Positions 1-64,000 of a stretch of 64,000 bases of DNA are shown here, piece after piece. The notes under the pieces were generated by a model. That model was not told the DNA's origin. It made no database searches and saw nothing but the letters and a program-made list of their open reading frames with translations. Every line of letters begins with the position of its first letter. Positions within the stretch are counted from its first letter, which is position 1. Both the position numbers and the translations under genes were made by a program. Source of the stretch: an uncultured bacterium (GTDB lineage: Bacteria > Acidobacteriota > HRBIN11 > JAKEFK01). Where the stretch lies: the NCBI GenBank assembly GCA_963777505.1, contig CAVZQN010000010.1, positions 38,003-102,002 on the forward strand. The letters run 5' to 3'.

Positions 1-1055
1 TTAAAACCAGGACAGTTCTCGCGCGTTCCTATTCCGAAATTGCCAAAGAAAGGTTAGAAAAAAAAGATCTTACAGGAGCGCTTGAGAATCTGAAAAAAGC
101 GTACTCGCTTGTAAAAGATCGTGAAACAACATCCCAATTAGCTACAGTTTACTTTTTTCTGAAAGATGATTGGAATGCTGAGCATCTTTTCCGTGAATGC
201 TTGAAGATTGATCCTAAATATACAGAAGCCTTGAATTATCTGGGAGAAATTGCATGGCGGAAAGAAAACCTGGATGAAGCGCTCGAATTTTGGCAACAGT
301 CATTGCAAATAAAATCAGACCCCATTATCAAAGACAGACTTGAACGGTTAAGACGGGAACAAAAGGCAGCTTCAACATACGAAAATGATGAAAGCCGCCA
401 TTTCATCATGCGATATGACGGAGGCAAAGCGGATCCATTTCTTGTTAAAGAAATCTCTGACTTTTTAGAAGACACATATCAGAAGCTCAGCCTTCAACTA
501 GAAGCGTTTCCTACAGCGCCATTTGTTGTGGTTTTGTATCCACAAGAAAGATTTCAGTCCATTACGGATGCTCCGGAATGGTCCGCAGGAATCAATGATG
601 GAAAAATCAAACTTCCCATAAGGGGAATCAAATCATTAAACGATGAAATTCGTAATGTATTGATCCATGAGCTGACGCATTCTTTTGTAAACTTCAAAAC
701 AGGCGGCAACTGTCCCGTTTGGCTCCATGAAGGTCTTGCTCAGCGTATGGAAGGAAAGCAAATCAGTAGCGAGGTAGATGAAATTTTATCAACCCTTGCA
801 GCGGAAAAGAAACTTCCACAAATTGTACGATTAAGCGGAAGCTTTATCGGAGCATCAACAGATGTTGCGCAATTTATGTATGTACAGTCTCTCTCTTTTA
901 CAGATTTCCTTATCGATCGTTATCGCTTTACCCAGATGAATAGCCTTTTAGATGAATTAAGTCATGGCAAAGCTTTTGAAGAGGCTTTCCTCGCCGCTTA
1001 TTTGATCCCATTGGACAGAGCTGAAAGTGACTGGCGCCAATCCTTGATAGAGTGA
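1..1055 (+). CDS. TPR-repeat protein with C-terminal peptidase MA-like (gluzincin-type) domain; 5' end lies outside the window
   Basis: TPR-like helices (EALNYLGEIAW); HExxH in LIHELTHS followed by WLHEGLAQ; frame appears open upstream of 201. Confidence 0.8.
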   Translation, partial: KTRTVLARSYSEIAKERLEKKDLTGALENLKKAYSLVKDRETTSQLATVYFFLKDDWNAEHLFRECLKIDPKYTEALNYLGEIAWRKENLDEALEFWQQSLQIKSDPIIKDRLERLRREQKAASTYENDESRHFIMRYDGGKADPFLVKEISDFLEDTYQKLSLQLEAFPTAPFVVVLYPQERFQSITDAPEWSAGINDGKIKLPIRGIKSLNDEIRNVLIHELTHSFVNFKTGGNCPVWLHEGLAQRMEGKQISSEVDEILSTLAAEKKLPQIVRLSGSFIGASTDVAQFMYVQSLSFTDFLIDRYRFTQMNSLLDELSHGKAFEEAFLAAYLIPLDRAESDWRQSLIE

Positions 1056-1072
1056 TTTCAGATTCTAGATTT

Positions 1073-1171
1073 CAGATTTCAGATTGAAATTGATGATTGA
1101 AATAATTGATGGAAACACATCTGCTGGGTTGGAGTTTTTTCTTTCTTATACCTTAATCTTCAATTACAATC
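1073..1171. repeat. ~100-bp repeat copy 1 (heptamer-armed hairpin with conserved core GGAAACACATCTGCTGGGTTGGAG)
   Basis: Near-identical to 1635-1724; AGATTTC-type heptamers at 1056-1085. Confidence 0.85.
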
Positions 1172-1184
1172 GAGACCTAGCCTG

Positions 1185-1590
1185 ATTAGTCGTTACAGAC
1201 AAAATCCTCTTCCGGATCTCGGTACACATTCTCACGACTAATCTCTTGCACTTCTCCGTCAGTTGTAACCATCAAATCAATAAAGAAATAGGGATGCGAT
1301 TCGCAACCTTCGCATTGATTGAAGGTTTGGAGTCAACTTTCTAAGTTCTTGTGGAGGCTCTTGGAGTTTGATACATGAAAATCTTTCTTCAAACCGACAG
1401 ATGAACAGTCCAAGATTTTGCCCTTCTCTCTTTTGCATCCAATCTTATTAAAGGCTGAGACTTCGGCCATATTCTTGATTGTTACGTAAAAGGGGATGCC
1501 CCGTTAGTGAAAAATCATGGCTTCCATCTGTATAAATAAGCATTGCACAAAACAGAACAAGAAACAGACGATTATTTTTCCCAAGCTCAT
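1185..1590 (-). pseudogene. Decayed gene for a small exported protein, possibly with a TonB C-terminal-like domain
   Basis: MSLGKIIVCFLFCFVQ (signal-like) then a stop; fragments in other frames read LQEPPQELRKLTPNL and HPYFFIDLMVTTDGEVQEI. Confidence 0.3.
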
Positions 1591-1619
1591 GACTGAGCCA
1601 CTACCTTATAGAGTGTTTT

Positions 1620-1757
1620 AAGATTCGAGATTTGAGATTTCATATTGAAATTGATAATTGAAATATTATTGGAAACACATCTGTTGGGTTGGAGTTTTTT
1701 CAATCTTATATCTTCAATTACAATCTGAAATCTGCGATCTGAAATCTTAAATCAGAT
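1620..1757. repeat. ~100-bp repeat copy 2 inside a heptamer inverted repeat (AGATTTG/C ... GAAATCT)
   Basis: Core at 1671-1700 matches 1111-1139; arms gagatttgagatttc ... gaaatctgcgatctgaaatc. Confidence 0.85.
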
Positions 1758-3287
1758 CTACTTCTTTTTGAAGATGCCGCCGAGAAGTCCTTTTTTTGAA
1801 ATAGGAGTTTCTGGATCAGGACCGCTTACATCGATTGAATTGATTTCACGTTTAGCAATTTCGTTGGATGGATCGAGCTGCAAACAGGATAAAAAATGTT
1901 TGCGGGCTCTCAGCTTTAAACCAGCATTTTTATAAAGGAAGCCCATATATAAATGATTTTCAGGATTTTTGGGTTCAATTTCAGCAGCTTTCATAAATGC
2001 ATCCTCAGCTTCTTTTCGCCACTGAGGATTTCTGGACAGAGAAATCCCTAATTGCCGCCAATACGCAGGTGTTTCGGGAGAAATTTGAGTCGCAGATTTC
2101 AGGAATTGAACAGCCTGATAATTATTTCCTTCATCGTATGCTTTTTGGGCCTTTTTCGCATAATCCTCAGCTGTCTTTAGCTGCGCATCACGCGTCAGAC
2201 CAGCGCCTGCGACGCCTTTGGATTCCGACATTAAAGCGCCCGTGGTTATTCTGCGTTCATTTGCAGGAGCAGAGTCATATTCACCTCGACGCTTTACATT
2301 TTTTAATGTCTCATAAGCAACATTAATTGAAGAAAAAATAACATCGACTTTTTCCTTGAGTACAGGATCCGAAAGTCCATAGAAACGATCTGGGTGAAAT
2401 TTACGCGCTAAACCATAATAGGCACTTTTGATTTCATCAATATCGGCTCGCGTAGTGATACCAAGAACTAAATAATAATCTTGACGATCAAGACTATAAT
2501 ACGCTTGCTCAATTAGAGTCTTTAATTCAGCAATACTTTCACCGCGCGCAGATTTTGCCTGAGCATCAGCTTGCGCTTTCGATACCTCTTTTGGAACCGG
2601 AATATCGATCTTTGGAAGTAGTTGATCAAGAACTTGAGAATCGACAACGCCAAAAGCCCACAATGTTGCAAGAGCCTTGCGAGTCGGTTGTTCATCACCT
2701 GGTACCATCGAAAGTATTTCAGCAAGTGTCTGAGCTTGATCAAGCCTTGAAAGCAAGTAACCTTCCTGAACTGAGATTTTGATACGACTCGTATGCTTCA
2801 TATATTCGGGAGCAAGCTTAAAAGGAATTTGCGCATTCGGAAGAAGCTCTTCAAATGAAATTTGATCTACAAATGGAGTCGCACACTCATAATACAGTTC
2901 ATTAAAAGCCAAAATGCTTGTTCCTTCTTTAAAGGATTCAATCTTCAATTTGCATTCAGTAATATCCGAATTGAAAAAATCAGAGAGTATTCTCTTTGTG
3001 CCCTCAGAGAAAATCTGTTTGATACCTTCCTGGGAAAGAACAGAAGAGATGGCTGCAATTTTTGAAGCGGTATCTTTCGCTTCTTGTATAGCTGCATACG
3101 CATCTGAAGCTCCCATTTTCAAAAGAAATGAAGTTGGAAATGCCCCAGTTTCAACGAAGTGCACTTCTTCGCCTTTGCAATAGAGATGCAATTGATCGAT
3201 TTGGGAAACAATTGTTAAACGGGCACTAAGATGGGGAAAAGTATTCAGAAGCCTTGCTGCAATTATGAATTGAGATCCCGCTTTCAT
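1758..3287 (-). CDS. DUF4388-like N-terminus + DnaJ domain + TPR protein
   Basis: DYYLVLGI...IKSAYYGLARKFHPDR (J domain with HPD); C-terminal TPRs. Confidence 0.85.
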   Translation of the reverse strand: MKAGSQFIIAARLLNTFPHLSARLTIVSQIDQLHLYCKGEEVHFVETGAFPTSFLLKMGASDAYAAIQEAKDTASKIAAISSVLSQEGIKQIFSEGTKRILSDFFNSDITECKLKIESFKEGTSILAFNELYYECATPFVDQISFEELLPNAQIPFKLAPEYMKHTSRIKISVQEGYLLSRLDQAQTLAEILSMVPGDEQPTRKALATLWAFGVVDSQVLDQLLPKIDIPVPKEVSKAQADAQAKSARGESIAELKTLIEQAYYSLDRQDYYLVLGITTRADIDEIKSAYYGLARKFHPDRFYGLSDPVLKEKVDVIFSSINVAYETLKNVKRRGEYDSAPANERRITTGALMSESKGVAGAGLTRDAQLKTAEDYAKKAQKAYDEGNNYQAVQFLKSATQISPETPAYWRQLGISLSRNPQWRKEAEDAFMKAAEIEPKNPENHLYMGFLYKNAGLKLRARKHFLSCLQLDPSNEIAKREINSIDVSGPDPETPISKKGLLGGIFKKK

Positions 3288-3330
3288 ATCTAATGTTTGA
3301 AGCGCTTATTAGTCCCTTTCAAAAATAACT

Positions 3331-3714
3331 GACCGAGGTTGGATTGTAAGCCGAATTTTGTATCCACCTGTAAAGGCGAATGATGATCATTCATCTGGGG
3401 AATTCGTTGCCGAATTCCTCAAGCGATCTACCCGGCAACCTACCGCATTTAAGCGGAAAAAACGGGCAATTTAAAGGCCGCCTTATTTGATCTTGCTCCA
3501 TGTGGGGTTTGCCATGCCTCCAATGTCACCATTGAAGCGGTGCGCTCTTACCGCACCTTTTCACCCTTATCCGATAAAACGGACGGTATATTTTCTGTGG
3601 CACTTTCCCTGGGATCACTCCCGGTTCTCGTTAAGAACCACACTGCCCTTCGGAGTTCGGACTTTCCTCTCCCGGTACTAAGTACCGAAAGCGATCATCC
3701 CTCCAGCCTCGGCC
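3331..3714 (-). ncRNA. rnpB: RNase P RNA, bacterial type A
   Basis: Minus strand carries GAGGAAAGTCCGAACTC, AGTGCCACAGAAA, GGGTGAAAAGGTGCGGTAAGAGCGCACC, GGCAAACCCC and ACAAAATTCGGCTTAC; the 5' and 3' ends pair (CCGAGGCTGGA/TCCAACCTCGG). Confidence 0.97.
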
Positions 3715-3799
3715 AATATTAATCCTATCATGATTCCATAATTAGAAGGATTTGGTCAGCTCTAAATATAAGGATTTGCACGACTTCTAGCAATCTATT

Positions 3800-3878
3800 C
3801 CGGATTTCGGATTGCGGATTTCGGCCATTAGAACTATGAACCTGCAATTCGAATTCCGAAATTTCAAATTCCAAATCT
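3800..3878. repeat. Heptamer-armed palindromic element
   Basis: cggatttcggattgcggatttcg ... cgaattccgaaatttcaaattccaaatc. Confidence 0.75.
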
Positions 3879-5268
3879 AGACGATTCCTTCTTTTTTGAT
3901 GGCGATTTTGTATTGTTCGAGTTTTTTATAGAGGTTGCTTCTGGGAGTTTTTATTTTCTTAGCAGTTTTGGCAATATTCCAATTGTTCTGTTTGAGTTTT
4001 TGGATCAGGAAAAGTTTTTCCGCAGTTTCCTTGAAATCCTTTAACGTTTCCAGCTGCGACAAAGAAAGATCAAGATCTTTGCCTTCTGTTTTCAATTCCA
4101 CGCCTGCAGGCGATACCTCTGCAAGGTCCTGGATCGCAATCTCATTCGCGGGGCTCATTAAAATAAGCCGCTCAACAGTATTTCGAAGTTCCCTTATGTT
4201 TCCTTTCCATCGAAACTCTTTAAAACGTTCAATAACTTCAGCATTAAATGTTTTCACGGGAATATTGTTTTCACGCGAATAGAGTTCCGCAAAATGACGT
4301 ACAAGCATGGGAATATCTTCTGTTCTATCGCGAAGTGATGGAACAAAGATCGGAACTACATTCAATCTAAAGAAGAGGTCAGCGCGAAAATGTCCATTTT
4401 CAATTTCTTCTTCTAACTTCTTATTTGTCGCAGCAATGACCCTTACATTTACAACGATCAACTTTGAAGATCCAACCTTTTCAAGTTCGCCTTGCTCCAG
4501 TACGCGAAGAACTTTGGCCTGTGTACGATGGCTCATATCTCCGATTTCATCAAGAAAGATCGTGCCGCCATCGGCTGCTTCAAATTTTCCTGTTTTCTTC
4601 TCCGTTGCTCCTGTAAACGATCCTTTTTCATGGCCAAATAATTCGCTTTCGATTAGTTCTTCCGGAATTGCTGCACAATTTACTTTTACAAAAGGCTTAT
4701 CGGCTCGCGCGCTATTCTTATAAATTGCACGTGCTACAAGCTCCTTGCCGGTACCACTTTCACCACGAATTAAGACTGTAGAATTCGTGGGTGCCGCTTT
4801 TGCAATGGCATCGCGAAGTTTTTTTATTCCTTCGCTATCGCCGATCATCTGATATTTTTCTTCAACCTGAAGCTTTAGATCGCGATATTCTTCGCTGAGG
4901 CGTTTCTTTTCGACAGCATTTCTTAAAACGACCAGCAACTTATCTCTTTCAAGCGGTTTTTCCAGGAAATCGAATGCACCCCGTTTGATGAAATCGACTG
5001 CTGTGCTCACACTTGCATGCCCTGAAATCATGATCACTGGAGATAACATGCCTTTCTTTTTCAGGACGTCGAAGACTTCGTTACCATCCATGCCGGGCAT
5101 TTTGATATCCAAGAAAATGACATCGGGATGTTCTTCTTCGATTACTTGCAATCCCTGCTGACCGGTTACAGCTGCCGTATAACGATATCCCTCGTACTCA
5201 AGAATCATTTTTAATGCTTCTTGAATATCTTGCTCATCATCAATAACAAGAACCTTAGGTTTTGCCAT
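3877..5268 (-). CDS. Sigma-54-dependent response regulator (REC-AAA+-Fis HTH; NtrC/NtrX family)
   Basis: VLVIDDE receiver, GESGTGKE Walker A, ESELFGHEKGSFTGA, FLDEIG, C-terminal HTH; start placed at MAKPK (5268). Confidence 0.93.
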   Translation of the reverse strand: MAKPKVLVIDDEQDIQEALKMILEYEGYRYTAAVTGQQGLQVIEEEHPDVIFLDIKMPGMDGNEVFDVLKKKGMLSPVIMISGHASVSTAVDFIKRGAFDFLEKPLERDKLLVVLRNAVEKKRLSEEYRDLKLQVEEKYQMIGDSEGIKKLRDAIAKAAPTNSTVLIRGESGTGKELVARAIYKNSARADKPFVKVNCAAIPEELIESELFGHEKGSFTGATEKKTGKFEAADGGTIFLDEIGDMSHRTQAKVLRVLEQGELEKVGSSKLIVVNVRVIAATNKKLEEEIENGHFRADLFFRLNVVPIFVPSLRDRTEDIPMLVRHFAELYSRENNIPVKTFNAEVIERFKEFRWKGNIRELRNTVERLILMSPANEIAIQDLAEVSPAGVELKTEGKDLDLSLSQLETLKDFKETAEKLFLIQKLKQNNWNIAKTAKKIKTPRSNLYKKLEQYKIAIKKEGIV

Positions 5269-5318
5269 GACGTCAATATAGTCAGGATTCGTGATAGGAG
5301 TCAACGGAGGAGGTTTTT

Positions 5319-6740
5319 TTATGGTACAGCGAGCGTTAGAACCTGGTGGGCTTCGTCACGATAAACATACAATAGAAAGACTTCACCAGAGGGTGCAGAT
5401 TTCACATCCAGTTCAAATTGCATCGCACTGCCGACCGGTTTCTTGTTAACTTCGACGATGACATCACCTCTTTGCAAGCCTGATTCGTCTGCTTGTAAGC
5501 CGGTTCGCACTTGAAGAACGACAACACCAATAACTGAATCGGGAATATCAAATTCTTCGCGAAGTTCAGATGATAAATCTGCCACCTTCAAACCAACTTT
5601 ATCTGGCAGCGATCTTGGCAATGGAAGTTCTGTGAATGTGCGTTCATTTCGTTCTGCAACATTTGTCTCAAGATCCAAAACCACTTTATCTCGTAAAACT
5701 TTTAGCCGCAATGGAGTTCCTGGAACTGTATCCGCAATGATCCTTCGAAAATTCTCAACAGATTCTATTTTGTTGCCGTTCAATTCAAGAATAATGTCAT
5801 ATCGCTTTAATCCTGCTTTTTCAGCTGGAGTTCCTTTTCGGACAGAAGACACGATCACGCCTTGAGACGATCCCAACCCTAATGAAGATTGAAGATCAGG
5901 AGTAATTTGCTGTGGATCAACTCCCAGGAAACCACGCGAGACTTTTCCCTTTTCCTTCAATTGGGGAAGAATTTCTTTCGCCATGTTAATAGGAATCGCA
6001 AAACCGATTCCGGTTCCTTGCGAACTAATCAATGTATTTATACCGATAACTTCCCCGCGGATATTCAAAAGTGGTCCGCCGGAATTTCCAAAATTAATCG
6101 CAGCATCTGTCTGGATGAAACTATCAAAAATGTTTGTGTTCAAATTACGGTTCAATGCGCTAATAACTCCAACCGTAACAGTGTGGTCATAGACAAATGG
6201 ATTTCCAATAGCCATGACCCACTGGCCTGGTTTCAGTTTGTTTGAATCGCCAAGCGGAGCAGCGATAAGAGCTTTCTCGCTTTCTACTTTTATAAGCGCA
6301 AGATCGGTGTCGCGATCGGAGCCAATCATTTTGGCTACAAATTTCCGCTCATCAGAAAGTTTTACTTCGATCTTATTAGCAGATTCCACAACATGATTAC
6401 TTGTCAAAATATAACCAGCTGAATCGATGATGACTCCCGAACCAAAACCAAAGGGCTGTGCATCCTGGTCTTCATTGCGAAGATTTTCCTGGGTGTTTCG
6501 GGCTTCTTGCGTTTCGGTACAAGTAATGTTCACTACCGATGGATTCAGCTTCTCTGCGATTTCCGCAAAAGCATCAGAAAATTCACGCAAATCCCGTTGT
6601 ACTGCCGGTGTGACGGAAACAGGCTGCTCGGAAGCAGTCGTAAATGAGCCTCCAACAATCACTCCAATTAGGAATGAAAGAACGGCTAAGAGTATGCCGG
6701 TAACGAGAATTGGGGATCTTTTCAGGTTCATGGATGTCAT
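5319..6740 (-). CDS. degP: DegP/HtrA (Do) family serine endoprotease with two PDZ domains
   Basis: LTSNHVV, DLALIK, QTDAAINFGNSGGPL catalytic motifs; N-terminal TM segment. Confidence 0.9.
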   Translation of the reverse strand: MTSMNLKRSPILVTGILLAVLSFLIGVIVGGSFTTASEQPVSVTPAVQRDLREFSDAFAEIAEKLNPSVVNITCTETQEARNTQENLRNEDQDAQPFGFGSGVIIDSAGYILTSNHVVESANKIEVKLSDERKFVAKMIGSDRDTDLALIKVESEKALIAAPLGDSNKLKPGQWVMAIGNPFVYDHTVTVGVISALNRNLNTNIFDSFIQTDAAINFGNSGGPLLNIRGEVIGINTLISSQGTGIGFAIPINMAKEILPQLKEKGKVSRGFLGVDPQQITPDLQSSLGLGSSQGVIVSSVRKGTPAEKAGLKRYDIILELNGNKIESVENFRRIIADTVPGTPLRLKVLRDKVVLDLETNVAERNERTFTELPLPRSLPDKVGLKVADLSSELREEFDIPDSVIGVVVLQVRTGLQADESGLQRGDVIVEVNKKPVGSAMQFELDVKSAPSGEVFLLYVYRDEAHQVLTLAVP

Positions 6741-6755
6741 TTAAACGATACCACG

Positions 6756-6868
6756 GATTTATGATTTCGGATTTCGGATTCGGGCTTTGAATTCCTTCTC
6801 TTCTTGTTCATTCCTGCTCGAACAAAACTTTTATAGCCTGCAATCCGCAATCCCAAATCCGAAATCGG
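6756..6868. repeat. Heptamer-armed palindromic element
   Basis: gatttcggatttcggatt ... aatccgcaatcccaaatccgaaatc. Confidence 0.8.
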
Positions 6869-6895
6869 GAGTGGTGGTACAATGCTACATTTGAA

Positions 6896-7225
6896 ATGAT
6901 TCAAATTGGAGTTATCCTCCTTCTACTAATAACGACTTTGATGTGGGGTTGCAAAGGGAAAGAATATACAACCGGGGAGGCGGCTTATAAGGGAGAATGC
7001 GCGAAGTGCCACATGTTAAATGGGAGTGGTGGTAATAAGGGCCCCGATCTAACTGGTGTTTTTACAAAGCACGACGAAGGGTATGTGCGTGCATACACAG
7101 TAGATCCAAGATCAATCAAGCCTGACAGCACGATGCCGCCAACAGAACTTGACGACAAAGAACTTGAGATGGTTATGAACTATTTACGGAAAAACGCTCA
7201 AAAACGCTCGTCGGCAAATCCTTAA
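6896..7225 (+). CDS. Small mono-heme cytochrome c lipoprotein
   Basis: Lipobox-like MWGC, CAKCH heme motif, GPDLT, distal Met in STMP. Confidence 0.88.
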   Translation: MIQIGVILLLLITTLMWGCKGKEYTTGEAAYKGECAKCHMLNGSGGNKGPDLTGVFTKHDEGYVRAYTVDPRSIKPDSTMPPTELDDKELEMVMNYLRKNAQKRSSANP

Positions 7226-7230
7226 CGTCT

Positions 7231-9204
7231 TTGCGGTTAAAACGGAATGACATCACAAACGTTTATATTAAGATGAGACTCATACGCCTCGTAAAACTCC
7301 TTCCGTATCTGCTGTTTTTTTTCCTTTGTACTTCCACAGCTTTCGCAAACATTCGTATCGACAAAAAAGTCGTAGGACTCGATGGTTACATCCGCACCGA
7401 ACGCTGGATCCCTGTTGTTTTCCATCTTTCGAACTACGGTTCTGACTTTCAGGGAACTCTTGAAGTATTACGAGGCGAAACCGTTTTCAAAAAATCACTT
7501 GACCTTGGGCCGAGATCTTCACGCAGAGTCGAACTTCTCGTTTATATGGCGAACTATTCGGAACTTTTGAGCTACCGGGTTCGAGATCTAAAAGGCGGTT
7601 TGATTACAGAAGGAAAATTGGAACAACTGACTTTGAACTATCAAGATAATCTTGTGCTTGTGATTTCCAACGGAGATTACAACCATCAATTTTTGAGCGG
7701 TGTTCCAAATCCATGGGGCGGCAAAACTTTTGTTGGCTATCTAAAGCCTTCCGAACTTTTTTCAAATACGATTGCCTACTCAAGTGCTGATGCAATTGCT
7801 ATTGGATCTCTTGCCACTACTCAGCTTGATCCAGCATCCTGGCAAAGCCTGCTGCTTTATGGTGCTGCCGGCGGAACTTTGATTACGTCACCTTTTACGG
7901 ATTTTTCGGTACTTCAGGATTCATCTTTGCGAAAATTTCTTCCCTCCATCTCGCCTGAACTCACCGAAACAACTCACGGAGAATTTTTACTCAGCCGGTG
8001 GACTTCAAAAAGTACGGATCCATTTCCACTGATATCGATTCCCGCACAAAGGATTGAACCCGATGGCTCTCAACTGATTCTTGCCGAACTCACGCCAGGC
8101 GCCGGACTGATCACATCATCTCCTTTTTATAAAGGGAATATTGTCCATTTCGGTTTTGATTATTCGCGGATTCCTGAAGAAGTTAGAATTCAGTTTGCGG
8201 GATTTTGGAATGAATCCATTTTTCCATCGAGTTCGACTCCTCCCACATTTGGCGTTCCGTATCGACCGCGGTTAGAAGATAATCCACGCGTACAAAGACA
8301 CCTCTATAACATTCCTGGCTTAAAACTTCCTGATGTGAAGTGGTTTGCTTTGTTCTTTTTCGCATACCTGATGATCATTGGACCATTTCAGTATCTCTTG
8401 CTGAACTTTTTCAAGAAAAATGCAATGCTCTGGATTACATTTCCAATCATCATTCTCATTTTTACAAGTGCTGCGGTTGGTTACAGTAAGTACCGACAAT
8501 CGCGTGAAGGGAAAATTACTCAAGTTGCAGTGGTGGAAGGATTTCCCGCGCTTGGCAATCAAATTACATATCAGGTTTATGGATCAGCTGTTTCTGAATC
8601 GGGTACGTTCGATTTTCAAGCGGTTCCTGAAAATAGTTACATAACTAAAGCGGTCCGGCAGACGATGAGTTATCAAATGGAACCCTATGTGCTTTCCGAA
8701 GATTATCCGCACACACTTTCAGGTGAGTCCTTAAGGACTTGGACATTCAGAACTTTCGACGCAATCAGTGCCCAACCGGAATCGCATGGCATTCAGGTTT
8801 CGGCTCAAATAGATGGCAACACTCTGTATGGAACGATTCGTAACAACGGATCTCATACTTTCAACGAAGCATTTTTTCTTTACAATCGTTTGAATTCTGC
8901 AACTCTCGGACCAATTGAGCGCGGTGAATCCAGGAAATTTCAAATTGAACTGAACGATCGATCAGCAATTCCAATGGCTGAGCCGCATCTACGAGCACTG
9001 CTTGATCTTGGCAGCGTTTCGCACTCGCGGCCTCATTTCTTTTTTGGTGAAATACAAAAGGCGAGTGGAACCCTCAAAATCAATGGGAAAGAAAGAAACA
9101 CCGATTGCACAAAATATGTAGCTGTCTATGTATCGGTTGCAGAAAAAGGGCCGCCTTCTACGTGGACACCAGCATTGCTTCCTGCACCCGCATATCAACG
9201 ATGA
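7231..9204 (+). CDS. Exported/membrane protein of the MoxR-ABC cluster (GATase-like region plus two TM helices); true start probably 7273
   Basis: Signal peptide; WIPV motif; YLMIIGPFQY...LWITFP TM pair typical of these clusters. Confidence 0.7.
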   Translation: MRLKRNDITNVYIKMRLIRLVKLLPYLLFFFLCTSTAFANIRIDKKVVGLDGYIRTERWIPVVFHLSNYGSDFQGTLEVLRGETVFKKSLDLGPRSSRRVELLVYMANYSELLSYRVRDLKGGLITEGKLEQLTLNYQDNLVLVISNGDYNHQFLSGVPNPWGGKTFVGYLKPSELFSNTIAYSSADAIAIGSLATTQLDPASWQSLLLYGAAGGTLITSPFTDFSVLQDSSLRKFLPSISPELTETTHGEFLLSRWTSKSTDPFPLISIPAQRIEPDGSQLILAELTPGAGLITSSPFYKGNIVHFGFDYSRIPEEVRIQFAGFWNESIFPSSSTPPTFGVPYRPRLEDNPRVQRHLYNIPGLKLPDVKWFALFFFAYLMIIGPFQYLLLNFFKKNAMLWITFPIIILIFTSAAVGYSKYRQSREGKITQVAVVEGFPALGNQITYQVYGSAVSESGTFDFQAVPENSYITKAVRQTMSYQMEPYVLSEDYPHTLSGESLRTWTFRTFDAISAQPESHGIQVSAQIDGNTLYGTIRNNGSHTFNEAFFLYNRLNSATLGPIERGESRKFQIELNDRSAIPMAEPHLRALLDLGSVSHSRPHFFFGEIQKASGTLKINGKERNTDCTKYVAVYVSVAEKGPPSTWTPALLPAPAYQR

Positions 9205-9217
9205 ACGAGACTAAACG

Positions 9218-10141
9218 ATGATACAGCTCGAAAACGTCACAAAAACTTATGGAACTTTAAAAGCAGTGGATTCTGTGACTCTAAGAATTCCGGAAGGTGA
9301 AATTTTTGGATTTATCGGGCCCAATGGCGCAGGAAAGACTACAACAATCAGAATGCTGGCCACATTGCTGGTTCCATCAAGCGGGAGTATCGAAATTGCC
9401 GGATTGAATCCGGAAGAAGAGCCGCGAGAAGTTCGAAAGTTAATTGGATACATGCCCGACTTCTTTGGAGTCTATCCTGATCTTGCCGTGTGGGAATATC
9501 TTGATTTCTTTGGCGCTTCCTATCACATTCCTCAATCAAAACGATCTTCAATGATCGATGATGTTCTTGAATTAACAGATCTGACTGCTAAGAAGTTCAG
9601 CTTGATCGAAACACTCTCACGCGGAATGAAACAACGGCTCTGTCTTGCGAAAACGCTTCTTCATGATCCAGCCATTTTACTTTTAGATGAACCAGCTTCA
9701 GGCCTGGATCCGCGCGCCAGGATTGAGATTCGAGAAATCATAAAAGAACTAAGAAAGATGAATAAGACGGTTCTCATCTCTTCTCATATCCTTGCTGAGC
9801 TATCAGATTTCTGCACTTCTATCGGCATTATTGAAAAAGGAAAATTGATCACATCGGGTACACTTTCGGAAATTGAAAAGCGATTGAGTTCTTCGCGTAT
9901 TTTTCGTTTGACTGCGCTCGAACCTCTGGAGAGAGTTGAAGCTTTCTTGAAGTCGGAAGGATACGAAGGAGAGATTGATTCCGAAGGATTTTTTGAATTT
10001 GCATGTAACGCTGGAGCAGAAGATGTTGCGCAGCTTTTAACAAAGCTTACGTCAAACAATTTCAGAATCACTTCTTTTTATCCTGTAAGAGAAAACCTTG
10101 AAGACCTTTTTATGAAAATCACAAAAGGAGAGGTCTCTTGA
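9218..10141 (+). CDS. ABC transporter ATP-binding protein (ABC-2 type)
   Basis: GPNGAGKT, LSRGMKQR, LLLDEP, SSH. Confidence 0.95.
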   Translation: MIQLENVTKTYGTLKAVDSVTLRIPEGEIFGFIGPNGAGKTTTIRMLATLLVPSSGSIEIAGLNPEEEPREVRKLIGYMPDFFGVYPDLAVWEYLDFFGASYHIPQSKRSSMIDDVLELTDLTAKKFSLIETLSRGMKQRLCLAKTLLHDPAILLLDEPASGLDPRARIEIREIIKELRKMNKTVLISSHILAELSDFCTSIGIIEKGKLITSGTLSEIEKRLSSSRIFRLTALEPLERVEAFLKSEGYEGEIDSEGFFEFACNAGAEDVAQLLTKLTSNNFRITSFYPVRENLEDLFMKITKGEVS

Positions 10142-11571
10142 ATCTGCCTTCGATCTTTTCGAATCCGCTGTTGATCAAGCAGCTTCGCGAAGAGGTACGT
10201 TCCCGCAAAATCTTTTTCATCGTTCCTGTGTATATTGCTTTGCTTTCCATCGTTCCTTTGATTGCAGTTTCAAGTAACACCGGTACGTCATTCAATCCAG
10301 TCGATCTGGCAACATCATCAAGGATAACGATGTATTCCTTTGTCATCACAATTAGCGTTCTTCTAGGACTGGTATCGATCGTTTTTGGAGCGGCAAGTTT
10401 TACAACGGAACGGGAAAAGGCAACATATGAACTTCTGGAATTGACTCCGTTGAGCTATATAGATCTGGTTCTAGGAAAATTTCTGCATGGTTTTATTTTG
10501 ATTCTTTTGATTCTTCTTACTTCCCTTCCCGTACTTGCGACGCTTTTTTTTATGGGAGGGCTTGCTTACAGCGATCTTTTGTTAAGCCTTTTTTATCTCA
10601 CTATATTTTTTTCAGCGGTACTTCTGGGCACGATCTGCGTTTCGATTGTCTCTTCGCGAACGATCCTGAGCATTATTCTTTCGTTAGCATTAGGCTTTGT
10701 GGTGGCAGTGCTTGCAGGAGTGTTGACAACTGCTGTGTCGCGTCAACCTCGTTGGCTTGGGTTTGCGGTATTTTCACCCTGGCTGGTAACGTGGCAGCAA
10801 ATTTTCGATCCGACTCCGCTGAAACTTGCAGGTCAAATTGTTCCGATCTGGCCACTTTATCTCGGCTTGTATTTGTTGGTTGGCCTTTTGTTCGTTTGTT
10901 GGGGACGAAATGCCCTGGATAGCCGTAAGCTTGAACGGAATCCGTGGGTGCGGCTCATTACTCTGCTTCTTTTCAATTCATATTTATTAATTGGAGTGCT
11001 TTGCTGGCGCTCTCATGGTCCTATCAACAAAAATGCAATTTCTGATTTTTTTGATGCGATGATGATTCTATTAATGTTCACGTTGCCCTGTTTCGCGATG
11101 GGTACTTTGACAGATCGTGATCACACCCGGTTCTTTAAAAAACCACTTCTTGAATCATTGAATTTTCGCCGCGTGCTTATGAATGATCCGTTAACCGGGA
11201 TGCTTTTCCTGATGTTGAGTGTGCTTATTGTTGGGCTTAACTTCGCAATTGCGTCTGGCGCAGGGATTAAGATGGTTTCCGAATTTGCATTTATTCCATT
11301 TATCTGGATTATGCCGTGGTTCCTTATCTTTATTGCGTTACGACTCTGTGGATTCCGTCCGCGAGGCTTATTTATTGCGTATGTGCTTGGCGCTATTCTC
11401 TATGTAATTATTGCCGCGTTCGATACAAATCCTCCTCCTGCTGGATTCACTGAATTTCTTATTGGTAGCTACAGAATTGCATTTCCATGGATCATCGCAG
11501 TTCCATTTTTTATTGTAGCCAGGATCTGGTCTTCTCGCCGGTTAAAAGCCTCCTCGACAGGAGTCGTATAA
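10138..11571 (+). CDS. ABC-2 type permease
   Basis: NPLLIKQLR...EREKATYELLELTPLS...LVLGK motif; many TM helices; overlaps the ATPase stop. Confidence 0.85.
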   Translation: MNLPSIFSNPLLIKQLREEVRSRKIFFIVPVYIALLSIVPLIAVSSNTGTSFNPVDLATSSRITMYSFVITISVLLGLVSIVFGAASFTTEREKATYELLELTPLSYIDLVLGKFLHGFILILLILLTSLPVLATLFFMGGLAYSDLLLSLFYLTIFFSAVLLGTICVSIVSSRTILSIILSLALGFVVAVLAGVLTTAVSRQPRWLGFAVFSPWLVTWQQIFDPTPLKLAGQIVPIWPLYLGLYLLVGLLFVCWGRNALDSRKLERNPWVRLITLLLFNSYLLIGVLCWRSHGPINKNAISDFFDAMMILLMFTLPCFAMGTLTDRDHTRFFKKPLLESLNFRRVLMNDPLTGMLFLMLSVLIVGLNFAIASGAGIKMVSEFAFIPFIWIMPWFLIFIALRLCGFRPRGLFIAYVLGAILYVIIAAFDTNPPPAGFTEFLIGSYRIAFPWIIAVPFFIVARIWSSRRLKASSTGVV

Positions 11572-11580
11572 AATATTGAT

Positions 11581-13025
11581 ATGCGTTCTGACAAAATCGA
11601 TCGGCATCTGATCAAAATTAAAAGACTTCGTTTGTTACGCCTTGTACTTCAGATTACGCTTCTGGCAACTTCTGCGGTATTGCTCACGATCTTAGCCGGC
11701 GCATTGCAGAAACGTATCTCGTTTATCATCCTGTCATTGTCTTTTTAGCGGCCGGGATTTTACTTTCGATTCTTGCTGTATTTTGCGCGCGGATTTATTT
11801 TCGCGAAAGCCAATCTTCAATCGCACATGAGTTAGATTCCGAACACAAGTTAAAAGACAGGCTTTCAACATATATCGAAATTCGTGATTCAAGTCATCCA
11901 TTTCTTCCTGCCTTGATTACCGAATCCGAAACTCACCTGCCTCAAATTTCACTTCGCGGTTCGGCTCGTTTCCAAAAAGGCTCTGCAATTCCATTACTGC
12001 TCAATTCAATACTCGCACTAAGCCTCGCCACTTTTACTCTTTGGCCGGTTCCGAAGGCGACCGCTTCTCGCGCTGCACAACACCGCCAGGTAAAAAAACA
12101 TACAAAACAGTTGATCAAAGATATTGAACAAATCAAGAAAACACCTGATACTCCGCTCGAAATCAAAAAATTAGCCGAAGAATTTAGGAAGTTGGCCGAC
12201 CGCATCGATAAACCGGATGTCGATCCGGCACAAGCACTTCAAAAAGTAAACTCAATGCAAAAACAGTTAAAAGATTTACAAAACAAGTTCGATAAGGAAC
12301 GGAAACAAAACTTCGCTAAAGATCTGAATTCAAACAAAACAACAAGCCAAAAAAATAAATCCAACAATCAAGAGCCGGGGCTTCAAAGCGAAGCACGTAC
12401 CCTTCAAGAAGCTCTGGAAAAAGAAGGGCTCCAGGGTGGAGAAGAATTACAGCAAAAGATTCAAAGTGGAAATCTGACACGCGAAGATCTGAAAAAGATG
12501 CAAAAGGCATTGGAAAATTACAAATCAGATAAGAAAACGAAAGATCAAAAATTAGCAGAACTGCAGCAATCCCTTGAGAATGCGCGTAAAGGAATGACCT
12601 CCGGCAAAAGATCAATTACATACAACAGCAAAATCGATGAAAACAATATGAATGACTCTAAAGGCGGAGTCGAAGATGGACCTGGCACAACAAACAAGGA
12701 TTTTGGCCCTCATCATTTTGATACTAAGAAAAAGGGAGAAAGCCGTTACAGTGAGGATCGCACTAAGACTGAATATGAACAATTGTATTCCGGCCAACGA
12801 GAGAATGTTGGAAAGGATCCGTTATTTGTAGGCAGTAAGTGGGATGCTGAAAAATCTCGTTATGTTCGTGTACGTACTTTTGGCGAAGAAAGTAATCCGG
12901 AAATTGTGCTGGATCAAACTAAAATGGCGCCTCAAACCGAAGAAGAATCCGTTGTTGGAAAAGAAAAAATTCCAGCTGCATATCGTGATTTGATTCGACG
13001 CTATTTCGACAGCATTGACAAATGA
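11581..13025 (+). CDS. Membrane-anchored coiled-coil protein of the MoxR cluster, frameshifted near 11705
   Basis: ATG at 11581 (MRSDKIDRHL) joins by a 1-nt shift to a frame reading AHELDSEHKLKDRLSTY and ending IPAAYRDLIRRYF. Confidence 0.75.
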
Positions 13026-13033
13026 AATTAATT

Positions 13034-13115
13034 TTCACCACAGAGTCACGGAGAACACGGAGTTAAATTAGCAATTTATAATAAGACTCCGTGCCCTCCG
13101 TGACTCCGTGGTGAA
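13034..13115. repeat. Nonamer-armed palindromic element (CACAGAG/CACGGAG type)
   Basis: ttcaccacagagtcacggagaacacggag ... ctccgtgccctccgtgactccgtggtgaa. Confidence 0.85.
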
Positions 13116-13125
13116 CAAATAATTT

Positions 13126-14094
13126 ATGACAGAAGAAAAAGCAGAACAATTTCGCACAACATACAGTGCCATCCAATCTGAAATCGGCAAAAGAATTGTA
13201 GGACAAAGAGAAGTTGTAGATGCTGCGATTGATGCGTTGTTTTTGGGTGGTCATGTTTTGCTGGAAGGTGTGCCCGGTCTAGGAAAAACTTTACTTGTTC
13301 GAACGCTCGCCGAAGCACTTGAACTTCGCTTTTCCAGAATACAATTTACGCCCGATTTGATGCCCGCCGATATTTTGGGAACAAATATTATTATCGAAAC
13401 AAATCCCGGGCAGAAACAATTTCTTTTTCAAAAAGGTCCTGTTTTTACTCACATTTTGCTTGCTGATGAAATCAATCGAGCAACACCGAAGACACAATCT
13501 GCGCTGCTGGAAGCCATGCAGGAACGAAGCGTGACGGTCGCAGGAGTTCGAAATGAACTCGAAGAGCCTTTTTATGTTCTTGCAACGCAGAATCCCATTG
13601 AAATGGAAGGTACTTATCCTTTACCTGAAGCACAACTCGATCGATTTCTCTACAAGGTGCTTGTACAATTTCCACCGGAAAACGATTTATTAGCAATATT
13701 GAATAGAACGACTGGTGATGAAACAATCCAGGTTAAACCGGCCGCAAACCGGGATCGAGTTCGTGAATTTTCTCACCTGATCTTGCAAGTCCCGGCGGCA
13801 GAGACTGTCGTTCAATATGCAGCACAACTTGTTCTTCGTACACATCCCGACAATCCGCAAGCGCCTGATGTCATAAAACAATACGTGCGTTATGGAGCCA
13901 GTCCTCGCGGCGCACAAGCACTGATCCTTTCTGCAAAAATTCGCGCTCTAAAAGATGGGCGTTACAACGCATCCAGAGATGATATTGCTGCCGCAGCACT
14001 ACCCTCTCTTCGTCATCGCTTGATTTTGAACCTGGAAGGATTGGCTGAAAATATTTCGCCGGATTCACTGATTCAACAACTAATCCAAAACTGA
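13126..14094 (+). CDS. moxR: MoxR family AAA+ ATPase
   Basis: HVLLEGVPGLGKT, RIQFTPDLMPADI, LADEINRATPKTQSALLEAM, ATQNPIEMEGTYPLPEAQLDRF. Confidence 0.96.
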   Translation: MTEEKAEQFRTTYSAIQSEIGKRIVGQREVVDAAIDALFLGGHVLLEGVPGLGKTLLVRTLAEALELRFSRIQFTPDLMPADILGTNIIIETNPGQKQFLFQKGPVFTHILLADEINRATPKTQSALLEAMQERSVTVAGVRNELEEPFYVLATQNPIEMEGTYPLPEAQLDRFLYKVLVQFPPENDLLAILNRTTGDETIQVKPAANRDRVREFSHLILQVPAAETVVQYAAQLVLRTHPDNPQAPDVIKQYVRYGASPRGAQALILSAKIRALKDGRYNASRDDIAAAALPSLRHRLILNLEGLAENISPDSLIQQLIQN

Positions 14095-14101
14095 AAACGT
14101 T

Positions 14102-14401
14102 CTATGGCCGCACTCTAGCATCAAGCATCTGATACATCTCAAAGCTGAAACCCGCATTTGATCGGATAGCTGGATCATTTGTGGCAATATTCTGCGCGGA
14201 CGCTTCATTTTCAACTTCAACAACAGCAATCCCATATGTGCCCTTAGGATCCATAACCGGTCCATAGGCCACGACCTTGCGTTCGGCAATCAAATTACCC
14301 CAGTAATCAAAATGCTCTTGCATAATCGCGCCTTCGACTTCAGTCATATCCATGGGAAATGTGGGTCGAGGTGGAATCAGTTTGAAGAAAAAATGATTCA
14401 T
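14102..14401 (-). CDS. YciI-like protein
   Basis: RPTF...MQEHFDYW...YGPVMDP...DPAI pattern. Confidence 0.75.
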   Translation of the reverse strand: MNHFFFKLIPPRPTFPMDMTEVEGAIMQEHFDYWGNLIAERKVVAYGPVMDPKGTYGIAVVEVENEASAQNIATNDPAIRSNAGFSFEMYQMLDARVRP

Positions 14402-14449
14402 AACTTACTACTCTCCTGGAACACTTATTCAACTTTATTGCAGTTGTTC

Positions 14450-14523
14450 GTAGGGGCGACCCTTGTGATCGCCCATTTCTTCGTGATCAGGACTCGCCGG
14501 GCGGCCACAAGGGCCGCCCCTAC
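14450..14523. repeat. GTAG-type REP doublet
   Basis: GTAGGGGCGACCCTTGTGATCGCCC ... GGGCGGCCACAAGGGCCGCCCCTAC. Confidence 0.85.
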
Positions 14524-14540
14524 TTAGTCTTTAGTATAAA

Positions 14541-16268
14541 TCAGTGACGGCGTTCGATTTTGAACAAGATGCTTTCGCGTTTTGGCAATCCGAGAACGGA
14601 AAGAGCTTTTTCGTTATTCGGATCCATTTGAAGAATGATATTGAGGTGTCTGAAGGCTTTCAATTTTAAACCTTGAGTTTGGTAAAAATCCGCAAGAGCA
14701 AAATGATTCTCCACATTACTCGGTTCGATTTCCAATGCACGCAGGAGTTGTTGCTCACCCTCTTTGGCATGACCAGCCTTCTGTAATTTTTTTCCAAATT
14801 GCCTGAGAAGATCCAGATCAACCGGGTTTTGTACCAGTGCTTCCTTTAATTCCTTCAGTGTCATTTCATGATCAGGTGGAAAAGGAGGTTTTTCTTCCTT
14901 GATTTCAGGAGGCAGCTGTTTCGGAACATCAACTGATTTCTGACCTGAATAAATTGATTCAACAGCGGGAGAAGGTTCGATTACTTCGGGCTTCTGCACT
15001 GTAGCTGCAGGTTTCATTTGTTGTGGTTCCGGATAGTCATCCATGTTAATTGGTGTTGGTGAAAAATCCACGTCCGGATAGGGTTCATTCATAAACGAAT
15101 CTTGTGCTTCTTCAAGCATTTCTGATGAATGCAATTCAACTGCATGAGAATTTTCGTCAATTTGAGTTAAGTTTCGATGCGCCTGTGCAAGGCGATCGAC
15201 AATGGCCTTCAGCGTATCTTTTAGATCATGAAAAAGATCGGCTGAATAATAACAATAATGAAAAACACCCGTCAGATAATCATAAGATTTCTGAATTTCA
15301 TCTTCCGTGCATCCGCTCATAAGGTTTAAGACTTCTTCGTCCGTTGCAACTTGAAATTTGAGATGGGTAAAATCAATCAGATCTCGAAGTTCTTCGGGAG
15401 TGAAAGAATCTAACGGACGTTGCTCTTGTGATCGAGTAGGAATTTGAATATCAAGGACGGCAGGTGTTGTTGGTGGAGGTTCAGGCGGTGCATCAAAAAG
15501 ATTGAGAGACCAGTTTCGCGGATCTTCCGGTGACTTTTGATGCTCGCCTACTGTAAATCCAACCATCCCAGACAGTAAAAGACTGAACATTGCCCGGCCA
15601 AATTCAAGAGGTGCCAGTTTCGATTTTTTTCTAAGCTCATAAATAGAAGTCACTCCATCGACGCACGACAGGATGGTTTCTTCCTGAAAATCAAAATCAG
15701 ATCTTTGAATTCGTGGAGTACCCTGTGGAAGCACAATCCGACTTTCATCATCACCAAGCGATCGCTCCAAAACGATTAAATTACTAATGTTTCGAACACC
15801 TCTGAGTACAAGGTTCGGCGTGGAAACCCGCACTGAAATTTCGTGCTGAACTGAACGAATGTCTTCTTCAAATTCATAGAGGCCATAATCCCAATCGAAT
15901 ACAGAATACAAAATATGTTGCACCTGATAATTCAGTCCAACGTATAAATCCATGGTTGTGATATAACCACGCTCCACAAGCGCATCACCCAGGCGTCGTC
16001 CTTCTGCAACTTCTCGGACTACTGCGTTAAATTCTTCCTCACTGATTTTTCCAAGTTTGATCAGCATTTCGCCAAATCTTTCTTCAGACAGACTGGAATG
16101 AGCGAAAATAATGTCGCCCTTACGGAAATAAATATCACGGCGGATTTTGTGTTGAGTAAAACGCAGGCGACCGCTAAGTCCTGATTCGTAAATGTTTAAG
16201 ACAAGCTCTGCGGCATGAATGTCAGCAAGACTGCCATTCATCTTATGAGAAGAATGGTCGGACGTCAT
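14541..16268 (-). CDS. DUF4388 domain + degenerate J domain + TPR protein
   Basis: GSLADIHAAELV...SGRLRF...IYFRKGDIIFAHS...RFGEMLIKLGKI; J-like helix ending FHYCYY; C-terminal TPRs. Confidence 0.8.
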   Translation of the reverse strand: MTSDHSSHKMNGSLADIHAAELVLNIYESGLSGRLRFTQHKIRRDIYFRKGDIIFAHSSLSEERFGEMLIKLGKISEEEFNAVVREVAEGRRLGDALVERGYITTMDLYVGLNYQVQHILYSVFDWDYGLYEFEEDIRSVQHEISVRVSTPNLVLRGVRNISNLIVLERSLGDDESRIVLPQGTPRIQRSDFDFQEETILSCVDGVTSIYELRKKSKLAPLEFGRAMFSLLLSGMVGFTVGEHQKSPEDPRNWSLNLFDAPPEPPPTTPAVLDIQIPTRSQEQRPLDSFTPEELRDLIDFTHLKFQVATDEEVLNLMSGCTEDEIQKSYDYLTGVFHYCYYSADLFHDLKDTLKAIVDRLAQAHRNLTQIDENSHAVELHSSEMLEEAQDSFMNEPYPDVDFSPTPINMDDYPEPQQMKPAATVQKPEVIEPSPAVESIYSGQKSVDVPKQLPPEIKEEKPPFPPDHEMTLKELKEALVQNPVDLDLLRQFGKKLQKAGHAKEGEQQLLRALEIEPSNVENHFALADFYQTQGLKLKAFRHLNIILQMDPNNEKALSVLGLPKRESILFKIERRH

Positions 16269-16440
16269 AACGATGCTTGAGCCAGAATGGATCCCCTCTG
16301 GTTAGATTATGCCTGTCTGCCAGAAACTCTTCAACTGCTCACCTCCCTCCGCTCCTCTGCTCCCCTGCTCCCCTGCACTGTCTAAGGGCTCAAAATCGAC
16401 AATTTCTAAGAGAGTGGAAGTTTGACGAGAGTACGAGCAT

Positions 16441-18486
16441 TTACTTGGGTCTGTCGAGGATCTCGCGTACTTTTGACAGAAGGACTGACATCGAGACAGG
16501 CTTGCTCAGGAAATCGGTTCCTGTCTCAATCCTGCCCTGACGCTCGAACGCTTCACGAGAATATCCTGACATACATAAGACGTGCAAATGCGGACGCAAC
16601 TTTCGCAATGACTGTGCTAAAGCAAGGCCGCTCATTGTCGGCATGACGATATCAGTGATCATGAGATGCACAGGCTCAACATAATGTCGAAGCAACTCGA
16701 TTGATTCTGGACCATTTGCAGCTTGAAGGACTTTGTATCCATGCACTTCAAGTAAAGCGCTCATTGAACTGCGCACGGGTTCATTATCATCCACAATCAA
16801 AATTGTTTCTGATCCTTTGAGCGAAACACTTTGTGCAACCACTGTATCTTTCTGAATGACTCTTTCCTCATCCATACGCGGAAAATACACGCGAAATACC
16901 GATCCATGTCCCGGCTCGCTGTAGACAGTAATGTATCCCTCACTCTGTTTCACAATTCCGTAGACCGTTGAAAGTCCTAAACCGGTTCCTCTGCCATGTT
17001 CCTTTGTTGTAAAAAACGGCTCGAAAATTCGAGCCATGGTCGCTTCAGTCATTCCTGTTCCTGTATCCGAAACAGTTAACAATACATAACGACCGATTCG
17101 TGATCCTGCATGATGGCTCGTATATTCCTCATCCATTTCGGTGTTGGAAGTTTCAATGATCAGCCTTCCACCTTCAGGCATTGCATCGCGAGCGTTGATT
17201 GAAAGATTCATAATGACTTGCTCAACTTTGCTCGGATCCGCTTTTATACGGCCCAGCCCTTCATCAAAAATCATATGCAGTTCGATATCTTCTCCGAGTA
17301 GTCGTTTCAGGAAATTTTCCATACTGCGAAGAATTGAGTTCAATTCGATAATTTTGGGCTGCATGATTTGACGACGGCTGAACGCGAGCATTTGCTGAGT
17401 CAGCGAAGCACCCTGTTCAGCAGATTTCAAAATTTCAGCAAGCGATTGGCGCAATGGACTTCGTTCATCCAATTTCGACATGGTAAGTTCAGCAAATCCT
17501 GTGATTGCCATCAAAATATTATTGAAGTCGTGTGCAACACCACCGGCGAGTTGTCCGATCGCTTCAATCTTCTGAACTTGAAAAAGCTGTTCCTGGAGTC
17601 CACGAACGTGAGTAATATCCCGCAAAAATCCGCGGTATCCAACGATACGTCCATTTTCATAGAGCGCAGTACATGTCTCCAGAACATGAAGCTTATCCCC
17701 GGAAATCTTCTTCAAGGTCAGTTCGTAATCCTTTAAATTACCTTCCGATTTCAAAGCTGCATGATGTCGCTTTTGAACTTCTGTATCCCAGTAGAAGTCA
17801 TCAAGCTTTTTGCTTAGCATTTCGTCCTTGTCTGTCACTCCGAGCAACTGTACCCCTGTTGCATTAATTTCTTGAAAAGATCCATCCGCCGCGCAAATAA
17901 AAACTGCATCGGGTGATTCCTCAAACAAGATCCTGTATTTTTCATCGGATTTACGAAGCCCTTCCTCAGCAATCTTCCCGCTCGCTAAGCGGTCTCTTAA
18001 TCGAAGATCGAGTAAAACCATTACCTGCTTCGCAAGACTCTGCAAGAGTTCAATTTGATCGCTATTGAGAGGTCGTGGAGTTTTATCAAGAATGCTGAGC
18101 GATCCCAAAACATGACCACTTTGAGTTACGAGAGGTGCACCAGCGTAAAATCTGTAACCTGGCTGCGAGGTGACCAAATGCAATGATGCATAACGCGGAT
18201 CAAGTAATGCGTCAGTCACAACAAGAACATGATTCGGATCTGCAATCACAAAATGACAGAATGAGTTATCGCGTTTGAATTCGCTTTCAGACAACCCTGT
18301 TTTTGATTTTAACCAGACACGATTGCTATCGACGAAGCTGATAAATGCTGCAGGAACTTGAAATAGGCGGGACGCAAAACGAGTGATCTCGTCGAAGATT
18401 TCTTCGGCGACAGAATCTAAAACATCATACTGATAAAGTGAATCAAGACGAGCTTCTTCGCTCGATGATCCAGTCTGTAGTGACAC
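16441..18486 (-). CDS. Hybrid histidine kinase GAF-PAS-HisKA-HATPase-REC (CckA-like architecture)
   Basis: RFYAGAPL (GAF), AGGVAHDFNNIL H-box, NARDAM, DTGTGM, GTGLGL, receiver ITDIVMP. Confidence 0.93.
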   Translation of the reverse strand: MSLQTGSSSEEARLDSLYQYDVLDSVAEEIFDEITRFASRLFQVPAAFISFVDSNRVWLKSKTGLSESEFKRDNSFCHFVIADPNHVLVVTDALLDPRYASLHLVTSQPGYRFYAGAPLVTQSGHVLGSLSILDKTPRPLNSDQIELLQSLAKQVMVLLDLRLRDRLASGKIAEEGLRKSDEKYRILFEESPDAVFICAADGSFQEINATGVQLLGVTDKDEMLSKKLDDFYWDTEVQKRHHAALKSEGNLKDYELTLKKISGDKLHVLETCTALYENGRIVGYRGFLRDITHVRGLQEQLFQVQKIEAIGQLAGGVAHDFNNILMAITGFAELTMSKLDERSPLRQSLAEILKSAEQGASLTQQMLAFSRRQIMQPKIIELNSILRSMENFLKRLLGEDIELHMIFDEGLGRIKADPSKVEQVIMNLSINARDAMPEGGRLIIETSNTEMDEEYTSHHAGSRIGRYVLLTVSDTGTGMTEATMARIFEPFFTTKEHGRGTGLGLSTVYGIVKQSEGYITVYSEPGHGSVFRVYFPRMDEERVIQKDTVVAQSVSLKGSETILIVDDNEPVRSSMSALLEVHGYKVLQAANGPESIELLRHYVEPVHLMITDIVMPTMSGLALAQSLRKLRPHLHVLCMSGYSREAFERQGRIETGTDFLSKPVSMSVLLSKVREILDRPK

Positions 18487-18566
18487 CTACTCCCCTCCGT
18501 GTGTCACCCTTCTCTGGTCAAAGTGATTTTATCATAGAAGATACGAGCTTAAGTCCATACCCTTTG

Positions 18567-18968
18567 TTAGGAACAAACTGAGAATACAGAGAATCGAAGT
18601 TCAGCTGGTTCAGCTTCTGTTCCTTGTTCATCGGAGGCATCCACCGTAAAAGTGACACGATGCCGGTGATTGGGACCACCAGCAGCCTTAAAGCGGATTG
18701 AAACTGTAGTTCCACTGGATTCTGTTCCAGTCGTTTGCTCTATATTTCCATGCTGGAGTGTATTCATTTTCGCGTTCCACGTAATTTGGTCTCCATTTGG
18801 ATCTGTCACCATAAATGTGATTTGAGCGCCACTACCGGCACACACGATTTCAGGTTCGATCCTTAGATTCGTTATAACCGGCGCTAAAACTGGATCTACA
18901 GGCTCTTGAGGTTCACGGCAGCCATAGCATGCCCACATCAAACAAAACAGTAAGAAACAATTTTTCAT
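18567..18968 (-). CDS. Lipoprotein with an Ig/PKD-like domain
   Basis: Lipobox ACYGC; VTDPNGDQITW beta-rich motif. Confidence 0.6.
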   Translation of the reverse strand: MKNCFLLFCLMWACYGCREPQEPVDPVLAPVITNLRIEPEIVCAGSGAQITFMVTDPNGDQITWNAKMNTLQHGNIEQTTGTESSGTTVSIRFKAAGGPNHRHRVTFTVDASDEQGTEAEPAELRFSVFSVCS

Positions 18969-19051
18969 CGTGGAAAGTTATTTGAATTGAGTTCTTTTCA
19001 GATATTCTATTATCCGTTGAAGCGAATGTCCAAAAGTGTGAGGATTGATCT

Positions 19052-19915
19052 GTGCTCATAAGCCGGAAGTTGTTGTCTCGTTTGGAAACTTTACAAATTC
19101 CATCGCGGCGCAGGATGAGACAGCAGCATCGCGGTGAAAAAGTTAGCCTGCGCAAAGGATCCAGCCTGGAATTTTCTGATTATCGTGAATATTTGCAAGG
19201 GGATGATATCAGAAGCATTGATTGGAATGCGTATGCACGCAGCGAACGACTCTATCTAAAATTATTTCTAGAAGAAGAAAGTCGTCCGGTTTCGCTTATC
19301 GTTGATCGCAGTGAGTCGATGAATTTTGGATCTCCAACGAAGTTTGAATACGCATTATCCCTGGCCTGCTGTCTTGCCTACATTAGCTTAAATCACTATG
19401 ACCGCCCAGAAGTTTTATTGCTCCAGAATAAAGAATTCCATCGTTATCGATTTGGATCTATCAAGCAATTTTTCCCTCTGTTGAACCGCCTAGAAAATAT
19501 ACAGCCGAGCGGGGAGACGTATTTGAATGCAACACTTAAAAAGCTTGCAGGAGCAGGACGACCAGGAATCTGTTTTTTGATTTCCGATTTTTATTCTCCT
19601 GATGGATTTGATGCACTCAAACTTTTTTCAGTACGGGGAAATGAAGTTCATTGTCTGCAGGTTCTTTCTCCTGATGAAATTGTTCCTGAGTTTCGAGGAG
19701 ACTTAAAACTTGTCGATTCAGAAACGACAACAGCGGCTGAAGTTTCAATATCACCTCAGGTGATGAAACGTTATCTGGCCAGGCTTCGTAGCCTGCAAGA
19801 ATCAATCAAGAAAACAGCCGCACACAGTTTTGCCTCTTTTTCTGTAATTAATTCGTCAACTCCGCTTGAGGATTTAATATTGCGCGACATGCGAAAGACT
19901 GGTCTTGTCTCATGA
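19052..19915 (+). CDS. DUF58 (vWA-like) MoxR partner
   Basis: GSSLEFSDYREYLQGDDIRSIDWN; DRSESM; ISDF. Confidence 0.93.
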   Translation: MLISRKLLSRLETLQIPSRRRMRQQHRGEKVSLRKGSSLEFSDYREYLQGDDIRSIDWNAYARSERLYLKLFLEEESRPVSLIVDRSESMNFGSPTKFEYALSLACCLAYISLNHYDRPEVLLLQNKEFHRYRFGSIKQFFPLLNRLENIQPSGETYLNATLKKLAGAGRPGICFLISDFYSPDGFDALKLFSVRGNEVHCLQVLSPDEIVPEFRGDLKLVDSETTTAAEVSISPQVMKRYLARLRSLQESIKKTAAHSFASFSVINSSTPLEDLILRDMRKTGLVS

Positions 19916-19963
19916 AGTTCTTTGCGTCTTTGCGGTTAGCCAACTTTATGGTCAAATGAAGCA

Positions 19964-20218
19964 ATGATAAACAAAGACGACTGGCGCTTGAAGCGTCCGC
20001 GTAAATATTTAGAAAAAATTACACTTCAATGGACCACCTTTCAGCCGTTCAAAAAAGGAATGGAATCAGATCACTGCGAGTTCTGCTGGGCAAAGTTTGT
20101 CGCTCAGCCTAAACCAGACGCCCACCATGAAGGGTACTCGACACTTGATCATTACTACTGGATCTGTAAAAACTGCTTTGAAGACTTCAAAGATATGTTC
20201 CATTGGAGTGTGACGTAG
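19964..20218 (+). CDS. Small conserved-looking hypothetical protein with two CxxC motifs
   Basis: DHCEFCWAKF and WICKNCFEDF. Confidence 0.7.
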   Translation: MINKDDWRLKRPRKYLEKITLQWTTFQPFKKGMESDHCEFCWAKFVAQPKPDAHHEGYSTLDHYYWICKNCFEDFKDMFHWSVT

Positions 20219-20240
20219 CTGCCCACACGGGTATCCTGAA

Positions 20241-23034
20241 ATGCCCTCATTTACCAACCCATGGTTGCTTTTACTTGCACCCCCTCTTGTTTTTTTGACA
20301 TGGAAGATTGGAAGGCAAAGTTTTGCTGAAGGCGGAATTGCTCGTCACCGATTTTGGTTCTTTCTTCGATCGCTAATTTTGCTCATTCTGGTTTCAGCGC
20401 TAGCTGGTCTTCATTGGAAAACTCCCGTACAAAGAAAGCAGGTGATGTTTGTTATGGATGTCTCTGCAAGCATCAGCGCCGCGCAAAGAGAACGAAGTCT
20501 GCAATGGATGAATCAGTCGCTGCGAAAACTGAAATTACCGGATCAAACAGGAATCGTTCTTTTTGGATCAGGAGCAGCAATTGAACGTTTCCCTGGAACG
20601 CCAAGAATGATCGAGCGTCCCGAATCAAGCGTTGACGATTCTGCGACAAACCTTCAAGAAGCAATCCGTTTAGCGGAAGCAGCTTTTGCGCCAGGGTATC
20701 AAAAAAACATCGTAATCCTGTCTGATGGAAACGAAAACACAGGCGATTCGTCTGAAGTAATTCGTACAGCACGGGAGCGGGGAACTATTTTTCAGGCGCT
20801 CTACTTGAAACCAGCAGATTTGCCTGAAGCTTCAGTTGAAAGTGTGAGGATTCCAGAACAAATCGGCTTGAAACAAAATTTCGATCTTGATGTTGTCCTT
20901 TCGAGCAATCGAGATACGCCTTCCATTGTTCAGGTCTACAGAAACGGCGCATTGATTCAAGAGGGTTCGTTGCAACTCACCAAAAATAAGAAAGAACTGA
21001 TCCGGCTTCCTCAAAAACTTTCTGAATCTGGAATGTACCGATATGAAATCAAATTAAAACCGTCAGAAGACTATCAATCAGCAAACAACTCGCGAGAAGT
21101 TTGGGTTGCTGTTCAAGGTCCTCCAAAATTGCTTCTTGCAGATGCAAATCCTGAAGAACTGGAGCCGTTGTCATCGGCGCTAAGAAACCGAGGGTTTCAA
21201 ACTCAATTAACCGGCATCTCAGGTTTTCCAATAACAATTCAGGACATGCTCCAATATCAGGCAATTTTCTTGCGGAATATCCCTGCGCCGAATCTTCAGC
21301 GTCAGATGCCTTTGCTTAAACAATATGTACATGACTTTGGCGGCGGCTTCATTATGTTAGGAGGGCGTGGAAGTTTTGGTCCTGGCGGTTACTACCATAC
21401 GCCGGTTGAAGAAATTCTTCCTGTGCGAATGGACCTGCAAAACAAAAAATATCTCGCCGATGTTGCAATGGTAATCGTTATCGATAAATCAGGAAGTATG
21501 ACATTTGCGGAACGAGGCCGCCAGAAAATCGATTTAGCAGATGAAGGTGGAGCACGTGTAGTTTCGCTTTTGAAAGATACTGACCAGTTCGGAGCTATTG
21601 CAGTGGATTCCGTTCCCAAGTGGGCTTTTGAATTGCAGAAATTAAACTAGCAAACAGCAAGCGATTGAAGCAGTGACTTCAATTCGCGCTGGCGGTGGCG
21701 GAATTTATGTTTATTCCGGACTTGTGGAAGCATACCAGGCGCTCAGGAAAGTTGATGCAACGGTTAAGCATGTAGTTCTATTTGCCGACACAGCCGATTG
21801 TGAAGAAAAGGAAGGACCTGGAGGCGAATCTTCTCTTGCGCTCGCACAACGCTATTTACAGAATTTCAAAATCACAACGACAACGATTGGCATTGGAAAT
21901 AATGGAGATCCCGACGTTCCATTTTTAGATCAGCTTGCCGTGGCGGGCGATGGCCGATTTTACTTTACAAATGATATGTTTACGCTGCCGCAGATCTTTA
22001 CACAGGAATCGGCTCTTGTTCAACGGTATTACATTAACGAAGAGCAATTTACTCCGGCATTTGGTGAGAGCGATCCCGTTCTTGCGGGAATTGATGCTGT
22101 TCCAGATTTGCTTGGATATGTTGCGACAACTGTAAAACCATCCGCGAACCTTGCACTCAGTTCTCCACGAGATGAACCTGTACTTGCATTTTGGCGGCAC
22201 GGATTAGGACAATCCGCAGCATTTACATCGGATCCTACTTCAGCCTGGGGACGATTATGGCTCCAATGGCCTGAATATGAACGCTTCTGGTCGCAGCTCG
22301 CACGATGGACTGCACGCGCGACAACGCCTCCAAACTTCGAAACAACCTTCTCTCCCACAAGTCATAGTACTACAATTGTAGTAGACGCTATTGATCCGGA
22401 AGGCCGTTTGATTTCAGATGCTTCCTTTCATGCCGTTCTAATTGATTCCGAAGGAAGACAGCAGACGCTTCAATTGTCCCAAACAAGTCCAGGACGTTAT
22501 GAAGTCAATGTTTCAACAAAAGGAAGCATGATCGGAAAAATATTTCGTGAAAAAGATGGCAGGATCATTGAAGAACAAGTTGTGCATTTTGCAGGGACTC
22601 CCAACCTTGAAACTGCGTCAGATATGAGTGGATTGGCTCGCCTTAAACAAATAATTCCGGATACATATGATTCACCAGAACAGTTGCGGTTTCGCGAACT
22701 GGCTTCCTTTGACATTCAACCTTTGAGAAACACTTTGTTGTGGATTGCTGCATTTTTGTTTCTCTTTGATGTTGCGGCTCGAAAACTTGATTTCCAGCGG
22801 CTTCGAACTTCACATGCAATTCCAAAGGTGCCGGCAAAAGAGACAACACCACTTACGCAACTAAAAACGATCAAAATTCCGAAAGCCGAACACACTGTAC
22901 CGATTGAAATCATTCCCGCTCTTGAGGAACCCGAGCCTCAGGTTGCTCCCACGCAACAAACCGCTGCGGCTAACTCGGATTATCTCGAGCGATTGAAAAA
23001 AGCGAAACGAAAATCATCGTCGGAGCGGCTCTAA
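20241..23034 (+). CDS. vWA + Ig + GATase-like + vWA membrane protein, split by a +1 frameshift near 21645
   Basis: FTNPWLLLL N-terminus, DVSASIS and DKSGSM MIDAS-like motifs, GGRGSFGPGGY; removing one A from ttaaact joins ORFs 20241..21650 and 21673..23034. Confidence 0.85.
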
Positions 23035-23063
23035 GAGCCGCCCGAATTGCTTATCGATAAGAC

Positions 23064-23088
23064 GGGCTGGTCCAAGACCCGCCCCTAC
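23064..23088. repeat. Single GTAG-type REP (minus orientation)
   Basis: gggctggtccaagacccgcccctac. Confidence 0.6.
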
Positions 23089-23135
23089 TCTCAAACTTTG
23101 CCGACACGGGACGAATGGGTTATTCTTATGGGCTT

Positions 23136-25011
23136 ATGAGAAATTTTCGCGAGGAACTTGCCTACGGAATTCTGCTCTGTGATGGAGCTATGGGCACCAT
23201 GCTTTATCAGCGCGGAATTTTTATCAATCGTTGTTTTGACGAACTCAATCTTTCCGCACCCGATCTTGTGAGTGAAGTTCATAAATCCTATGTAAAAGCT
23301 GGTGTCGACATCATCGAAACTAATACTTTCGGAGCCAATCACTTCAAGCTTCTTTTTCATGGTTTTGAAGGCAAATTGAAAGACATCAATTTACGTGGTG
23401 CGCAAATTGCGAAAGCTGTTGCGGGTAAAGAAACTTTTGTAGCAGGAGCGATCGGTCCTTTGGGTGTGCCAATCGAACCGATCGGAAAACTTGCATATGA
23501 AGAGGCTAAAGATGCTTTTAAGATGCAAATTCTGCCCTTGCTTGAAGGTGGTGTTGACTTATTCATGCTTGAAACATTTTCCAGACTGGAAGAATTGGAG
23601 CAAGCAATTCTTGCAGTCCGGGAATTGTGTGATTTGCCGATTATCGCGCAGATGACGATTACGGATGATGGGAACACTCCGCTTGGTGATACACCCGAAA
23701 CGATTGTGCAGAAACTTGCTCATTACAAAGTGGATGTACTGGGTTTGAATTGCAGCGTTGGCCCTCAAATTATGCTGGAAAGCATTAAAAGAATGGCCAG
23801 TTTTACTAAAATTCCGCTTGCCGCTCAGCCTAATGCAGGTTTTCCAAAACTTGTTGATGGCCGTTATATCTATTTATGCTCATCCGACTACATGTCGAAA
23901 TTTTCGAAACGATTCATTCAATCGGGTGTTCGAATTCTTGGAGGTTGTTGCGGTACAACTCCTGAACATATAAAGGCCATCAAAACAGTTGTTCGTGCGG
24001 TTCAACCTGCACGATTGTTTGTTGCGGCTGATAAGCCGAAAGAGACTACGTGCTCCAGCGGTGACTCCTGTTCCAACATCTCAAAAAACGGCCCTCTCTC
24101 ATAAACTTTCTGAAGGAAAATTTGCAATATCAGTAGAAATCGATCCACCGAAGGGCGTAGATCTTGCGAAAGTGATTGAAGGCGCAAAAATGCTTCATCG
24201 CGCAGGTGTGGATGTGATCAATATTGCAGATGGTCCGAGAGCCAGTGCACGGATGAGCCCAATGGCACTTGCTTCAATTTTCAAAACTCAGCTGGGTGTT
24301 GAAACGATCATTCATTATTGCTGCCGCGATCGAAATCTGTTAGGAATGCAAGCCGATTTAATCGGAGCTCATGCTCTGGGCTTACGGAATGTTTTGATGA
24401 TTACGGGTGATCCTCCGAAGATGGGCGATTATCCAAGCGCAACTGCTGTTTTTGATGTGGATTCAATCGGGCTGACTCAAATCGCAAATCGGTTGAATCA
24501 AGGTTTAGATCTCGCAGGAAATCCGATTGGCGCTCCTACCGCATTACATATTGGCGTTGGCGCCAATCCAGGTGCTCTCAATCTCGATGAAGAAATGAAA
24601 CGCTTCTACTACAAGGTGGAGGCTGGAGCAGAATACTTAATGACGCAGCCGGTATACGATATTCAGCTTTTTGAAAATTTTATTAACCGAATTCATGATG
24701 TGAAAATTCCGATTCTGGTTGGCATTTTTCCACTTGCGTCAGCGAAAAATGCTGAATTTCTGCATAACGAAGTTCCTGGAATGTCGGTGCCTGAAGAGAT
24801 CCGCAAACGGATGCATAATGCCGGAAATGGAGACGCAGGACGAGCTGAAGGGATCAGAATTGCACAGGAAGCTTTGCTTGCGATTTCACCCATGGTTCAA
24901 GGCGCTTATATCATGCCTCCATTCAATCGTTTTGATATGGCACTGGAAGTTTTGCAGGCGCTTCCTTCATTCACGCAAACCAGCCGCGCTGCTGCGAACG
25001 AACCTCGTTGA
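23136..25011 (+). CDS. yitJ: Bifunctional homocysteine S-methyltransferase / methylenetetrahydrofolate reductase, +1 frameshift near 24045
   Basis: DGAMGT, ETNTFGAN, GLNCSVGP, GGCCGTTPEHI; then VEIDPPKG, NIADGPRA, CRDRN, ITGDP, TQPVYD. Confidence 0.9.
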
Positions 25012-26609
25012 AACAACTTTCTTCATTGTTCCGATCACAACACAATCCCGATTCATACACGCATTATGTTGCGCTCGGTGATAGCATGTCCATCGATGAC
25101 TATCCTGGTAAAGACAAAGGAGCTGTTTCACTACTTTACAGAAACCAGGACACTCTCTTTCCTGAGTTTCAAGGACGCGATCTAAAAACTCTCTACCCCG
25201 AAATACAATTTCAAAATCTTGCTCTCGATGGAGCCACAACAATACATGTCTTACACGAACAACTTGGAAGGATTAAAGCACCGCGAGATCAACGAACACT
25301 TTTTACTTTAACAGCTGGCGGAAACGACATTCTCTTAGGACAAGATGCCAATGCGATCGTGAATCGTCTTGAAATAATTGTTAATAAAATAATCCGGGAA
25401 TATCCTCATTGCGATTTGATTATTGGAACAATTTACGATCCTACTGATGGCGTGAAGGATTTATTTGAAGATGGAAGAGATATGACGCGCGAATATGAAA
25501 TTTTAACAATCGTAAATGAAACAATCAGACAGTTCGGAAAACATTCCAATGTGAGCGTGATCGATATTTACTCACATTTTTTAGGACATGGTTCTCATTG
25601 CAAGGATTCCAATAATCCTTATTACAAGCCGGAAGATCCATCGTTATGGTATGTTTTAACAATTGAGCCGAATATTCGTGGCGCGCATGAAATCCGGCGC
25701 CTGTTTTGGAAGGCTTTACATCCTGAATCTGCTTCCATGAAAGCTAAATCCACATTCAAAGAATTACGGGAAAGGCTCAGCTCATTCCAGATTACTCAGG
25801 CAGCCAATCGGACGTTTGATTTAAGCCTTACTGAAGAAGAGCTAGAAAAGGAGCTCATGAGCGATCATGGCTCTAACAGGTTGCTTGAGCGTTTTTCAGA
25901 TAAGGAAGTTGTCTCGGCTTTAAAAGATTACAAAGTCTGGGATCTACTTGCGGAGAAGGGATACAAAAATCCGAGATTGTTAATTCGTAGTATTGATCCG
26001 TTCCGTCAAACCGTAAAAATCCTGGATGATGCTTCATCACCTGAAGATGAGGAACATACACTCTGCGAGTTGCGCATTTTTGATGCGCACTTGAAAGGAC
26101 CCTGCCCGACCAACAACGAAGTCATCGAGGTCGATGCGCTTGTAATCGATTGGTTGGTTTTTCAAAATCCGCGTGCGAAATTTACGCAGGAACGACAGCG
26201 GCTTCCCGGTCAGAAATTTCCAGGCCTTGGCATCATGGCACGTTGCATGACAGCTATCCTGGATCTTGCAAAACAGACGGGAAAGGAAGCTGTGATTAAC
26301 ATTCCTGAGTATTATCACAATGCAGTTTTGTATAAACCTGCATTCTGTTTCTTCTCGCCTTTTGTTGAAGGAAGATTTCAGGCGTTACAAGAATTCCTGA
26401 AGAACTTAAGTCTTGCGGATGCTTCCCATGCAGTTACAAATGGTCTGGTTTGGAATGAAACCAAAAATGAATTATTCACATGGAAACCGCACGAACAAAT
26501 GTTAGGAATTTCGCCAAAGATAAAAACATATTTCGAATCAGATACTTATAAAAATCAAGTGCGTGAAGCTAAAGAACAATCAAAATTTAGTTTGGTTAAG
26601 AACGGGTAA
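25008..26609 (+). CDS. SGNH/GDSL-like hydrolase fused to a GNAT-like C-terminal domain
   Basis: ALGDSMS and TAGGND blocks; C-terminal WLVFQNP...LPGQKFPGLG...PEYYHNAVLY. Confidence 0.7.
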   Translation: MKQLSSLFRSQHNPDSYTHYVALGDSMSIDDYPGKDKGAVSLLYRNQDTLFPEFQGRDLKTLYPEIQFQNLALDGATTIHVLHEQLGRIKAPRDQRTLFTLTAGGNDILLGQDANAIVNRLEIIVNKIIREYPHCDLIIGTIYDPTDGVKDLFEDGRDMTREYEILTIVNETIRQFGKHSNVSVIDIYSHFLGHGSHCKDSNNPYYKPEDPSLWYVLTIEPNIRGAHEIRRLFWKALHPESASMKAKSTFKELRERLSSFQITQAANRTFDLSLTEEELEKELMSDHGSNRLLERFSDKEVVSALKDYKVWDLLAEKGYKNPRLLIRSIDPFRQTVKILDDASSPEDEEHTLCELRIFDAHLKGPCPTNNEVIEVDALVIDWLVFQNPRAKFTQERQRLPGQKFPGLGIMARCMTAILDLAKQTGKEAVINIPEYYHNAVLYKPAFCFFSPFVEGRFQALQEFLKNLSLADASHAVTNGLVWNETKNELFTWKPHEQMLGISPKIKTYFESDTYKNQVREAKEQSKFSLVKNG

Positions 26610-26661
26610 ACCATAACTCTTTGCGTTTACGCGGCGAGTTTATCCACCCAAGGGAGAAAAA

Positions 26662-28467
26662 ATGAAGCGCGCCATCAAATGGACTTTGTTGCTGTTATTA
26701 GTCGTGGGAGCTATATGGATCACTAACTTAATCTGGTTCCGGCCGTTCAATGTCAATCATTTTTATGAGCGAATTTTTATTGAGTTCGCACTGAAGAATC
26801 CCGAACTCCTCAGCAGCCTTCGCATGCTCGAACCGATGGGGATCAATTTTCATAATGATGATCTGAATGACGGCTCCGATGCTTTTGCGCATGAACTCAA
26901 CGCACTGATGAAAAAAGATCTCGATATGCTGAGGAAATATGACCGCGCTTCGCAGAATCCAGACCAACAACTTTCATACGGCATCCTTGAATGGTTTCTT
27001 GAAAACCAGGTGAAGGGTCAAAAGTATATGTACCATAACTACCCTTTGAACCAGCTTGCGGGTGTTCAAAGCGAGCTTCCTTCTTTTATGGCTTCCATTC
27101 ATTACATAGGCAACAAGAAAGATGCTGAAAACTATGTAAAACGATTGTCCAAGTTTGACACGAGATTCGATCAGGAATTGGAAGGACTCAGAATTCGGGA
27201 AAGGAAGAATATCATTCCACCGAAATTCGTAATCTCAAAAGTTTTGACAGAGATGCGGAATTTTTCAAATCAAAAACCGGCTGAAAACATTTTATTTACT
27301 TCATTTCAAGAACGAGTCAAGAAATTATCGGACTTGAATGATTCAGAAAAGAAAGAATTGAATCAGGCTGTACAGAATGAAATCAAGAACACTGTATATC
27401 CTTCGTACGAAAAATTAATTCAATACTTCGAGCAATTGGAATCGAAAGCCAATACTGATGATGGTGTCTGGAAACTTCCCGATGGTGCGGCTTTTTATGC
27501 GTACATGCTTGAAAACCACACAACGACCAAGATGTCACCCGAAGAAGTTCACGCGCTTGGCCTTCAGGAAGTCAATCGTATTCAAAGCGAAATGCGGACA
27601 ATTCTGGATGGATTAGGTTTAACCGGAAAGAGCTTATCAGAACATATGACTGACTTGCGCAATGATCCCCGTTTTCAATTTGCAAATACGGATGATGGAC
27701 GAAAACAATGCCTTGTGGAATATCAGCAAATCATTGATGAAATTGATCAGGGCATGAATAAAGTTTTTGATGTTCGTCCTGCAATTGGAGTCAAAGTGGA
27801 AAGAATTCCTGAATTCAAAGAAGTTACGAATTCAGGTGGTTACTATGAGCCTCCTTCTTTAGATGGCGCAAGGAAGGGAGCTTTCTTTGCAAACTTACGA
27901 GATATGAGCGAAGTTCCACGCTGGAGTATGCGAACGCTTGCATATCATGAAGCGATACCGGGACATCATTTCCAAATTGCAGTGCAGCAAGAAATAAAAG
28001 GCGTTCCAACATTTCGCAAAATTATTCCGTTTACTTCTTACATTGAAGGCTGGGCTTTGTATGCGGAACGTCTTGCATGGGAAGAAGGTTACCAAAAGGA
28101 TCCATATAGCAATCTCGGCAGACTTCAAGATGAATTACTGCGTTCTACAAGACTTGTGTGCGACACTGGCATTCATGCAAAGCGATGGACCCGCGAACAA
28201 GCAATTCAATATATGCAAGAAAACACAGGATTGGGTGAACTTGAAATTACTTCGGAAGTTGAACGTTACATCGTAAGCCCCGGCCAGGCGACAGCCTACA
28301 AAGTTGGACAACTTAAGATTCTTCAATTGCGTGAAAAAGCGAAACAAAAGCTTGGCGATAAATTCAACATGAAAGAATTTCACAATGTGGTTCTACGAAA
28401 CGGCGCAATGCCCCTTCAAATCCTGGAACAACAAGTCGACCAATTCATCTCCGCGTCTCTGCGGTAA
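26662..28467 (+). CDS. DUF885 family protein (putative metallopeptidase)
   Basis: HEAIPGHHFQ, EGWALYAE, RLVCDTGIH, EVERY, PGQATAYKVG. Confidence 0.93.
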   Translation: MKRAIKWTLLLLLVVGAIWITNLIWFRPFNVNHFYERIFIEFALKNPELLSSLRMLEPMGINFHNDDLNDGSDAFAHELNALMKKDLDMLRKYDRASQNPDQQLSYGILEWFLENQVKGQKYMYHNYPLNQLAGVQSELPSFMASIHYIGNKKDAENYVKRLSKFDTRFDQELEGLRIRERKNIIPPKFVISKVLTEMRNFSNQKPAENILFTSFQERVKKLSDLNDSEKKELNQAVQNEIKNTVYPSYEKLIQYFEQLESKANTDDGVWKLPDGAAFYAYMLENHTTTKMSPEEVHALGLQEVNRIQSEMRTILDGLGLTGKSLSEHMTDLRNDPRFQFANTDDGRKQCLVEYQQIIDEIDQGMNKVFDVRPAIGVKVERIPEFKEVTNSGGYYEPPSLDGARKGAFFANLRDMSEVPRWSMRTLAYHEAIPGHHFQIAVQQEIKGVPTFRKIIPFTSYIEGWALYAERLAWEEGYQKDPYSNLGRLQDELLRSTRLVCDTGIHAKRWTREQAIQYMQENTGLGELEITSEVERYIVSPGQATAYKVGQLKILQLREKAKQKLGDKFNMKEFHNVVLRNGAMPLQILEQQVDQFISASLR

Positions 28468-28477
28468 AAGATCCGCA

Positions 28478-28532
28478 GGGATGCGGACGAGACGTCCGCG
28501 ATCCCTGATGCAGACGGGACGTCTGCGCTCCC
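28478..28532. repeat. Tandem REP-like hairpins between convergent genes
   Basis: gcggacgagacgtccgc and gcagacgggacgtctgc. Confidence 0.75.
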
Positions 28533-29315
28533 TTACGAGCCGCGGCTGAGATTGATCATTTTATGCGCCATTCGTCTATAGACTGAATTGGGAAGCGCAC
28601 GTACAACATGGAAAAGTAATTTCATGCGGAATGGATAAATATAGCTTGTCTTCCGTTTCGCTACAGCACGGATCATCAATTCTGCCGCCTTATCAGGCTG
28701 CATCAACCAGAATCTGCGCGGATTATCTTGATTAATCGGTGTATCGACAAAACCTGGATAAATCGTAGTAAATTGAATTTCTAAAAGCTCAGCCGCAAGG
28801 CTTTCAATAAAAGCTTCAAGAGCAACTTTCGTCGTGCTGTACGCTGTACGGCCTGGCAATCCGCGCATAGCCGCTGCTGAACTTAAAGCAACAATGGCTC
28901 CCGATTTCTGTTTGGTCATCTGCTGCAAGCATGCCATCGTTGTATAGATCGCACCATTTAGATTTGTTGCGATCGTATCTTCTACAAGTTGCCAATCCCA
29001 GTTTTGAAATGATGTTTCTCCGCTGATGCCGCTGTTAACCCATGCTACATCAAGCCTTCCTGCTTCCTTTACAAATCCATCAACACATTCTTCAACTTGC
29101 TGGCGAACCTGGACATCACAAGCCCGGATCCAAAAACGGCTTCCCGTAGTTTTCAAAGAAGCTTCAAGATCTTTCATTGGATCAACGCGACGACTTAATA
29201 AACCAAAATGGATTTTGTATGGAGCCAGAGCTTTGACAATTGCAGCACCAAGACCGGAAGATGCGCCAGTAATCAACACAGCACGATTGGACCAATATTT
29301 TTCAAGGTAGTTCAA
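28533..29315 (-). CDS. SDR family oxidoreductase
   Basis: TGASSGLG, YSTTK, PGFVDT. Confidence 0.92.
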   Translation of the reverse strand: MNYLEKYWSNRAVLITGASSGLGAAIVKALAPYKIHFGLLSRRVDPMKDLEASLKTTGSRFWIRACDVQVRQQVEECVDGFVKEAGRLDVAWVNSGISGETSFQNWDWQLVEDTIATNLNGAIYTTMACLQQMTKQKSGAIVALSSAAAMRGLPGRTAYSTTKVALEAFIESLAAELLEIQFTTIYPGFVDTPINQDNPRRFWLMQPDKAAELMIRAVAKRKTSYIYPFRMKLLFHVVRALPNSVYRRMAHKMINLSRGS

Positions 29316-29379
29316 TGATGAACCTCTAGTTAATGACCAAGGCCCCGCCCTCGCTTCCCACTTCCGCAGGTTCGGGCCT

Positions 29380-30060
29380 TTAGGTTTTCATTACCCTTTC
29401 AATTAACTCATCAACGTCTTGTTCATTTAACGCATCAATTGCGACGGTAACAAATAATCCATTCACCTTAACAAACACATCGCGAACTAAATGATCCGAG
29501 GGCCGCGTCCCACCGGCAAATAATTTCTTATACAAACTGACGATCAAGCTATGATTTCCACCACACAGGTTACGTAAGATTCCACTAAAAAATTCGGAAC
29601 TGTCGGAAGCGTTTAATGTGATTTCGTACGGGTCAGGAGCAAAACGGCTGACGGTAAGTTCGGCCCACCACCACAATCGAGCAAAAGCATTTTCATCTAA
29701 AGAACCTAGATAACGTCTTCGGTTTGTTTGGCCACTAACAATATCGTAGTAGCGCCAACTGACATACTCAGGAAATCGGACCATCGAAAGAAAATGCCAG
29801 AACCTCATATCCGATGCAGCACGACGTGTGATCGGAAGCAGTTGATGTAAAGTTGCGCCCAGCTTTCCATCTGCTACGAGTTTCGTCATGGACGGATCCA
29901 AAGTAACCAACTCTAAGAATGCACTGATCTTGTCGTAAGGAGGGTCATTGCCATCCCCTAAGTAAAGGACCTTATCAGGTTTTACAGGTTTGGGCGGATT
30001 GGATCGCAAAAATGGCTCATTTGCGTAGACGATGCCGTGATCCAGCAAAGGCAATCTCAT
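29380..30060 (-). CDS. DUF6339-like hypothetical protein
   Basis: AASDMRFWHFLS...YVSWRY...RRYLG...NAFARLWWWAELT pattern, recognised from memory. Confidence 0.6.
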   Translation of the reverse strand: MRLPLLDHGIVYANEPFLRSNPPKPVKPDKVLYLGDGNDPPYDKISAFLELVTLDPSMTKLVADGKLGATLHQLLPITRRAASDMRFWHFLSMVRFPEYVSWRYYDIVSGQTNRRRYLGSLDENAFARLWWWAELTVSRFAPDPYEITLNASDSSEFFSGILRNLCGGNHSLIVSLYKKLFAGGTRPSDHLVRDVFVKVNGLFVTVAIDALNEQDVDELIERVMKT

Positions 30061-31082
30061 TCGTAGTATTCCGTCATTTGTTCTTCAGAAACTAAAGTTT
30101 GCATTAACGCATTGTGATGCGACAGCGTTCTTAAATGATGCTGAACACGCAATGTCAGTAATGTCTGAGAGCTACGGTCTTCGAAAGCAGATACAATTTC
30201 ATCCTGCGGTCGTTTGATCATGCGGGCGAGGGTTCGAATAATTTTCCGGGAAAGCACAACTGATGGATCTTCAGGGTCATCAATATCCAATTTTTCGATA
30301 TGACTCGCATATTCTGCAAGTTGAATCCAAACATCGGTAGCAATCATTGCAAACAATGCGTTTCGAATTCTTGCAGCTGTTCCTGTCTTGGTTCGAGACT
30401 CAAAAATTACTTTCAACGATGGATGACGATTGTTCAATCTCAAAATCGGGTGAGGCGGTTCGATGATGAGATGGTACATCGAATCTTGAATATCATCCTG
30501 AAACCGATGCCACAGAATTTCAATTCCAGCTCCTGGACTTTCCTGCGGTGGATCCACTTGAATATGCAATGGGAAACCAAGCGCTTGCCGTGATCCTTTC
30601 AAAGATGGCTTCAATACATCCGGCTTCACCTGATCTTCGGAGAGTAAAATCATCGGAGTCACGATAGCGTAACCCGCGATATCTTTTCTCAGAATTTTTA
30701 AAGGTAGAAATACGACCCCGGTGCTAAAGGATCGCGAAGATGCAGTACGCCATCGAGTTGCTTTACATAGAATATCGACAGCATACATACATGGAGGTGA
30801 AAAAAACTGAGAAGGATTTTCAACTGTTAGGCCGACCTGTAATTCAATCTGGTCCCATTCATGTCCGACAACCGTGAGATCCCATCTTGCCTGTGCATCA
30901 GTTATCCGCTTCTTGGACATTTTCCAATTCGGTTCATGAATTGGTTCGCCAACACGTTTTCCTTTTCGAAGAAAATGTGCCGTGAAATCCGCTTTCACTG
31001 CATCCGGTGACAATTCGTATGGCCAAACTGTTCGGCGTTCAACGGCATCTTTTAGCCAGTTCGGTGATTCTACAATATTCAT
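30057..31082 (-). CDS. Hypothetical protein, middle gene of the GHKL operon
   Basis: 341-aa ORF overlapping both neighbours by 4 nt (ATGA). Confidence 0.75.
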   Translation of the reverse strand: MNIVESPNWLKDAVERRTVWPYELSPDAVKADFTAHFLRKGKRVGEPIHEPNWKMSKKRITDAQARWDLTVVGHEWDQIELQVGLTVENPSQFFSPPCMYAVDILCKATRWRTASSRSFSTGVVFLPLKILRKDIAGYAIVTPMILLSEDQVKPDVLKPSLKGSRQALGFPLHIQVDPPQESPGAGIEILWHRFQDDIQDSMYHLIIEPPHPILRLNNRHPSLKVIFESRTKTGTAARIRNALFAMIATDVWIQLAEYASHIEKLDIDDPEDPSVVLSRKIIRTLARMIKRPQDEIVSAFEDRSSQTLLTLRVQHHLRTLSHHNALMQTLVSEEQMTEYYE

Positions 31083-33013
31083 CGTTTGGAAACTTTTATC
31101 TGCAATTCTTGCTTCGCTACTTCTGACAAGAATGTTTCAAGTGGTGCCGTTTCGCCTCGTAAATCGCAAATGATTTCCTGATCCTCAACTTCTGCTTCAT
31201 AAGTACCGTGTGGCTCCGCAAGTAATTGCCAGTCCGAACCATTCATTCGAAGATGTGTAAAACGTACAGGCGCTTTCTCAACGAGACGATGGCCAACTTC
31301 TTCACCAAAAAATCCATATTTGCATTCTACTTTCCAGAAGGAGTATGGCCCCCCAGCAAAATGTTTTCGACCTGGAACCGTCACACGAATTTGAAATTCG
31401 TACCTACGATGACCATTTTCAGTTTTCATTTGTGGAGCCATCAAAAAAGAAAGATGAGTATCGCGTGCACTATCATGTTCAGGGCCTTCGGAAAGAGGAA
31501 ACATGGAAGCAAGCAGCGAAGATGCTTTACCTTCTGGCCGAATGTCTTCCGTAGTTGCCGCTGAGATCGCATATCTAATCCCGTCAAGCATCCTGCCTAT
31601 TTCTGCGCGAGCACCATACCAGTGCTTTAACTTGTCGGAATTCATCGTCCAAAGATCATGAGTTACCGGCTCAGAATAAGCGAGCAATTGTTCACAACGA
31701 TCTTGTTGAGTCACACCTGCCGACATGTATTCCGGGCAACTTTTACCTCCCAACACAACTGCATAAAAATCGGATCCCCCAATTCCAGGACGTCCAATCC
31801 GTTGATACCCGACGACCATTCCAGCTCCACGAATCAATGCTGTTCGATTCACATACTTTGTGAGATCCGTTTCTTCACCTCGCAGAGAAATACACACCGC
31901 GGTAGCTGCTTTACACTTTTCTTCATTTGATGGTCCTTTAGGCACATTGACTTCAACGGATTTCAAATGCAAACCTGTTTTAGGTTTTTCCAAACGTGCA
32001 GCGATATATGCTTTTATAAATGGTGCAAGATAAGGAACATCCAGAACATCTCTGGTTCCAGTTTCCGTATCATTCTCCGTTTCATTTTTTGTGAAGACCT
32101 GCAAACTTCCATCAGTGAGTGCAGGCCAGTAGTAGTCTTCAGCCGCTTCGCGTATCCGTTTCAAAGTTTCTTCCGGATTCATAGAATCTTCATCTGCATC
32201 GGGATCTTCGAAATCAACAATCAGAATCGACGTTCCGGTTTGGCGTTCTGTTCGCACCGGAATTCCAAACAAAGCAGCCCAATCGTCTGCTGTGGAATCT
32301 AAATAAGACCATGTCAAATCACCTTTGCGTGAACCCCAAAATCCTTCACCACGATACGATTGTTTGCCGATGTGATGACCTGGCAATCGAAGATGACCAA
32401 AAAATCGATTGAAATGTGGAACATCAGGAGAATTTTCAAAGATGTAAGGGGTTTGCAATCTTGAATGAAACAAAACAATACGATAGCGCGAATGTTTCCA
32501 TAACACCGTTTTGCCAAGGCCATAAATACCACCCATCGCTTCAGCGGATTTCTGGCTATCCCCTATGTTGCGACATAAACCCAGGAAGCAATGCGGCTTT
32601 GGAAAGCGCTGAACTTCAAGGCTGTGTTCCGGACCGATCAGACCACGCGTGCCATAATCCTCAACGCATAAAATGCGCAACGGAGCGCCGCTTGCCAGCC
32701 ATGCTTGTGGATCGTCAAAGTCGGACTGACGTTCATTCTCTTTTGCATATTGCCTGACAGCCTGAATATGCGGAATAATCTGATCAAACTGCATCGAGTT
32801 TAAGAAGAATTCGCGTGCTGTGTCCCTCAGAACTTTCATGCGAAAAGTCACACGAACTGGATCGGGACCAGAGCGATTATCGAGGGAATTTTGCAAAATC
32901 TCGCGCACAAAAATTTGCAGCGGACTCAGTTCGCCACGAGATTGAACCGTCAACGACGCCGGATCAGTCACGGTTCGCGAATCATTATCAATGAATGTAA
33001 AATGCCATGGCAT
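31079..33013 (-). CDS. GHKL (MORC/MutL/Hsp90-like) ATPase, not a histidine kinase
   Basis: Bergerat motifs FVREILQNSLD, VEDYGTRGL, GGIYGLGK, TGTSI; no HisKA H-box. Confidence 0.78.
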   Translation of the reverse strand: MPWHFTFIDNDSRTVTDPASLTVQSRGELSPLQIFVREILQNSLDNRSGPDPVRVTFRMKVLRDTAREFFLNSMQFDQIIPHIQAVRQYAKENERQSDFDDPQAWLASGAPLRILCVEDYGTRGLIGPEHSLEVQRFPKPHCFLGLCRNIGDSQKSAEAMGGIYGLGKTVLWKHSRYRIVLFHSRLQTPYIFENSPDVPHFNRFFGHLRLPGHHIGKQSYRGEGFWGSRKGDLTWSYLDSTADDWAALFGIPVRTERQTGTSILIVDFEDPDADEDSMNPEETLKRIREAAEDYYWPALTDGSLQVFTKNETENDTETGTRDVLDVPYLAPFIKAYIAARLEKPKTGLHLKSVEVNVPKGPSNEEKCKAATAVCISLRGEETDLTKYVNRTALIRGAGMVVGYQRIGRPGIGGSDFYAVVLGGKSCPEYMSAGVTQQDRCEQLLAYSEPVTHDLWTMNSDKLKHWYGARAEIGRMLDGIRYAISAATTEDIRPEGKASSLLASMFPLSEGPEHDSARDTHLSFLMAPQMKTENGHRRYEFQIRVTVPGRKHFAGGPYSFWKVECKYGFFGEEVGHRLVEKAPVRFTHLRMNGSDWQLLAEPHGTYEAEVEDQEIICDLRGETAPLETFLSEVAKQELQIKVSKR

Positions 33014-33066
33014 CCCTCATATTATAACGAGGTTATTACTGGCTTCAGTAGGTGGGCTGATCTTTG

Positions 33067-33125
33067 TTAACGCCGAGAGCGCCGAGAATGATTTTTTATT
33101 TATTCCTCGGCGAACTCTGCGTTAA
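33067..33125. repeat. Nonamer-armed palindromic element
   Basis: ttaacgccgagagcgccgag ... ctcggcgaactctgcgttaa. Confidence 0.75.
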
Positions 33126-33166
33126 AAAAGCCCCGTACGTTATAATGTTCCACTTCGGAGGAGCAT

Positions 33167-35182
33167 ATGGCGCTGTTTTCACGTTTATTCGGCAAACCGG
33201 ACGATAACACTCGTGTCTACGGAAACGTTAAGTTTCCGCTGGTGCTGAAAGAAACTGCACGTGACCCAGGCTCCTATGCACAATGGGTGAAGAATCATCG
33301 ATGGAATTCAAAAAATGAAGCCTGGTGTTTGAAACAGATTCCGAAATTCAAAACAAATCCCACGATCGGTGTTCTAATGCAATGCACCAATCCACGTCTC
33401 GAATTTCTTCGTGAAAGCCTTGCATCAATCTTTAATCAAGTCTATCCGTTTCATCGCCTCTATATAGTTGATCGTGGTTCAAGTGATAAAGAAGTTCGTG
33501 ACCTTATCCAGGAAATGGAAAAAGATTCCCGTGTCAAAGTTTCATTCCAAAAAAGTTCAGAACGCGACACGGAAGCAATCGCACGAATCATGAAAAAGGC
33601 CGACAGCGAATGGCTGCTGCTAATGGGCGCAGAAGATGTGATTGAACCTTATGCCCTTTTTTACATGGCTGCCTATCTGCAGGATCAAGTTCAAATCGAT
33701 TTCGTTTTTGCGGATTCCGATTTGCTGGATGATAAAGGATTACGATATGCACCGCAGTTCAAACCAATTTGGGCCGTTGGTTCAACATATCCTCTCGGTT
33801 ACTACCAGCATCCTGTAATGATGAGCGCCAGAATTGTTGAAAAAGTGCAGGGATATGAACGTGCTGTCACTTTGATGGAAAAAGGAGAACTTCTTGATGA
33901 GGCTTCGAACCATAGCAGGTATGTGATTCAAGTACCGGGCATCTTGTATCATGCACGCGCTCGCGGACTGAAAAATGAAGAACCACCCAAACCTGTATGG
34001 AATGTTTTGGCAAGTGAAAGCCTGGTTAATAACAACAATGAAATTCAGATCAATACAGATTTGCGTATTGCAGCTCAACCTCCAGCGCCGCTAAAACTTT
34101 TGTGGATTCTTGATTCTCTCGATCTTGAAGATGGCCCAGTCTTACTATTAAGTATCGCCCGATATCTTCATAAGCAAGACAAACATGACATTACGATTGT
34201 TTCTTCAGCGAATGGTCCGCTCAAAAAGTCCTATGAGCAACTGGGAAAAGTTCAAATTGTGGAAACCTTTGAGGCCATTTCTAACCAAATAAAATTGCTT
34301 CATAAAGAGAATACTTTTGATGCTGCTTTCATTGGTTCGTTAAACACGGGCAAATATCCGGAAGTCTTAAACGAACTAAATCTGCCTTCCATCTGGCATT
34401 TGCCCGAAGACACTTCGATTCTTGAATCATTACGAAATCAATTCGATCAACCAGCAACAATCCTGACTCCATCCCTGACACAAGCGCACGGATTCAAAGC
34501 CTTTGATACTCGAGATGTTTTACGTGAATTGCCGCCTGCGGCTGACCTTGCGGAAATTAAAATTTTTAAACAATCGAATGGCCCAAATGATCTTCGAACC
34601 AAATTCGGAATTTCGCGGACAGCAAGCGTTGTATCAATCATAGGTCCAACGATCGAAAGGAAGGGACAAAAGGTTTTTGTGACATCCGCGATTGAACTCC
34701 TAAAACTTCATCCGGAAGCTGAACTCGAATTCTTCATTGTTGGAGAACGTGCGGGTTCATATCTTGATGAAATTAAGGAACAGCTTCAGAAGAGTGGATT
34801 TTCCAAACATTTCCACTTTGTGAAAGAATCAGAATCTCCATCCGAACGCTATCCTTATTATTGGATTTCCGATGTAATCGTTTCGTGTTCAACGCATGAG
34901 GTATTTCCAGTTTCGATAGTTGAAGCCATGGCATTTAAGAAAGCAGTAATCGGAACGCACGTTTTTAGAACTGAGGAAATAATTCAGGATGGCGGAAATG
35001 GATTTTTATTTAATCCAGGCGATTCAAAGGATCTTACCGAAAAACTGGAACCCGTTGTGACCAATCGAGATTTCGCTGAGGCTCTTGGACGCGAAGGCCT
35101 GGAATTGGCCATGGAAAAATATGCCTTGAAGAAAATCGGAACACTCTTCGATCGCTATTTGCGTGAATCGATTGTTTATTAG
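33167..35182 (+). CDS. Glycosyltransferase: degenerate GT2-like N-terminal domain + GT4 (GT-B) domain
   Basis: LRESLASIFNQVY...IVDRGS; ERKGQ and EVFPVSIVEAMA (Ex7E). Confidence 0.85.
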   Translation: MALFSRLFGKPDDNTRVYGNVKFPLVLKETARDPGSYAQWVKNHRWNSKNEAWCLKQIPKFKTNPTIGVLMQCTNPRLEFLRESLASIFNQVYPFHRLYIVDRGSSDKEVRDLIQEMEKDSRVKVSFQKSSERDTEAIARIMKKADSEWLLLMGAEDVIEPYALFYMAAYLQDQVQIDFVFADSDLLDDKGLRYAPQFKPIWAVGSTYPLGYYQHPVMMSARIVEKVQGYERAVTLMEKGELLDEASNHSRYVIQVPGILYHARARGLKNEEPPKPVWNVLASESLVNNNNEIQINTDLRIAAQPPAPLKLLWILDSLDLEDGPVLLLSIARYLHKQDKHDITIVSSANGPLKKSYEQLGKVQIVETFEAISNQIKLLHKENTFDAAFIGSLNTGKYPEVLNELNLPSIWHLPEDTSILESLRNQFDQPATILTPSLTQAHGFKAFDTRDVLRELPPAADLAEIKIFKQSNGPNDLRTKFGISRTASVVSIIGPTIERKGQKVFVTSAIELLKLHPEAELEFFIVGERAGSYLDEIKEQLQKSGFSKHFHFVKESESPSERYPYYWISDVIVSCSTHEVFPVSIVEAMAFKKAVIGTHVFRTEEIIQDGGNGFLFNPGDSKDLTEKLEPVVTNRDFAEALGREGLELAMEKYALKKIGTLFDRYLRESIVY

Positions 35183-35248
35183 TTTTTTTTACCGCAAAGA
35201 CACAGAGTTAGAACGAGCGTGAGATTGCGATCCGAAATGTTGTGGGTT

Positions 35249-35512
35249 CTAGCGGATGCGTATGAATGTCATCCTGCCCTGACAGAGGTAGACTCCCTTC
35301 GAAACCGGAGCTGCGGCATAGTGTCCGTCACGATCCGAATAGACTGTTACGACAACTTTGCCACCAGGGTCCTGAACCTGAATTGTTACGCCGGGCAGCG
35401 GGCTCCCGGAATCATCCCGGATGTGACCAAAAACACCACCTGATGCAGCCTCAAGCAATGACGTGAAGAACAATGTCAGAAGAACGAAAAAGGTATATCT
35501 TGATAAATGCAT
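35249..35512 (-). pseudogene. Truncated exported protein: signal peptide + start of a carboxypeptidase-regulatory-like domain
   Basis: GHIRDDSGSPLPGVTIQV...SDRDGHY...GVY, then loses the pattern and stops. Confidence 0.55.
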
Positions 35513-35559
35513 ACAAAAAAGTATACGTTAACAATTTAACTTTGGATTGTTTGCGGTTT

Positions 35560-35704
35560 GTAACGCCGGCATCGTGCCGGCACAAGGCAGAACTTCAACG
35601 AACATCAACAATCGCGTCACAACAATTAATGGTCCACAGCTTTTTCCGCGTTCATTAGTAAGCGTACCTATTTCTAGCTTTGCCGGCAAGATGCCGGCCG
35701 TTAC
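35560..35704. repeat. REP-like inverted doublet
   Basis: gtaacgccggcatcgtgccggc ... gccggcaagatgccggccgttac. Confidence 0.8.
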
Positions 35705-35806
35705 AAATTGCTAACAACATCATTACTCCAATTTTTGGTTTTACTCTGGTAGAATATGGAGTCTTTTTGAAAATCCCGCCAATTCGACTGATGACGGAGG
35801 TGTAGT

Positions 35807-37837
35807 TTGGAGCAGGAAACAGTCCGTTTGAACGTGGCTCAAAAGCCAAGCTCAGATCTTGAAGAGTTGTGTATCAACACGATCCGCATGCTTGCTGTGG
35901 ATGCTGTTGAAAAAGCGCAATCAGGACATCCAGGAACTCCTATGGAAGCCGCAGCGATGGCTTATGAGTTATGGATGAACATTATGCATTACAATCCTGC
36001 GAATCCTGATTGGCCAAATCGCGATCGCTTTGTATTGTCCGCTGGTCATGCATCGATGTTGTTGTATTCGATGCTTCATTTAACTGGATACGATCTTCCG
36101 CTGGAACAAATTCAATTATTCCGTCAACTTGGTTCAATGACAGCAGGACATCCTGAATATGGCCACGCTCCTGGAATTGAAACGACTACAGGCCCTCTGG
36201 GTCAAGGATTTGTTACAGGTGTCGGGATGGCTGTCGCAGAGCGCTATCTTGCAAGTTATTTTAATCGTCCCGGTCACAAGATCGTAGACTATTCCATCTA
36301 CGGATATTGCAGCGATGGCGACATGATGGAAGGCGTTTCCTCTGAAGCTGCTTCACTCGCCGGACACCTGAAATTGAACAAGCTTATCTATATTTATGGT
36401 GATAACCAGATCACCATTGATGGTGAGACAAATCTTACTTTTTCTGAATCTGTTGGTGCGCGATTTGAGGCTTATGATTGGTTTGTTCAACACATTGATG
36501 GAAACGACCGAGCTTCTTTTACTGATGCAATTCAAAAAGCACAAAGCCAATCTGATCGACCCTCTTTGATTATTGCTAAAACCCATATCGGCTATGGATC
36601 TCCCAAACAAGATCAAGCGGCAGCACATGGCTCACCATTGGGCGCAGAAGCAGTAAAGAAAACGAAAGAACATTTTAATTGGCCGCTGGAACCTACTTTT
36701 TACATTCCTGAAGATGCGTTGCGTTATTTTCGACAGGCAGTAGAAAAAGGAAGACGCGCCGAAGAAGATTGGAATCGCCGATTCGATGCGTATGCAAAAG
36801 AATATCCGGAACTTGCAGAAACATGGAGCAAATGGCTGAAAGCTGAATTGCCTGAAGGTTGGGAGAAATCAATTCCAGATTTGAGCGGAGAAAAAGGGCT
36901 TGCAACCCGGCAGGCTTCCGGGAAAGCAGTGAACGCCCTCGCGAATGTTTTGCCCAATTTGATTGGAGGAGCCGCAGATCTCGCAGAATCAACAAGTTTA
37001 ATACTCAAAGATAAAGGAAGTTTTCAGCTCAGACCGGACGGACGCAACATTCACTTTGGAATCCGCGAACATTGTATGGGTGGAATTCTGAATGGAATTG
37101 CGCTTAGCCGAATGTTGATTCCAGTTGGTGGAACCTTCTTTGTGTTTTCGGATTATATGCGCCCTTCCATCCGAATTGCTTCCTTAATGAAGGCACACAC
37201 AATTTATGTTTTCACCCATGACAGCATTGGTTTGGGTGAAGATGGACCGACCCATCAGCCGATTGAACATCTTGCTTCACTTCGAGCGATGCCGGGATTG
37301 ACTCTAATTCGGCCCGCTGATGCGACTGAAACCACAGTCGCATGGGAACTCGCAGTCTCACGCAATCAAGGTCCAGTTGCATTGATACTGACTCGTCAAA
37401 AATTACCCGTAATTGATCGTACAAAGTTTGCATCGGTAGATGGTGTTCGCAAAGGCGGATATGTTCTTGCAGATTCAAAACAGGGCGATCCGCAATTGAT
37501 CTTGATGGCAACCGGCTCGGAAGTCACAGTTGCGCTTCAAGCATATGAAATACTTTCCAATGAAGGAATTGCTGTGCGCATTGTAAGTCTTCCTTCCTGG
37601 GAAATTTTTGAAGAACAAACGCCGGAGTACCGCGAATCGGTGATTCCGAAAAATGTGCCAGCAAGACTAGCCATTGAAGCTGCAGCAACTTTTGGATGGA
37701 AGCAATATGTTGGGGACCATGGCGATGTTATCGGAATGACAACCTACGGAGCTTCAGCTCCCCTTGAAGCAGTAATGAAACATTTTGGTTTTACTGCAGA
37801 CAACGTGGTTGCACGCGCAAAGGCACTCTTGAAGTAA
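35807..37837 (+). CDS. tkt: Transketolase
   Basis: SGHPG, DRFVLSAGH, TTGPLGQG, DGDMMEG, HFGIREH, THDSIGLGEDGPTHQP. Confidence 0.97.
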   Translation: MEQETVRLNVAQKPSSDLEELCINTIRMLAVDAVEKAQSGHPGTPMEAAAMAYELWMNIMHYNPANPDWPNRDRFVLSAGHASMLLYSMLHLTGYDLPLEQIQLFRQLGSMTAGHPEYGHAPGIETTTGPLGQGFVTGVGMAVAERYLASYFNRPGHKIVDYSIYGYCSDGDMMEGVSSEAASLAGHLKLNKLIYIYGDNQITIDGETNLTFSESVGARFEAYDWFVQHIDGNDRASFTDAIQKAQSQSDRPSLIIAKTHIGYGSPKQDQAAAHGSPLGAEAVKKTKEHFNWPLEPTFYIPEDALRYFRQAVEKGRRAEEDWNRRFDAYAKEYPELAETWSKWLKAELPEGWEKSIPDLSGEKGLATRQASGKAVNALANVLPNLIGGAADLAESTSLILKDKGSFQLRPDGRNIHFGIREHCMGGILNGIALSRMLIPVGGTFFVFSDYMRPSIRIASLMKAHTIYVFTHDSIGLGEDGPTHQPIEHLASLRAMPGLTLIRPADATETTVAWELAVSRNQGPVALILTRQKLPVIDRTKFASVDGVRKGGYVLADSKQGDPQLILMATGSEVTVALQAYEILSNEGIAVRIVSLPSWEIFEEQTPEYRESVIPKNVPARLAIEAAATFGWKQYVGDHGDVIGMTTYGASAPLEAVMKHFGFTADNVVARAKALLK

Positions 37838-37885
37838 GTTCTGCCACTATAAACACCAGGTCACAAATAATTAATAGTTGTCTAC

Positions 37886-40176
37886 ATGCCTCTTCTTGAA
37901 GGATCTAAAGTCGGTGTTTACGAAATTCTCTCCCTGATCGGAAAGGGTGGAATGGGAGAAGTATATCGAGCGTTGGATCCACGCCTCGATCGTGAAGTTG
38001 CTGTTAAGGTCCTTTCCGAATCACAGTTGCAAGAAGAACAATCATTTCTGCGTTTTGAGCAAGAGGCAAAAACGCTCGCTTCATTATCACATCCGAATAT
38101 CTTGACGATTCACGATATCGTTACCGAGCAAGGCAGCATGTTCATTGTGATGGAATTCCTAAAAGGAGAATCACTGCGAGATCGTCTGAAACAAGGAGCG
38201 ATCCCCTGGAAAGAATCTTTAGCAGATCGGGATCGCTATTGTAGAAGGTTTGGCTGCGGCACACTCAAGGGGAATTATCCATCGCGATCTTAAACCCGAA
38301 AACATATTTCTTACTCAAGACAATCTGATTAAAATTCTTGATTTCGGTTTAGCTCGTGTAGAAAGCAAATCCATTCCAATGGCGGAATCATGGATGGATA
38401 CTTCACCTGCATTGAGCAAACCAGGGATGATCATGGGGACATTGCGAAGTATGTCTCCAGAACAATTGCGCGGGCAGACAGTTGATGTCCGAAGCGATAT
38501 TTATTCTTTTGGATGCATTCTCTATGAAATGGTTTCCGGAAAACTTGTATTTGATAAAAATGATGCTGCGGAGTTAACTGCATCCATTCTGCGTGATCAG
38601 CCCAGCGCAATCGACACCCAAACGGCCCCTCAAGAATTGATCAATTTGATTTTCCACTGCCTGGAAAAGGATCCATCACATCGCTTCGCTTCGGCGCACG
38701 AACTCGCTGAAGAGCTGCGATCGGTTGCATTCCCGTGCGGCTGCTTCTAAATCCATTTTGCCTCGCTCAAGTACTAAGAGCCGCATCAAGTCTGTTGCCA
38801 TTCTTCCAATTCTTAATGCAGGCGGGGATTTGGAAGAGGAATACCTTATGGATGGAATTACAGAGAGCATTATTAACAGCCTCTCTCAACTGCCAAGATT
38901 CAAAGTTACAGCAAGAAGCACTGCATTCCGTTACAAGGGAAAAGATGTTGATCCGCGGGAAATTGGCCGCGCACTTGGGGTGCAAACATTGATGACCGGC
39001 CGAGGCGTACGTCGCGGTGAACGATTAGATATACAAACGGAACTCGTAAACACAGAAGACGGCACACAGCTTTGGGGGCAGCATTTTAGCAGAGATCTTT
39101 CCGATGTCTTTTCGGTGCAAGAAGAAATTGCCGGACTTATTTCATCAGCATTGCAGCGCAAATTGACAGGAGCCGAAAAGAAACTGCTCAGTAAACGGTA
39201 CACAAAAAATGTTGAAGCGTATCAGCTTTATCTTAAAGGCCGCTACTATTGGAATAGAAGACGAGCTGAAGATTTTGAGAAGGCGATCTCATTTTTTGAG
39301 CATGCTATCGAGATAGATCCAACGTATGCTCTTGCGTACTCCGGAATTGCCGATTGTTATAACTTTCTTGGTTGGGATGCATATGGGCTTTCAGATCCAA
39401 AAATCACATTTCCACGTGCAATCGCTGCGGCAACCAAAGCTTTAGAAATAGATAAAACATTAGCTGAAGCATATACCTCTCTTGCCTGGGCAAAATGGTG
39501 TTTTAATCATGACTGGGATGGTGCCGAAAAGGATTACCGGCGCGCAATTAAACTGAATCCCGGCTACTCCACCGCACGAAACTGGTACTCCGATCTACTC
39601 GCAGGATGTGGACGATTTGAAGAGGCTCTTGAACAAATCAAAATCGCGCAAAATCTGGATCCTCTCGCTCCAATCGTTTATGCAGTTCATGGATTGATCT
39701 TGTATTTCATGCGGAATTATTCAGCCGGCTACTATGAAGCCGCAAAAGCACTTGAACTTCAACCCGACTTCGTCGCAGGACTCGTAGTTACTGGACGATG
39801 CCTCGTGCTGGATGAGAAATTTTCTGAAGCGATTGCAGTTTTGGAAAATGCCGTGGAGGTTTCAAAGAATCATCCTAGAGCGATGGCATTTCTGGCGCAA
39901 GCTTACGCGTCTTCAGGAAAAATTGAACAAGCAAAAAAGATTTTGGAAGAATTGAAATTTCTTTCAACACAAAAGTATCTTCCAGCATTAATGGATACGG
40001 CTTTGGCTTACGCCGCACTCGGTGAGAAGGAAACGGCTTTTCAATGGCTCGAAAAAGCATACCGGGAGCGCTCAGCGTTATTGATCTGGCTTTATCCGGA
40101 GCCTGTGGCAGATCCATTAAGATCCGACCCACGTTTTGATGATTTGATTAGGCGTATTGGGATTACACCCTCGTGA
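37886..40176 (+). CDS. Ser/Thr protein kinase + TolB-N-like + TPR protein, two +1 frameshifts (~38221, ~38730)
   Basis: GKGGMGEV, VAVK, HRDLKPEN, DFG; SVAILP...DGITESII; TPRs; LRSDPRF. Confidence 0.88.
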
Positions 40177-40185
40177 TTTTAGAGA

Positions 40186-40417
40186 TAGCCCCCGGCGTAA
40201 GCAGGGCGGAAGAATGTTCTATCCGCGATGCGCGATGCGCGATGCGTGATGCGCGATAGTAGCCCCCGGCGAAAGCCGGGGGTTAATATATGCATTTAAT
40301 GATTTAGCCCGCCGAAGGCGGGCGCAAGAGTGTTCACAGTAACTGGTCTTTCGCCCGCTTGAAGCGGGCTAGTTCATTTCTAAATCCTTTTTACCCCCGG
40401 CTCACGCCGGGGGCTAC
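40186..40417. repeat. Composite REP-like palindrome cluster with internal heptamer run (GCGCGAT)n
   Basis: gtagcccccggcgaaagccggggg ... gcccgccgaaggcgggc ... gcccgcttgaagcgggc ... cccccggctcacgccgggggctac; heptamers at 40224-40257. Confidence 0.85.
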
Positions 40418-40425
40418 TTAAGGAG

Positions 40426-41223
40426 TTAAGGAGCTTCAGCTCCCGTTTCAGATGAAGTTCGCAGAATTCGAACCTGAATTCTTCCCGCCATAGCGATGCA
40501 AAAGTAGGAAGCAAAGTAAGGAATATCCAGGTAGCGATAGAGATCCGAATCAATATCGCTCAGCCGCGAAAAAATCAAATCTGCAACCGCGCCGATTGCG
40601 AATCCTACGCAAAGGAAGAGCCAAACTTTAGCAAGGCTTCCTCCACGCAAATTCCAGGAAATCCGAAGCAAAACGGCCGAGACGCCCATCAAAATAACAT
40701 CAAGGGCCGGATAGATGATGAGCAGGAATTTGTAAATAAAGGATTTTTGAGGATCAATCAAGTCAGGCCGGAGCACAGTAACAAAAATCACAGCAAAAAT
40801 GAAAAGAAATAATATGGCTATTGAGATGTAGCTCAATTTGCTGCCTGCAGGCAACCCGGTTGTCAAAAAATTTCGAATCAGAATGATGATTCCGAAAAGG
40901 AAAAATAAATAACCAACAATCCAGAATACATCTGCAATCGTCTGAGATGGAAACTGTCGCAATACAAATTCGTGGTACATGTCGATTAGCTGCGCGATTG
41001 TCCAGCAGAACGCGCCTGCTGTCAGACTGGACCATGCATGATGTGGTGCGTCCCCTGGCTTATAAAGCTGACGCGCCATATTCAGGTTGATGGTCGCCAA
41101 AATGAGACTACCGAGTTGAAGCAAGCAACCGAACCAGCCAATGTTTTCAGAATCGATATAGAAGGTATAAAGAAAGGCGGAAACAATAAGAGCTGCAACA
41201 AAAATTGGAAGTGTCCACTTCAT
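40426..41223 (-). CDS. Polytopic membrane protein resembling a stand-alone sensor TM domain
   Basis: About 8 TM helices; PSQTIADVFWIVGY and YPALD motifs. Confidence 0.65.
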   Translation of the reverse strand: MKWTLPIFVAALIVSAFLYTFYIDSENIGWFGCLLQLGSLILATINLNMARQLYKPGDAPHHAWSSLTAGAFCWTIAQLIDMYHEFVLRQFPSQTIADVFWIVGYLFFLFGIIILIRNFLTTGLPAGSKLSYISIAILFLFIFAVIFVTVLRPDLIDPQKSFIYKFLLIIYPALDVILMGVSAVLLRISWNLRGGSLAKVWLFLCVGFAIGAVADLIFSRLSDIDSDLYRYLDIPYFASYFCIAMAGRIQVRILRTSSETGAEAP

Positions 41224-41273
41224 CTACAGCTTATTTTCCACTAAATTCTTCGGATCAGGAAGCAGCCGGCTCT

Positions 41274-42827
41274 CTAGTTTACATAGCCCAAACTTTCGAG
41301 TTTTTCTTTGTCTTCTTCGCTCAACTCGAATGTTGTATCGATTTCTCCAGAATGTTGTTGCCACTTTGATAGTTCTTCACGCAATCTTTTCATCAATTCT
41401 GGATCTTTTTGTAATACCACTTGCATAAGATTCCGCTGTTCAAGAGGATCCTGTGACAACCTGAAAACTCCTTCATATTTGCGCCACGGAATACGCATAT
41501 ACTTCCAGTCCCCATACCAAACGGAAGCAGCATTTTCGTTATTTGGCCAGACTCCCTGGAAAGAATCTTCTTCCCGGATCCGGGGTTGGGATGCTTCTGA
41601 GAAAAGAATTCGTGATGGTGACTTCTGACTATTCTCAAATAGTTCTGAATAAAAACTTTTTCCATCAAATTTCAATTGGGTTTTGAAGTTGAGTAGTTCG
41701 ACCAGTGTAGGAAAGAAATCAAGCTGAGAATATCGTGTCGTGATCCGTCTTTTTTCGGGAAGCAAACCCGGACAAGAAATCAGAAACGGAATCCGTGTTT
41801 CAGTTTCGTGCGTAAGGACACCATGCCTGAAAAATGAATTGAACCTTGAATGTTCGATTAAGTTTTCACCATGATCGGAAGTGATGATTAAGATGGTCCG
41901 ATTTCGGAGGCCGGAACGATTGAGATTTTCCACAATCTCACCGATTACAGAGTCCACATATTCGATTTCCGCAGAATATAACTGCATCAGCGTATCGATC
42001 ACGGGTGAAAACTCAACAGACCCAACCTGACTGGACCTGAAATTTTCAATCGAACCGATCAGATTTTTGAAATTAGGATAAAAATTAATCCTGGCGGCTT
42101 CTGTCAGTGGAGTGTTTTCAGGAAAGCTTTCCAAACGCTTGCGGTACCACTTCTCAGGAGGCAAGTACGGAAAATGCGGATCATACAAATGAAGAAATGC
42201 AAAAAACTTATTATTTCGTTTCGTACTGAGCCATTTTTCAAATGAAAGTTTTACAGCAGTGGCATCGCGTGTAATGTCACCGGTCTGCGTATCTGGCTCC
42301 AGAGCCTCAAGTTTTTTTCCATCCTTTGTATTAATGACGATTGTGCGTCCAATAAATCGAGAAGGATCACCCATGAATGATTCTTCGTATAAGTCGAAAC
42401 CTTGATTGAGACCAAAAACAGAAGCCAGGGCGAAGGAACCAATAAATGCAGCTGTTGAATAGCCTCGCTCTTTTAGGAATTCAGCCAGTGTTACATTCTG
42501 GGGCGACAGCCTCATTGCATTCCGGGCAACTCCATGCTTTCGCGGGTAGATTCCTGTGAAAAGACTTGCATGCGATGGCAAAGTTGTATTAATCGTGCTG
42601 TAAAAGTATTCAAACAGAATTCCCTCTTTTGCTATCGCATCCAGATGCGGAGTTGCGATCGCACCGTTGCCATATGTCCCTAAGAAATCTGCCCGAAGCG
42701 TATCAATAGAGATAACAATCACATTGAAATCGTTTGCTGTTCGAGCAGGCGAAAATTTTCGCGAAACAAAAAATATCACTGCCCCAAGGATAACAAGGCC
42801 AATCAAGGCGTAGATTTTTCGCTGCAT
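41274..42827 (-). CDS. Sulfatase-like alkaline phosphatase superfamily protein
   Basis: ISIDTLRAD, TTLPSHASLFTG, YDPHFPY, TSDHGE, LESLGY. Confidence 0.9.
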   Translation of the reverse strand: MQRKIYALIGLVILGAVIFFVSRKFSPARTANDFNVIVISIDTLRADFLGTYGNGAIATPHLDAIAKEGILFEYFYSTINTTLPSHASLFTGIYPRKHGVARNAMRLSPQNVTLAEFLKERGYSTAAFIGSFALASVFGLNQGFDLYEESFMGDPSRFIGRTIVINTKDGKKLEALEPDTQTGDITRDATAVKLSFEKWLSTKRNNKFFAFLHLYDPHFPYLPPEKWYRKRLESFPENTPLTEAARINFYPNFKNLIGSIENFRSSQVGSVEFSPVIDTLMQLYSAEIEYVDSVIGEIVENLNRSGLRNRTILIITSDHGENLIEHSRFNSFFRHGVLTHETETRIPFLISCPGLLPEKRRITTRYSQLDFFPTLVELLNFKTQLKFDGKSFYSELFENSQKSPSRILFSEASQPRIREEDSFQGVWPNNENAASVWYGDWKYMRIPWRKYEGVFRLSQDPLEQRNLMQVVLQKDPELMKRLREELSKWQQHSGEIDTTFELSEEDKEKLESLGYVN

Positions 42828-42830
42828 GCT

Positions 42831-43217
42831 TTACAAGGTTTGGATGGAGAGTTTGCGGATAAAGTCGAGATCTGCTTCTAAGAAGTCAAATTCAGTTAAT
42901 TGCGAAGGTTTTACCCAGCAAAAACTATGACAATCGATTGCTGATGGCTCACCAGAGATGAAACGACATTTGTAAAAAAACAAAAGTACAGACCTGTCTG
43001 CATATTTATGAAAAATAGTTTCAACGACTTGTTGTGCTTCAACGTTAATTCCGAGCTCTTCACGGATTTCGCGTTCCAGAGTTTTACGCGGATCTTCATC
43101 CTCTTCTATCTTGCCTCCCGGGAATTCCCACTTTAAAGCACCATGCTTTCCAATGGGACGTTGTGTGATCAACAACAAATCATCTTTGACAATTAACCCC
43201 GCAGCAACAAGTATCAT
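42831..43217 (-). CDS. MutT/NudG-like NUDIX hydrolase
   Basis: WEFPGGKIEEDE...LEREIREELGI. Confidence 0.9.
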   Translation of the reverse strand: MILVAAGLIVKDDLLLITQRPIGKHGALKWEFPGGKIEEDEDPRKTLEREIREELGINVEAQQVVETIFHKYADRSVLLFFYKCRFISGEPSAIDCHSFCWVKPSQLTEFDFLEADLDFIRKLSIQTL

Positions 43218-43579
43218 CCGCGTTCTAGAGCTTTCTTCATTGAATCAAGTTTGTCCAACAACAAATCTGCCCTTTCCCGGATTCTTTTCAAATCAGAACG
43301 GCGCGCGAATTTTAAGCGTTCTGCAATATCCAGACATGCGATGGTTTCAAACAATGACATTCTGCAACCATCAACAAGAAACGAATGCTCAATATCAGTT
43401 TTTCCAGAAGCTTTTCCAGCGATGTTTACGAGTATGTGCGTCGAGGCTTTAATAATTTGTGTTTTCAAACTTTCGGGAGTTTTTGGACTTAATCGTCCCG
43501 TGAATCGGTAGAGTGCCTCTACATACTGTATCGCTAAATCGTAGATGATTGTTTTTCGAAACGCGTAACGTTCTGCCAT
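43214..43579 (-). CDS. Four-helix-bundle (23S rRNA IVS protein-like) family member, divergent
   Basis: LKTQIIKASTHILVNIAG...RMSLFET resembles the LxxQxxRAxxSIxxNIAEG...GSxxE pattern. Confidence 0.7.
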   Translation of the reverse strand: MAERYAFRKTIIYDLAIQYVEALYRFTGRLSPKTPESLKTQIIKASTHILVNIAGKASGKTDIEHSFLVDGCRMSLFETIACLDIAERLKFARRSDLKRIRERADLLLDKLDSMKKALERG

Positions 43580-43583
43580 TCAA

Positions 43584-43928
43584 TTAACCGGGAGGCCAGG
43601 CCATTGACCTTCCGCCCAGCAAATGTAAATGAACATGAAATACTGATTGTCCTGCTCCGCGATTCGTATTCCACACAAGCCTGTAGCCTGAACTGCTGAG
43701 TTGTCGATCTTTTGCAATCGAGACGGCCGCAAGAACGATAGAGCCAAGTAACTCGCGATCTGCTTCGGTAGTTTCGTTCAAGGTTGAAATATGTTTACGA
43801 GGAATTACAAGAATATGAGTTGGCGCTTGAGGTGTTATATCTTCAAACGCAACAACACTTCCATCTTCGTAGACAATCTTTGAAGGGATAGAACGTTCGG
43901 CAATCTTGCAGAATAAACAGTCTTCCAT
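43584..43928 (-). CDS. hinT: Histidine triad nucleotide-binding protein
   Basis: DCLFCKI, PQAPTHILVIPRKH, FHVHLHLLGGR, WPPG. Confidence 0.93.
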   Translation of the reverse strand: MEDCLFCKIAERSIPSKIVYEDGSVVAFEDITPQAPTHILVIPRKHISTLNETTEADRELLGSIVLAAVSIAKDRQLSSSGYRLVWNTNRGAGQSVFHVHLHLLGGRSMAWPPG

Positions 43929-44023
43929 TTTGACCTAAAAAGCATCTCGTGTTGATAGGAAGAGTGTACCACCGCATCTCCCCTGAATGTTAATCTGCCA
44001 TCTGCATCACAGTGTCATGAATC

Positions 44024-44040
44024 GTAACTGTACTGGTTAC
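44024..44040. promoter_or_regulatory. Palindromic operator-like site upstream of the EamA gene (GntR/MocR-type candidate)
   Basis: GTAAC-TGTACTG-GTTAC. Confidence 0.4.
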
Positions 44041-44048
44041 AATACAAC

Positions 44049-45017
44049 TTGTCTGAATCTGTTATTGTCGAGGATTTCGCGTTAAATTTTTCTTGCATGA
44101 AAAGAACAGAAGAAACATCCGGAATGCTTTTAGGATTGATTGCCATTATTGCATTTAGCGTAACTCTTCCAGCGACAAGACTTGCTGTAAGCGAAATCCA
44201 TCCTTCAATAATAGGACTTGGACGCTCCGTTGTTGCCGCGATCGTGGCAGCAGGAATCCTTTTGATCAAACGGCAGCCGATTCCGCAAAAGTCACACATC
44301 AAAAGCCTTGTGATTGTGGCAGCAAGTGTAGTCTTTGGATTTCCTTTGTTATCAGCATGGGCGATGCAGAAAGTTCATGCATCACACGGAGCCATATTGC
44401 TCGGCATTTTGCCTCTTGCTACTGCGGCCGCCGGAGCATTTCGCGCAGGAGATCGTCCCTCCAGTTACTTCTGGGCATCGGCCATTGTTGGCAGCACAGT
44501 CGTTGTTGGTTTCGCATTTATTCATGGTGATGGAAGGTTGCAGATTGCAGATTTACTTTTATTGGTTGCGTTGATTGCAGGATCAATCGGCTATGCAGAA
44601 GGTGGACGCCTCGCGCGCGATCTCGGTGGATGGCAGGTAATCTGCTGGGCATTGCTGTTAGCTTTTCCCATAAGCTCCATATTGTTGTTTGTGAGCATTC
44701 TTAAATATGGAGTAAGCGCCTCACCTCAAGCATGGATTTGTTTTGGCTACGTTAGCTTGATTAGTCAGTTGATCGGATTTTTTGCATGGTTGCATGCGCT
44801 GGCAATTGGAGGCGTTGCTCGTGTTGGTCAGGTACAACTGCTGCAGCCTTTCTTCACTTTGTTTGCTTCCGCAATTCTACTCGGTGAAAAATTGGAATTG
44901 ATTACTCTGGTTGCTGCATTCCTTGTTGTTTTGACTTTGCTTGCAGGAAGAAAAACTACTGTGAGGAAAGTGAAAACGTTACCTCAACCGCTCGATTGTA
45001 GCGCCAAGACTGCTTAG
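44049..45017 (+). CDS. EamA/DMT family transporter; likely start ~44097
   Basis: FSVTLPATR, VVFGFPLLS, GYAEGGRL, QVQLLQPF. Confidence 0.9.
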   Translation: MSESVIVEDFALNFSCMKRTEETSGMLLGLIAIIAFSVTLPATRLAVSEIHPSIIGLGRSVVAAIVAAGILLIKRQPIPQKSHIKSLVIVAASVVFGFPLLSAWAMQKVHASHGAILLGILPLATAAAGAFRAGDRPSSYFWASAIVGSTVVVGFAFIHGDGRLQIADLLLLVALIAGSIGYAEGGRLARDLGGWQVICWALLLAFPISSILLFVSILKYGVSASPQAWICFGYVSLISQLIGFFAWLHALAIGGVARVGQVQLLQPFFTLFASAILLGEKLELITLVAAFLVVLTLLAGRKTTVRKVKTLPQPLDCSAKTA

Positions 45018-46232
45018 TTTTTCTTCAATCCTTTCGTATCCACGATCGATGTGATACACGCGTTGAATGATAGTCGTTCCTTCCGCAACAAGGCCGGCGA
45101 GAATCAAGCATGCGCTTGCCCTTAAATCCGTTGCCATGACATTGGCGCCTGATAGTTGTGTGCGTCCCTTTACTTCAGCAGTGTGACCCTGAATATGAAT
45201 ATCTGCGCCCATACGCAAAAGTTCACCGACATGCATGAATCGATTTTCAAAGATGTTTTCATCAATACGCGTGATTCCATCCGCTTGAGTCATGAGTGCC
45301 ATGTATTGAGCCTGAAGATCGGTTGGGAAAAGTGGATACGGATGCGTCTCAATGTTGGATGGTTTTAACACTTCAGGACAATCGAGTGTGATTTCTTGAG
45401 GTCCAATCCTGATATCACATCCATTTTGACGAAGCTTTTCAAGCAAAGCTTCATTGTGCTCAGGAATGCAGTTAACTGTAGTAATCGACCCTCCAGTAAT
45501 TGCTGCACCAATTAGAAATGTTCCCGTTTCAATTCGATCGGGAATAATGTTATGTTCAGCTCCGTGTAATTTTTCTACGCCCTGAATTTTTAGCGTTGAA
45601 GTATTTTTCCCCTGAATCTCTGCCCCCATTTTTATCAACAAATCGATCAGATCGCCAACTTCAGGTTCTACCGCACAATTTTCAAGAACAGTTTCACCTT
45701 TTGCCAGAGCTGCCGCCATCAACAAATTTTCTGTACCTGTTACGCTGATGCCTGGAAAACGATAGCGAGCACCTTGCAACCGTTGAGCGATCGCATGCAC
45801 ATAACCATGTTCCAATCGGATCGTGGCGCCTAGTGCTTCGAGACCATGGAGATGCATATCGATGGGGCGTGCTCCGATTGCGCATCCCCCGGGCAATGAA
45901 ACGATTGCTTCACCAAACCTCGCAACCAATGGACCCAGCACAAGTACAGATGCGCGCATGGTTTTAACCATGTCATAAGCAGCTTCATGAGATTCAATAT
46001 CGCGTGCCTCCAACGAAAGCTGCTGACCGGACCATTCTGATTCAAGTCCCAAATGCTCAAGAATTTGAATAATTGATTTAACGTCGCGGACGTGTCGCGG
46101 AACGTTATTCAAAACTAAATGTTCAGCGGTTAATAATGACGCTGCAATACAGGGCAATGCGCTATTTTTAGCGCCACTGATTCGCACTTCGCCGCGCAGA
46201 GGTTTCCCGCCCTGAATTCTAATTTTGTCCAT
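44979..46232 (-). CDS. murA: UDP-N-acetylglucosamine 1-carboxyvinyltransferase
   Basis: ISGAKNSALP, MRASVLVLGPL, LPGGCAIGARPID, PDRIETGT, DLRASA; start placed at MDKIRI. Confidence 0.97.
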   Translation of the reverse strand: MDKIRIQGGKPLRGEVRISGAKNSALPCIAASLLTAEHLVLNNVPRHVRDVKSIIQILEHLGLESEWSGQQLSLEARDIESHEAAYDMVKTMRASVLVLGPLVARFGEAIVSLPGGCAIGARPIDMHLHGLEALGATIRLEHGYVHAIAQRLQGARYRFPGISVTGTENLLMAAALAKGETVLENCAVEPEVGDLIDLLIKMGAEIQGKNTSTLKIQGVEKLHGAEHNIIPDRIETGTFLIGAAITGGSITTVNCIPEHNEALLEKLRQNGCDIRIGPQEITLDCPEVLKPSNIETHPYPLFPTDLQAQYMALMTQADGITRIDENIFENRFMHVGELLRMGADIHIQGHTAEVKGRTQLSGANVMATDLRASACLILAGLVAEGTTIIQRVYHIDRGYERIEEKLSSLGATIERLR

Positions 46233-46402
46233 AGTAGCAATTGTATTTAACCATGTGGGTTCAGGAATTAAAACCGTTGCTGGTGTAGCCATTGTTGTTC
46301 AAAGATACGCTTACGCAACGTTTGTGCCAGATGAGATTCGTCGTAAGAATGAGGGAATGTGTGTAAAGAAAGACACGAATTGTGGAACTCAACCGCGGTC
46401 TC

Positions 46403-46462
46403 TGGAGGGCGAGCGTCTCTGCTCGCCATTACTCTTCGGCAGGCAGAGACGCCTGCGCTACG
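46403..46462. repeat. REP-like doublet
   Basis: ggcgagcgtctctgctcgcc ... gcaggcagagacgcctgc. Confidence 0.7.
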
Positions 46463-46471
46463 AAGCTAATG

Positions 46472-47395
46472 TTAAAGGTGTTGGTTAAAGAAATTTAGAA
46501 CGCGGGTTTCGTACTCTTTTGGAAATTTAACGTACGTACCTAAATGTCCTGCACCTTCGCAGATCCATAATTCTTTCGGCACGGAAGCCTTCTCGAAGAT
46601 TTGTTCAGAATGGTGTGATCCGATTTTCTTATCAGCATCTCCATGAATCAGAAAAATCGGACATTTCAGATGACGTGTGCTGTTCACTGGTGAGACTTCA
46701 TAAACCGGGAAATTTTCAATATATTTTGCGAACAAGCACGCAAGTTGAGTTGGAAGATAAACTGCAAATTTCGGCAACTTTGAAATTTCAACTGCCCGTT
46801 CAAGAGTGATTTGCTCAAGCGATGCAAACGGACTATCCAGCACTAAAGCCTGAATGTCATCAAAACCTGCCGCAGCTTGTAATGCCACAGAAGCGCCCAT
46901 CGATGCTCCAAGAACACCGATCGATCCTGTGAATCCTTTGCCGCGGAGGTATCTTACCGCACATCTTAAATCTTCCTTTTCATGATATCCGTACGTTGTA
47001 ATCTGACCGCCGCTTTCACCATGATTTCGAAAATCGATCAACATTAATGTGTATCCAGCTTTCAACAAGTATTGAACAAACCGTACACCGCTCCGTTTAT
47101 CATGCCTGACTCCATGACAAACGAGGATTGTTTTTCCGTTTGCGGTGACAGGCCGCAGCAGAATCGCGGAAAGACGACAGCCATCATAACTTTCGAATGT
47201 ATGCGGCTCTAAGTCATAAGAAACATCTGGAACAAAGTTGTCTAATTCTGATGTGTGATTGTTTTTGCGTCTGGGACGGACAAGTTCTTGTTTGATGTAG
47301 TATGCCGCACCTAAATTGGCCAGCGCAAAAGCACCACCAATCCCGGTAGCAGCCCAGGAAATGGACCTTCGCAGCAAACTTTTAGGCGTTGGCAT
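46472..47395 (-). CDS. Alpha/beta hydrolase
   Basis: CHG, DFRNHGES, GASMG nucleophile elbow, HGDAD, GAGH. Confidence 0.92.
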   Translation of the reverse strand: MPTPKSLLRRSISWAATGIGGAFALANLGAAYYIKQELVRPRRKNNHTSELDNFVPDVSYDLEPHTFESYDGCRLSAILLRPVTANGKTILVCHGVRHDKRSGVRFVQYLLKAGYTLMLIDFRNHGESGGQITTYGYHEKEDLRCAVRYLRGKGFTGSIGVLGASMGASVALQAAAGFDDIQALVLDSPFASLEQITLERAVEISKLPKFAVYLPTQLACLFAKYIENFPVYEVSPVNSTRHLKCPIFLIHGDADKKIGSHHSEQIFEKASVPKELWICEGAGHLGTYVKFPKEYETRVLNFFNQHL

Positions 47396-47396
47396 T

Positions 47397-47675
47397 ATGA
47401 TGGGTAAGGTTCCGTCGCTATTCCATTACTTTCGTCCAAAAGATGGCAATCCATTCGTTATCGCATGGTTTGTCAGCATATTTGTATTGTGGCGATTAGG
47501 TTTCATTTGGTTATTTGTTCATAACGGCGCAGAGCAACTTATTAAATATCCAGGACTCTTTAATAGAGAAATTTCGAGCACCGCAACTTTAAAGGTGTTT
47601 TATATTATTGCGCTTCTGGGCGGAATCGCTGGATTTGTGTTCATGCTAATTATGGATGTTCCAACTACTTTCTGA
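47397..47675 (+). CDS. Small membrane protein, gene-cassette-like
   Basis: Two hydrophobic helices; stop lies 3 nt before an attC-like site. Confidence 0.45.
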   Translation: MMGKVPSLFHYFRPKDGNPFVIAWFVSIFVLWRLGFIWLFVHNGAEQLIKYPGLFNREISSTATLKVFYIIALLGGIAGFVFMLIMDVPTTF

Positions 47676-47678
47676 AGC

Positions 47679-47855
47679 GCCGAACAAAATCATTGCAGCC
47701 GACGTCTCCGCCTCCAGTCGCAAGCCTTTTGAACACGATAAAACGCATTTTGAAAAACAAAAGATAAATACAGCTATCATCGTTTTGCTGAAGCAAAGCT
47801 TGCACAAGCGTGCCTTCAATCGGCGCAGTTCGGCGCGGCTGCTCCGGCGTTAGGA
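47679..47855 (+). mobile_element. attC-like integron cassette recombination site (degenerate)
   Basis: GCCGAAC-aaaatcattGCAGCCG ... CGGCTGCtccggc-GTTAGG; inner gcaagc/gcttgc arms. Confidence 0.55.
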
Positions 47856-48282
47856 CTCATCAAGAAAACGTAACATCATGAAGGCAACAAACGCTAAACT
47901 TGTAAGAACCGTCCAAAACCATATCTCAGGCATCGTTCTTTTGATCATCGGGTGTCTAGCATATTCCGGTGGCTTCTGGCTCTGATATTTTGGAACGGCT
48001 ACTGAACCTAGCATGGCGCTACCTCGGCAATAAGTCACCATGGTATTTCATTAGACGGGATCGCGTTGCCGGTGTTTGATTGGGCTTCACACGGCTCATA
48101 TGCAATCTAATAGGTGCATTCTCATTACGCTCCATCAAGCTTTATATTGAAATACTTAACGCCTCTGTTTGATCTGGTGCGGAACCCGCGCATGGAAATC
48201 CACTGTAATAGCTTATCGTCAGAAGATGATGGCCAGGATGCATAACAATTGATCAAGCGTTAACCTGTTTCAGGAGGATTTA

Positions 48283-48682
<400 letters not shown>

Positions 48683-49031
48683 TAAGATTGCCTATTTGAG
48701 GCCTAATTCTGTAGTAATCTTTGTAAGTGATTGACCCCTCCGGGCAAGTCGCAATTCAACGCGTCTCGGATTGGAAGATCCTGAATCCTATCGTGAGAGT
48801 TTGTTGAAAATGATAGCCGACGAGATGATCTTTACTCAATCCATCCTGCATACTAAGCAGGTAAAGATCGCCGGATTAGCAAATGCTGTGACGGTAGGGT
48901 CTCATGGTGGTGACCAAGTGCATGTTTACATCAACTATACGATGGGCATGGGAAACATAGGGCATACAGCAGCGCCCAACAACTCGCTAATGACAAAATA
49001 ATGCTCGAGCTATGTAGGATATAAAAGATCA

Positions 49032-49367
49032 ATGACACACCGACTATTCGTTTACGGAACGCTTGCGCCTGGTAGGTCGAATGAACATGTTCTGGCGGAT
49101 ATTCCAGGAGAGTGGGAGCCTGCAACTGTGACTGGAAGATTGATCAATACGGGATGGGGTGCGGCGGAGGGCTATCCGGGCATCATCCTGGACGAACGCG
49201 GTGGTGAGGTCCAAGGCCTTCTCTTCACTTCAGAGAGTCTGGATAAGCACTGGGCCTCCATCGATGACTTTGAGGGTGACGGCTACGAGCGTGTCCTAAC
49301 TTCGGCAAAGCGGCAAGACGGTACAATTGTAGATGCATACATTTATCAGCTTAGCGGCTCACCGTAA
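49032..49367 (+). CDS. Gamma-glutamylcyclotransferase (AIG2/YtfP-like) family protein
   Basis: LFVYGTLAPG, GYPG, DDFEGDGYERV. Confidence 0.88.
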   Translation: MTHRLFVYGTLAPGRSNEHVLADIPGEWEPATVTGRLINTGWGAAEGYPGIILDERGGEVQGLLFTSESLDKHWASIDDFEGDGYERVLTSAKRQDGTIVDAYIYQLSGSP

Positions 49368-49397
49368 TAAGCGCGCACTTAAAAATGGAGGAGTCAA

Positions 49398-49861
49398 ATG
49401 AATCGAAACGTAAGCGGCATGTGGTTATTCATTCTGTTATCGATCCTATTTCGTTATGATCTTTCCGCACAGGAAGACGAACAACTTGCCCAGGCAAAAA
49501 AGTTGTTTGAAAAATACGTCGCTTTGGAGCATTCATTTGATCCTAAGGCAGCTGATCTGTACGATGACAAGGCAGTCATTCAAAACAAACGCACTTATCC
49601 TTCGGGCGAAGTAAAAGTAATGACGATACCGGCACCCAGTACAAACAAATTATCAGAGATGCAATGCCGCTTGCAAAAGCCCGTGGCGATGTAAGCACGT
49701 ATTCCAATCTGAAGTATTCAGTTGAAGGAACAAAGGTTCGCATCACATCGACCAGATACTCCGAGCTTAAGAAGTACTCAAGTCCGTTGTCACTCTTGGC
49801 AGGTCCAAACGCACAAGGGGAATGGGTTATTTACGAGGAACTCAGCGAATCTCAGCCGTAG
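49398..49861 (+). CDS. Secreted NTF2/SnoaL-like protein, frameshift near 49638
   Basis: RBS GGAGGAG; signal peptide; ADLYDDKA; joins 49664..49861 ending WVIYEELSES. Confidence 0.65.
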
Positions 49862-49876
49862 AGCCGAAACCACTAA

Positions 49877-50698
49877 TCATCTTTTTTGAAGGACAAATGT
49901 GCGTGGAATATTCTGGTGGTCATTCCTGATTTCGAGAATTTTGAATAGATTGCTTTGTTCACACAAGTTTTGAATTCGCGTGCTCTGTCCAAAACCAATT
50001 TCAAAAACTAGATAACCATTCTGTTTCAGAATCCGTCCTGTGGATTCAATCAAAGCAGCATAGACATCGCTGGATGCAATGAGAGCTTCTCTCGGCTCCC
50101 ACCTTGTTTCCGGAGGAAGCGAATCAAATTCATCCGAATTCACATAGGGTGGATTGGAAACAACAACATCGAACGAATTATCATGAAAAGGAAAATGATG
50201 AAGATTGCCGCGCACCGGCAAAATCTTTCCACGCGCATTCTCAACAAGCACGCTGATCGCAGTTGGCGACAATTCAAGCGCTATCACTTTTGAATTTTGA
50301 AGCTCAGCCGCGAGAGTTACAGCAATGGATCCGGAACCGGCTCCTGCATCCAGGATTCTAGGAGACGCGGGCAAAGACAAACTCAACACCGCACGGATAA
50401 TCTCTTCGGTTTCAGGACGCGGAATCAATACTGATTCATTCACTCTAAAGTCACGTCCAAAAAATTCCTGAACTCCTTCCAAATACGCAAGCGGATAGTG
50501 CAAAGCTCTTCTTGATAACATCGATCGATACGAATTTTCTTCGGCCGGAGTCAAATCAGCTTTTAAATTACCAAATAAATGCGCGCGAGTGGAATTCAGA
50601 GCAATGAGCAAAATCCGTTCCGCATTCCAACGCGGATCGGAGATGCCATAGTCTTGAAGCATTGCCTCGCCGAAAGCTAAAGCTTCATGGATATTCAT
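49877..50698 (-). CDS. prmC: Release factor glutamine methyltransferase
   Basis: VLIPRPETE, DAGAGSGSIA, VSNPPY, FEIGFGQ. Confidence 0.93.
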   Translation of the reverse strand: MNIHEALAFGEAMLQDYGISDPRWNAERILLIALNSTRAHLFGNLKADLTPAEENSYRSMLSRRALHYPLAYLEGVQEFFGRDFRVNESVLIPRPETEEIIRAVLSLSLPASPRILDAGAGSGSIAVTLAAELQNSKVIALELSPTAISVLVENARGKILPVRGNLHHFPFHDNSFDVVVSNPPYVNSDEFDSLPPETRWEPREALIASSDVYAALIESTGRILKQNGYLVFEIGFGQSTRIQNLCEQSNLFKILEIRNDHQNIPRTFVLQKR

Positions 50699-50707
50699 AA
50701 ATGCGAT

Positions 50708-51073
50708 TTACTCAAACCAGATTTCGATTTCGTAACCATCGGGATCTTGCACATACGCGAATGGAAAACCTTCCGAAAATTCACCGCGCCGCAACAAAAC
50801 ACCACCTGCTTTTTCTACTTCATTGACTGCAAGATCAATATCTTCCGGACGCACAAGACGAAAACCAAAATGCGAAATTCCTCCGGTCTTCCCTGCTCCC
50901 TTTGCATCTTTCATAAATGCAAGCACATCATGCTTTCCTGGACCCTGTACTTGAATGCCTTCCTCATCCCGATAATACTCCTTCACTCCAAAAACCTGTT
51001 CATAAAAACGCAATGATCGATCAGGATCGGCTACTGCAAGATTGATGTGCGTTAGTCCATGGGTTTTAACCAT
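50708..51073 (-). CDS. VOC/glyoxalase family protein
   Basis: THINLAVAD, SHFGF, DPDGYEIE. Confidence 0.9.
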   Translation of the reverse strand: MVKTHGLTHINLAVADPDRSLRFYEQVFGVKEYYRDEEGIQVQGPGKHDVLAFMKDAKGAGKTGGISHFGFRLVRPEDIDLAVNEVEKAGGVLLRRGEFSEGFPFAYVQDPDGYEIEIWFE

Positions 51074-51224
51074 TTCTTCCTCCCGAGAATTGTGTTCATT
51101 TATTTAGTCAGAAGTTGCTTCTTTAGACGTGTTGTCACGAATTCTCTGACAAAAAATCGATTATAAAGACGACGCTAGCATGGAAATGCAGAAATATTTT
51201 TAATAGCGTCTGGAGGTAAAGACT

Positions 51225-51830
51225 ATGGGCTTTGTGAAGGATATTCAAGAGATCCGCAATCGAGCTCGGAAAATGATTGAAGATGGTGCAGTAACGCAGG
51301 CGTACTTATTGGACCGCCAGCAAGCTATAGATATTTTGAATGAAGCTCTTGCAACTGAAATCGTCTGCGTATTGCGTTATCGATTCCATTATTTTATGGC
51401 TACAGGATTACATTCCCCTGCGGTTGCTGAGGAATTTTTAGAGCATTCTAAGGAAGAACAGGAACATGCAGATAGCATAGCGGGACGAATTAAACAGCTC
51501 GGCGGAAAACCCGAGATGAATCCTGAAGTAATTTCAACAACGAGTCATAGTCAGTATATTGAAGGCCGTTCGCTGACCGAGATGTTAAAAGAGGACTTGA
51601 TCGCCGAGCGGATCGCGATTGATACTTATCGTGAAATCATCCAATTCTTTGGGGAAAAGGATCCAACTTCAAGAATCCTCATGGAATCAATTCTCGCAAA
51701 AGAAGAAGAACATGCAGATGAACTGGCGGATTTATTGTTTGCCGTCAATCCATCAGAAACTGAAGAATCTCGACCGTTATATTCTAAGGATGAGGAACCA
51801 GCCAGCTCTAAAACTAGAAACAAATACTGA
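51225..51830 (+). CDS. Ferritin-like (bacterioferritin-type) di-iron protein
   Basis: ATEIVCVLRY, EEQEHAD, EDLIAERIAIDTY, EEEHAD. Confidence 0.88.
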   Translation: MGFVKDIQEIRNRARKMIEDGAVTQAYLLDRQQAIDILNEALATEIVCVLRYRFHYFMATGLHSPAVAEEFLEHSKEEQEHADSIAGRIKQLGGKPEMNPEVISTTSHSQYIEGRSLTEMLKEDLIAERIAIDTYREIIQFFGEKDPTSRILMESILAKEEEHADELADLLFAVNPSETEESRPLYSKDEEPASSKTRNKY

Positions 51831-51879
51831 TAGACCGCGTTAGGCCCATCATTTGTTTGGGGCGATCGTAGGGTCGCCC

Positions 51880-52272
51880 TTAGTTCTTCCTCACACCAAT
51901 ACCACTGAATAGATGAAACATTGTGCCCGCGGCGATCGCATAGATTCCCCAGTTTGAAAGAGGCGAACCCAAAGGAGTGTGTCCTGGCTCATAGAAAAAC
52001 GCAGTAATCAGTAGCAATGTTGCAATTGTAATGAATACTGAGCCACTCCACTGAAGACGCTGCCGCCAGAGTGATTCCCTCTTCGTTAAATAAGCACCGA
52101 TCCCAACATTGATTAGACCCGCAAGCAAAATGTAGATATGCCGTGATCGAAACAACAATCGAAGTCCATCGGGCATGTCTCGCAAATGATTGTGGTATAT
52201 CTGCATGTATTGACCGGTAAATAAGAAGATCAGCAAAATCAAAATTCCAAAAATTTGATGGAAACGTTTCAT
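51880..52272 (-). CDS. Four-TM hypothetical membrane protein
   Basis: FTGQYM...RSRHIYILLAGLIN. Confidence 0.65.
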   Translation of the reverse strand: MKRFHQIFGILILLIFLFTGQYMQIYHNHLRDMPDGLRLLFRSRHIYILLAGLINVGIGAYLTKRESLWRQRLQWSGSVFITIATLLLITAFFYEPGHTPLGSPLSNWGIYAIAAGTMFHLFSGIGVRKN

Positions 52273-52319
52273 CGTTGACAGATTGATGAACTTAAGTTTA
52301 TCACCCTAAGGTAAAATGA

Positions 52320-53528
52320 ATGCCCATGAACGAATCTTCACGATGGAAAGCGATGGGTTTTCTTGCTGCAGGGACTCTTTTCGCGATGAGTTTGTGGTTT
52401 GGTGCATCTGCTGTCGTTCCAGTCTTATCAAAATTGTGGAATCTAAGTGAGTCCACGGCTGCCTGGTTAACTCTTTCCGTGCAATTAGGTTTTGTCGCAG
52501 GAACCTTGTTAAGCGCAATTCTGAATTTATCAGATGTTATGAACTCACGATATTTTCTTACAATTTGCGCAATCACAGCAGCTCTTTGTAATGCATCCTT
52601 GGCAGTATTTGCCGAGGGCGCAACATCAGCAATTTTGATGAGGTTCCTGACTGGAATGTTTTTAGGCGGAGTTTATCCGCCGGCCATGAAAATTATGGCG
52701 AGCTGGTTCCGGTCAGGACGCGGGATGGCTATCGGAGTTTTAATTGGAGCACTTACATTCGGCAAAGCGACACCATACCTTATTAATGCTTTTCAAATGG
52801 AGGATTGGCGCAACACGCTTTTAATTGCTTCAGGAATGACAATTGGCGGCGCACTGATTATTTTATTTTTTCTGAAAGATGGACCTTATGCACAACCAAC
52901 TGCGCGATTCGATTTGTCGCAAGCAGGAAAGGTATTTAGCAATCGTGGTGTCAGACTTGCAAACTTCGGTTACCTCGGCCATATGTGGGAACTTTACGCA
53001 ATGTGGACATGGACACCTGTGATGATTCGTGCAAGTTTTGCTCAGCAAAATATCAAACCTGAGATTGCTGAATCAGTATCGTTTCTGGCGATTGCTGCAG
53101 GCGCGATCGGGTGTGTTCTCGCTGGAATTCTTGCAGATCGTTACGGCAGAACATTAATTGCATCAGCAGCTATGGTTGTCAGTGGAGCCTGCTGTTTGAT
53201 TGTAGGATTCTTTTTTCAAAGCCCTGTCTGGTTGATTGTGATCACATTAATCTGGGGCATCAGTGTTGTTGCGGATTCGGCGCAATTTTCGGCATCTGTG
53301 ACAGAGCTTGCAGACCAACGTTATATTGGAACTGCATTAACGCTGCAAACCTGCCTCGGCTTTTTACTGACTGCAGTTACCATAAAGTTGATTCCAATTT
53401 TTGTTTCGACGCTGGGATGGCGTTATGCATTCTGGCTGCTTGCGCCGGGACCTTTTCTTGGAGTATTAGCGATGCTGCGATTGAGAAGGCTCCCTGAAGC
53501 CATCAAAATTGCTCACGGAAAACGCTAA
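52320..53528 (+). CDS. MFS transporter
   Basis: About 12 TM helices; VQLGFVAG, YPPAMK, GHMWELYAMW, ADRYGR, DSAQFS. Confidence 0.92.
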   Translation: MPMNESSRWKAMGFLAAGTLFAMSLWFGASAVVPVLSKLWNLSESTAAWLTLSVQLGFVAGTLLSAILNLSDVMNSRYFLTICAITAALCNASLAVFAEGATSAILMRFLTGMFLGGVYPPAMKIMASWFRSGRGMAIGVLIGALTFGKATPYLINAFQMEDWRNTLLIASGMTIGGALIILFFLKDGPYAQPTARFDLSQAGKVFSNRGVRLANFGYLGHMWELYAMWTWTPVMIRASFAQQNIKPEIAESVSFLAIAAGAIGCVLAGILADRYGRTLIASAAMVVSGACCLIVGFFFQSPVWLIVITLIWGISVVADSAQFSASVTELADQRYIGTALTLQTCLGFLLTAVTIKLIPIFVSTLGWRYAFWLLAPGPFLGVLAMLRLRRLPEAIKIAHGKR

Positions 53529-53595
53529 CGAATACATCTTCTTAAGTGGATTTTGTTTTTGCGTCTTTTCTATTGTTTATATATTCTTTAATTAG

Positions 53596-53720
53596 GCTGA
53601 ATGGACTGCAGACAGCCATTACATCGGGGGACGAGCCTGAAAACCCGAGGCGTTGGTCTGGCCAAACGTGCCTTTTTCTTGCATAACGCAGGAACGCGGC
53701 TCCCTCTCACTCCATTCAGC
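53596..53720 (+). ncRNA. Candidate structured non-coding RNA (four-way junction), family unknown
   Basis: Terminal stem GCTGAATGGA/TCCATTCAGC plus three internal hairpins; GC-rich island in an AT-rich gap. Confidence 0.4.
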
Positions 53721-53766
53721 TTTATCTATTTTGAAAGTCTTCTGGCAATCAACCCGCTTCTTCACA

Positions 53767-54327
53767 TTACAGAAAAATACTCAGAAGTAGAAAGCCTATC
53801 GTGGAGCCATAAATCGCTAACGATATGAGATGATTTTTTTCCTTTCCAAAACGTTCCTGCAGCGTTGGATCTTCGTATACCATCCACCAGCATGCAATTT
53901 CAACGATGAATAGCACAGGCAGCGAAAGCACAAATAGCAATGCCCATGTGATCAGGAAGACATCAGAAAATGAGAAAGATAAGCCTTCTGTTCTGGTGAG
54001 TATGGTTAATGGATAAAATCCAAAAACGATAAATCTTAAGAACATTAACCATTTTGGCTCTTCAAATATTCTCAGGTGTGTTCCTAAATAAGGAATACGG
54101 ATCGAGAATCCACGGATTTTCATCATGGATCCGTTACATCCAAATACACTGCAGCCCTGATTCTCAAACCAACACTCTCTGTGATATTGAGTACGACACG
54201 CTGAGCATCGGACTAATTCAGGCTCGCAACCAGCGTCACCTTTGCAATAAGGGCATTGAAGCGGACGAAAATCAAAAGTCCACTTGAGTTCAGCAAATGG
54301 TTGCGCGCCACGCGATTCAATCCTCAT
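53767..54327 (-). CDS. Prokaryotic RING-finger-like domain + 3 TM helices
   Basis: CPYC-x12-CSAC-x4-HRECW-x5-CSVFGC. Confidence 0.72.
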   Translation of the reverse strand: MRIESRGAQPFAELKWTFDFRPLQCPYCKGDAGCEPELVRCSACRTQYHRECWFENQGCSVFGCNGSMMKIRGFSIRIPYLGTHLRIFEEPKWLMFLRFIVFGFYPLTILTRTEGLSFSFSDVFLITWALLFVLSLPVLFIVEIACWWMVYEDPTLQERFGKEKNHLISLAIYGSTIGFLLLSIFL

Positions 54328-54419
54328 TTCAATCCAGTAATAATTATAAGGATTTTAGCTGGCAGCAACGGAAACCGAAAACGAACTGAAAAACCACGGA
54401 GTCACGGAGCTAGCTCATT

Positions 54420-54962
54420 TTATGGCCGGTGATGCTCCTGAAAATGAGCACGGCGGTTCTTGCTCCATGCTGCTTCCTGATGTTCTGTTTCGAACGGCAT
54501 GGCCTCACCAAAACTGATTGTAACCAGACGTTCATCGGAGATGCCTAGAGAAGACAGATACTCTTTTACAGCGCGAGCGCGACGGTCACCAAGCGCCAGA
54601 TTATATTCCTCTGTACCCCGTTCATCGCAATGACCCTGTATCTGAATTCTCTGCGCTGAAACGTTATGCAAATACTGCGCGTTCGTTTGAAGTACTTCAA
54701 TTTGATCGGATCTAATCTCTGCTCTGTCATAGTCAAAGAAAACAGGTGTTAGATTTCCGGAATATCCAGGATTACTGTCAACAATTTCTTCTGTGGCAAG
54801 CCCACCAGATTCGTCTTTTTTAAATGTGTCTTTATCGTTAGAATTATTCGGCTTTTCCTGAATAGGAGTAAGAATCGCCTCTCCAATTTCTGGAGGACGC
54901 GACTTACAAGCTATAAGCGTGCTCAGGCAAAGTAAGACCAAAATGGATACGGATACTTTCAT
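54420..54962 (-). CDS. Pal/OmpA-family peptidoglycan-associated lipoprotein
   Basis: Lipobox LIAC; FFDYD, GHCDERGTEEYNLALGDRRA, KNRR. Confidence 0.9.
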   Translation of the reverse strand: MKVSVSILVLLCLSTLIACKSRPPEIGEAILTPIQEKPNNSNDKDTFKKDESGGLATEEIVDSNPGYSGNLTPVFFDYDRAEIRSDQIEVLQTNAQYLHNVSAQRIQIQGHCDERGTEEYNLALGDRRARAVKEYLSSLGISDERLVTISFGEAMPFETEHQEAAWSKNRRAHFQEHHRP

Positions 54963-55089
54963 ACCAACCTCCGGGTTCAGGCTTCTACTTTATACGAACC
55001 ATCTTGTAGATAAGACGTCCCATTGGAGATTGGGGACTTATGGAACGCAGAAAAAGGCAACTTACGAGGTTCACGAAACACCATCTTCG

Positions 55090-55563
55090 TCAGTTTTTTC
55101 GCTGAATGGAGAACCAGCGGTCAACCCTTTTACAATATTCATCGTATTCATTACCAAAAAGATTCCGCAAATGAGGCTCTTCGTAAAAACGAACAAATAA
55201 GTTAAAAGACACTGTCATGATCAAAGCGTACAAGAGCACATTTACTGAAAGAAAAAAGAGAGCCCATCCTGTGATAACCGTTAGAACGCCCAAATACATT
55301 GGATTTCTTGAATATCGATACAGGCCCCGAACAACAAGTTTCTTTGGAGCATCGATTGGAGCTGGTGTGCCCCGGCCAAAAGTAGCAAAGTCCCAAAGGC
55401 ACCATGCATAAATGAGTCCACCGATCACAAAGAAGAAGAGTGCAAGTATTCTAGAAATCCCTGGAGCAGGTGTTTCGTTTTTTGAAAGAAGATATGGAAG
55501 CAATACAGCGATAGTACCTGGAACGAATATAGTAAATAGAAGATTCTTTACAAATAGAATCAA
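55090..55563 (-). CDS. Isoprenylcysteine carboxylmethyltransferase/PEMT family protein
   Basis: GRGTPAP, GLYRYSRNPMYLG, EEPHL...FG..Y..Y. Confidence 0.88.
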   Translation of the reverse strand: MILFVKNLLFTIFVPGTIAVLLPYLLSKNETPAPGISRILALFFFVIGGLIYAWCLWDFATFGRGTPAPIDAPKKLVVRGLYRYSRNPMYLGVLTVITGWALFFLSVNVLLYALIMTVSFNLFVRFYEEPHLRNLFGNEYDEYCKRVDRWFSIQRKN

Positions 55564-55566
55564 CCT

Positions 55567-56022
55567 TTAAGTCCTTGATCTTGCAAAATCTGACAACTGT
55601 TTCAACTCCTTAACGTAAACAGGATGCAGTAATTTTGTAGCGATTAAACCTTGTAGCTTTCCCAGAAGACCATCACGAACTTTCATCTGCGTTGCAATGG
55701 TTACATAGGCTCGTTGCCCACCATCGCGAGGCTCAACAATAAAGGTTGTAACTAAACCTGAGTCGGAATCAGTTTCTACCAGTACCCGGCCGGGTTCAGG
55801 TTCAGTAACTTTTGCGCGGAACTCCTGAAGCCGTCCTAAAAGCTTCATCTGAACAAAGATTACTGTTCCCGCGCCAACTCCGCCTTCTTCAACGGTGAGA
55901 GAAACAAATGGAGGCTTAGGAATTATGTAGGGATGACCGTCACGATAGTCGGCAATAATTTTATAGAGTCGATCAGCGGAAGAATCAATTAACGCTGAGG
56001 CAGATATGGAATGCTGTGCCAT
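55567..56022 (-). CDS. SRPBCC/polyketide cyclase family protein
   Basis: IADYRDGHP, EGGVGAGT, EPEPGRVLVE. Confidence 0.8.
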   Translation of the reverse strand: MAQHSISASALIDSSADRLYKIIADYRDGHPYIIPKPPFVSLTVEEGGVGAGTVIFVQMKLLGRLQEFRAKVTEPEPGRVLVETDSDSGLVTTFIVEPRDGGQRAYVTIATQMKVRDGLLGKLQGLIATKLLHPVYVKELKQLSDFARSRT

Positions 56023-56033
56023 TTCATAAAAGG

Positions 56034-56453
56034 CTAGCTAGAATGATCGTGAATAATCTTCCAGCCATCATTTGTCTTCTTCAAAATTAGACTAAACCAC
56101 CCGGTCTGTTTTTGATCCTTCTGTTCAACGAGCCACTTTCCCCACGCCCGCGCAAGGCCAGGACCTAGATCCTCAACCTGCAAATCTGAAAAAGTTAACT
56201 TCCCAAAATCACTTTCACCTTTTTTGTAACGAGCTTCGTACCGCTCCTTCATTGCCTTTGCACTTCTCATAGGGCCGCTGGATCCTATGTAAACAAGCTC
56301 GCCAGTCGTATCATACGGTTTCATAAATGCATCGAGATCACCGCGGTTCCAGGCAGCATCTTGCTCTTTAAGCATCGAAGTGATCTCTTCTTTCGTTTCG
56401 GCATAAATAAAACTTGATGACAGTAACAACACTAAAAACAGCAATGATTTCAT
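56034..56453 (-). CDS. Secreted DUF4440/SnoaL-like protein
   Basis: QDAAWNRGDLDAFM...GWKIIHDHSS. Confidence 0.85.
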   Translation of the reverse strand: MKSLLFLVLLLSSSFIYAETKEEITSMLKEQDAAWNRGDLDAFMKPYDTTGELVYIGSSGPMRSAKAMKERYEARYKKGESDFGKLTFSDLQVEDLGPGLARAWGKWLVEQKDQKQTGWFSLILKKTNDGWKIIHDHSS

Positions 56454-56480
56454 AGCAGCTCCTTCTTTTGATATCGTATG

Positions 56481-56918
56481 CTACAACAGATTCGCAGCAG
56501 CTAGGATTGCAAGCGCTTCTTTTTCGCTCAAATCTTTTGATTGTTTGCTAACTTCTTGGGGTACCCATTTGGGGAAAGGAATCTCCTTAGATATATGCCT
56601 GCCTGACGATGTGTGTTCTTCACGCACTTGAGCAATTTGATTTTTCTTAAAATGGCTCGCAGCCCGAACCAGAGCCGGCCAAAGTCTGCTGTGAATAAAC
56701 GTTCTCTTTCCATTCACTAAACGGCACACCAAAATTTCGTCAGAATCTGTTACAGCTTGAAATATGGCAAAAATCTGATGACTCTTTGGATGTCCCCACC
56801 AGCTGCCTTTGATCGGTTCGTTAGCGATTGCTTCCGCCAAATTTGGGACAGGACCTTTCGCTGATGCTAGAACTACCCCGTGTTTCTTTATGAACTGGAT
56901 GGCTTTTTGCGAGGTCAT
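56481..56918 (-). CDS. Conserved hypothetical protein (possible winged-helix fold)
   Basis: KGPVPNLAE...GSWWGHP...CRLVNGK. Confidence 0.65.
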   Translation of the reverse strand: MTSQKAIQFIKKHGVVLASAKGPVPNLAEAIANEPIKGSWWGHPKSHQIFAIFQAVTDSDEILVCRLVNGKRTFIHSRLWPALVRAASHFKKNQIAQVREEHTSSGRHISKEIPFPKWVPQEVSKQSKDLSEKEALAILAAANLL

Positions 56919-56957
56919 ACTATCATTCTCGGCGACTCTGCGGTTAAGAATGCAGTT

Positions 56958-57374
56958 TTAGGAAGCGCCTTCGAATGCTTTTGCAGTATCGTAGAACTCG
57001 TAAAACTCGATTATCTTTCCGTTTCGGAATTCGAAGAAATCAGCTTTGGGCGTATGAATTTCTTTTCCTGTCTTTTTGTTTTTCCAGCCGGTCATACCTC
57101 TTACAGCAACCGAATCTCCATCACAAATGTATTTTTCAGGAGTGTAGTAAAGCATTTCCCAGCCCTCATTCAAGCCGGAAAAATATTGATGAACTTCTTC
57201 TTTCGATTCGCAGGTCTTCGTAAATTCCATTCCAGCGGCACCACCTGCCAATGACTTGAATACAATATTGTCAGCCATTATGTCTAACCACTTCTGTTTG
57301 TTTACACCTTTGCTTTCATGCCAAGCCTTATATGCCGCGCGTAGATTTTCTTCATGGCTCATAAAGTTCTCCAC
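56958..57374 (-). CDS. SnoaL/NTF2-like protein
   Basis: YICDGDSVAV...FEFRNGKIIEFYEFYDT. Confidence 0.82.
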   Translation of the reverse strand: MENFMSHEENLRAAYKAWHESKGVNKQKWLDIMADNIVFKSLAGGAAGMEFTKTCESKEEVHQYFSGLNEGWEMLYYTPEKYICDGDSVAVRGMTGWKNKKTGKEIHTPKADFFEFRNGKIIEFYEFYDTAKAFEGAS

Positions 57375-57445
57375 GATTAGGTATTTGTTTATCAGTATAT
57401 CATGACGCTACGAATTAAGTTGTTTATCCTCGTGCTTCGAAGTTT

Positions 57446-57646
57446 CTAATTCCTATTCTCTTTCCGGTAGAAGAGAGACACGATCAACGTTTGACTGTAT
57501 TGGAAAATATTTCCGAATAAACAAATCGCAGCAACAACAGCGATAATTATTCCAGCCGCAACCGGAACACGTTCGTGTACCGGTAAATATCCCAAAACCG
57601 CAACCATAAGAACGGCAGCAATTATCAGTGTTAAGAAATATTGCAT
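57446..57646 (-). CDS. Small two-TM hypothetical protein or fragment
   Basis: Hydrophobic 66-aa ORF co-oriented with its neighbours. Confidence 0.3.
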   Translation of the reverse strand: MQYFLTLIIAAVLMVAVLGYLPVHERVPVAAGIIIAVVAAICLFGNIFQYSQTLIVSLFYRKENRN

Positions 57647-57776
57647 CTATCAAGGTTAGCTTAAGATAGAACTCACATCAAAAACACCGCTAACATCTTC
57701 GACGGTTCATCCACGCGAGCAACCACGAGTTGAAGAAGTGGCGGAACGGCAGTTGGCTGTAAATGCTTTTAAACAA

Positions 57777-58967
57777 TCATCTAGCTGGTTTTTGTAACTC
57801 GGCGGACTTTGGGTTAAAAACAATCGTTTGTAGTCTTCTTTTTTGCCAACTTCTTAGCCTTCGAATGGCAAGAGAAATTCCTGTATAAAAAAGAAATGCA
57901 CCGCCGGTTGTGGCGACAAAAGCAAAAATTTGCCCCGGTAATCGAAGAGCTTCACCTGTGTGAAGCCCTCTGATCCAAACACGAATCTTCCGTGCAGAAT
58001 TGGCTTTCCCGTAGGGCTGCCATTTTATAATCTCACCAGTCTTTGCATCAAAGGATAATTCTGATCGTGCAAACGGATTGATTGACTCATTTGTTTCAAC
58101 GATAAACGAGAGTGGAGCCGAGGATGTTGGAGGGAGTCTCATTGTGATCGTGTGCCAGTCTTTAGCTTGCTGCTGAGTTCGCAACCAAAGTTGATCAATA
58201 TTTTGAGGAAGTAAAATTGCCTTTTGTGTGCCTTTTGCGTTCGCAGCATTTCTAGGAGCACCAGGAGATGGCGGTTTTTCATCTCCGGTTATCGCATAAA
58301 TTAGATTCGTTGCCCATTGATATGAAATGAATACGGCTGTTAATGTAACTACGATCAGAATTGGTGCACACCAAAAGCCAATCACATTGTGCCAATTAAA
58401 GTCGCGAGCGCGCGCTTTCAACTTAGGTTGAAACCAGGTGATGGCTCGAATTTGTTTCGGAATCCATTTGTCAGGCCACCATAAATAGAGTCCGCTAATC
58501 GCAAGAATCAAAAAGGCAACATTACAAATCCCTGTAATCACACGTCCTGTGTCACGATTCTTATCATCCGTTACAAGCCAACGATGAATATTGGTTACAG
58601 TACGAAAAAATTTCCGTGTAGAAGCGGAGCCCTCGCCTACGACTCTGCCTGAATATGGATCAATATATAAAACGCTTTCGCGTCCAGTCGCAAAAGTAAT
58701 CGATGAAGATGGATCGGATTTCATCGAAATTGAATCGACTTTTATGCCTTGCCTTTCTTTCTGAAGCTTATTGAATATCTCAGAAACAGGCAGAGGTTTT
58801 GCGTTTTCGGCAGGAGTAACAAAGCGCACATGCCGTTCAGCAAACCGGACAATTTGCTTCTCAAATGCAAGCAGCATCCCTGTGACGCACATGGTAAAAA
58901 TTACCAGACCAGCAATGGAGCCGGTTACAAGGTGAAGCCAGAAAATAATTTTACGGAAAGTTTTCAT
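57777..58967 (-). CDS. PepSY-associated TM helix protein (iron-reductase-like)
   Basis: FWLHL, CVTG, IDPYSG, IHRWL, SGLYLWWP, NWHNVIG, LHTGE. Confidence 0.9.
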   Translation of the reverse strand: MKTFRKIIFWLHLVTGSIAGLVIFTMCVTGMLLAFEKQIVRFAERHVRFVTPAENAKPLPVSEIFNKLQKERQGIKVDSISMKSDPSSSITFATGRESVLYIDPYSGRVVGEGSASTRKFFRTVTNIHRWLVTDDKNRDTGRVITGICNVAFLILAISGLYLWWPDKWIPKQIRAITWFQPKLKARARDFNWHNVIGFWCAPILIVVTLTAVFISYQWATNLIYAITGDEKPPSPGAPRNAANAKGTQKAILLPQNIDQLWLRTQQQAKDWHTITMRLPPTSSAPLSFIVETNESINPFARSELSFDAKTGEIIKWQPYGKANSARKIRVWIRGLHTGEALRLPGQIFAFVATTGGAFLFYTGISLAIRRLRSWQKRRLQTIVFNPKSAELQKPAR

Positions 58968-58997
58968 TGGAATATTGGAATGTCTATAAAAGTCGAA

Positions 58998-59678
58998 TCA
59001 CACATCGGCCCAACGCCGAAGAAGATTGTGATAAACGCTCGTAAGTTGAACGTTGGCCGGATGATCGCTGTTATCGCGGTTTAGACGCTGAATCGCCATA
59101 TCCAGATCAAATAACAAAGTGCGTTTGCCGTCATCGCGAACCATGCTCTGAATCCAAAAAAATGAGGCAATCCTTTCACCACGGGTGACTGGCATTACAC
59201 GATGTAAACTGCTTGCAGGATACAAGATCATGTGACCTGCCGGAAGTTTTATATTGTGTACACCATATGTATCTTCAACAACTAATTCTCCGCCATCATA
59301 TTCATCGGGTTGCGAAAGAAAAAGGGTCGCAGAAATATCGGTTCGTACACGATGGGGAGTGCCCGTCACCTGCCGGATCGAATTGTCGACATGGACACCG
59401 AAAGACTGCCCACCTTGATACCGATTAAATAATGGTGGAAAAACTTTTGATGGAAGCGCCGCAGACATAAAAAGTCCATTGCGTTGCAAAACATCCAGAA
59501 GAATTTCACCGAGCTGTTTGGATGACGGATGATCTTCAGGCAATTGCATGTTGTCTTTTGTTTTCAAGGATTGATAACCTGCCGTAACTCGGCCATCAAC
59601 CCATTCCGCTTCTTGCAACAACTTTCTGAAGTGTGAGACTCGGTCGGAATTTAACAATTCCGGAATTTCTAAAAGCAT
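58998..59678 (-). CDS. piuC: PKHD-type Fe(II)/2-oxoglutarate hydroxylase
   Basis: [45 protein letters not shown]. Confidence 0.92.
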
Positions 59679-59682
59679 ACGA

Positions 59683-62139
59683 TTAACGCCGGAAGCCGAC
59701 CGATACCAATGCGGCGCGCGAAGCTCCTGGAATCAGATGTCCACCACCGAGTCGATCAAAGTAGTATTCGTCGGTTACGTTGTAAACATTCAATCTGAGA
59801 TCCATAAATCCAGTAATTGGATACGATGCCATCAGATCAAGGAGCCAGTATCCATCAACGAAACGTGTATTGATTGTGTTTCCATATCTCTGGCTTACGT
59901 AACGAGGTCCGCCGCCAACCGTGATGTGCAATGGAAACTCATAAGTTGTCCAGAAACTTAAAGAATGTCTTGGAGTATTCTGAAGTTCCTTACCGACTTC
60001 TAGCGGATTATTTGATTCAACAACCTTGCTATTTAGAAATGTGTAACCACCAAAGAGTTCCCAATGTCTCGTAATCCTTCCTGCAGCACTGAATTCGAAA
60101 CCATCGACTCGCTGACGGCCTTCAAGAACCTGTGGTGGATCATCGGGAGTTAAACCAGGTGTACGGGCATTTGTCTTTTCGACTCTGAATATCGCACCAT
60201 TCACTGATAAACGTGAATTCAAGAAATCAAACTTACTTCCGGCTTCATATGTATACGACTTCTCCGGTTCGATCGCTGTATTTGCCGTCTGGTACGATAA
60301 ACCTTCCAGCGAAGGGTTCAAAGAAGATCCCGCGGCTACATATAGATTCGTTATGTCTGTCGGTTTGAAAACTGCACCGGCCCGCCAGCTCAACATTTTG
60401 TCCAGCCTGGAAACCGGAGCACCGAGCGTAGTTATTCCATCAACATCGAAATAGTCGTAACGCAACCCGCCATTAATCTCGAATTTTTGGTTGAGTTTGA
60501 CTGTATCGAATGCGTAGAGTGCAAAGGATTTGCCTGTTACATCGCCAACAATCGGGCTGACTGTGATCTCTCCTGTGTAAACATCATTGGGATTCGGGTT
60601 GAGTAGTGTTGTTGGAGAGTTCGGTGCCGTTCTGGTCCCACGTTCATTGCCTTCATGCGTAAGAGACAATCCAGTCACTAAAGAATGTTCGATATCACCC
60701 GTTTTGAAATATTTCTGAAAATCGGATTGATTGTCCAAAATGATATCTTCAGTTAGCCATGATCTCATTTCCCGGTTAATGACTGTAGAATCATCGCTCG
60801 CAAAACGTGGCGGAGTCGCCATGGAATCACGATCCGTATTTCCGTAACGGACTTGATTGCGGAATGAGAGAGATTCATCAAAATCGTGCTCAAACCGGAG
60901 AGTTACAAGGTCTGAACTGAGTTCTTCTTTGTCGCGGCTGAGGAAACCATAAAATGTCTCGCGTGGCACTGGAGCAGGACGATCGCGAAATCCTACAAGT
61001 ACATTGTTCGTAACCGGCACCCATGGAATTCCATAATCAGAAATGTTGTCTTGCTCTAAATGCAGATAACTTGCCAAAAATCTTGTAGGCGTCCCAATTC
61101 CAAATCCGATGGAAGGCGCAACACCCCAGCGTTCATTTTCAACAACGGATCGCCCGGGAACATCTGAATCCTGAATCATCATATTCAATCGAAAGGAGGA
61201 TGTTTCCAGGTTAATGTCTTCAAGAGGTTGAACCAAATCGGCTGTGATACGTGTTGTGCTTTCGGTTCCCAAATTCACATTCGCTTCATAGAGCCGCTCT
61301 AACGATGGTGCTTTGCTAACAAGATTGATTACACCTCCCGTTGATCCACGGCCTGTGTAAACTGAATCGGGACCTTTCACAACTTCCACCGACTCAAGAT
61401 TAAAAGGGTCATGAATTTGAGGACCAATATCTCGAACACCATCAACAAACACATCGTTCCGTGCACTAAAGCCGCGCAAGGTTAAATTATCGCCGGCTGG
61501 TGTTCCACCCTCTCCGGCAACAATCGTAAGACCTGGAACATTTCTTAAAACATCACGCAAAGTCATTGCGCCTTGCTCTTGAATAATGTTCTTCGGAATT
61601 ACAGTAATGGTTTGAGGAATGTCATGAAGAGGCTCTGTATACTTTGGGGAAGAAAGCGGCGTTGCAAAGTCTGTTACTTCAACAGATGCTTCGGGACCTT
61701 GTATATCAAGAGTAATTTCATCCGTCGAAATGAATCGGTACGTCACACCAGTTGATTCAAGTAACTTCCCTAACGCTTGTTCAACAGTAAGGATGCCTGA
61801 GACACCAGGAGATTGCAGTGTCAGAATAGAATCATTCGAAACTACGACATTAATTCCAGTGACTGCTTGAAATGCTTTTAATACTTCAGCAAGGGTGCCG
61901 GCTTTTATTTGAAATTGAAAAACTGAAAGTGCGCTAGAAGTTCTTGCTGCATACGTTTTAGAAACATCCTTTTGCGGAGTGTCTGCATATGCAAAATTAT
62001 CTGGACGTGCTGCAACTGCTGTATACGCAACCAAAGCTCCCATTGTTCCAATTAAGATTAATGAATTCGATTTTGTTTTTTGTGTTTCTTGTTTCTTTTG
62101 TTTTGAATGCGCTTTCACTCTTTGGGTCCGGAATTTCAC
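59683..62139 (-). CDS. TonB-dependent siderophore receptor (Fiu/PiuA-like) with N-terminal STN domain
   Basis: [31 protein letters not shown] plug; NVTDEYY; STN-like segment [18 protein letters not shown]. Confidence 0.93.
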
Positions 62140-62175
62140 TTTTGCGTCTCCTATGTCTATATACTAGTTGAAAAT

Positions 62176-62194
62176 AATTATGAAAATCGTTTTC
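62176..62194. promoter_or_regulatory. Fur box
   Basis: AATTATGAAAATCGTTTTC matches 14/19 of GATAATGATAATCATTATC, upstream of the iron-uptake operon. Confidence 0.75.
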
Positions 62195-62213
62195 AATAAT
62201 GGTTGAATAAGTA

Positions 62214-62243
62214 ATAATATTTCAGACTTTCAGGGTCTGTCAA
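62214..62243 (-). promoter_or_regulatory. Sigma70-type promoter of the iron-uptake operon
   Basis: TTGACA-N18-TATTAT on the minus strand. Confidence 0.65.
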
Positions 62244-62284
62244 TAGGGGTCAAAATGAAACGAAGTGGAAAGTAGAGAGTGCTT

Positions 62285-63295
62285 TTATTTTGCGATTGTT
62301 AAAGGATCAATTCCTTTATCCAGCGTGAATGAGGATCCAACGGCGCCAACCACACAGCTTGCGCGGCTCAAGGGTATTTGCTGTCGTAATCGATATACAG
62401 CCTCAATGCCTGTGCAATGGGCACCAACAAGATTTTGAACGCCAAATTCTTTCAACTTACTGGCTGTCCAGTCCAGCTTGCTATCTTCCAGGCCAAACAA
62501 ATGAAAACCACCGATCGCTGCATAAATATCAGACTTGAAAAATTCGCGTGAAAAGTCCATCAAATTCACAATGCCTGAGTGTCCGCATCCTGTTATCACA
62601 ACCAAACCTTTTTCTGTTTGAACAACCATTGATAAGTCTTCCGGAACCACATCTGGAATAATTCCATCTGCAGTTTTAACTTTGCGAGTTGGATAATTTT
62701 TTTCAGGATGTTTGCGTGGAACCAGACCGGTCAGCCAAACTCCGGGCGCTAATTCAGAAGGTTTGCTATGTAGAACGAACTTGCCGCCAGTATTTTCGAA
62801 CTCGCCTTTCGCTTTTATTAGTGTGTTTATTTCTTTACCTTCTTTGTCCGGACGGCTTAAGAAAATTCCTTCTCCAACATGAACAACAGAAATTGATTCT
62901 GGTTTTTGTTTAGAAAGCTCACTGCGCAACGTCAGCAAGCCGCTTGTATGATCATCATGATGATGACTGAGCACAACTTCTTTCACGCCTGCAAGATCAA
63001 CGCCTAATTCCTTAGCATTTTTAAGCACAGTATCAGGATGAGCTCCAGTGTCAAACAAAAAACGATTTCCATCGGCTTCAACAAGCGCAGCAAAACCCCA
63101 TTCACCAAATCCTGCATCAGCTAGCATCGTAGATAAAACAATAATTTTTACAGAACGCACTTTAACCTGGGAAGCAACTTGATCAGAATGAATCGGAATA
63201 CTGAGGATGCTAAAAAAGACTAGCAGAGCGAGACCTACAACAAAGGAATAGCTTTTTTTGAATTGCATAGAACACGATATTACTACAATATACAA
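62285..63295 (-). CDS. Exported MBL-fold metallo-hydrolase
   Basis: LFDTG, SHHHDDHTSG, TGCGHSG, GGFH, HCTG. Confidence 0.9.
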   Translation of the reverse strand: MYIVVISCSMQFKKSYSFVVGLALLVFFSILSIPIHSDQVASQVKVRSVKIIVLSTMLADAGFGEWGFAALVEADGNRFLFDTGAHPDTVLKNAKELGVDLAGVKEVVLSHHHDDHTSGLLTLRSELSKQKPESISVVHVGEGIFLSRPDKEGKEINTLIKAKGEFENTGGKFVLHSKPSELAPGVWLTGLVPRKHPEKNYPTRKVKTADGIIPDVVPEDLSMVVQTEKGLVVITGCGHSGIVNLMDFSREFFKSDIYAAIGGFHLFGLEDSKLDWTASKLKEFGVQNLVGAHCTGIEAVYRLRQQIPLSRASCVVGAVGSSFTLDKGIDPLTIAK

Positions 63296-63377
63296 ATAGA
63301 AAATATGAACACCGCATTGCTCTACATAGCTTCTTAAAAAATGTATTGTAAACTGAAAATATTATGAAGAGGCATGA

Positions 63378-63941
63378 ATGAATTTAATCCATCATTACAT
63401 TTGTAGATCTGCACGGTGGGACAAAACGTTGAAAACAGTTGTAATTCCCTGGGCTCTGAATGGGATTGAACCAGGCCCGGAAATGTTGGAAGTTGGACCG
63501 GGTCCTGGATTAACAACCGATATTCTTCGCCATTTAACAAAAAAGCTTACCTGTGTTGAGATCGATCCCGTTTCAGCCGATTCTCTTCGCAAAAGAATCT
63601 CCGATAAGAATGTTTCCATTCATCAAGGTGACGTATCGGCGTTACCTTTTGGTGATCATTCTTTTTCAACTGTTGTCTCTTTTACAATGTTGCATCATAT
63701 TCCATCAGAAACTTTGCAGGATCGCGGGCTAAAAGAGATTTTCCGCGTTCTCAAAAAAGGAGGCACATTCGCAGGAACAGATAGTATGCCCAGCATTATG
63801 ATGCGACTGATTCATATTGCTGACACGATGACCCTTGTGAATCCTGATACCTTTGGGTTCCGGTTAGAAGCCGCCGGCTTCAGCCAGGTATCCATAGAAG
63901 TAACGAAGGAACGATTTCGATTTCGTGCTCAACGCTCTTGA
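63378..63941 (+). CDS. Class I SAM-dependent methyltransferase
   Basis: LEVGPGPG, GDVSALPF, MLHH, RVLKKGG. Confidence 0.9.
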   Translation: MNLIHHYICRSARWDKTLKTVVIPWALNGIEPGPEMLEVGPGPGLTTDILRHLTKKLTCVEIDPVSADSLRKRISDKNVSIHQGDVSALPFGDHSFSTVVSFTMLHHIPSETLQDRGLKEIFRVLKKGGTFAGTDSMPSIMMRLIHIADTMTLVNPDTFGFRLEAAGFSQVSIEVTKERFRFRAQRS

Positions 63942-64000
63942 CTTCGCCTTGATCGACTTTCATAGGCACAGCCAAATCTCTCAGCTATACTTTTGGTCCA

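Follow-up and report, generated by a model that had tools for sequence, protein, structure and literature searches.

We found that three overlapping genes in the 64 kb stretch of DNA analysed here (the window) belong to a conserved module, A-B-C, which is patchily spread across bacteria and archaea and which in most genomes adjoins a DNA methyltransferase (usually a C5 enzyme) and a T:G mismatch-repair enzyme. Judged on its sequence, the copy in the window is probably a functional, solitary and divergent variant of a kind that is already known as a predicted candidate. The explanation that we favour, at somewhat better than even confidence, is that the triad is the ATP-dependent 'restriction' side of a restriction-modification (R-M)-like system, and that the window copy is solitary, vertically inherited and part of a distinct clade.

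Organisation of the locus

The genes of the triad, their candidate signals and the flanking genes were located as follows:

31079..33013, minus strand: gene A, ATG start, 644 aa, GHKL-type ATPase
30057..31082, minus strand: gene B, ATG start, 341 aa, outside known families
29380..30060, minus strand: gene C, ATG start, 226 aa, DUF6339
33021..33026, minus strand: TATAAT, candidate -10 element, 7 nt upstream of the ATG of A at 33013
29339..29380, minus strand: 7-bp inverted repeat, immediately 3' of the C stop codon
28533-29315, minus strand: SDR gene, flank of the triad (Pfam)
33167-35182, plus strand: GT2+GT1 glycosyltransferase gene, flank of the triad (Pfam)

A first-pass annotation of this DNA had described three minus-strand ORFs joined by ATGA overlaps and lying between an SDR and a glycosyltransferase gene. 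The ORF coordinates and the sequence agree on the stop/start overlaps (31079-31082 between A and B, 30057-30060 between B and C), and Pfam confirmed both flanks. The genes had also been taken for a single unit, which is supported by these overlaps and by the recurrence of the A-B-C order in relatives; the block is best explained as one operon of three translationally coupled genes.

The TATAAT reported 7 nt before the ATG of A is present (33026-33021). This hexamer occurs 9 times in the window, compared with 25.0 +/- 5.3 times in shuffled sequences, and 2 of the 9 copies fall inside the 153-nt intergenic region between the divergent A and glycosyltransferase genes. No -35 match was found for the copy before A, and the site is absent from the list of the promoter consensus scan. 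Its promoter function is that of a candidate, and the A transcript would be leaderless, because only 7 nt separate the TATAAT from the ATG. At the other end of the operon, the hairpin noted earlier after the last stop codon does exist: its arms, AAGGCCC (29380-29374) and GGGCCTT (29345-29339), pair in the minimum-free-energy fold, though with unexceptional stability (-23.9 kcal/mol, z = -1.30; 23 of 200 shuffles were equally stable). No T-run follows it and it is missing from the list of the terminator scan; by its sequence, this inverted repeat is not a canonical intrinsic terminator.

Gene A encodes a GHKL ATPase with a transducer-like domain

By its motifs and its predicted fold, A is a GHKL ATPase. 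The AF2 model (pLDDT 83.9, pTM 0.71) comprises a GHKL (Bergerat-fold) ATPase domain (~1-270) and a transducer/S5-like domain (~280-425), followed by a helical segment with E448-x-x-x-H452-D-x-W455 and a beta-sandwich (~520-644). The conserved motifs were placed as follows:

32879..32905, minus strand: N box (motif I), R37-E38-I-L-Q41-N42-S-L-D45 (alignment A1)
32510..32659, minus strand: G1 box (D119-G127) to G2 box/ATP lid (G161-K168) (31-homologue alignment)
31649..31672, minus strand: ExxxH motif, E448-P-V-T-H452-D453-L-W455, after the transducer-like domain

An alignment of 31 homologues (A1) shows the four Bergerat motifs that had been read in A to be either invariant or conserved to at least 90%. 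Within the N box, all homologues keep R37, Q41, N42 and D45, and E38 is retained in at least 90% of them; from GHKL ATPases in general, E38 is presumably the general base and N42 a Mg2+ ligand. The G1 box reads D119-x-G-x-x-G124-x-x-G127, the G2 box G161-G162-x-x-G165-x-G167-K168 and the G3 box G260-T261. Here, no homologue departs from G124, G127, G162, G165 or G167, conservation reaches 90% or more for D119, G161 and K168, and G121 and G260-T261 fall into one or the other of these two classes. Across the same 31 homologues, the ExxxH motif does not vary at E448, P449, H452 or W455 and shows at least 90% conservation at D453; in the model, E448 and H452 directly follow the last helix of the transducer-like domain.

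The fold search that the first-pass annotation had proposed for A led to the GHKL+transducer fold: Foldseek returned 285 PDB matches at E <= 0.001, with Topo VI-B as the best one (8.7e-10) and Hsp90, GyrB 43K, TRAP1, SMCHD1 and MutL LN40 among the others (all at probability 1.00, E-values 1e-9 to 1e-7). Pfam assigned A to no family at E <= 1, with HisKA, kinase and Hsp90 families included in the search, NCBIfam and PHROG gave no match, and a sequence search against PDB gave 0 matches. Since Pfam is silent on A, the GHKL assignment rests on the motifs, the PADLOC PDC-M33A match and the fold search. We rejected A as a sensor histidine kinase, as no HisKA/DHp domain lies N-terminal to the ATPase domain (Pfam, E <= 1) and the ATPase domain is itself N-terminal, in line with the earlier description of a non-kinase GHKL ATPase without HisKA.

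Genes B and C

The AF2 model of B (pLDDT 92.2) combines an N-terminal Ig-like beta-sandwich (~25-217) with a C-terminal helical bundle (~221-340). We detected 158 representative homologues at E <= 1e-3, nearly all of ~320-350 aa. Pfam returned only noise for B, NCBIfam and PHROGs returned nothing, and its profile found nothing significant among PDB sequences. The fold search against PDB gave only generic beta-sandwiches (TM <= 0.25) and no enzyme-like fold, and no catalytic signature was seen in the protein.

Gene C had been called DUF6339-like, and its match to Pfam DUF6339 (PF19866; 4.8e-13, 49.7 bits) is well above the gathering cut-off of 23.2 and spans profile positions 8-174 of 175. No other Pfam family matched C, and its profile found nothing significant among PDB sequences. 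The protein is rich in Arg and Trp, and W88 and R128 are invariant in an alignment of 33 homologues. No nuclease, helicase or other effector was recognised in the triad, either as a family in A, B and C (Pfam), as a fold in A and B (Foldseek) or among PDB sequences for B and C.

Distribution and neighbourhoods of the triad

Of the 85 distinct full-length A genes, which come from 69 bacterial and archaeal loci, 67 are followed by B and then C on the same strand. The order is also kept in locus L008, where the A gene is split in two. Among the other A genes, the middle position is taken in 7 by an unrecognised ORF of ~300 aa, with C after it; 3 show ORF-caller merges, 5 are cut by contig ends, one has lost C, and at one (L052) the only ORFs called between A and C lie on the opposite strand. 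The A family is rare.

By raw counts, a C5 DNA methylase (Dcm, PF00145, 2.6e-46) was present in 44 of the 69 loci, an HhH-GPD glycosylase in 24 and Vsr in 13. We mapped the proximity of Dcm on a tree of 81 locus A rows: it lies within 1.5 kb in 43 rows and farther away within the locus in 20, across at least 7 phyla. In particular, the Synechococcus elongatus plasmid pIITB6_1 carries A-B-C(DUF6339)-Dcm as an operon of four genes, with an Abi gene after it (RefSeq annotation). In Bacilli loci, a D12 N6-adenine methylase directly follows C in place of the C5 enzyme, and an HTH protein is encoded upstream. Several Dcm-less loci adjoin type I R-M, Eco57I-like or N6_N4 methylases, SNF2 helicases or GmrSD, and the triad often lies inside R-M or defence islands. 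Haloarchaea and picocyanobacteria have two or three paralogous triads around one Dcm, and Z1 and DUF4420 PD-(D/E)XK genes adjoin the second triads of picocyanobacteria (Prochlorococcus and Cyanobium loci). Given these methylase, Vsr and HhH-GPD neighbourhoods, the family appears to represent the part of an R-M-like defence system other than the methylase.

The link to Dcm and to Z1/PD-(D/E)XK genes, which the first-pass annotation had brought up, therefore holds true for the relatives, with Dcm at the 44 loci and Z1/DUF4420 at the second picocyanobacterial triads. It had also raised the question of whether the three genes travel together without a methylase; they do travel as a unit, mostly with one.

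Comparison with known systems

The locus had been presented as an uncharacterised module, and this label has to be revised: the kind is already catalogued (PADLOC PDC-M33A/C, Pfam DUF6339), and the description of paraMORC2 fits A. The triad family resembles both PDC-M33 and paraMORC2, which are themselves predictions.

PDC-M33 is a PADLOC phage defence candidate predicted by 'guilt by embedding' (Payne et al. 2024 preprint), and is unnamed in the main text of that work; our literature search under the names 'PDC-M33' and 'DUF6339' found no paper. Like the triad, it consists of a GHKL ATPase (~630 aa), a middle gene (~300 aa) and a DUF6339-type gene (~250 aa). The PADLOC models, which had been suggested as a check, recovered the window triad in part: A matched PDC-M33A only over residues 30-185 (3.9e-15, positions 29-172 of the 627-position profile), C matched PDC-M33C (PDLC04586) over residues 73-224 (1e-12, positions 76-239 of 247), and B matched no model (E <= 1). 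Two Bacilli loci (L067 and L068) match PDC-M33A over its full length at ~1e-127 and have the same gene order as the triad. They differ from the window in the HTH gene upstream and the D12 adenine methylase downstream, neither of which the window has, and in the middle gene: comparing the B family with the middle genes of the Bacilli and the second picocyanobacterial triads by hhalign gave a probability of 0.4%, and at the sequence level B is not detectably homologous to them.

The paraMORC2 proteins were described as a GHKL domain and an S5/transducer-like domain followed by an ExxxH motif (Iyer, Abhiman and Aravind 2008, PMC2292703). Going by the passages on paraMORC2 in that paper, A is alike in its N-terminal GHKL domain, its S5/transducer-like domain and the ExxxH motif after it (E448 and H452, both invariant). 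The same passages report a sporadic occurrence in bacteria and archaea, including cyanobacteria and Gram-positives, as in the A family, and cytosine methylase and Vsr neighbours, as in the wider A family, whereas the window copy and its relative L001 have no R-M neighbourhood; B and DUF6339 partners are not described in them. The published view, as put in passages of that paper and of the 2026 Tiamat preprint, is that paraMORCs act in R-M-like defence. Tiamat itself is presented in the preprint's passages as a single-gene defence GHKL/GHL ATPase with its own C-terminal PD-(D/E)xK nuclease. On this description, Tiamat and prokaryotic MORC proteins share with the A family an implication in defence, a clamp-like architecture and methylase neighbours; A, in contrast, lacks a PD-(D/E)xK domain and matches no Tiamat or MORC model in PADLOC or Pfam.

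We take BsuMI of Bacillus subtilis to be a multi-subunit Dcm-linked restriction system with GHKL/Z1/DUF4420-type genes. Systems of this type have in common with the relatives' loci a C5 methylase and several non-canonical 'R' genes that include a GHKL ATPase, and differ from the window triad, which has no Z1, AIPR or PD-(D/E)XK gene and no methylase. Finally, judged on the 64 kb, the window locus is not a complete R-M system: no DNA methyltransferase was found there, and no nuclease family or fold in A and B.

The copy in the window

HMM searches of the 64 kb window for Dcm, Vsr and HhH gave no match at E <= 10, and the Pfam calls over 54 further window ORFs of at least 100 aa included no DNA methylase, transposase, integrase or defence gene; the only methyltransferases called by Pfam were PrmC-type and small-molecule enzymes. 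These searches agree with the earlier observation that no methylase or recognisable nuclease is adjacent. The triad is flanked by housekeeping genes on both sides, and the GC content of the window is flat (0.44-0.46). A classical histidine kinase is encoded elsewhere in the window (16441-18486).

The A tree placed the window protein in a separate clade with 97% local support. This clade comprises 20 rows, with branch lengths of up to 1.25, and on this basis appears old and diverse. The window locus is syntenic with locus L001 over ~22 kb, with a nucleotide identity of 72.2% in the triad, mostly 72-74% in the flanks and 66-68% in two segments. A third genome is probably syntenic, on the weak indication that 15,897 bases is given as the longest contig for both its A homologue (P0005) and its transketolase (P0285). 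Conservation of the triad as syntenic core genome, which had been named as a finding that would count against a defence module, thus applies in part, to two and possibly three genomes.

Between the window and L001, the pN of the triad (A 0.128, B 0.164, C 0.186) was similar to that of the housekeeping neighbours (SDR 0.178, transketolase 0.146, DUF885 0.156), with pS saturated (0.69-0.80). The A and B genes of L001 have one +1 insertion each (locus positions 11079 and 12165, respectively), which could mean inactivation there; once frame-corrected, the L001 genes contain no stop codons and their pN is far below pS, as in the housekeeping genes. Both assemblies split housekeeping genes (S-methyltransferase/MTHFR is split in the window and whole in L001, and GDSL the reverse), so the L001 indels may be assembly errors. 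In the window all three ORFs are intact, and every invariant family residue is present.

Interpretation

Under the R-M-like explanation that we favour, A would be a paraMORC2-like GHKL ATPase that forms dimers on ATP and acts as a DNA clamp in the manner of other GHKL+transducer proteins, target recognition and/or effector activity would come from B and C, and methylation by the partner methylase would mark self DNA. The only nameable candidate catalytic site in the triad is the invariant E448xxxH452-D453 motif of A, and 'restriction' would be the activity of the triad as a whole. As the ATPase motifs are intact and there is no methylase in 64 kb, the window copy would rely on a methylase encoded elsewhere or would discriminate its target without a dedicated one. 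Several points speak against this explanation: the triad has no recognised nuclease, helicase or other effector, B is not recognisably homologous to the middle gene of the Bacilli and second picocyanobacterial triads, the insertions in A and B of L001 could mean inactivation there, the window locus lacks the usual marks of a defence island (Pfam calls, GC), and its synteny is fixed, as is uncommon for defence genes.

In a less probable account, the triad of the window lineage was domesticated for a housekeeping DNA transaction (clamping/compaction, repair or silencing) that needs no methylase. It would fit the housekeeping genes on both sides, the lack of a methylase, mobile or defence gene in 64 kb, the flat GC, the synteny with L001 at ~72% nucleotide identity (and, weakly, with the third genome), a triad pN equal to that of housekeeping neighbours and the age and diversity of the clade. 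Every other context seen is, however, R-M or defence-like, and L002, the only other member of the window clade with context, is 51% identical, not syntenic, and adjoins an ISL3 transposase, an HNH endonuclease and an SF1 helicase. The family is also rare and patchy in distribution, the synteny involves only two or three genomes, and an essential role sits poorly with the possible frameshifts in L001.

We consider it unlikely that the methylase-less clade is a modification-dependent (Type IV-like) or methylation-independent variant that attacks modified or otherwise marked foreign DNA and would thus do without a methylase for self-protection. No methylase lies in cis in the window or L001, and there is a second Dcm-less clade of 6 rows (5 Planctomycetota, 1 Acidimicrobiia), of which L053, L050 and L054 are flanked by 4 kb or more on either side and L019, L040 and L060 by short stretches; other methylases do, however, occur near these 'Dcm-less' loci (Eco57I-like in L053 and L050, N6_N4 in L054, type I R-M in L019). 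The paralogous triads around one Dcm in haloarchaea and picocyanobacteria might, speculatively, fit opposite methylation preferences. Neither Pfam (for A, B and C) nor the fold search (for B) revealed a known 5mC-reading domain such as SRA or MBD.

Even less probable is a detached remnant, left over from an R-M system after loss of the methylase and now decaying or inert. The +1 insertions in A and B of L001 could be read as such decay, as could the Dcm-less cyanobacterial locus L003, which has a truncated B and no C where the locus of a sister strain (L047) keeps A-B-C-Dcm. Against this stand the intact window ORFs with all invariant residues kept, the stop-free, frame-corrected L001 genes with pN far below pS, and the possible assembly origin of the indels. 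The first-pass annotation had offered a choice between a self-contained three-component system and a detached sub-module, and neither fits well: the relatives mostly have a methylase, and the window copy belongs to a clade of its own with housekeeping-like pN. Finally, that A is a GHKL protein of the signalling or chaperone type (Hsp90-like or an atypical histidine kinase), with B and C as unrelated neighbours, is disfavoured as highly improbable, despite Hsp90 and TRAP1 among the fold matches of A and the histidine kinase gene elsewhere in the window, as A has no HisKA/DHp and Pfam matches it to no kinase or Hsp90 family at E <= 1, its top fold matches are Topo VI-B, B and C accompany it in strict order across phyla, and the context of the relatives is R-M.

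The triad usually stands beside a DNA methylase, like an uncharacterised restriction system, and in the window it stands alone among housekeeping genes.

Organisation of the A-B-C operon

ORF calls and translations recovered exactly the three minus-strand genes that the first-pass annotation had described: A, a GHKL ATPase, B, a protein without a family, and C, a DUF6339 protein (together, the triad).

31079..33013, minus strand: A, ORF of 644 aa
30057..31082, minus strand: B, ORF of 341 aa
29380..30060, minus strand: C, ORF of 226 aa

The proposed ATGA overlaps were found in the sequence, an ATG lying on the preceding TGA at both 31079-31082 and 30057-30060, and the three genes are shown to form one coupled unit. 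The block adjoins an SDR gene and a GT2+GT1 glycosyltransferase gene, as had been claimed; outside these lie DUF885, GDSL, MTHFR and transketolase genes.

The TATAAT reported upstream of A was located at 33026-33021, 7 nt from the ATG. This hexamer was under-represented in the window (9 copies vs 25.0 +/- 5.3 in shuffles), and 2 out of the 9 copies were inside the 153-nt divergent intergenic region between A and the glycosyltransferase gene.

33021-33026, minus strand: TATAAT, outward-facing, 7 nt before the ATG of A
33141-33146, plus strand: TATAAT, outward-facing, 20 nt before the ATG of the glycosyltransferase

These two outward-facing copies suggest a compact divergent promoter pair. A consensus scan found no -35 element with the TATAAT of A, which as a -10 element would give a leaderless transcript. 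The inverted repeat described after the stop codon of C does exist, and its folding was unremarkable (z = -1.30; 23 out of 200 shuffles folded equally well). An intrinsic terminator was rejected at this position because the hairpin is unexceptional, no T-run follows the repeat and the terminator scan did not return it.

Domain features of protein A

Profile searches assigned A to no Pfam, NCBIfam or PHROG family, and its alignment profile gave 0 hits against PDB sequences. The four Bergerat motifs that had been read in A were all invariant or nearly so in an alignment of 31 homologues, corresponding to the N box (R37-E38-xx-Q41-N42-xx-D45), the G1 box (D119-x-G-xx-G124), the G2 box (G161-G162-xx-G-x-G-K168) and the G3 box (G260-T261), and A is shown to have an intact GHKL ATP site. 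The AlphaFold2 model (pLDDT 83.9, pTM 0.71) had 285 PDB matches with E <= 0.001, including Topo VI-B (8.7e-10), Hsp90, the GyrB ATPase fragment, TRAP1, SMCHD1 and MutL LN40, all of these named matches at probability 1.00. Conserved motifs and fold matches together show A to be a true GHKL ATPase whose second domain is transducer-like and, HisKA being absent, one of the non-kinase type, as the earlier reading held. Beyond the transducer-like domain, R395, M399, E448, P449, H452 and W455 were invariant among the 31 homologues, and the modelled protein ends in a C-terminal beta-sandwich. No longer fused forms of A were found at E <= 1e-5, which is weak evidence.

Proteins B and C

B had no family in Pfam, PADLOC, NCBIfam or PHROGs, and a MUN match (E 0.035, below the cut-off) was discarded as noise. 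Its own family comprised 158 representatives at E <= 1e-3, nearly all of about 320-350 aa, and the ESM Atlas matches, which were only unnamed clusters of similar length, are probably this same family. The B model (pLDDT 92.2) starts with an Ig-like beta-sandwich and ends in a helical bundle, and it matched only generic sandwiches in the PDB, such as UNC119 and RhoGDI (TM at most 0.25). Homology of B to the middle genes of the triads in Bacilli and of the second triads in picocyanobacteria was rejected (hhalign probability 0.4%).

C was assigned to DUF6339 (PF19866, 4.8e-13). It is rich in Arg and Trp, and W88 and R128 were invariant in an alignment of 33 homologues. Fungal-kinase clusters of the ESM Atlas (score 0.92, <170 shared features) were treated as chance matches. 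The profiles of B and C found nothing significant among PDB sequences; SMAD MH1 and designed armadillo proteins came up at E >= 0.007. Neither Pfam, nor the folds of A and B, nor the profiles of B and C against PDB sequences showed a nuclease, helicase or methylase signature in A, B or C. The complex prediction for A residues 271-644 with B and C (C as partner) counts neither for nor against an assembly, since a control in which another chain 1 was used reached nearly the same score.

Distribution and gene order of the triad

A profile scan with one genome per species gave 69 loci with relatives of A (L001-L069), from the best 80 of 176 confirmed relatives. Among these best 80, loci were present in Halobacteria, Cyanobacteriota (including Prochlorococcus), Planctomycetota, Verrucomicrobiota, Actinomycetota, Chloroflexota, Acidobacteriota, Myxococcota, Pseudomonadota and Bacillota. 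We counted gene orders for 85 different A genes (450 aa or longer), using HMMs iterated on the ORFs of the 69 loci. In 67 of the 85, B and C came immediately after A, in that order and on one strand, and the same order stood behind a split A in one more. An unrecognised middle ORF of about 300 aa preceded C in 7, while 3 cases were ORF-caller merges and 5 were cut by contig ends. The remaining two were L003, with a truncated B and C missing, and L052, where every ORF call between A and C was on the opposite strand. The three genes form a conserved module.

Two to three paralogous triads within 20 kb were frequent in haloarchaea and picocyanobacteria. Plasmids also carry the module (10 out of 72,556 records), including five haloarchaeal megaplasmids and Synechococcus elongatus pIITB6_1. 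It was essentially absent from phages: a phage origin was rejected on the basis of a single weak tblastn match among 50,697 phage records and no PHROG match.

Methylases and other neighbours of the relatives

We clustered 861 flanking ORFs, and the dominant partner was a C5 cytosine DNA methylase (Dcm; PF00145, 2.6e-46), present in 44 of the 69 loci by HMM (raw count). Among the 81 locus rows of the A-protein tree scored for Dcm, 43 had it within 1.5 kb and 20 farther off but inside the locus; 8 rows flanked by 4 kb or more on both sides lacked it, and 10 rows were undetermined. The next commonest partners were HhH-GPD (24 of 69 loci) and Vsr (13 of 69). Partners of the HhH-GPD and Vsr type repair T:G mismatches that arise from 5mC deamination. 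RefSeq lists the genes of the pIITB6_1 operon as hypothetical, hypothetical, DUF6339 and DNA cytosine methyltransferase, with an Abi gene after them.

In Bacilli, a D12 N6-adenine methylase directly after C replaces Dcm, and an HTH protein lies upstream; the gene order in L067-L069 runs from an HTH (Sigma70_r4) protein of 839 aa through A, the middle gene and C to a D12 N6-adenine methylase with DUF7226. Further neighbours of the triads included McrBC, DUF4420 PD-(D/E)XK plus Z1, HNH, a DISARM-like MZB/PLD/helicase set, type I R-M, GmrSD, TOTE and AbiEii-like genes. Relatives are shown to be coupled to DNA methylases. Together, a methylase that can be exchanged, a partner that repairs mismatches and the occurrence in islands make up the signature of R-M-like defence, and A-B-C would be the non-methylase side of such a system.

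Several loci had additional features. TOTE AEP-helicase, Peptidase_M78-HTH and AbiEii-like genes lie downstream in L069. Four Prochlorococcus / Cyanobium loci (L056-L058 and L063) contain an A-B-C-Dcm operon and then a very divergent second triad (A, an unrelated middle gene, C); in 3 of the 4 (L057, L058 and L063), DUF4420 PD-(D/E)XK and Z1-domain genes adjoin the second triad, which is the layout of the classic 'Dcm + Z1 + GHKL' neighbourhood. The two to three paralogous triads within 20 kb of haloarchaeal loci (L006, L007, L009, L010, L014, L020-L023, L025 and others) are often divergent around Dcm, an HhH-GPD glycosylase and the conserved genes c2 (~258 aa) and c3 (~508 aa), neither of which had a Pfam or PADLOC match.

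In Stenomitos frigidus, L047 has the order A-B-C-Dcm-HhH, and the near-identical L004 has no Dcm and instead a DUF3427 fragment and a Mu-type transposase. Compared with L047, the cyanobacterial loci L003 and L004 look as if the methylase was lost first and the triad then decayed.

Neighbourhood and inheritance of the window copy

The Dcm, Vsr and HhH HMMs had no match at E <= 10 over the 64 kb window, and Pfam calls on 54 further window ORFs of at least 100 aa included no DNA methylase, transposase, integrase or defence gene. The methyltransferase at 49880-50698 is of the PrmC type, not a DNA methylase. GC content across the block was flat (0.44-0.46). In a FastTree phylogeny of 107 A proteins, the window protein belonged to a clade of 20 rows (97% local support), otherwise made up of metagenomic proteins and L002, and this clade was separate from every Dcm-linked clade. 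The roughly 40 A homologues nearest to the window protein (P0004-P0045) are metagenomic.

The locus L001 encodes an A 82% identical to that of the window (tblastn) and is syntenic over ~22 kb, the common genes being sulfatase, transketolase, GT, A-B-C, SDR, DUF885, GDSL and the MTHFR gene. Nucleotide identity between the two was 72.2% in the triad and mostly 72-74% in the flanks, with two segments at 66-68%. Non-synonymous divergence of A, B and C (0.128, 0.164 and 0.186) was similar to that of the neighbouring SDR (0.178), transketolase (0.146) and DUF885 (0.156) genes; synonymous sites were saturated (0.69-0.80). Synteny and neighbour-like non-synonymous divergence indicate that the triad has been inherited vertically under purifying selection since the two genomes split. 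A third genome is likely syntenic too, since the longest contigs listed for the A homologue P0005 and the transketolase P0285 are equal in length. L002 (51% identical) is not syntenic and adjoins an ISL3 transposase, an HNH endonuclease and an SF1 helicase; the window clade does move at larger distances.

L001 has +1 insertions in both A (position 11079) and B (position 12165), which may be assembly errors, because each assembly splits housekeeping genes that are whole in the other.

23115-25011, plus strand: homocysteine S-methyltransferase and MTHFR, two overlapping ORFs
37886-40176, plus strand: Ser/Thr protein kinase plus TPR gene, three overlapping ORFs

The first of these is one fused ORF of 625 aa in L001 (18107-19981), while GDSL is one ORF of 533 aa in the window (25008-26609) and split (292+217) in L001; both assemblies seem to carry indels. 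The kinase/TPR pieces cover Pkinase positions 1-94, Pkinase positions 113-256 and TPR, and reflect either a frameshift in the gene or indels of the assembly. This segment is missing from L001, where a second sulfatase takes its place. The window transketolase (35807-37837, plus strand) has its nearest named relatives, 62-69% identical, in Acidobacteriota, NC10, Thermodesulfobacteriota and Candidatus Manganitrophus; the window appears to derive from an uncultured lineage with no near named kin.

Relation to catalogued systems

The non-kinase GHKL operon was real and correctly read in the first-pass annotation. It is not an unseen kind: the module is already catalogued as a predicted candidate (PDC-M33-like, paraMORC2-like), with candidate status only. 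The PDC systems of PADLOC are 145 predictions made by 'guilt by embedding', and PDC-M33 is not named in the accessible main text of the preprint that describes them (Payne et al. 2024). Literature searches for 'PDC-M33' and 'DUF6339', and on GHKL with cytosine methyltransferase, Vsr and restriction, found no paper, and one on BsuMI gave nothing usable. The Bacilli loci are true PDC-M33 members, their A matching PDC-M33A over its full length at 1e-127, whereas this profile covers only residues 30-185 of the window A, and hhalign detected no relation between the window B and their middle gene.

The available part of Iyer, Abhiman and Aravind 2008 (PMC2292703) reports paraMORC2 and other paraMORC families with methylases and Vsr. 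Compared by description, the invariant E448xxxH452 of A, its distribution and its contexts fit what is published there on paraMORC2. A role of paraMORC in R-M-like defence is proposed, not shown, in the accessible sections of the Tiamat 2026 preprint. The window copy is a divergent, methylase-less and syntenically fixed variant of this catalogued candidate.

Possible mechanism and significance

We propose that A would dimerise in an ATP-driven manner and clamp DNA, with B and C as putative accessory subunits for recognition or effect, and that self DNA would be marked through methylation. The ExxxH-D site of A would be the sole nameable candidate for a catalytic centre. For the window copy, the self/non-self step could involve a methylase encoded elsewhere, targeting of modified DNA, or domestication.

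A more specific reading is a nuclease-free restriction machine, in which A, guided by the DUF6339 protein C as DNA reader and by B as scaffold, would act as a MORC-like GHKL clamp and topologically entrap or compact unmethylated DNA uncut, the methylase-less window clade having become a domesticated, vertically inherited factor for chromosomal silencing or compaction. We regard this as improbable; if true, it would be a prokaryotic counterpart of eukaryotic MORC gene silencing.

The triad is widespread in bacteria, haloarchaea, marine picocyanobacteria and plasmids with a candidate function only. Its partner can be either a C5 or an N6 DNA methylase, interchangeably, and the absence of a recognisable nuclease makes the family a good target. 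Its mode of action, once worked out, would establish a new kind of ATP-dependent restriction effector and would also bear on the reading of DNA methylation by MORC-type GHKL ATPases. The window copy offers a natural experiment for contrast, being intact, under purifying selection, devoid of a methylase in cis and fixed among housekeeping genes: it represents either partnering in trans or a step towards the domestication of a defence module.
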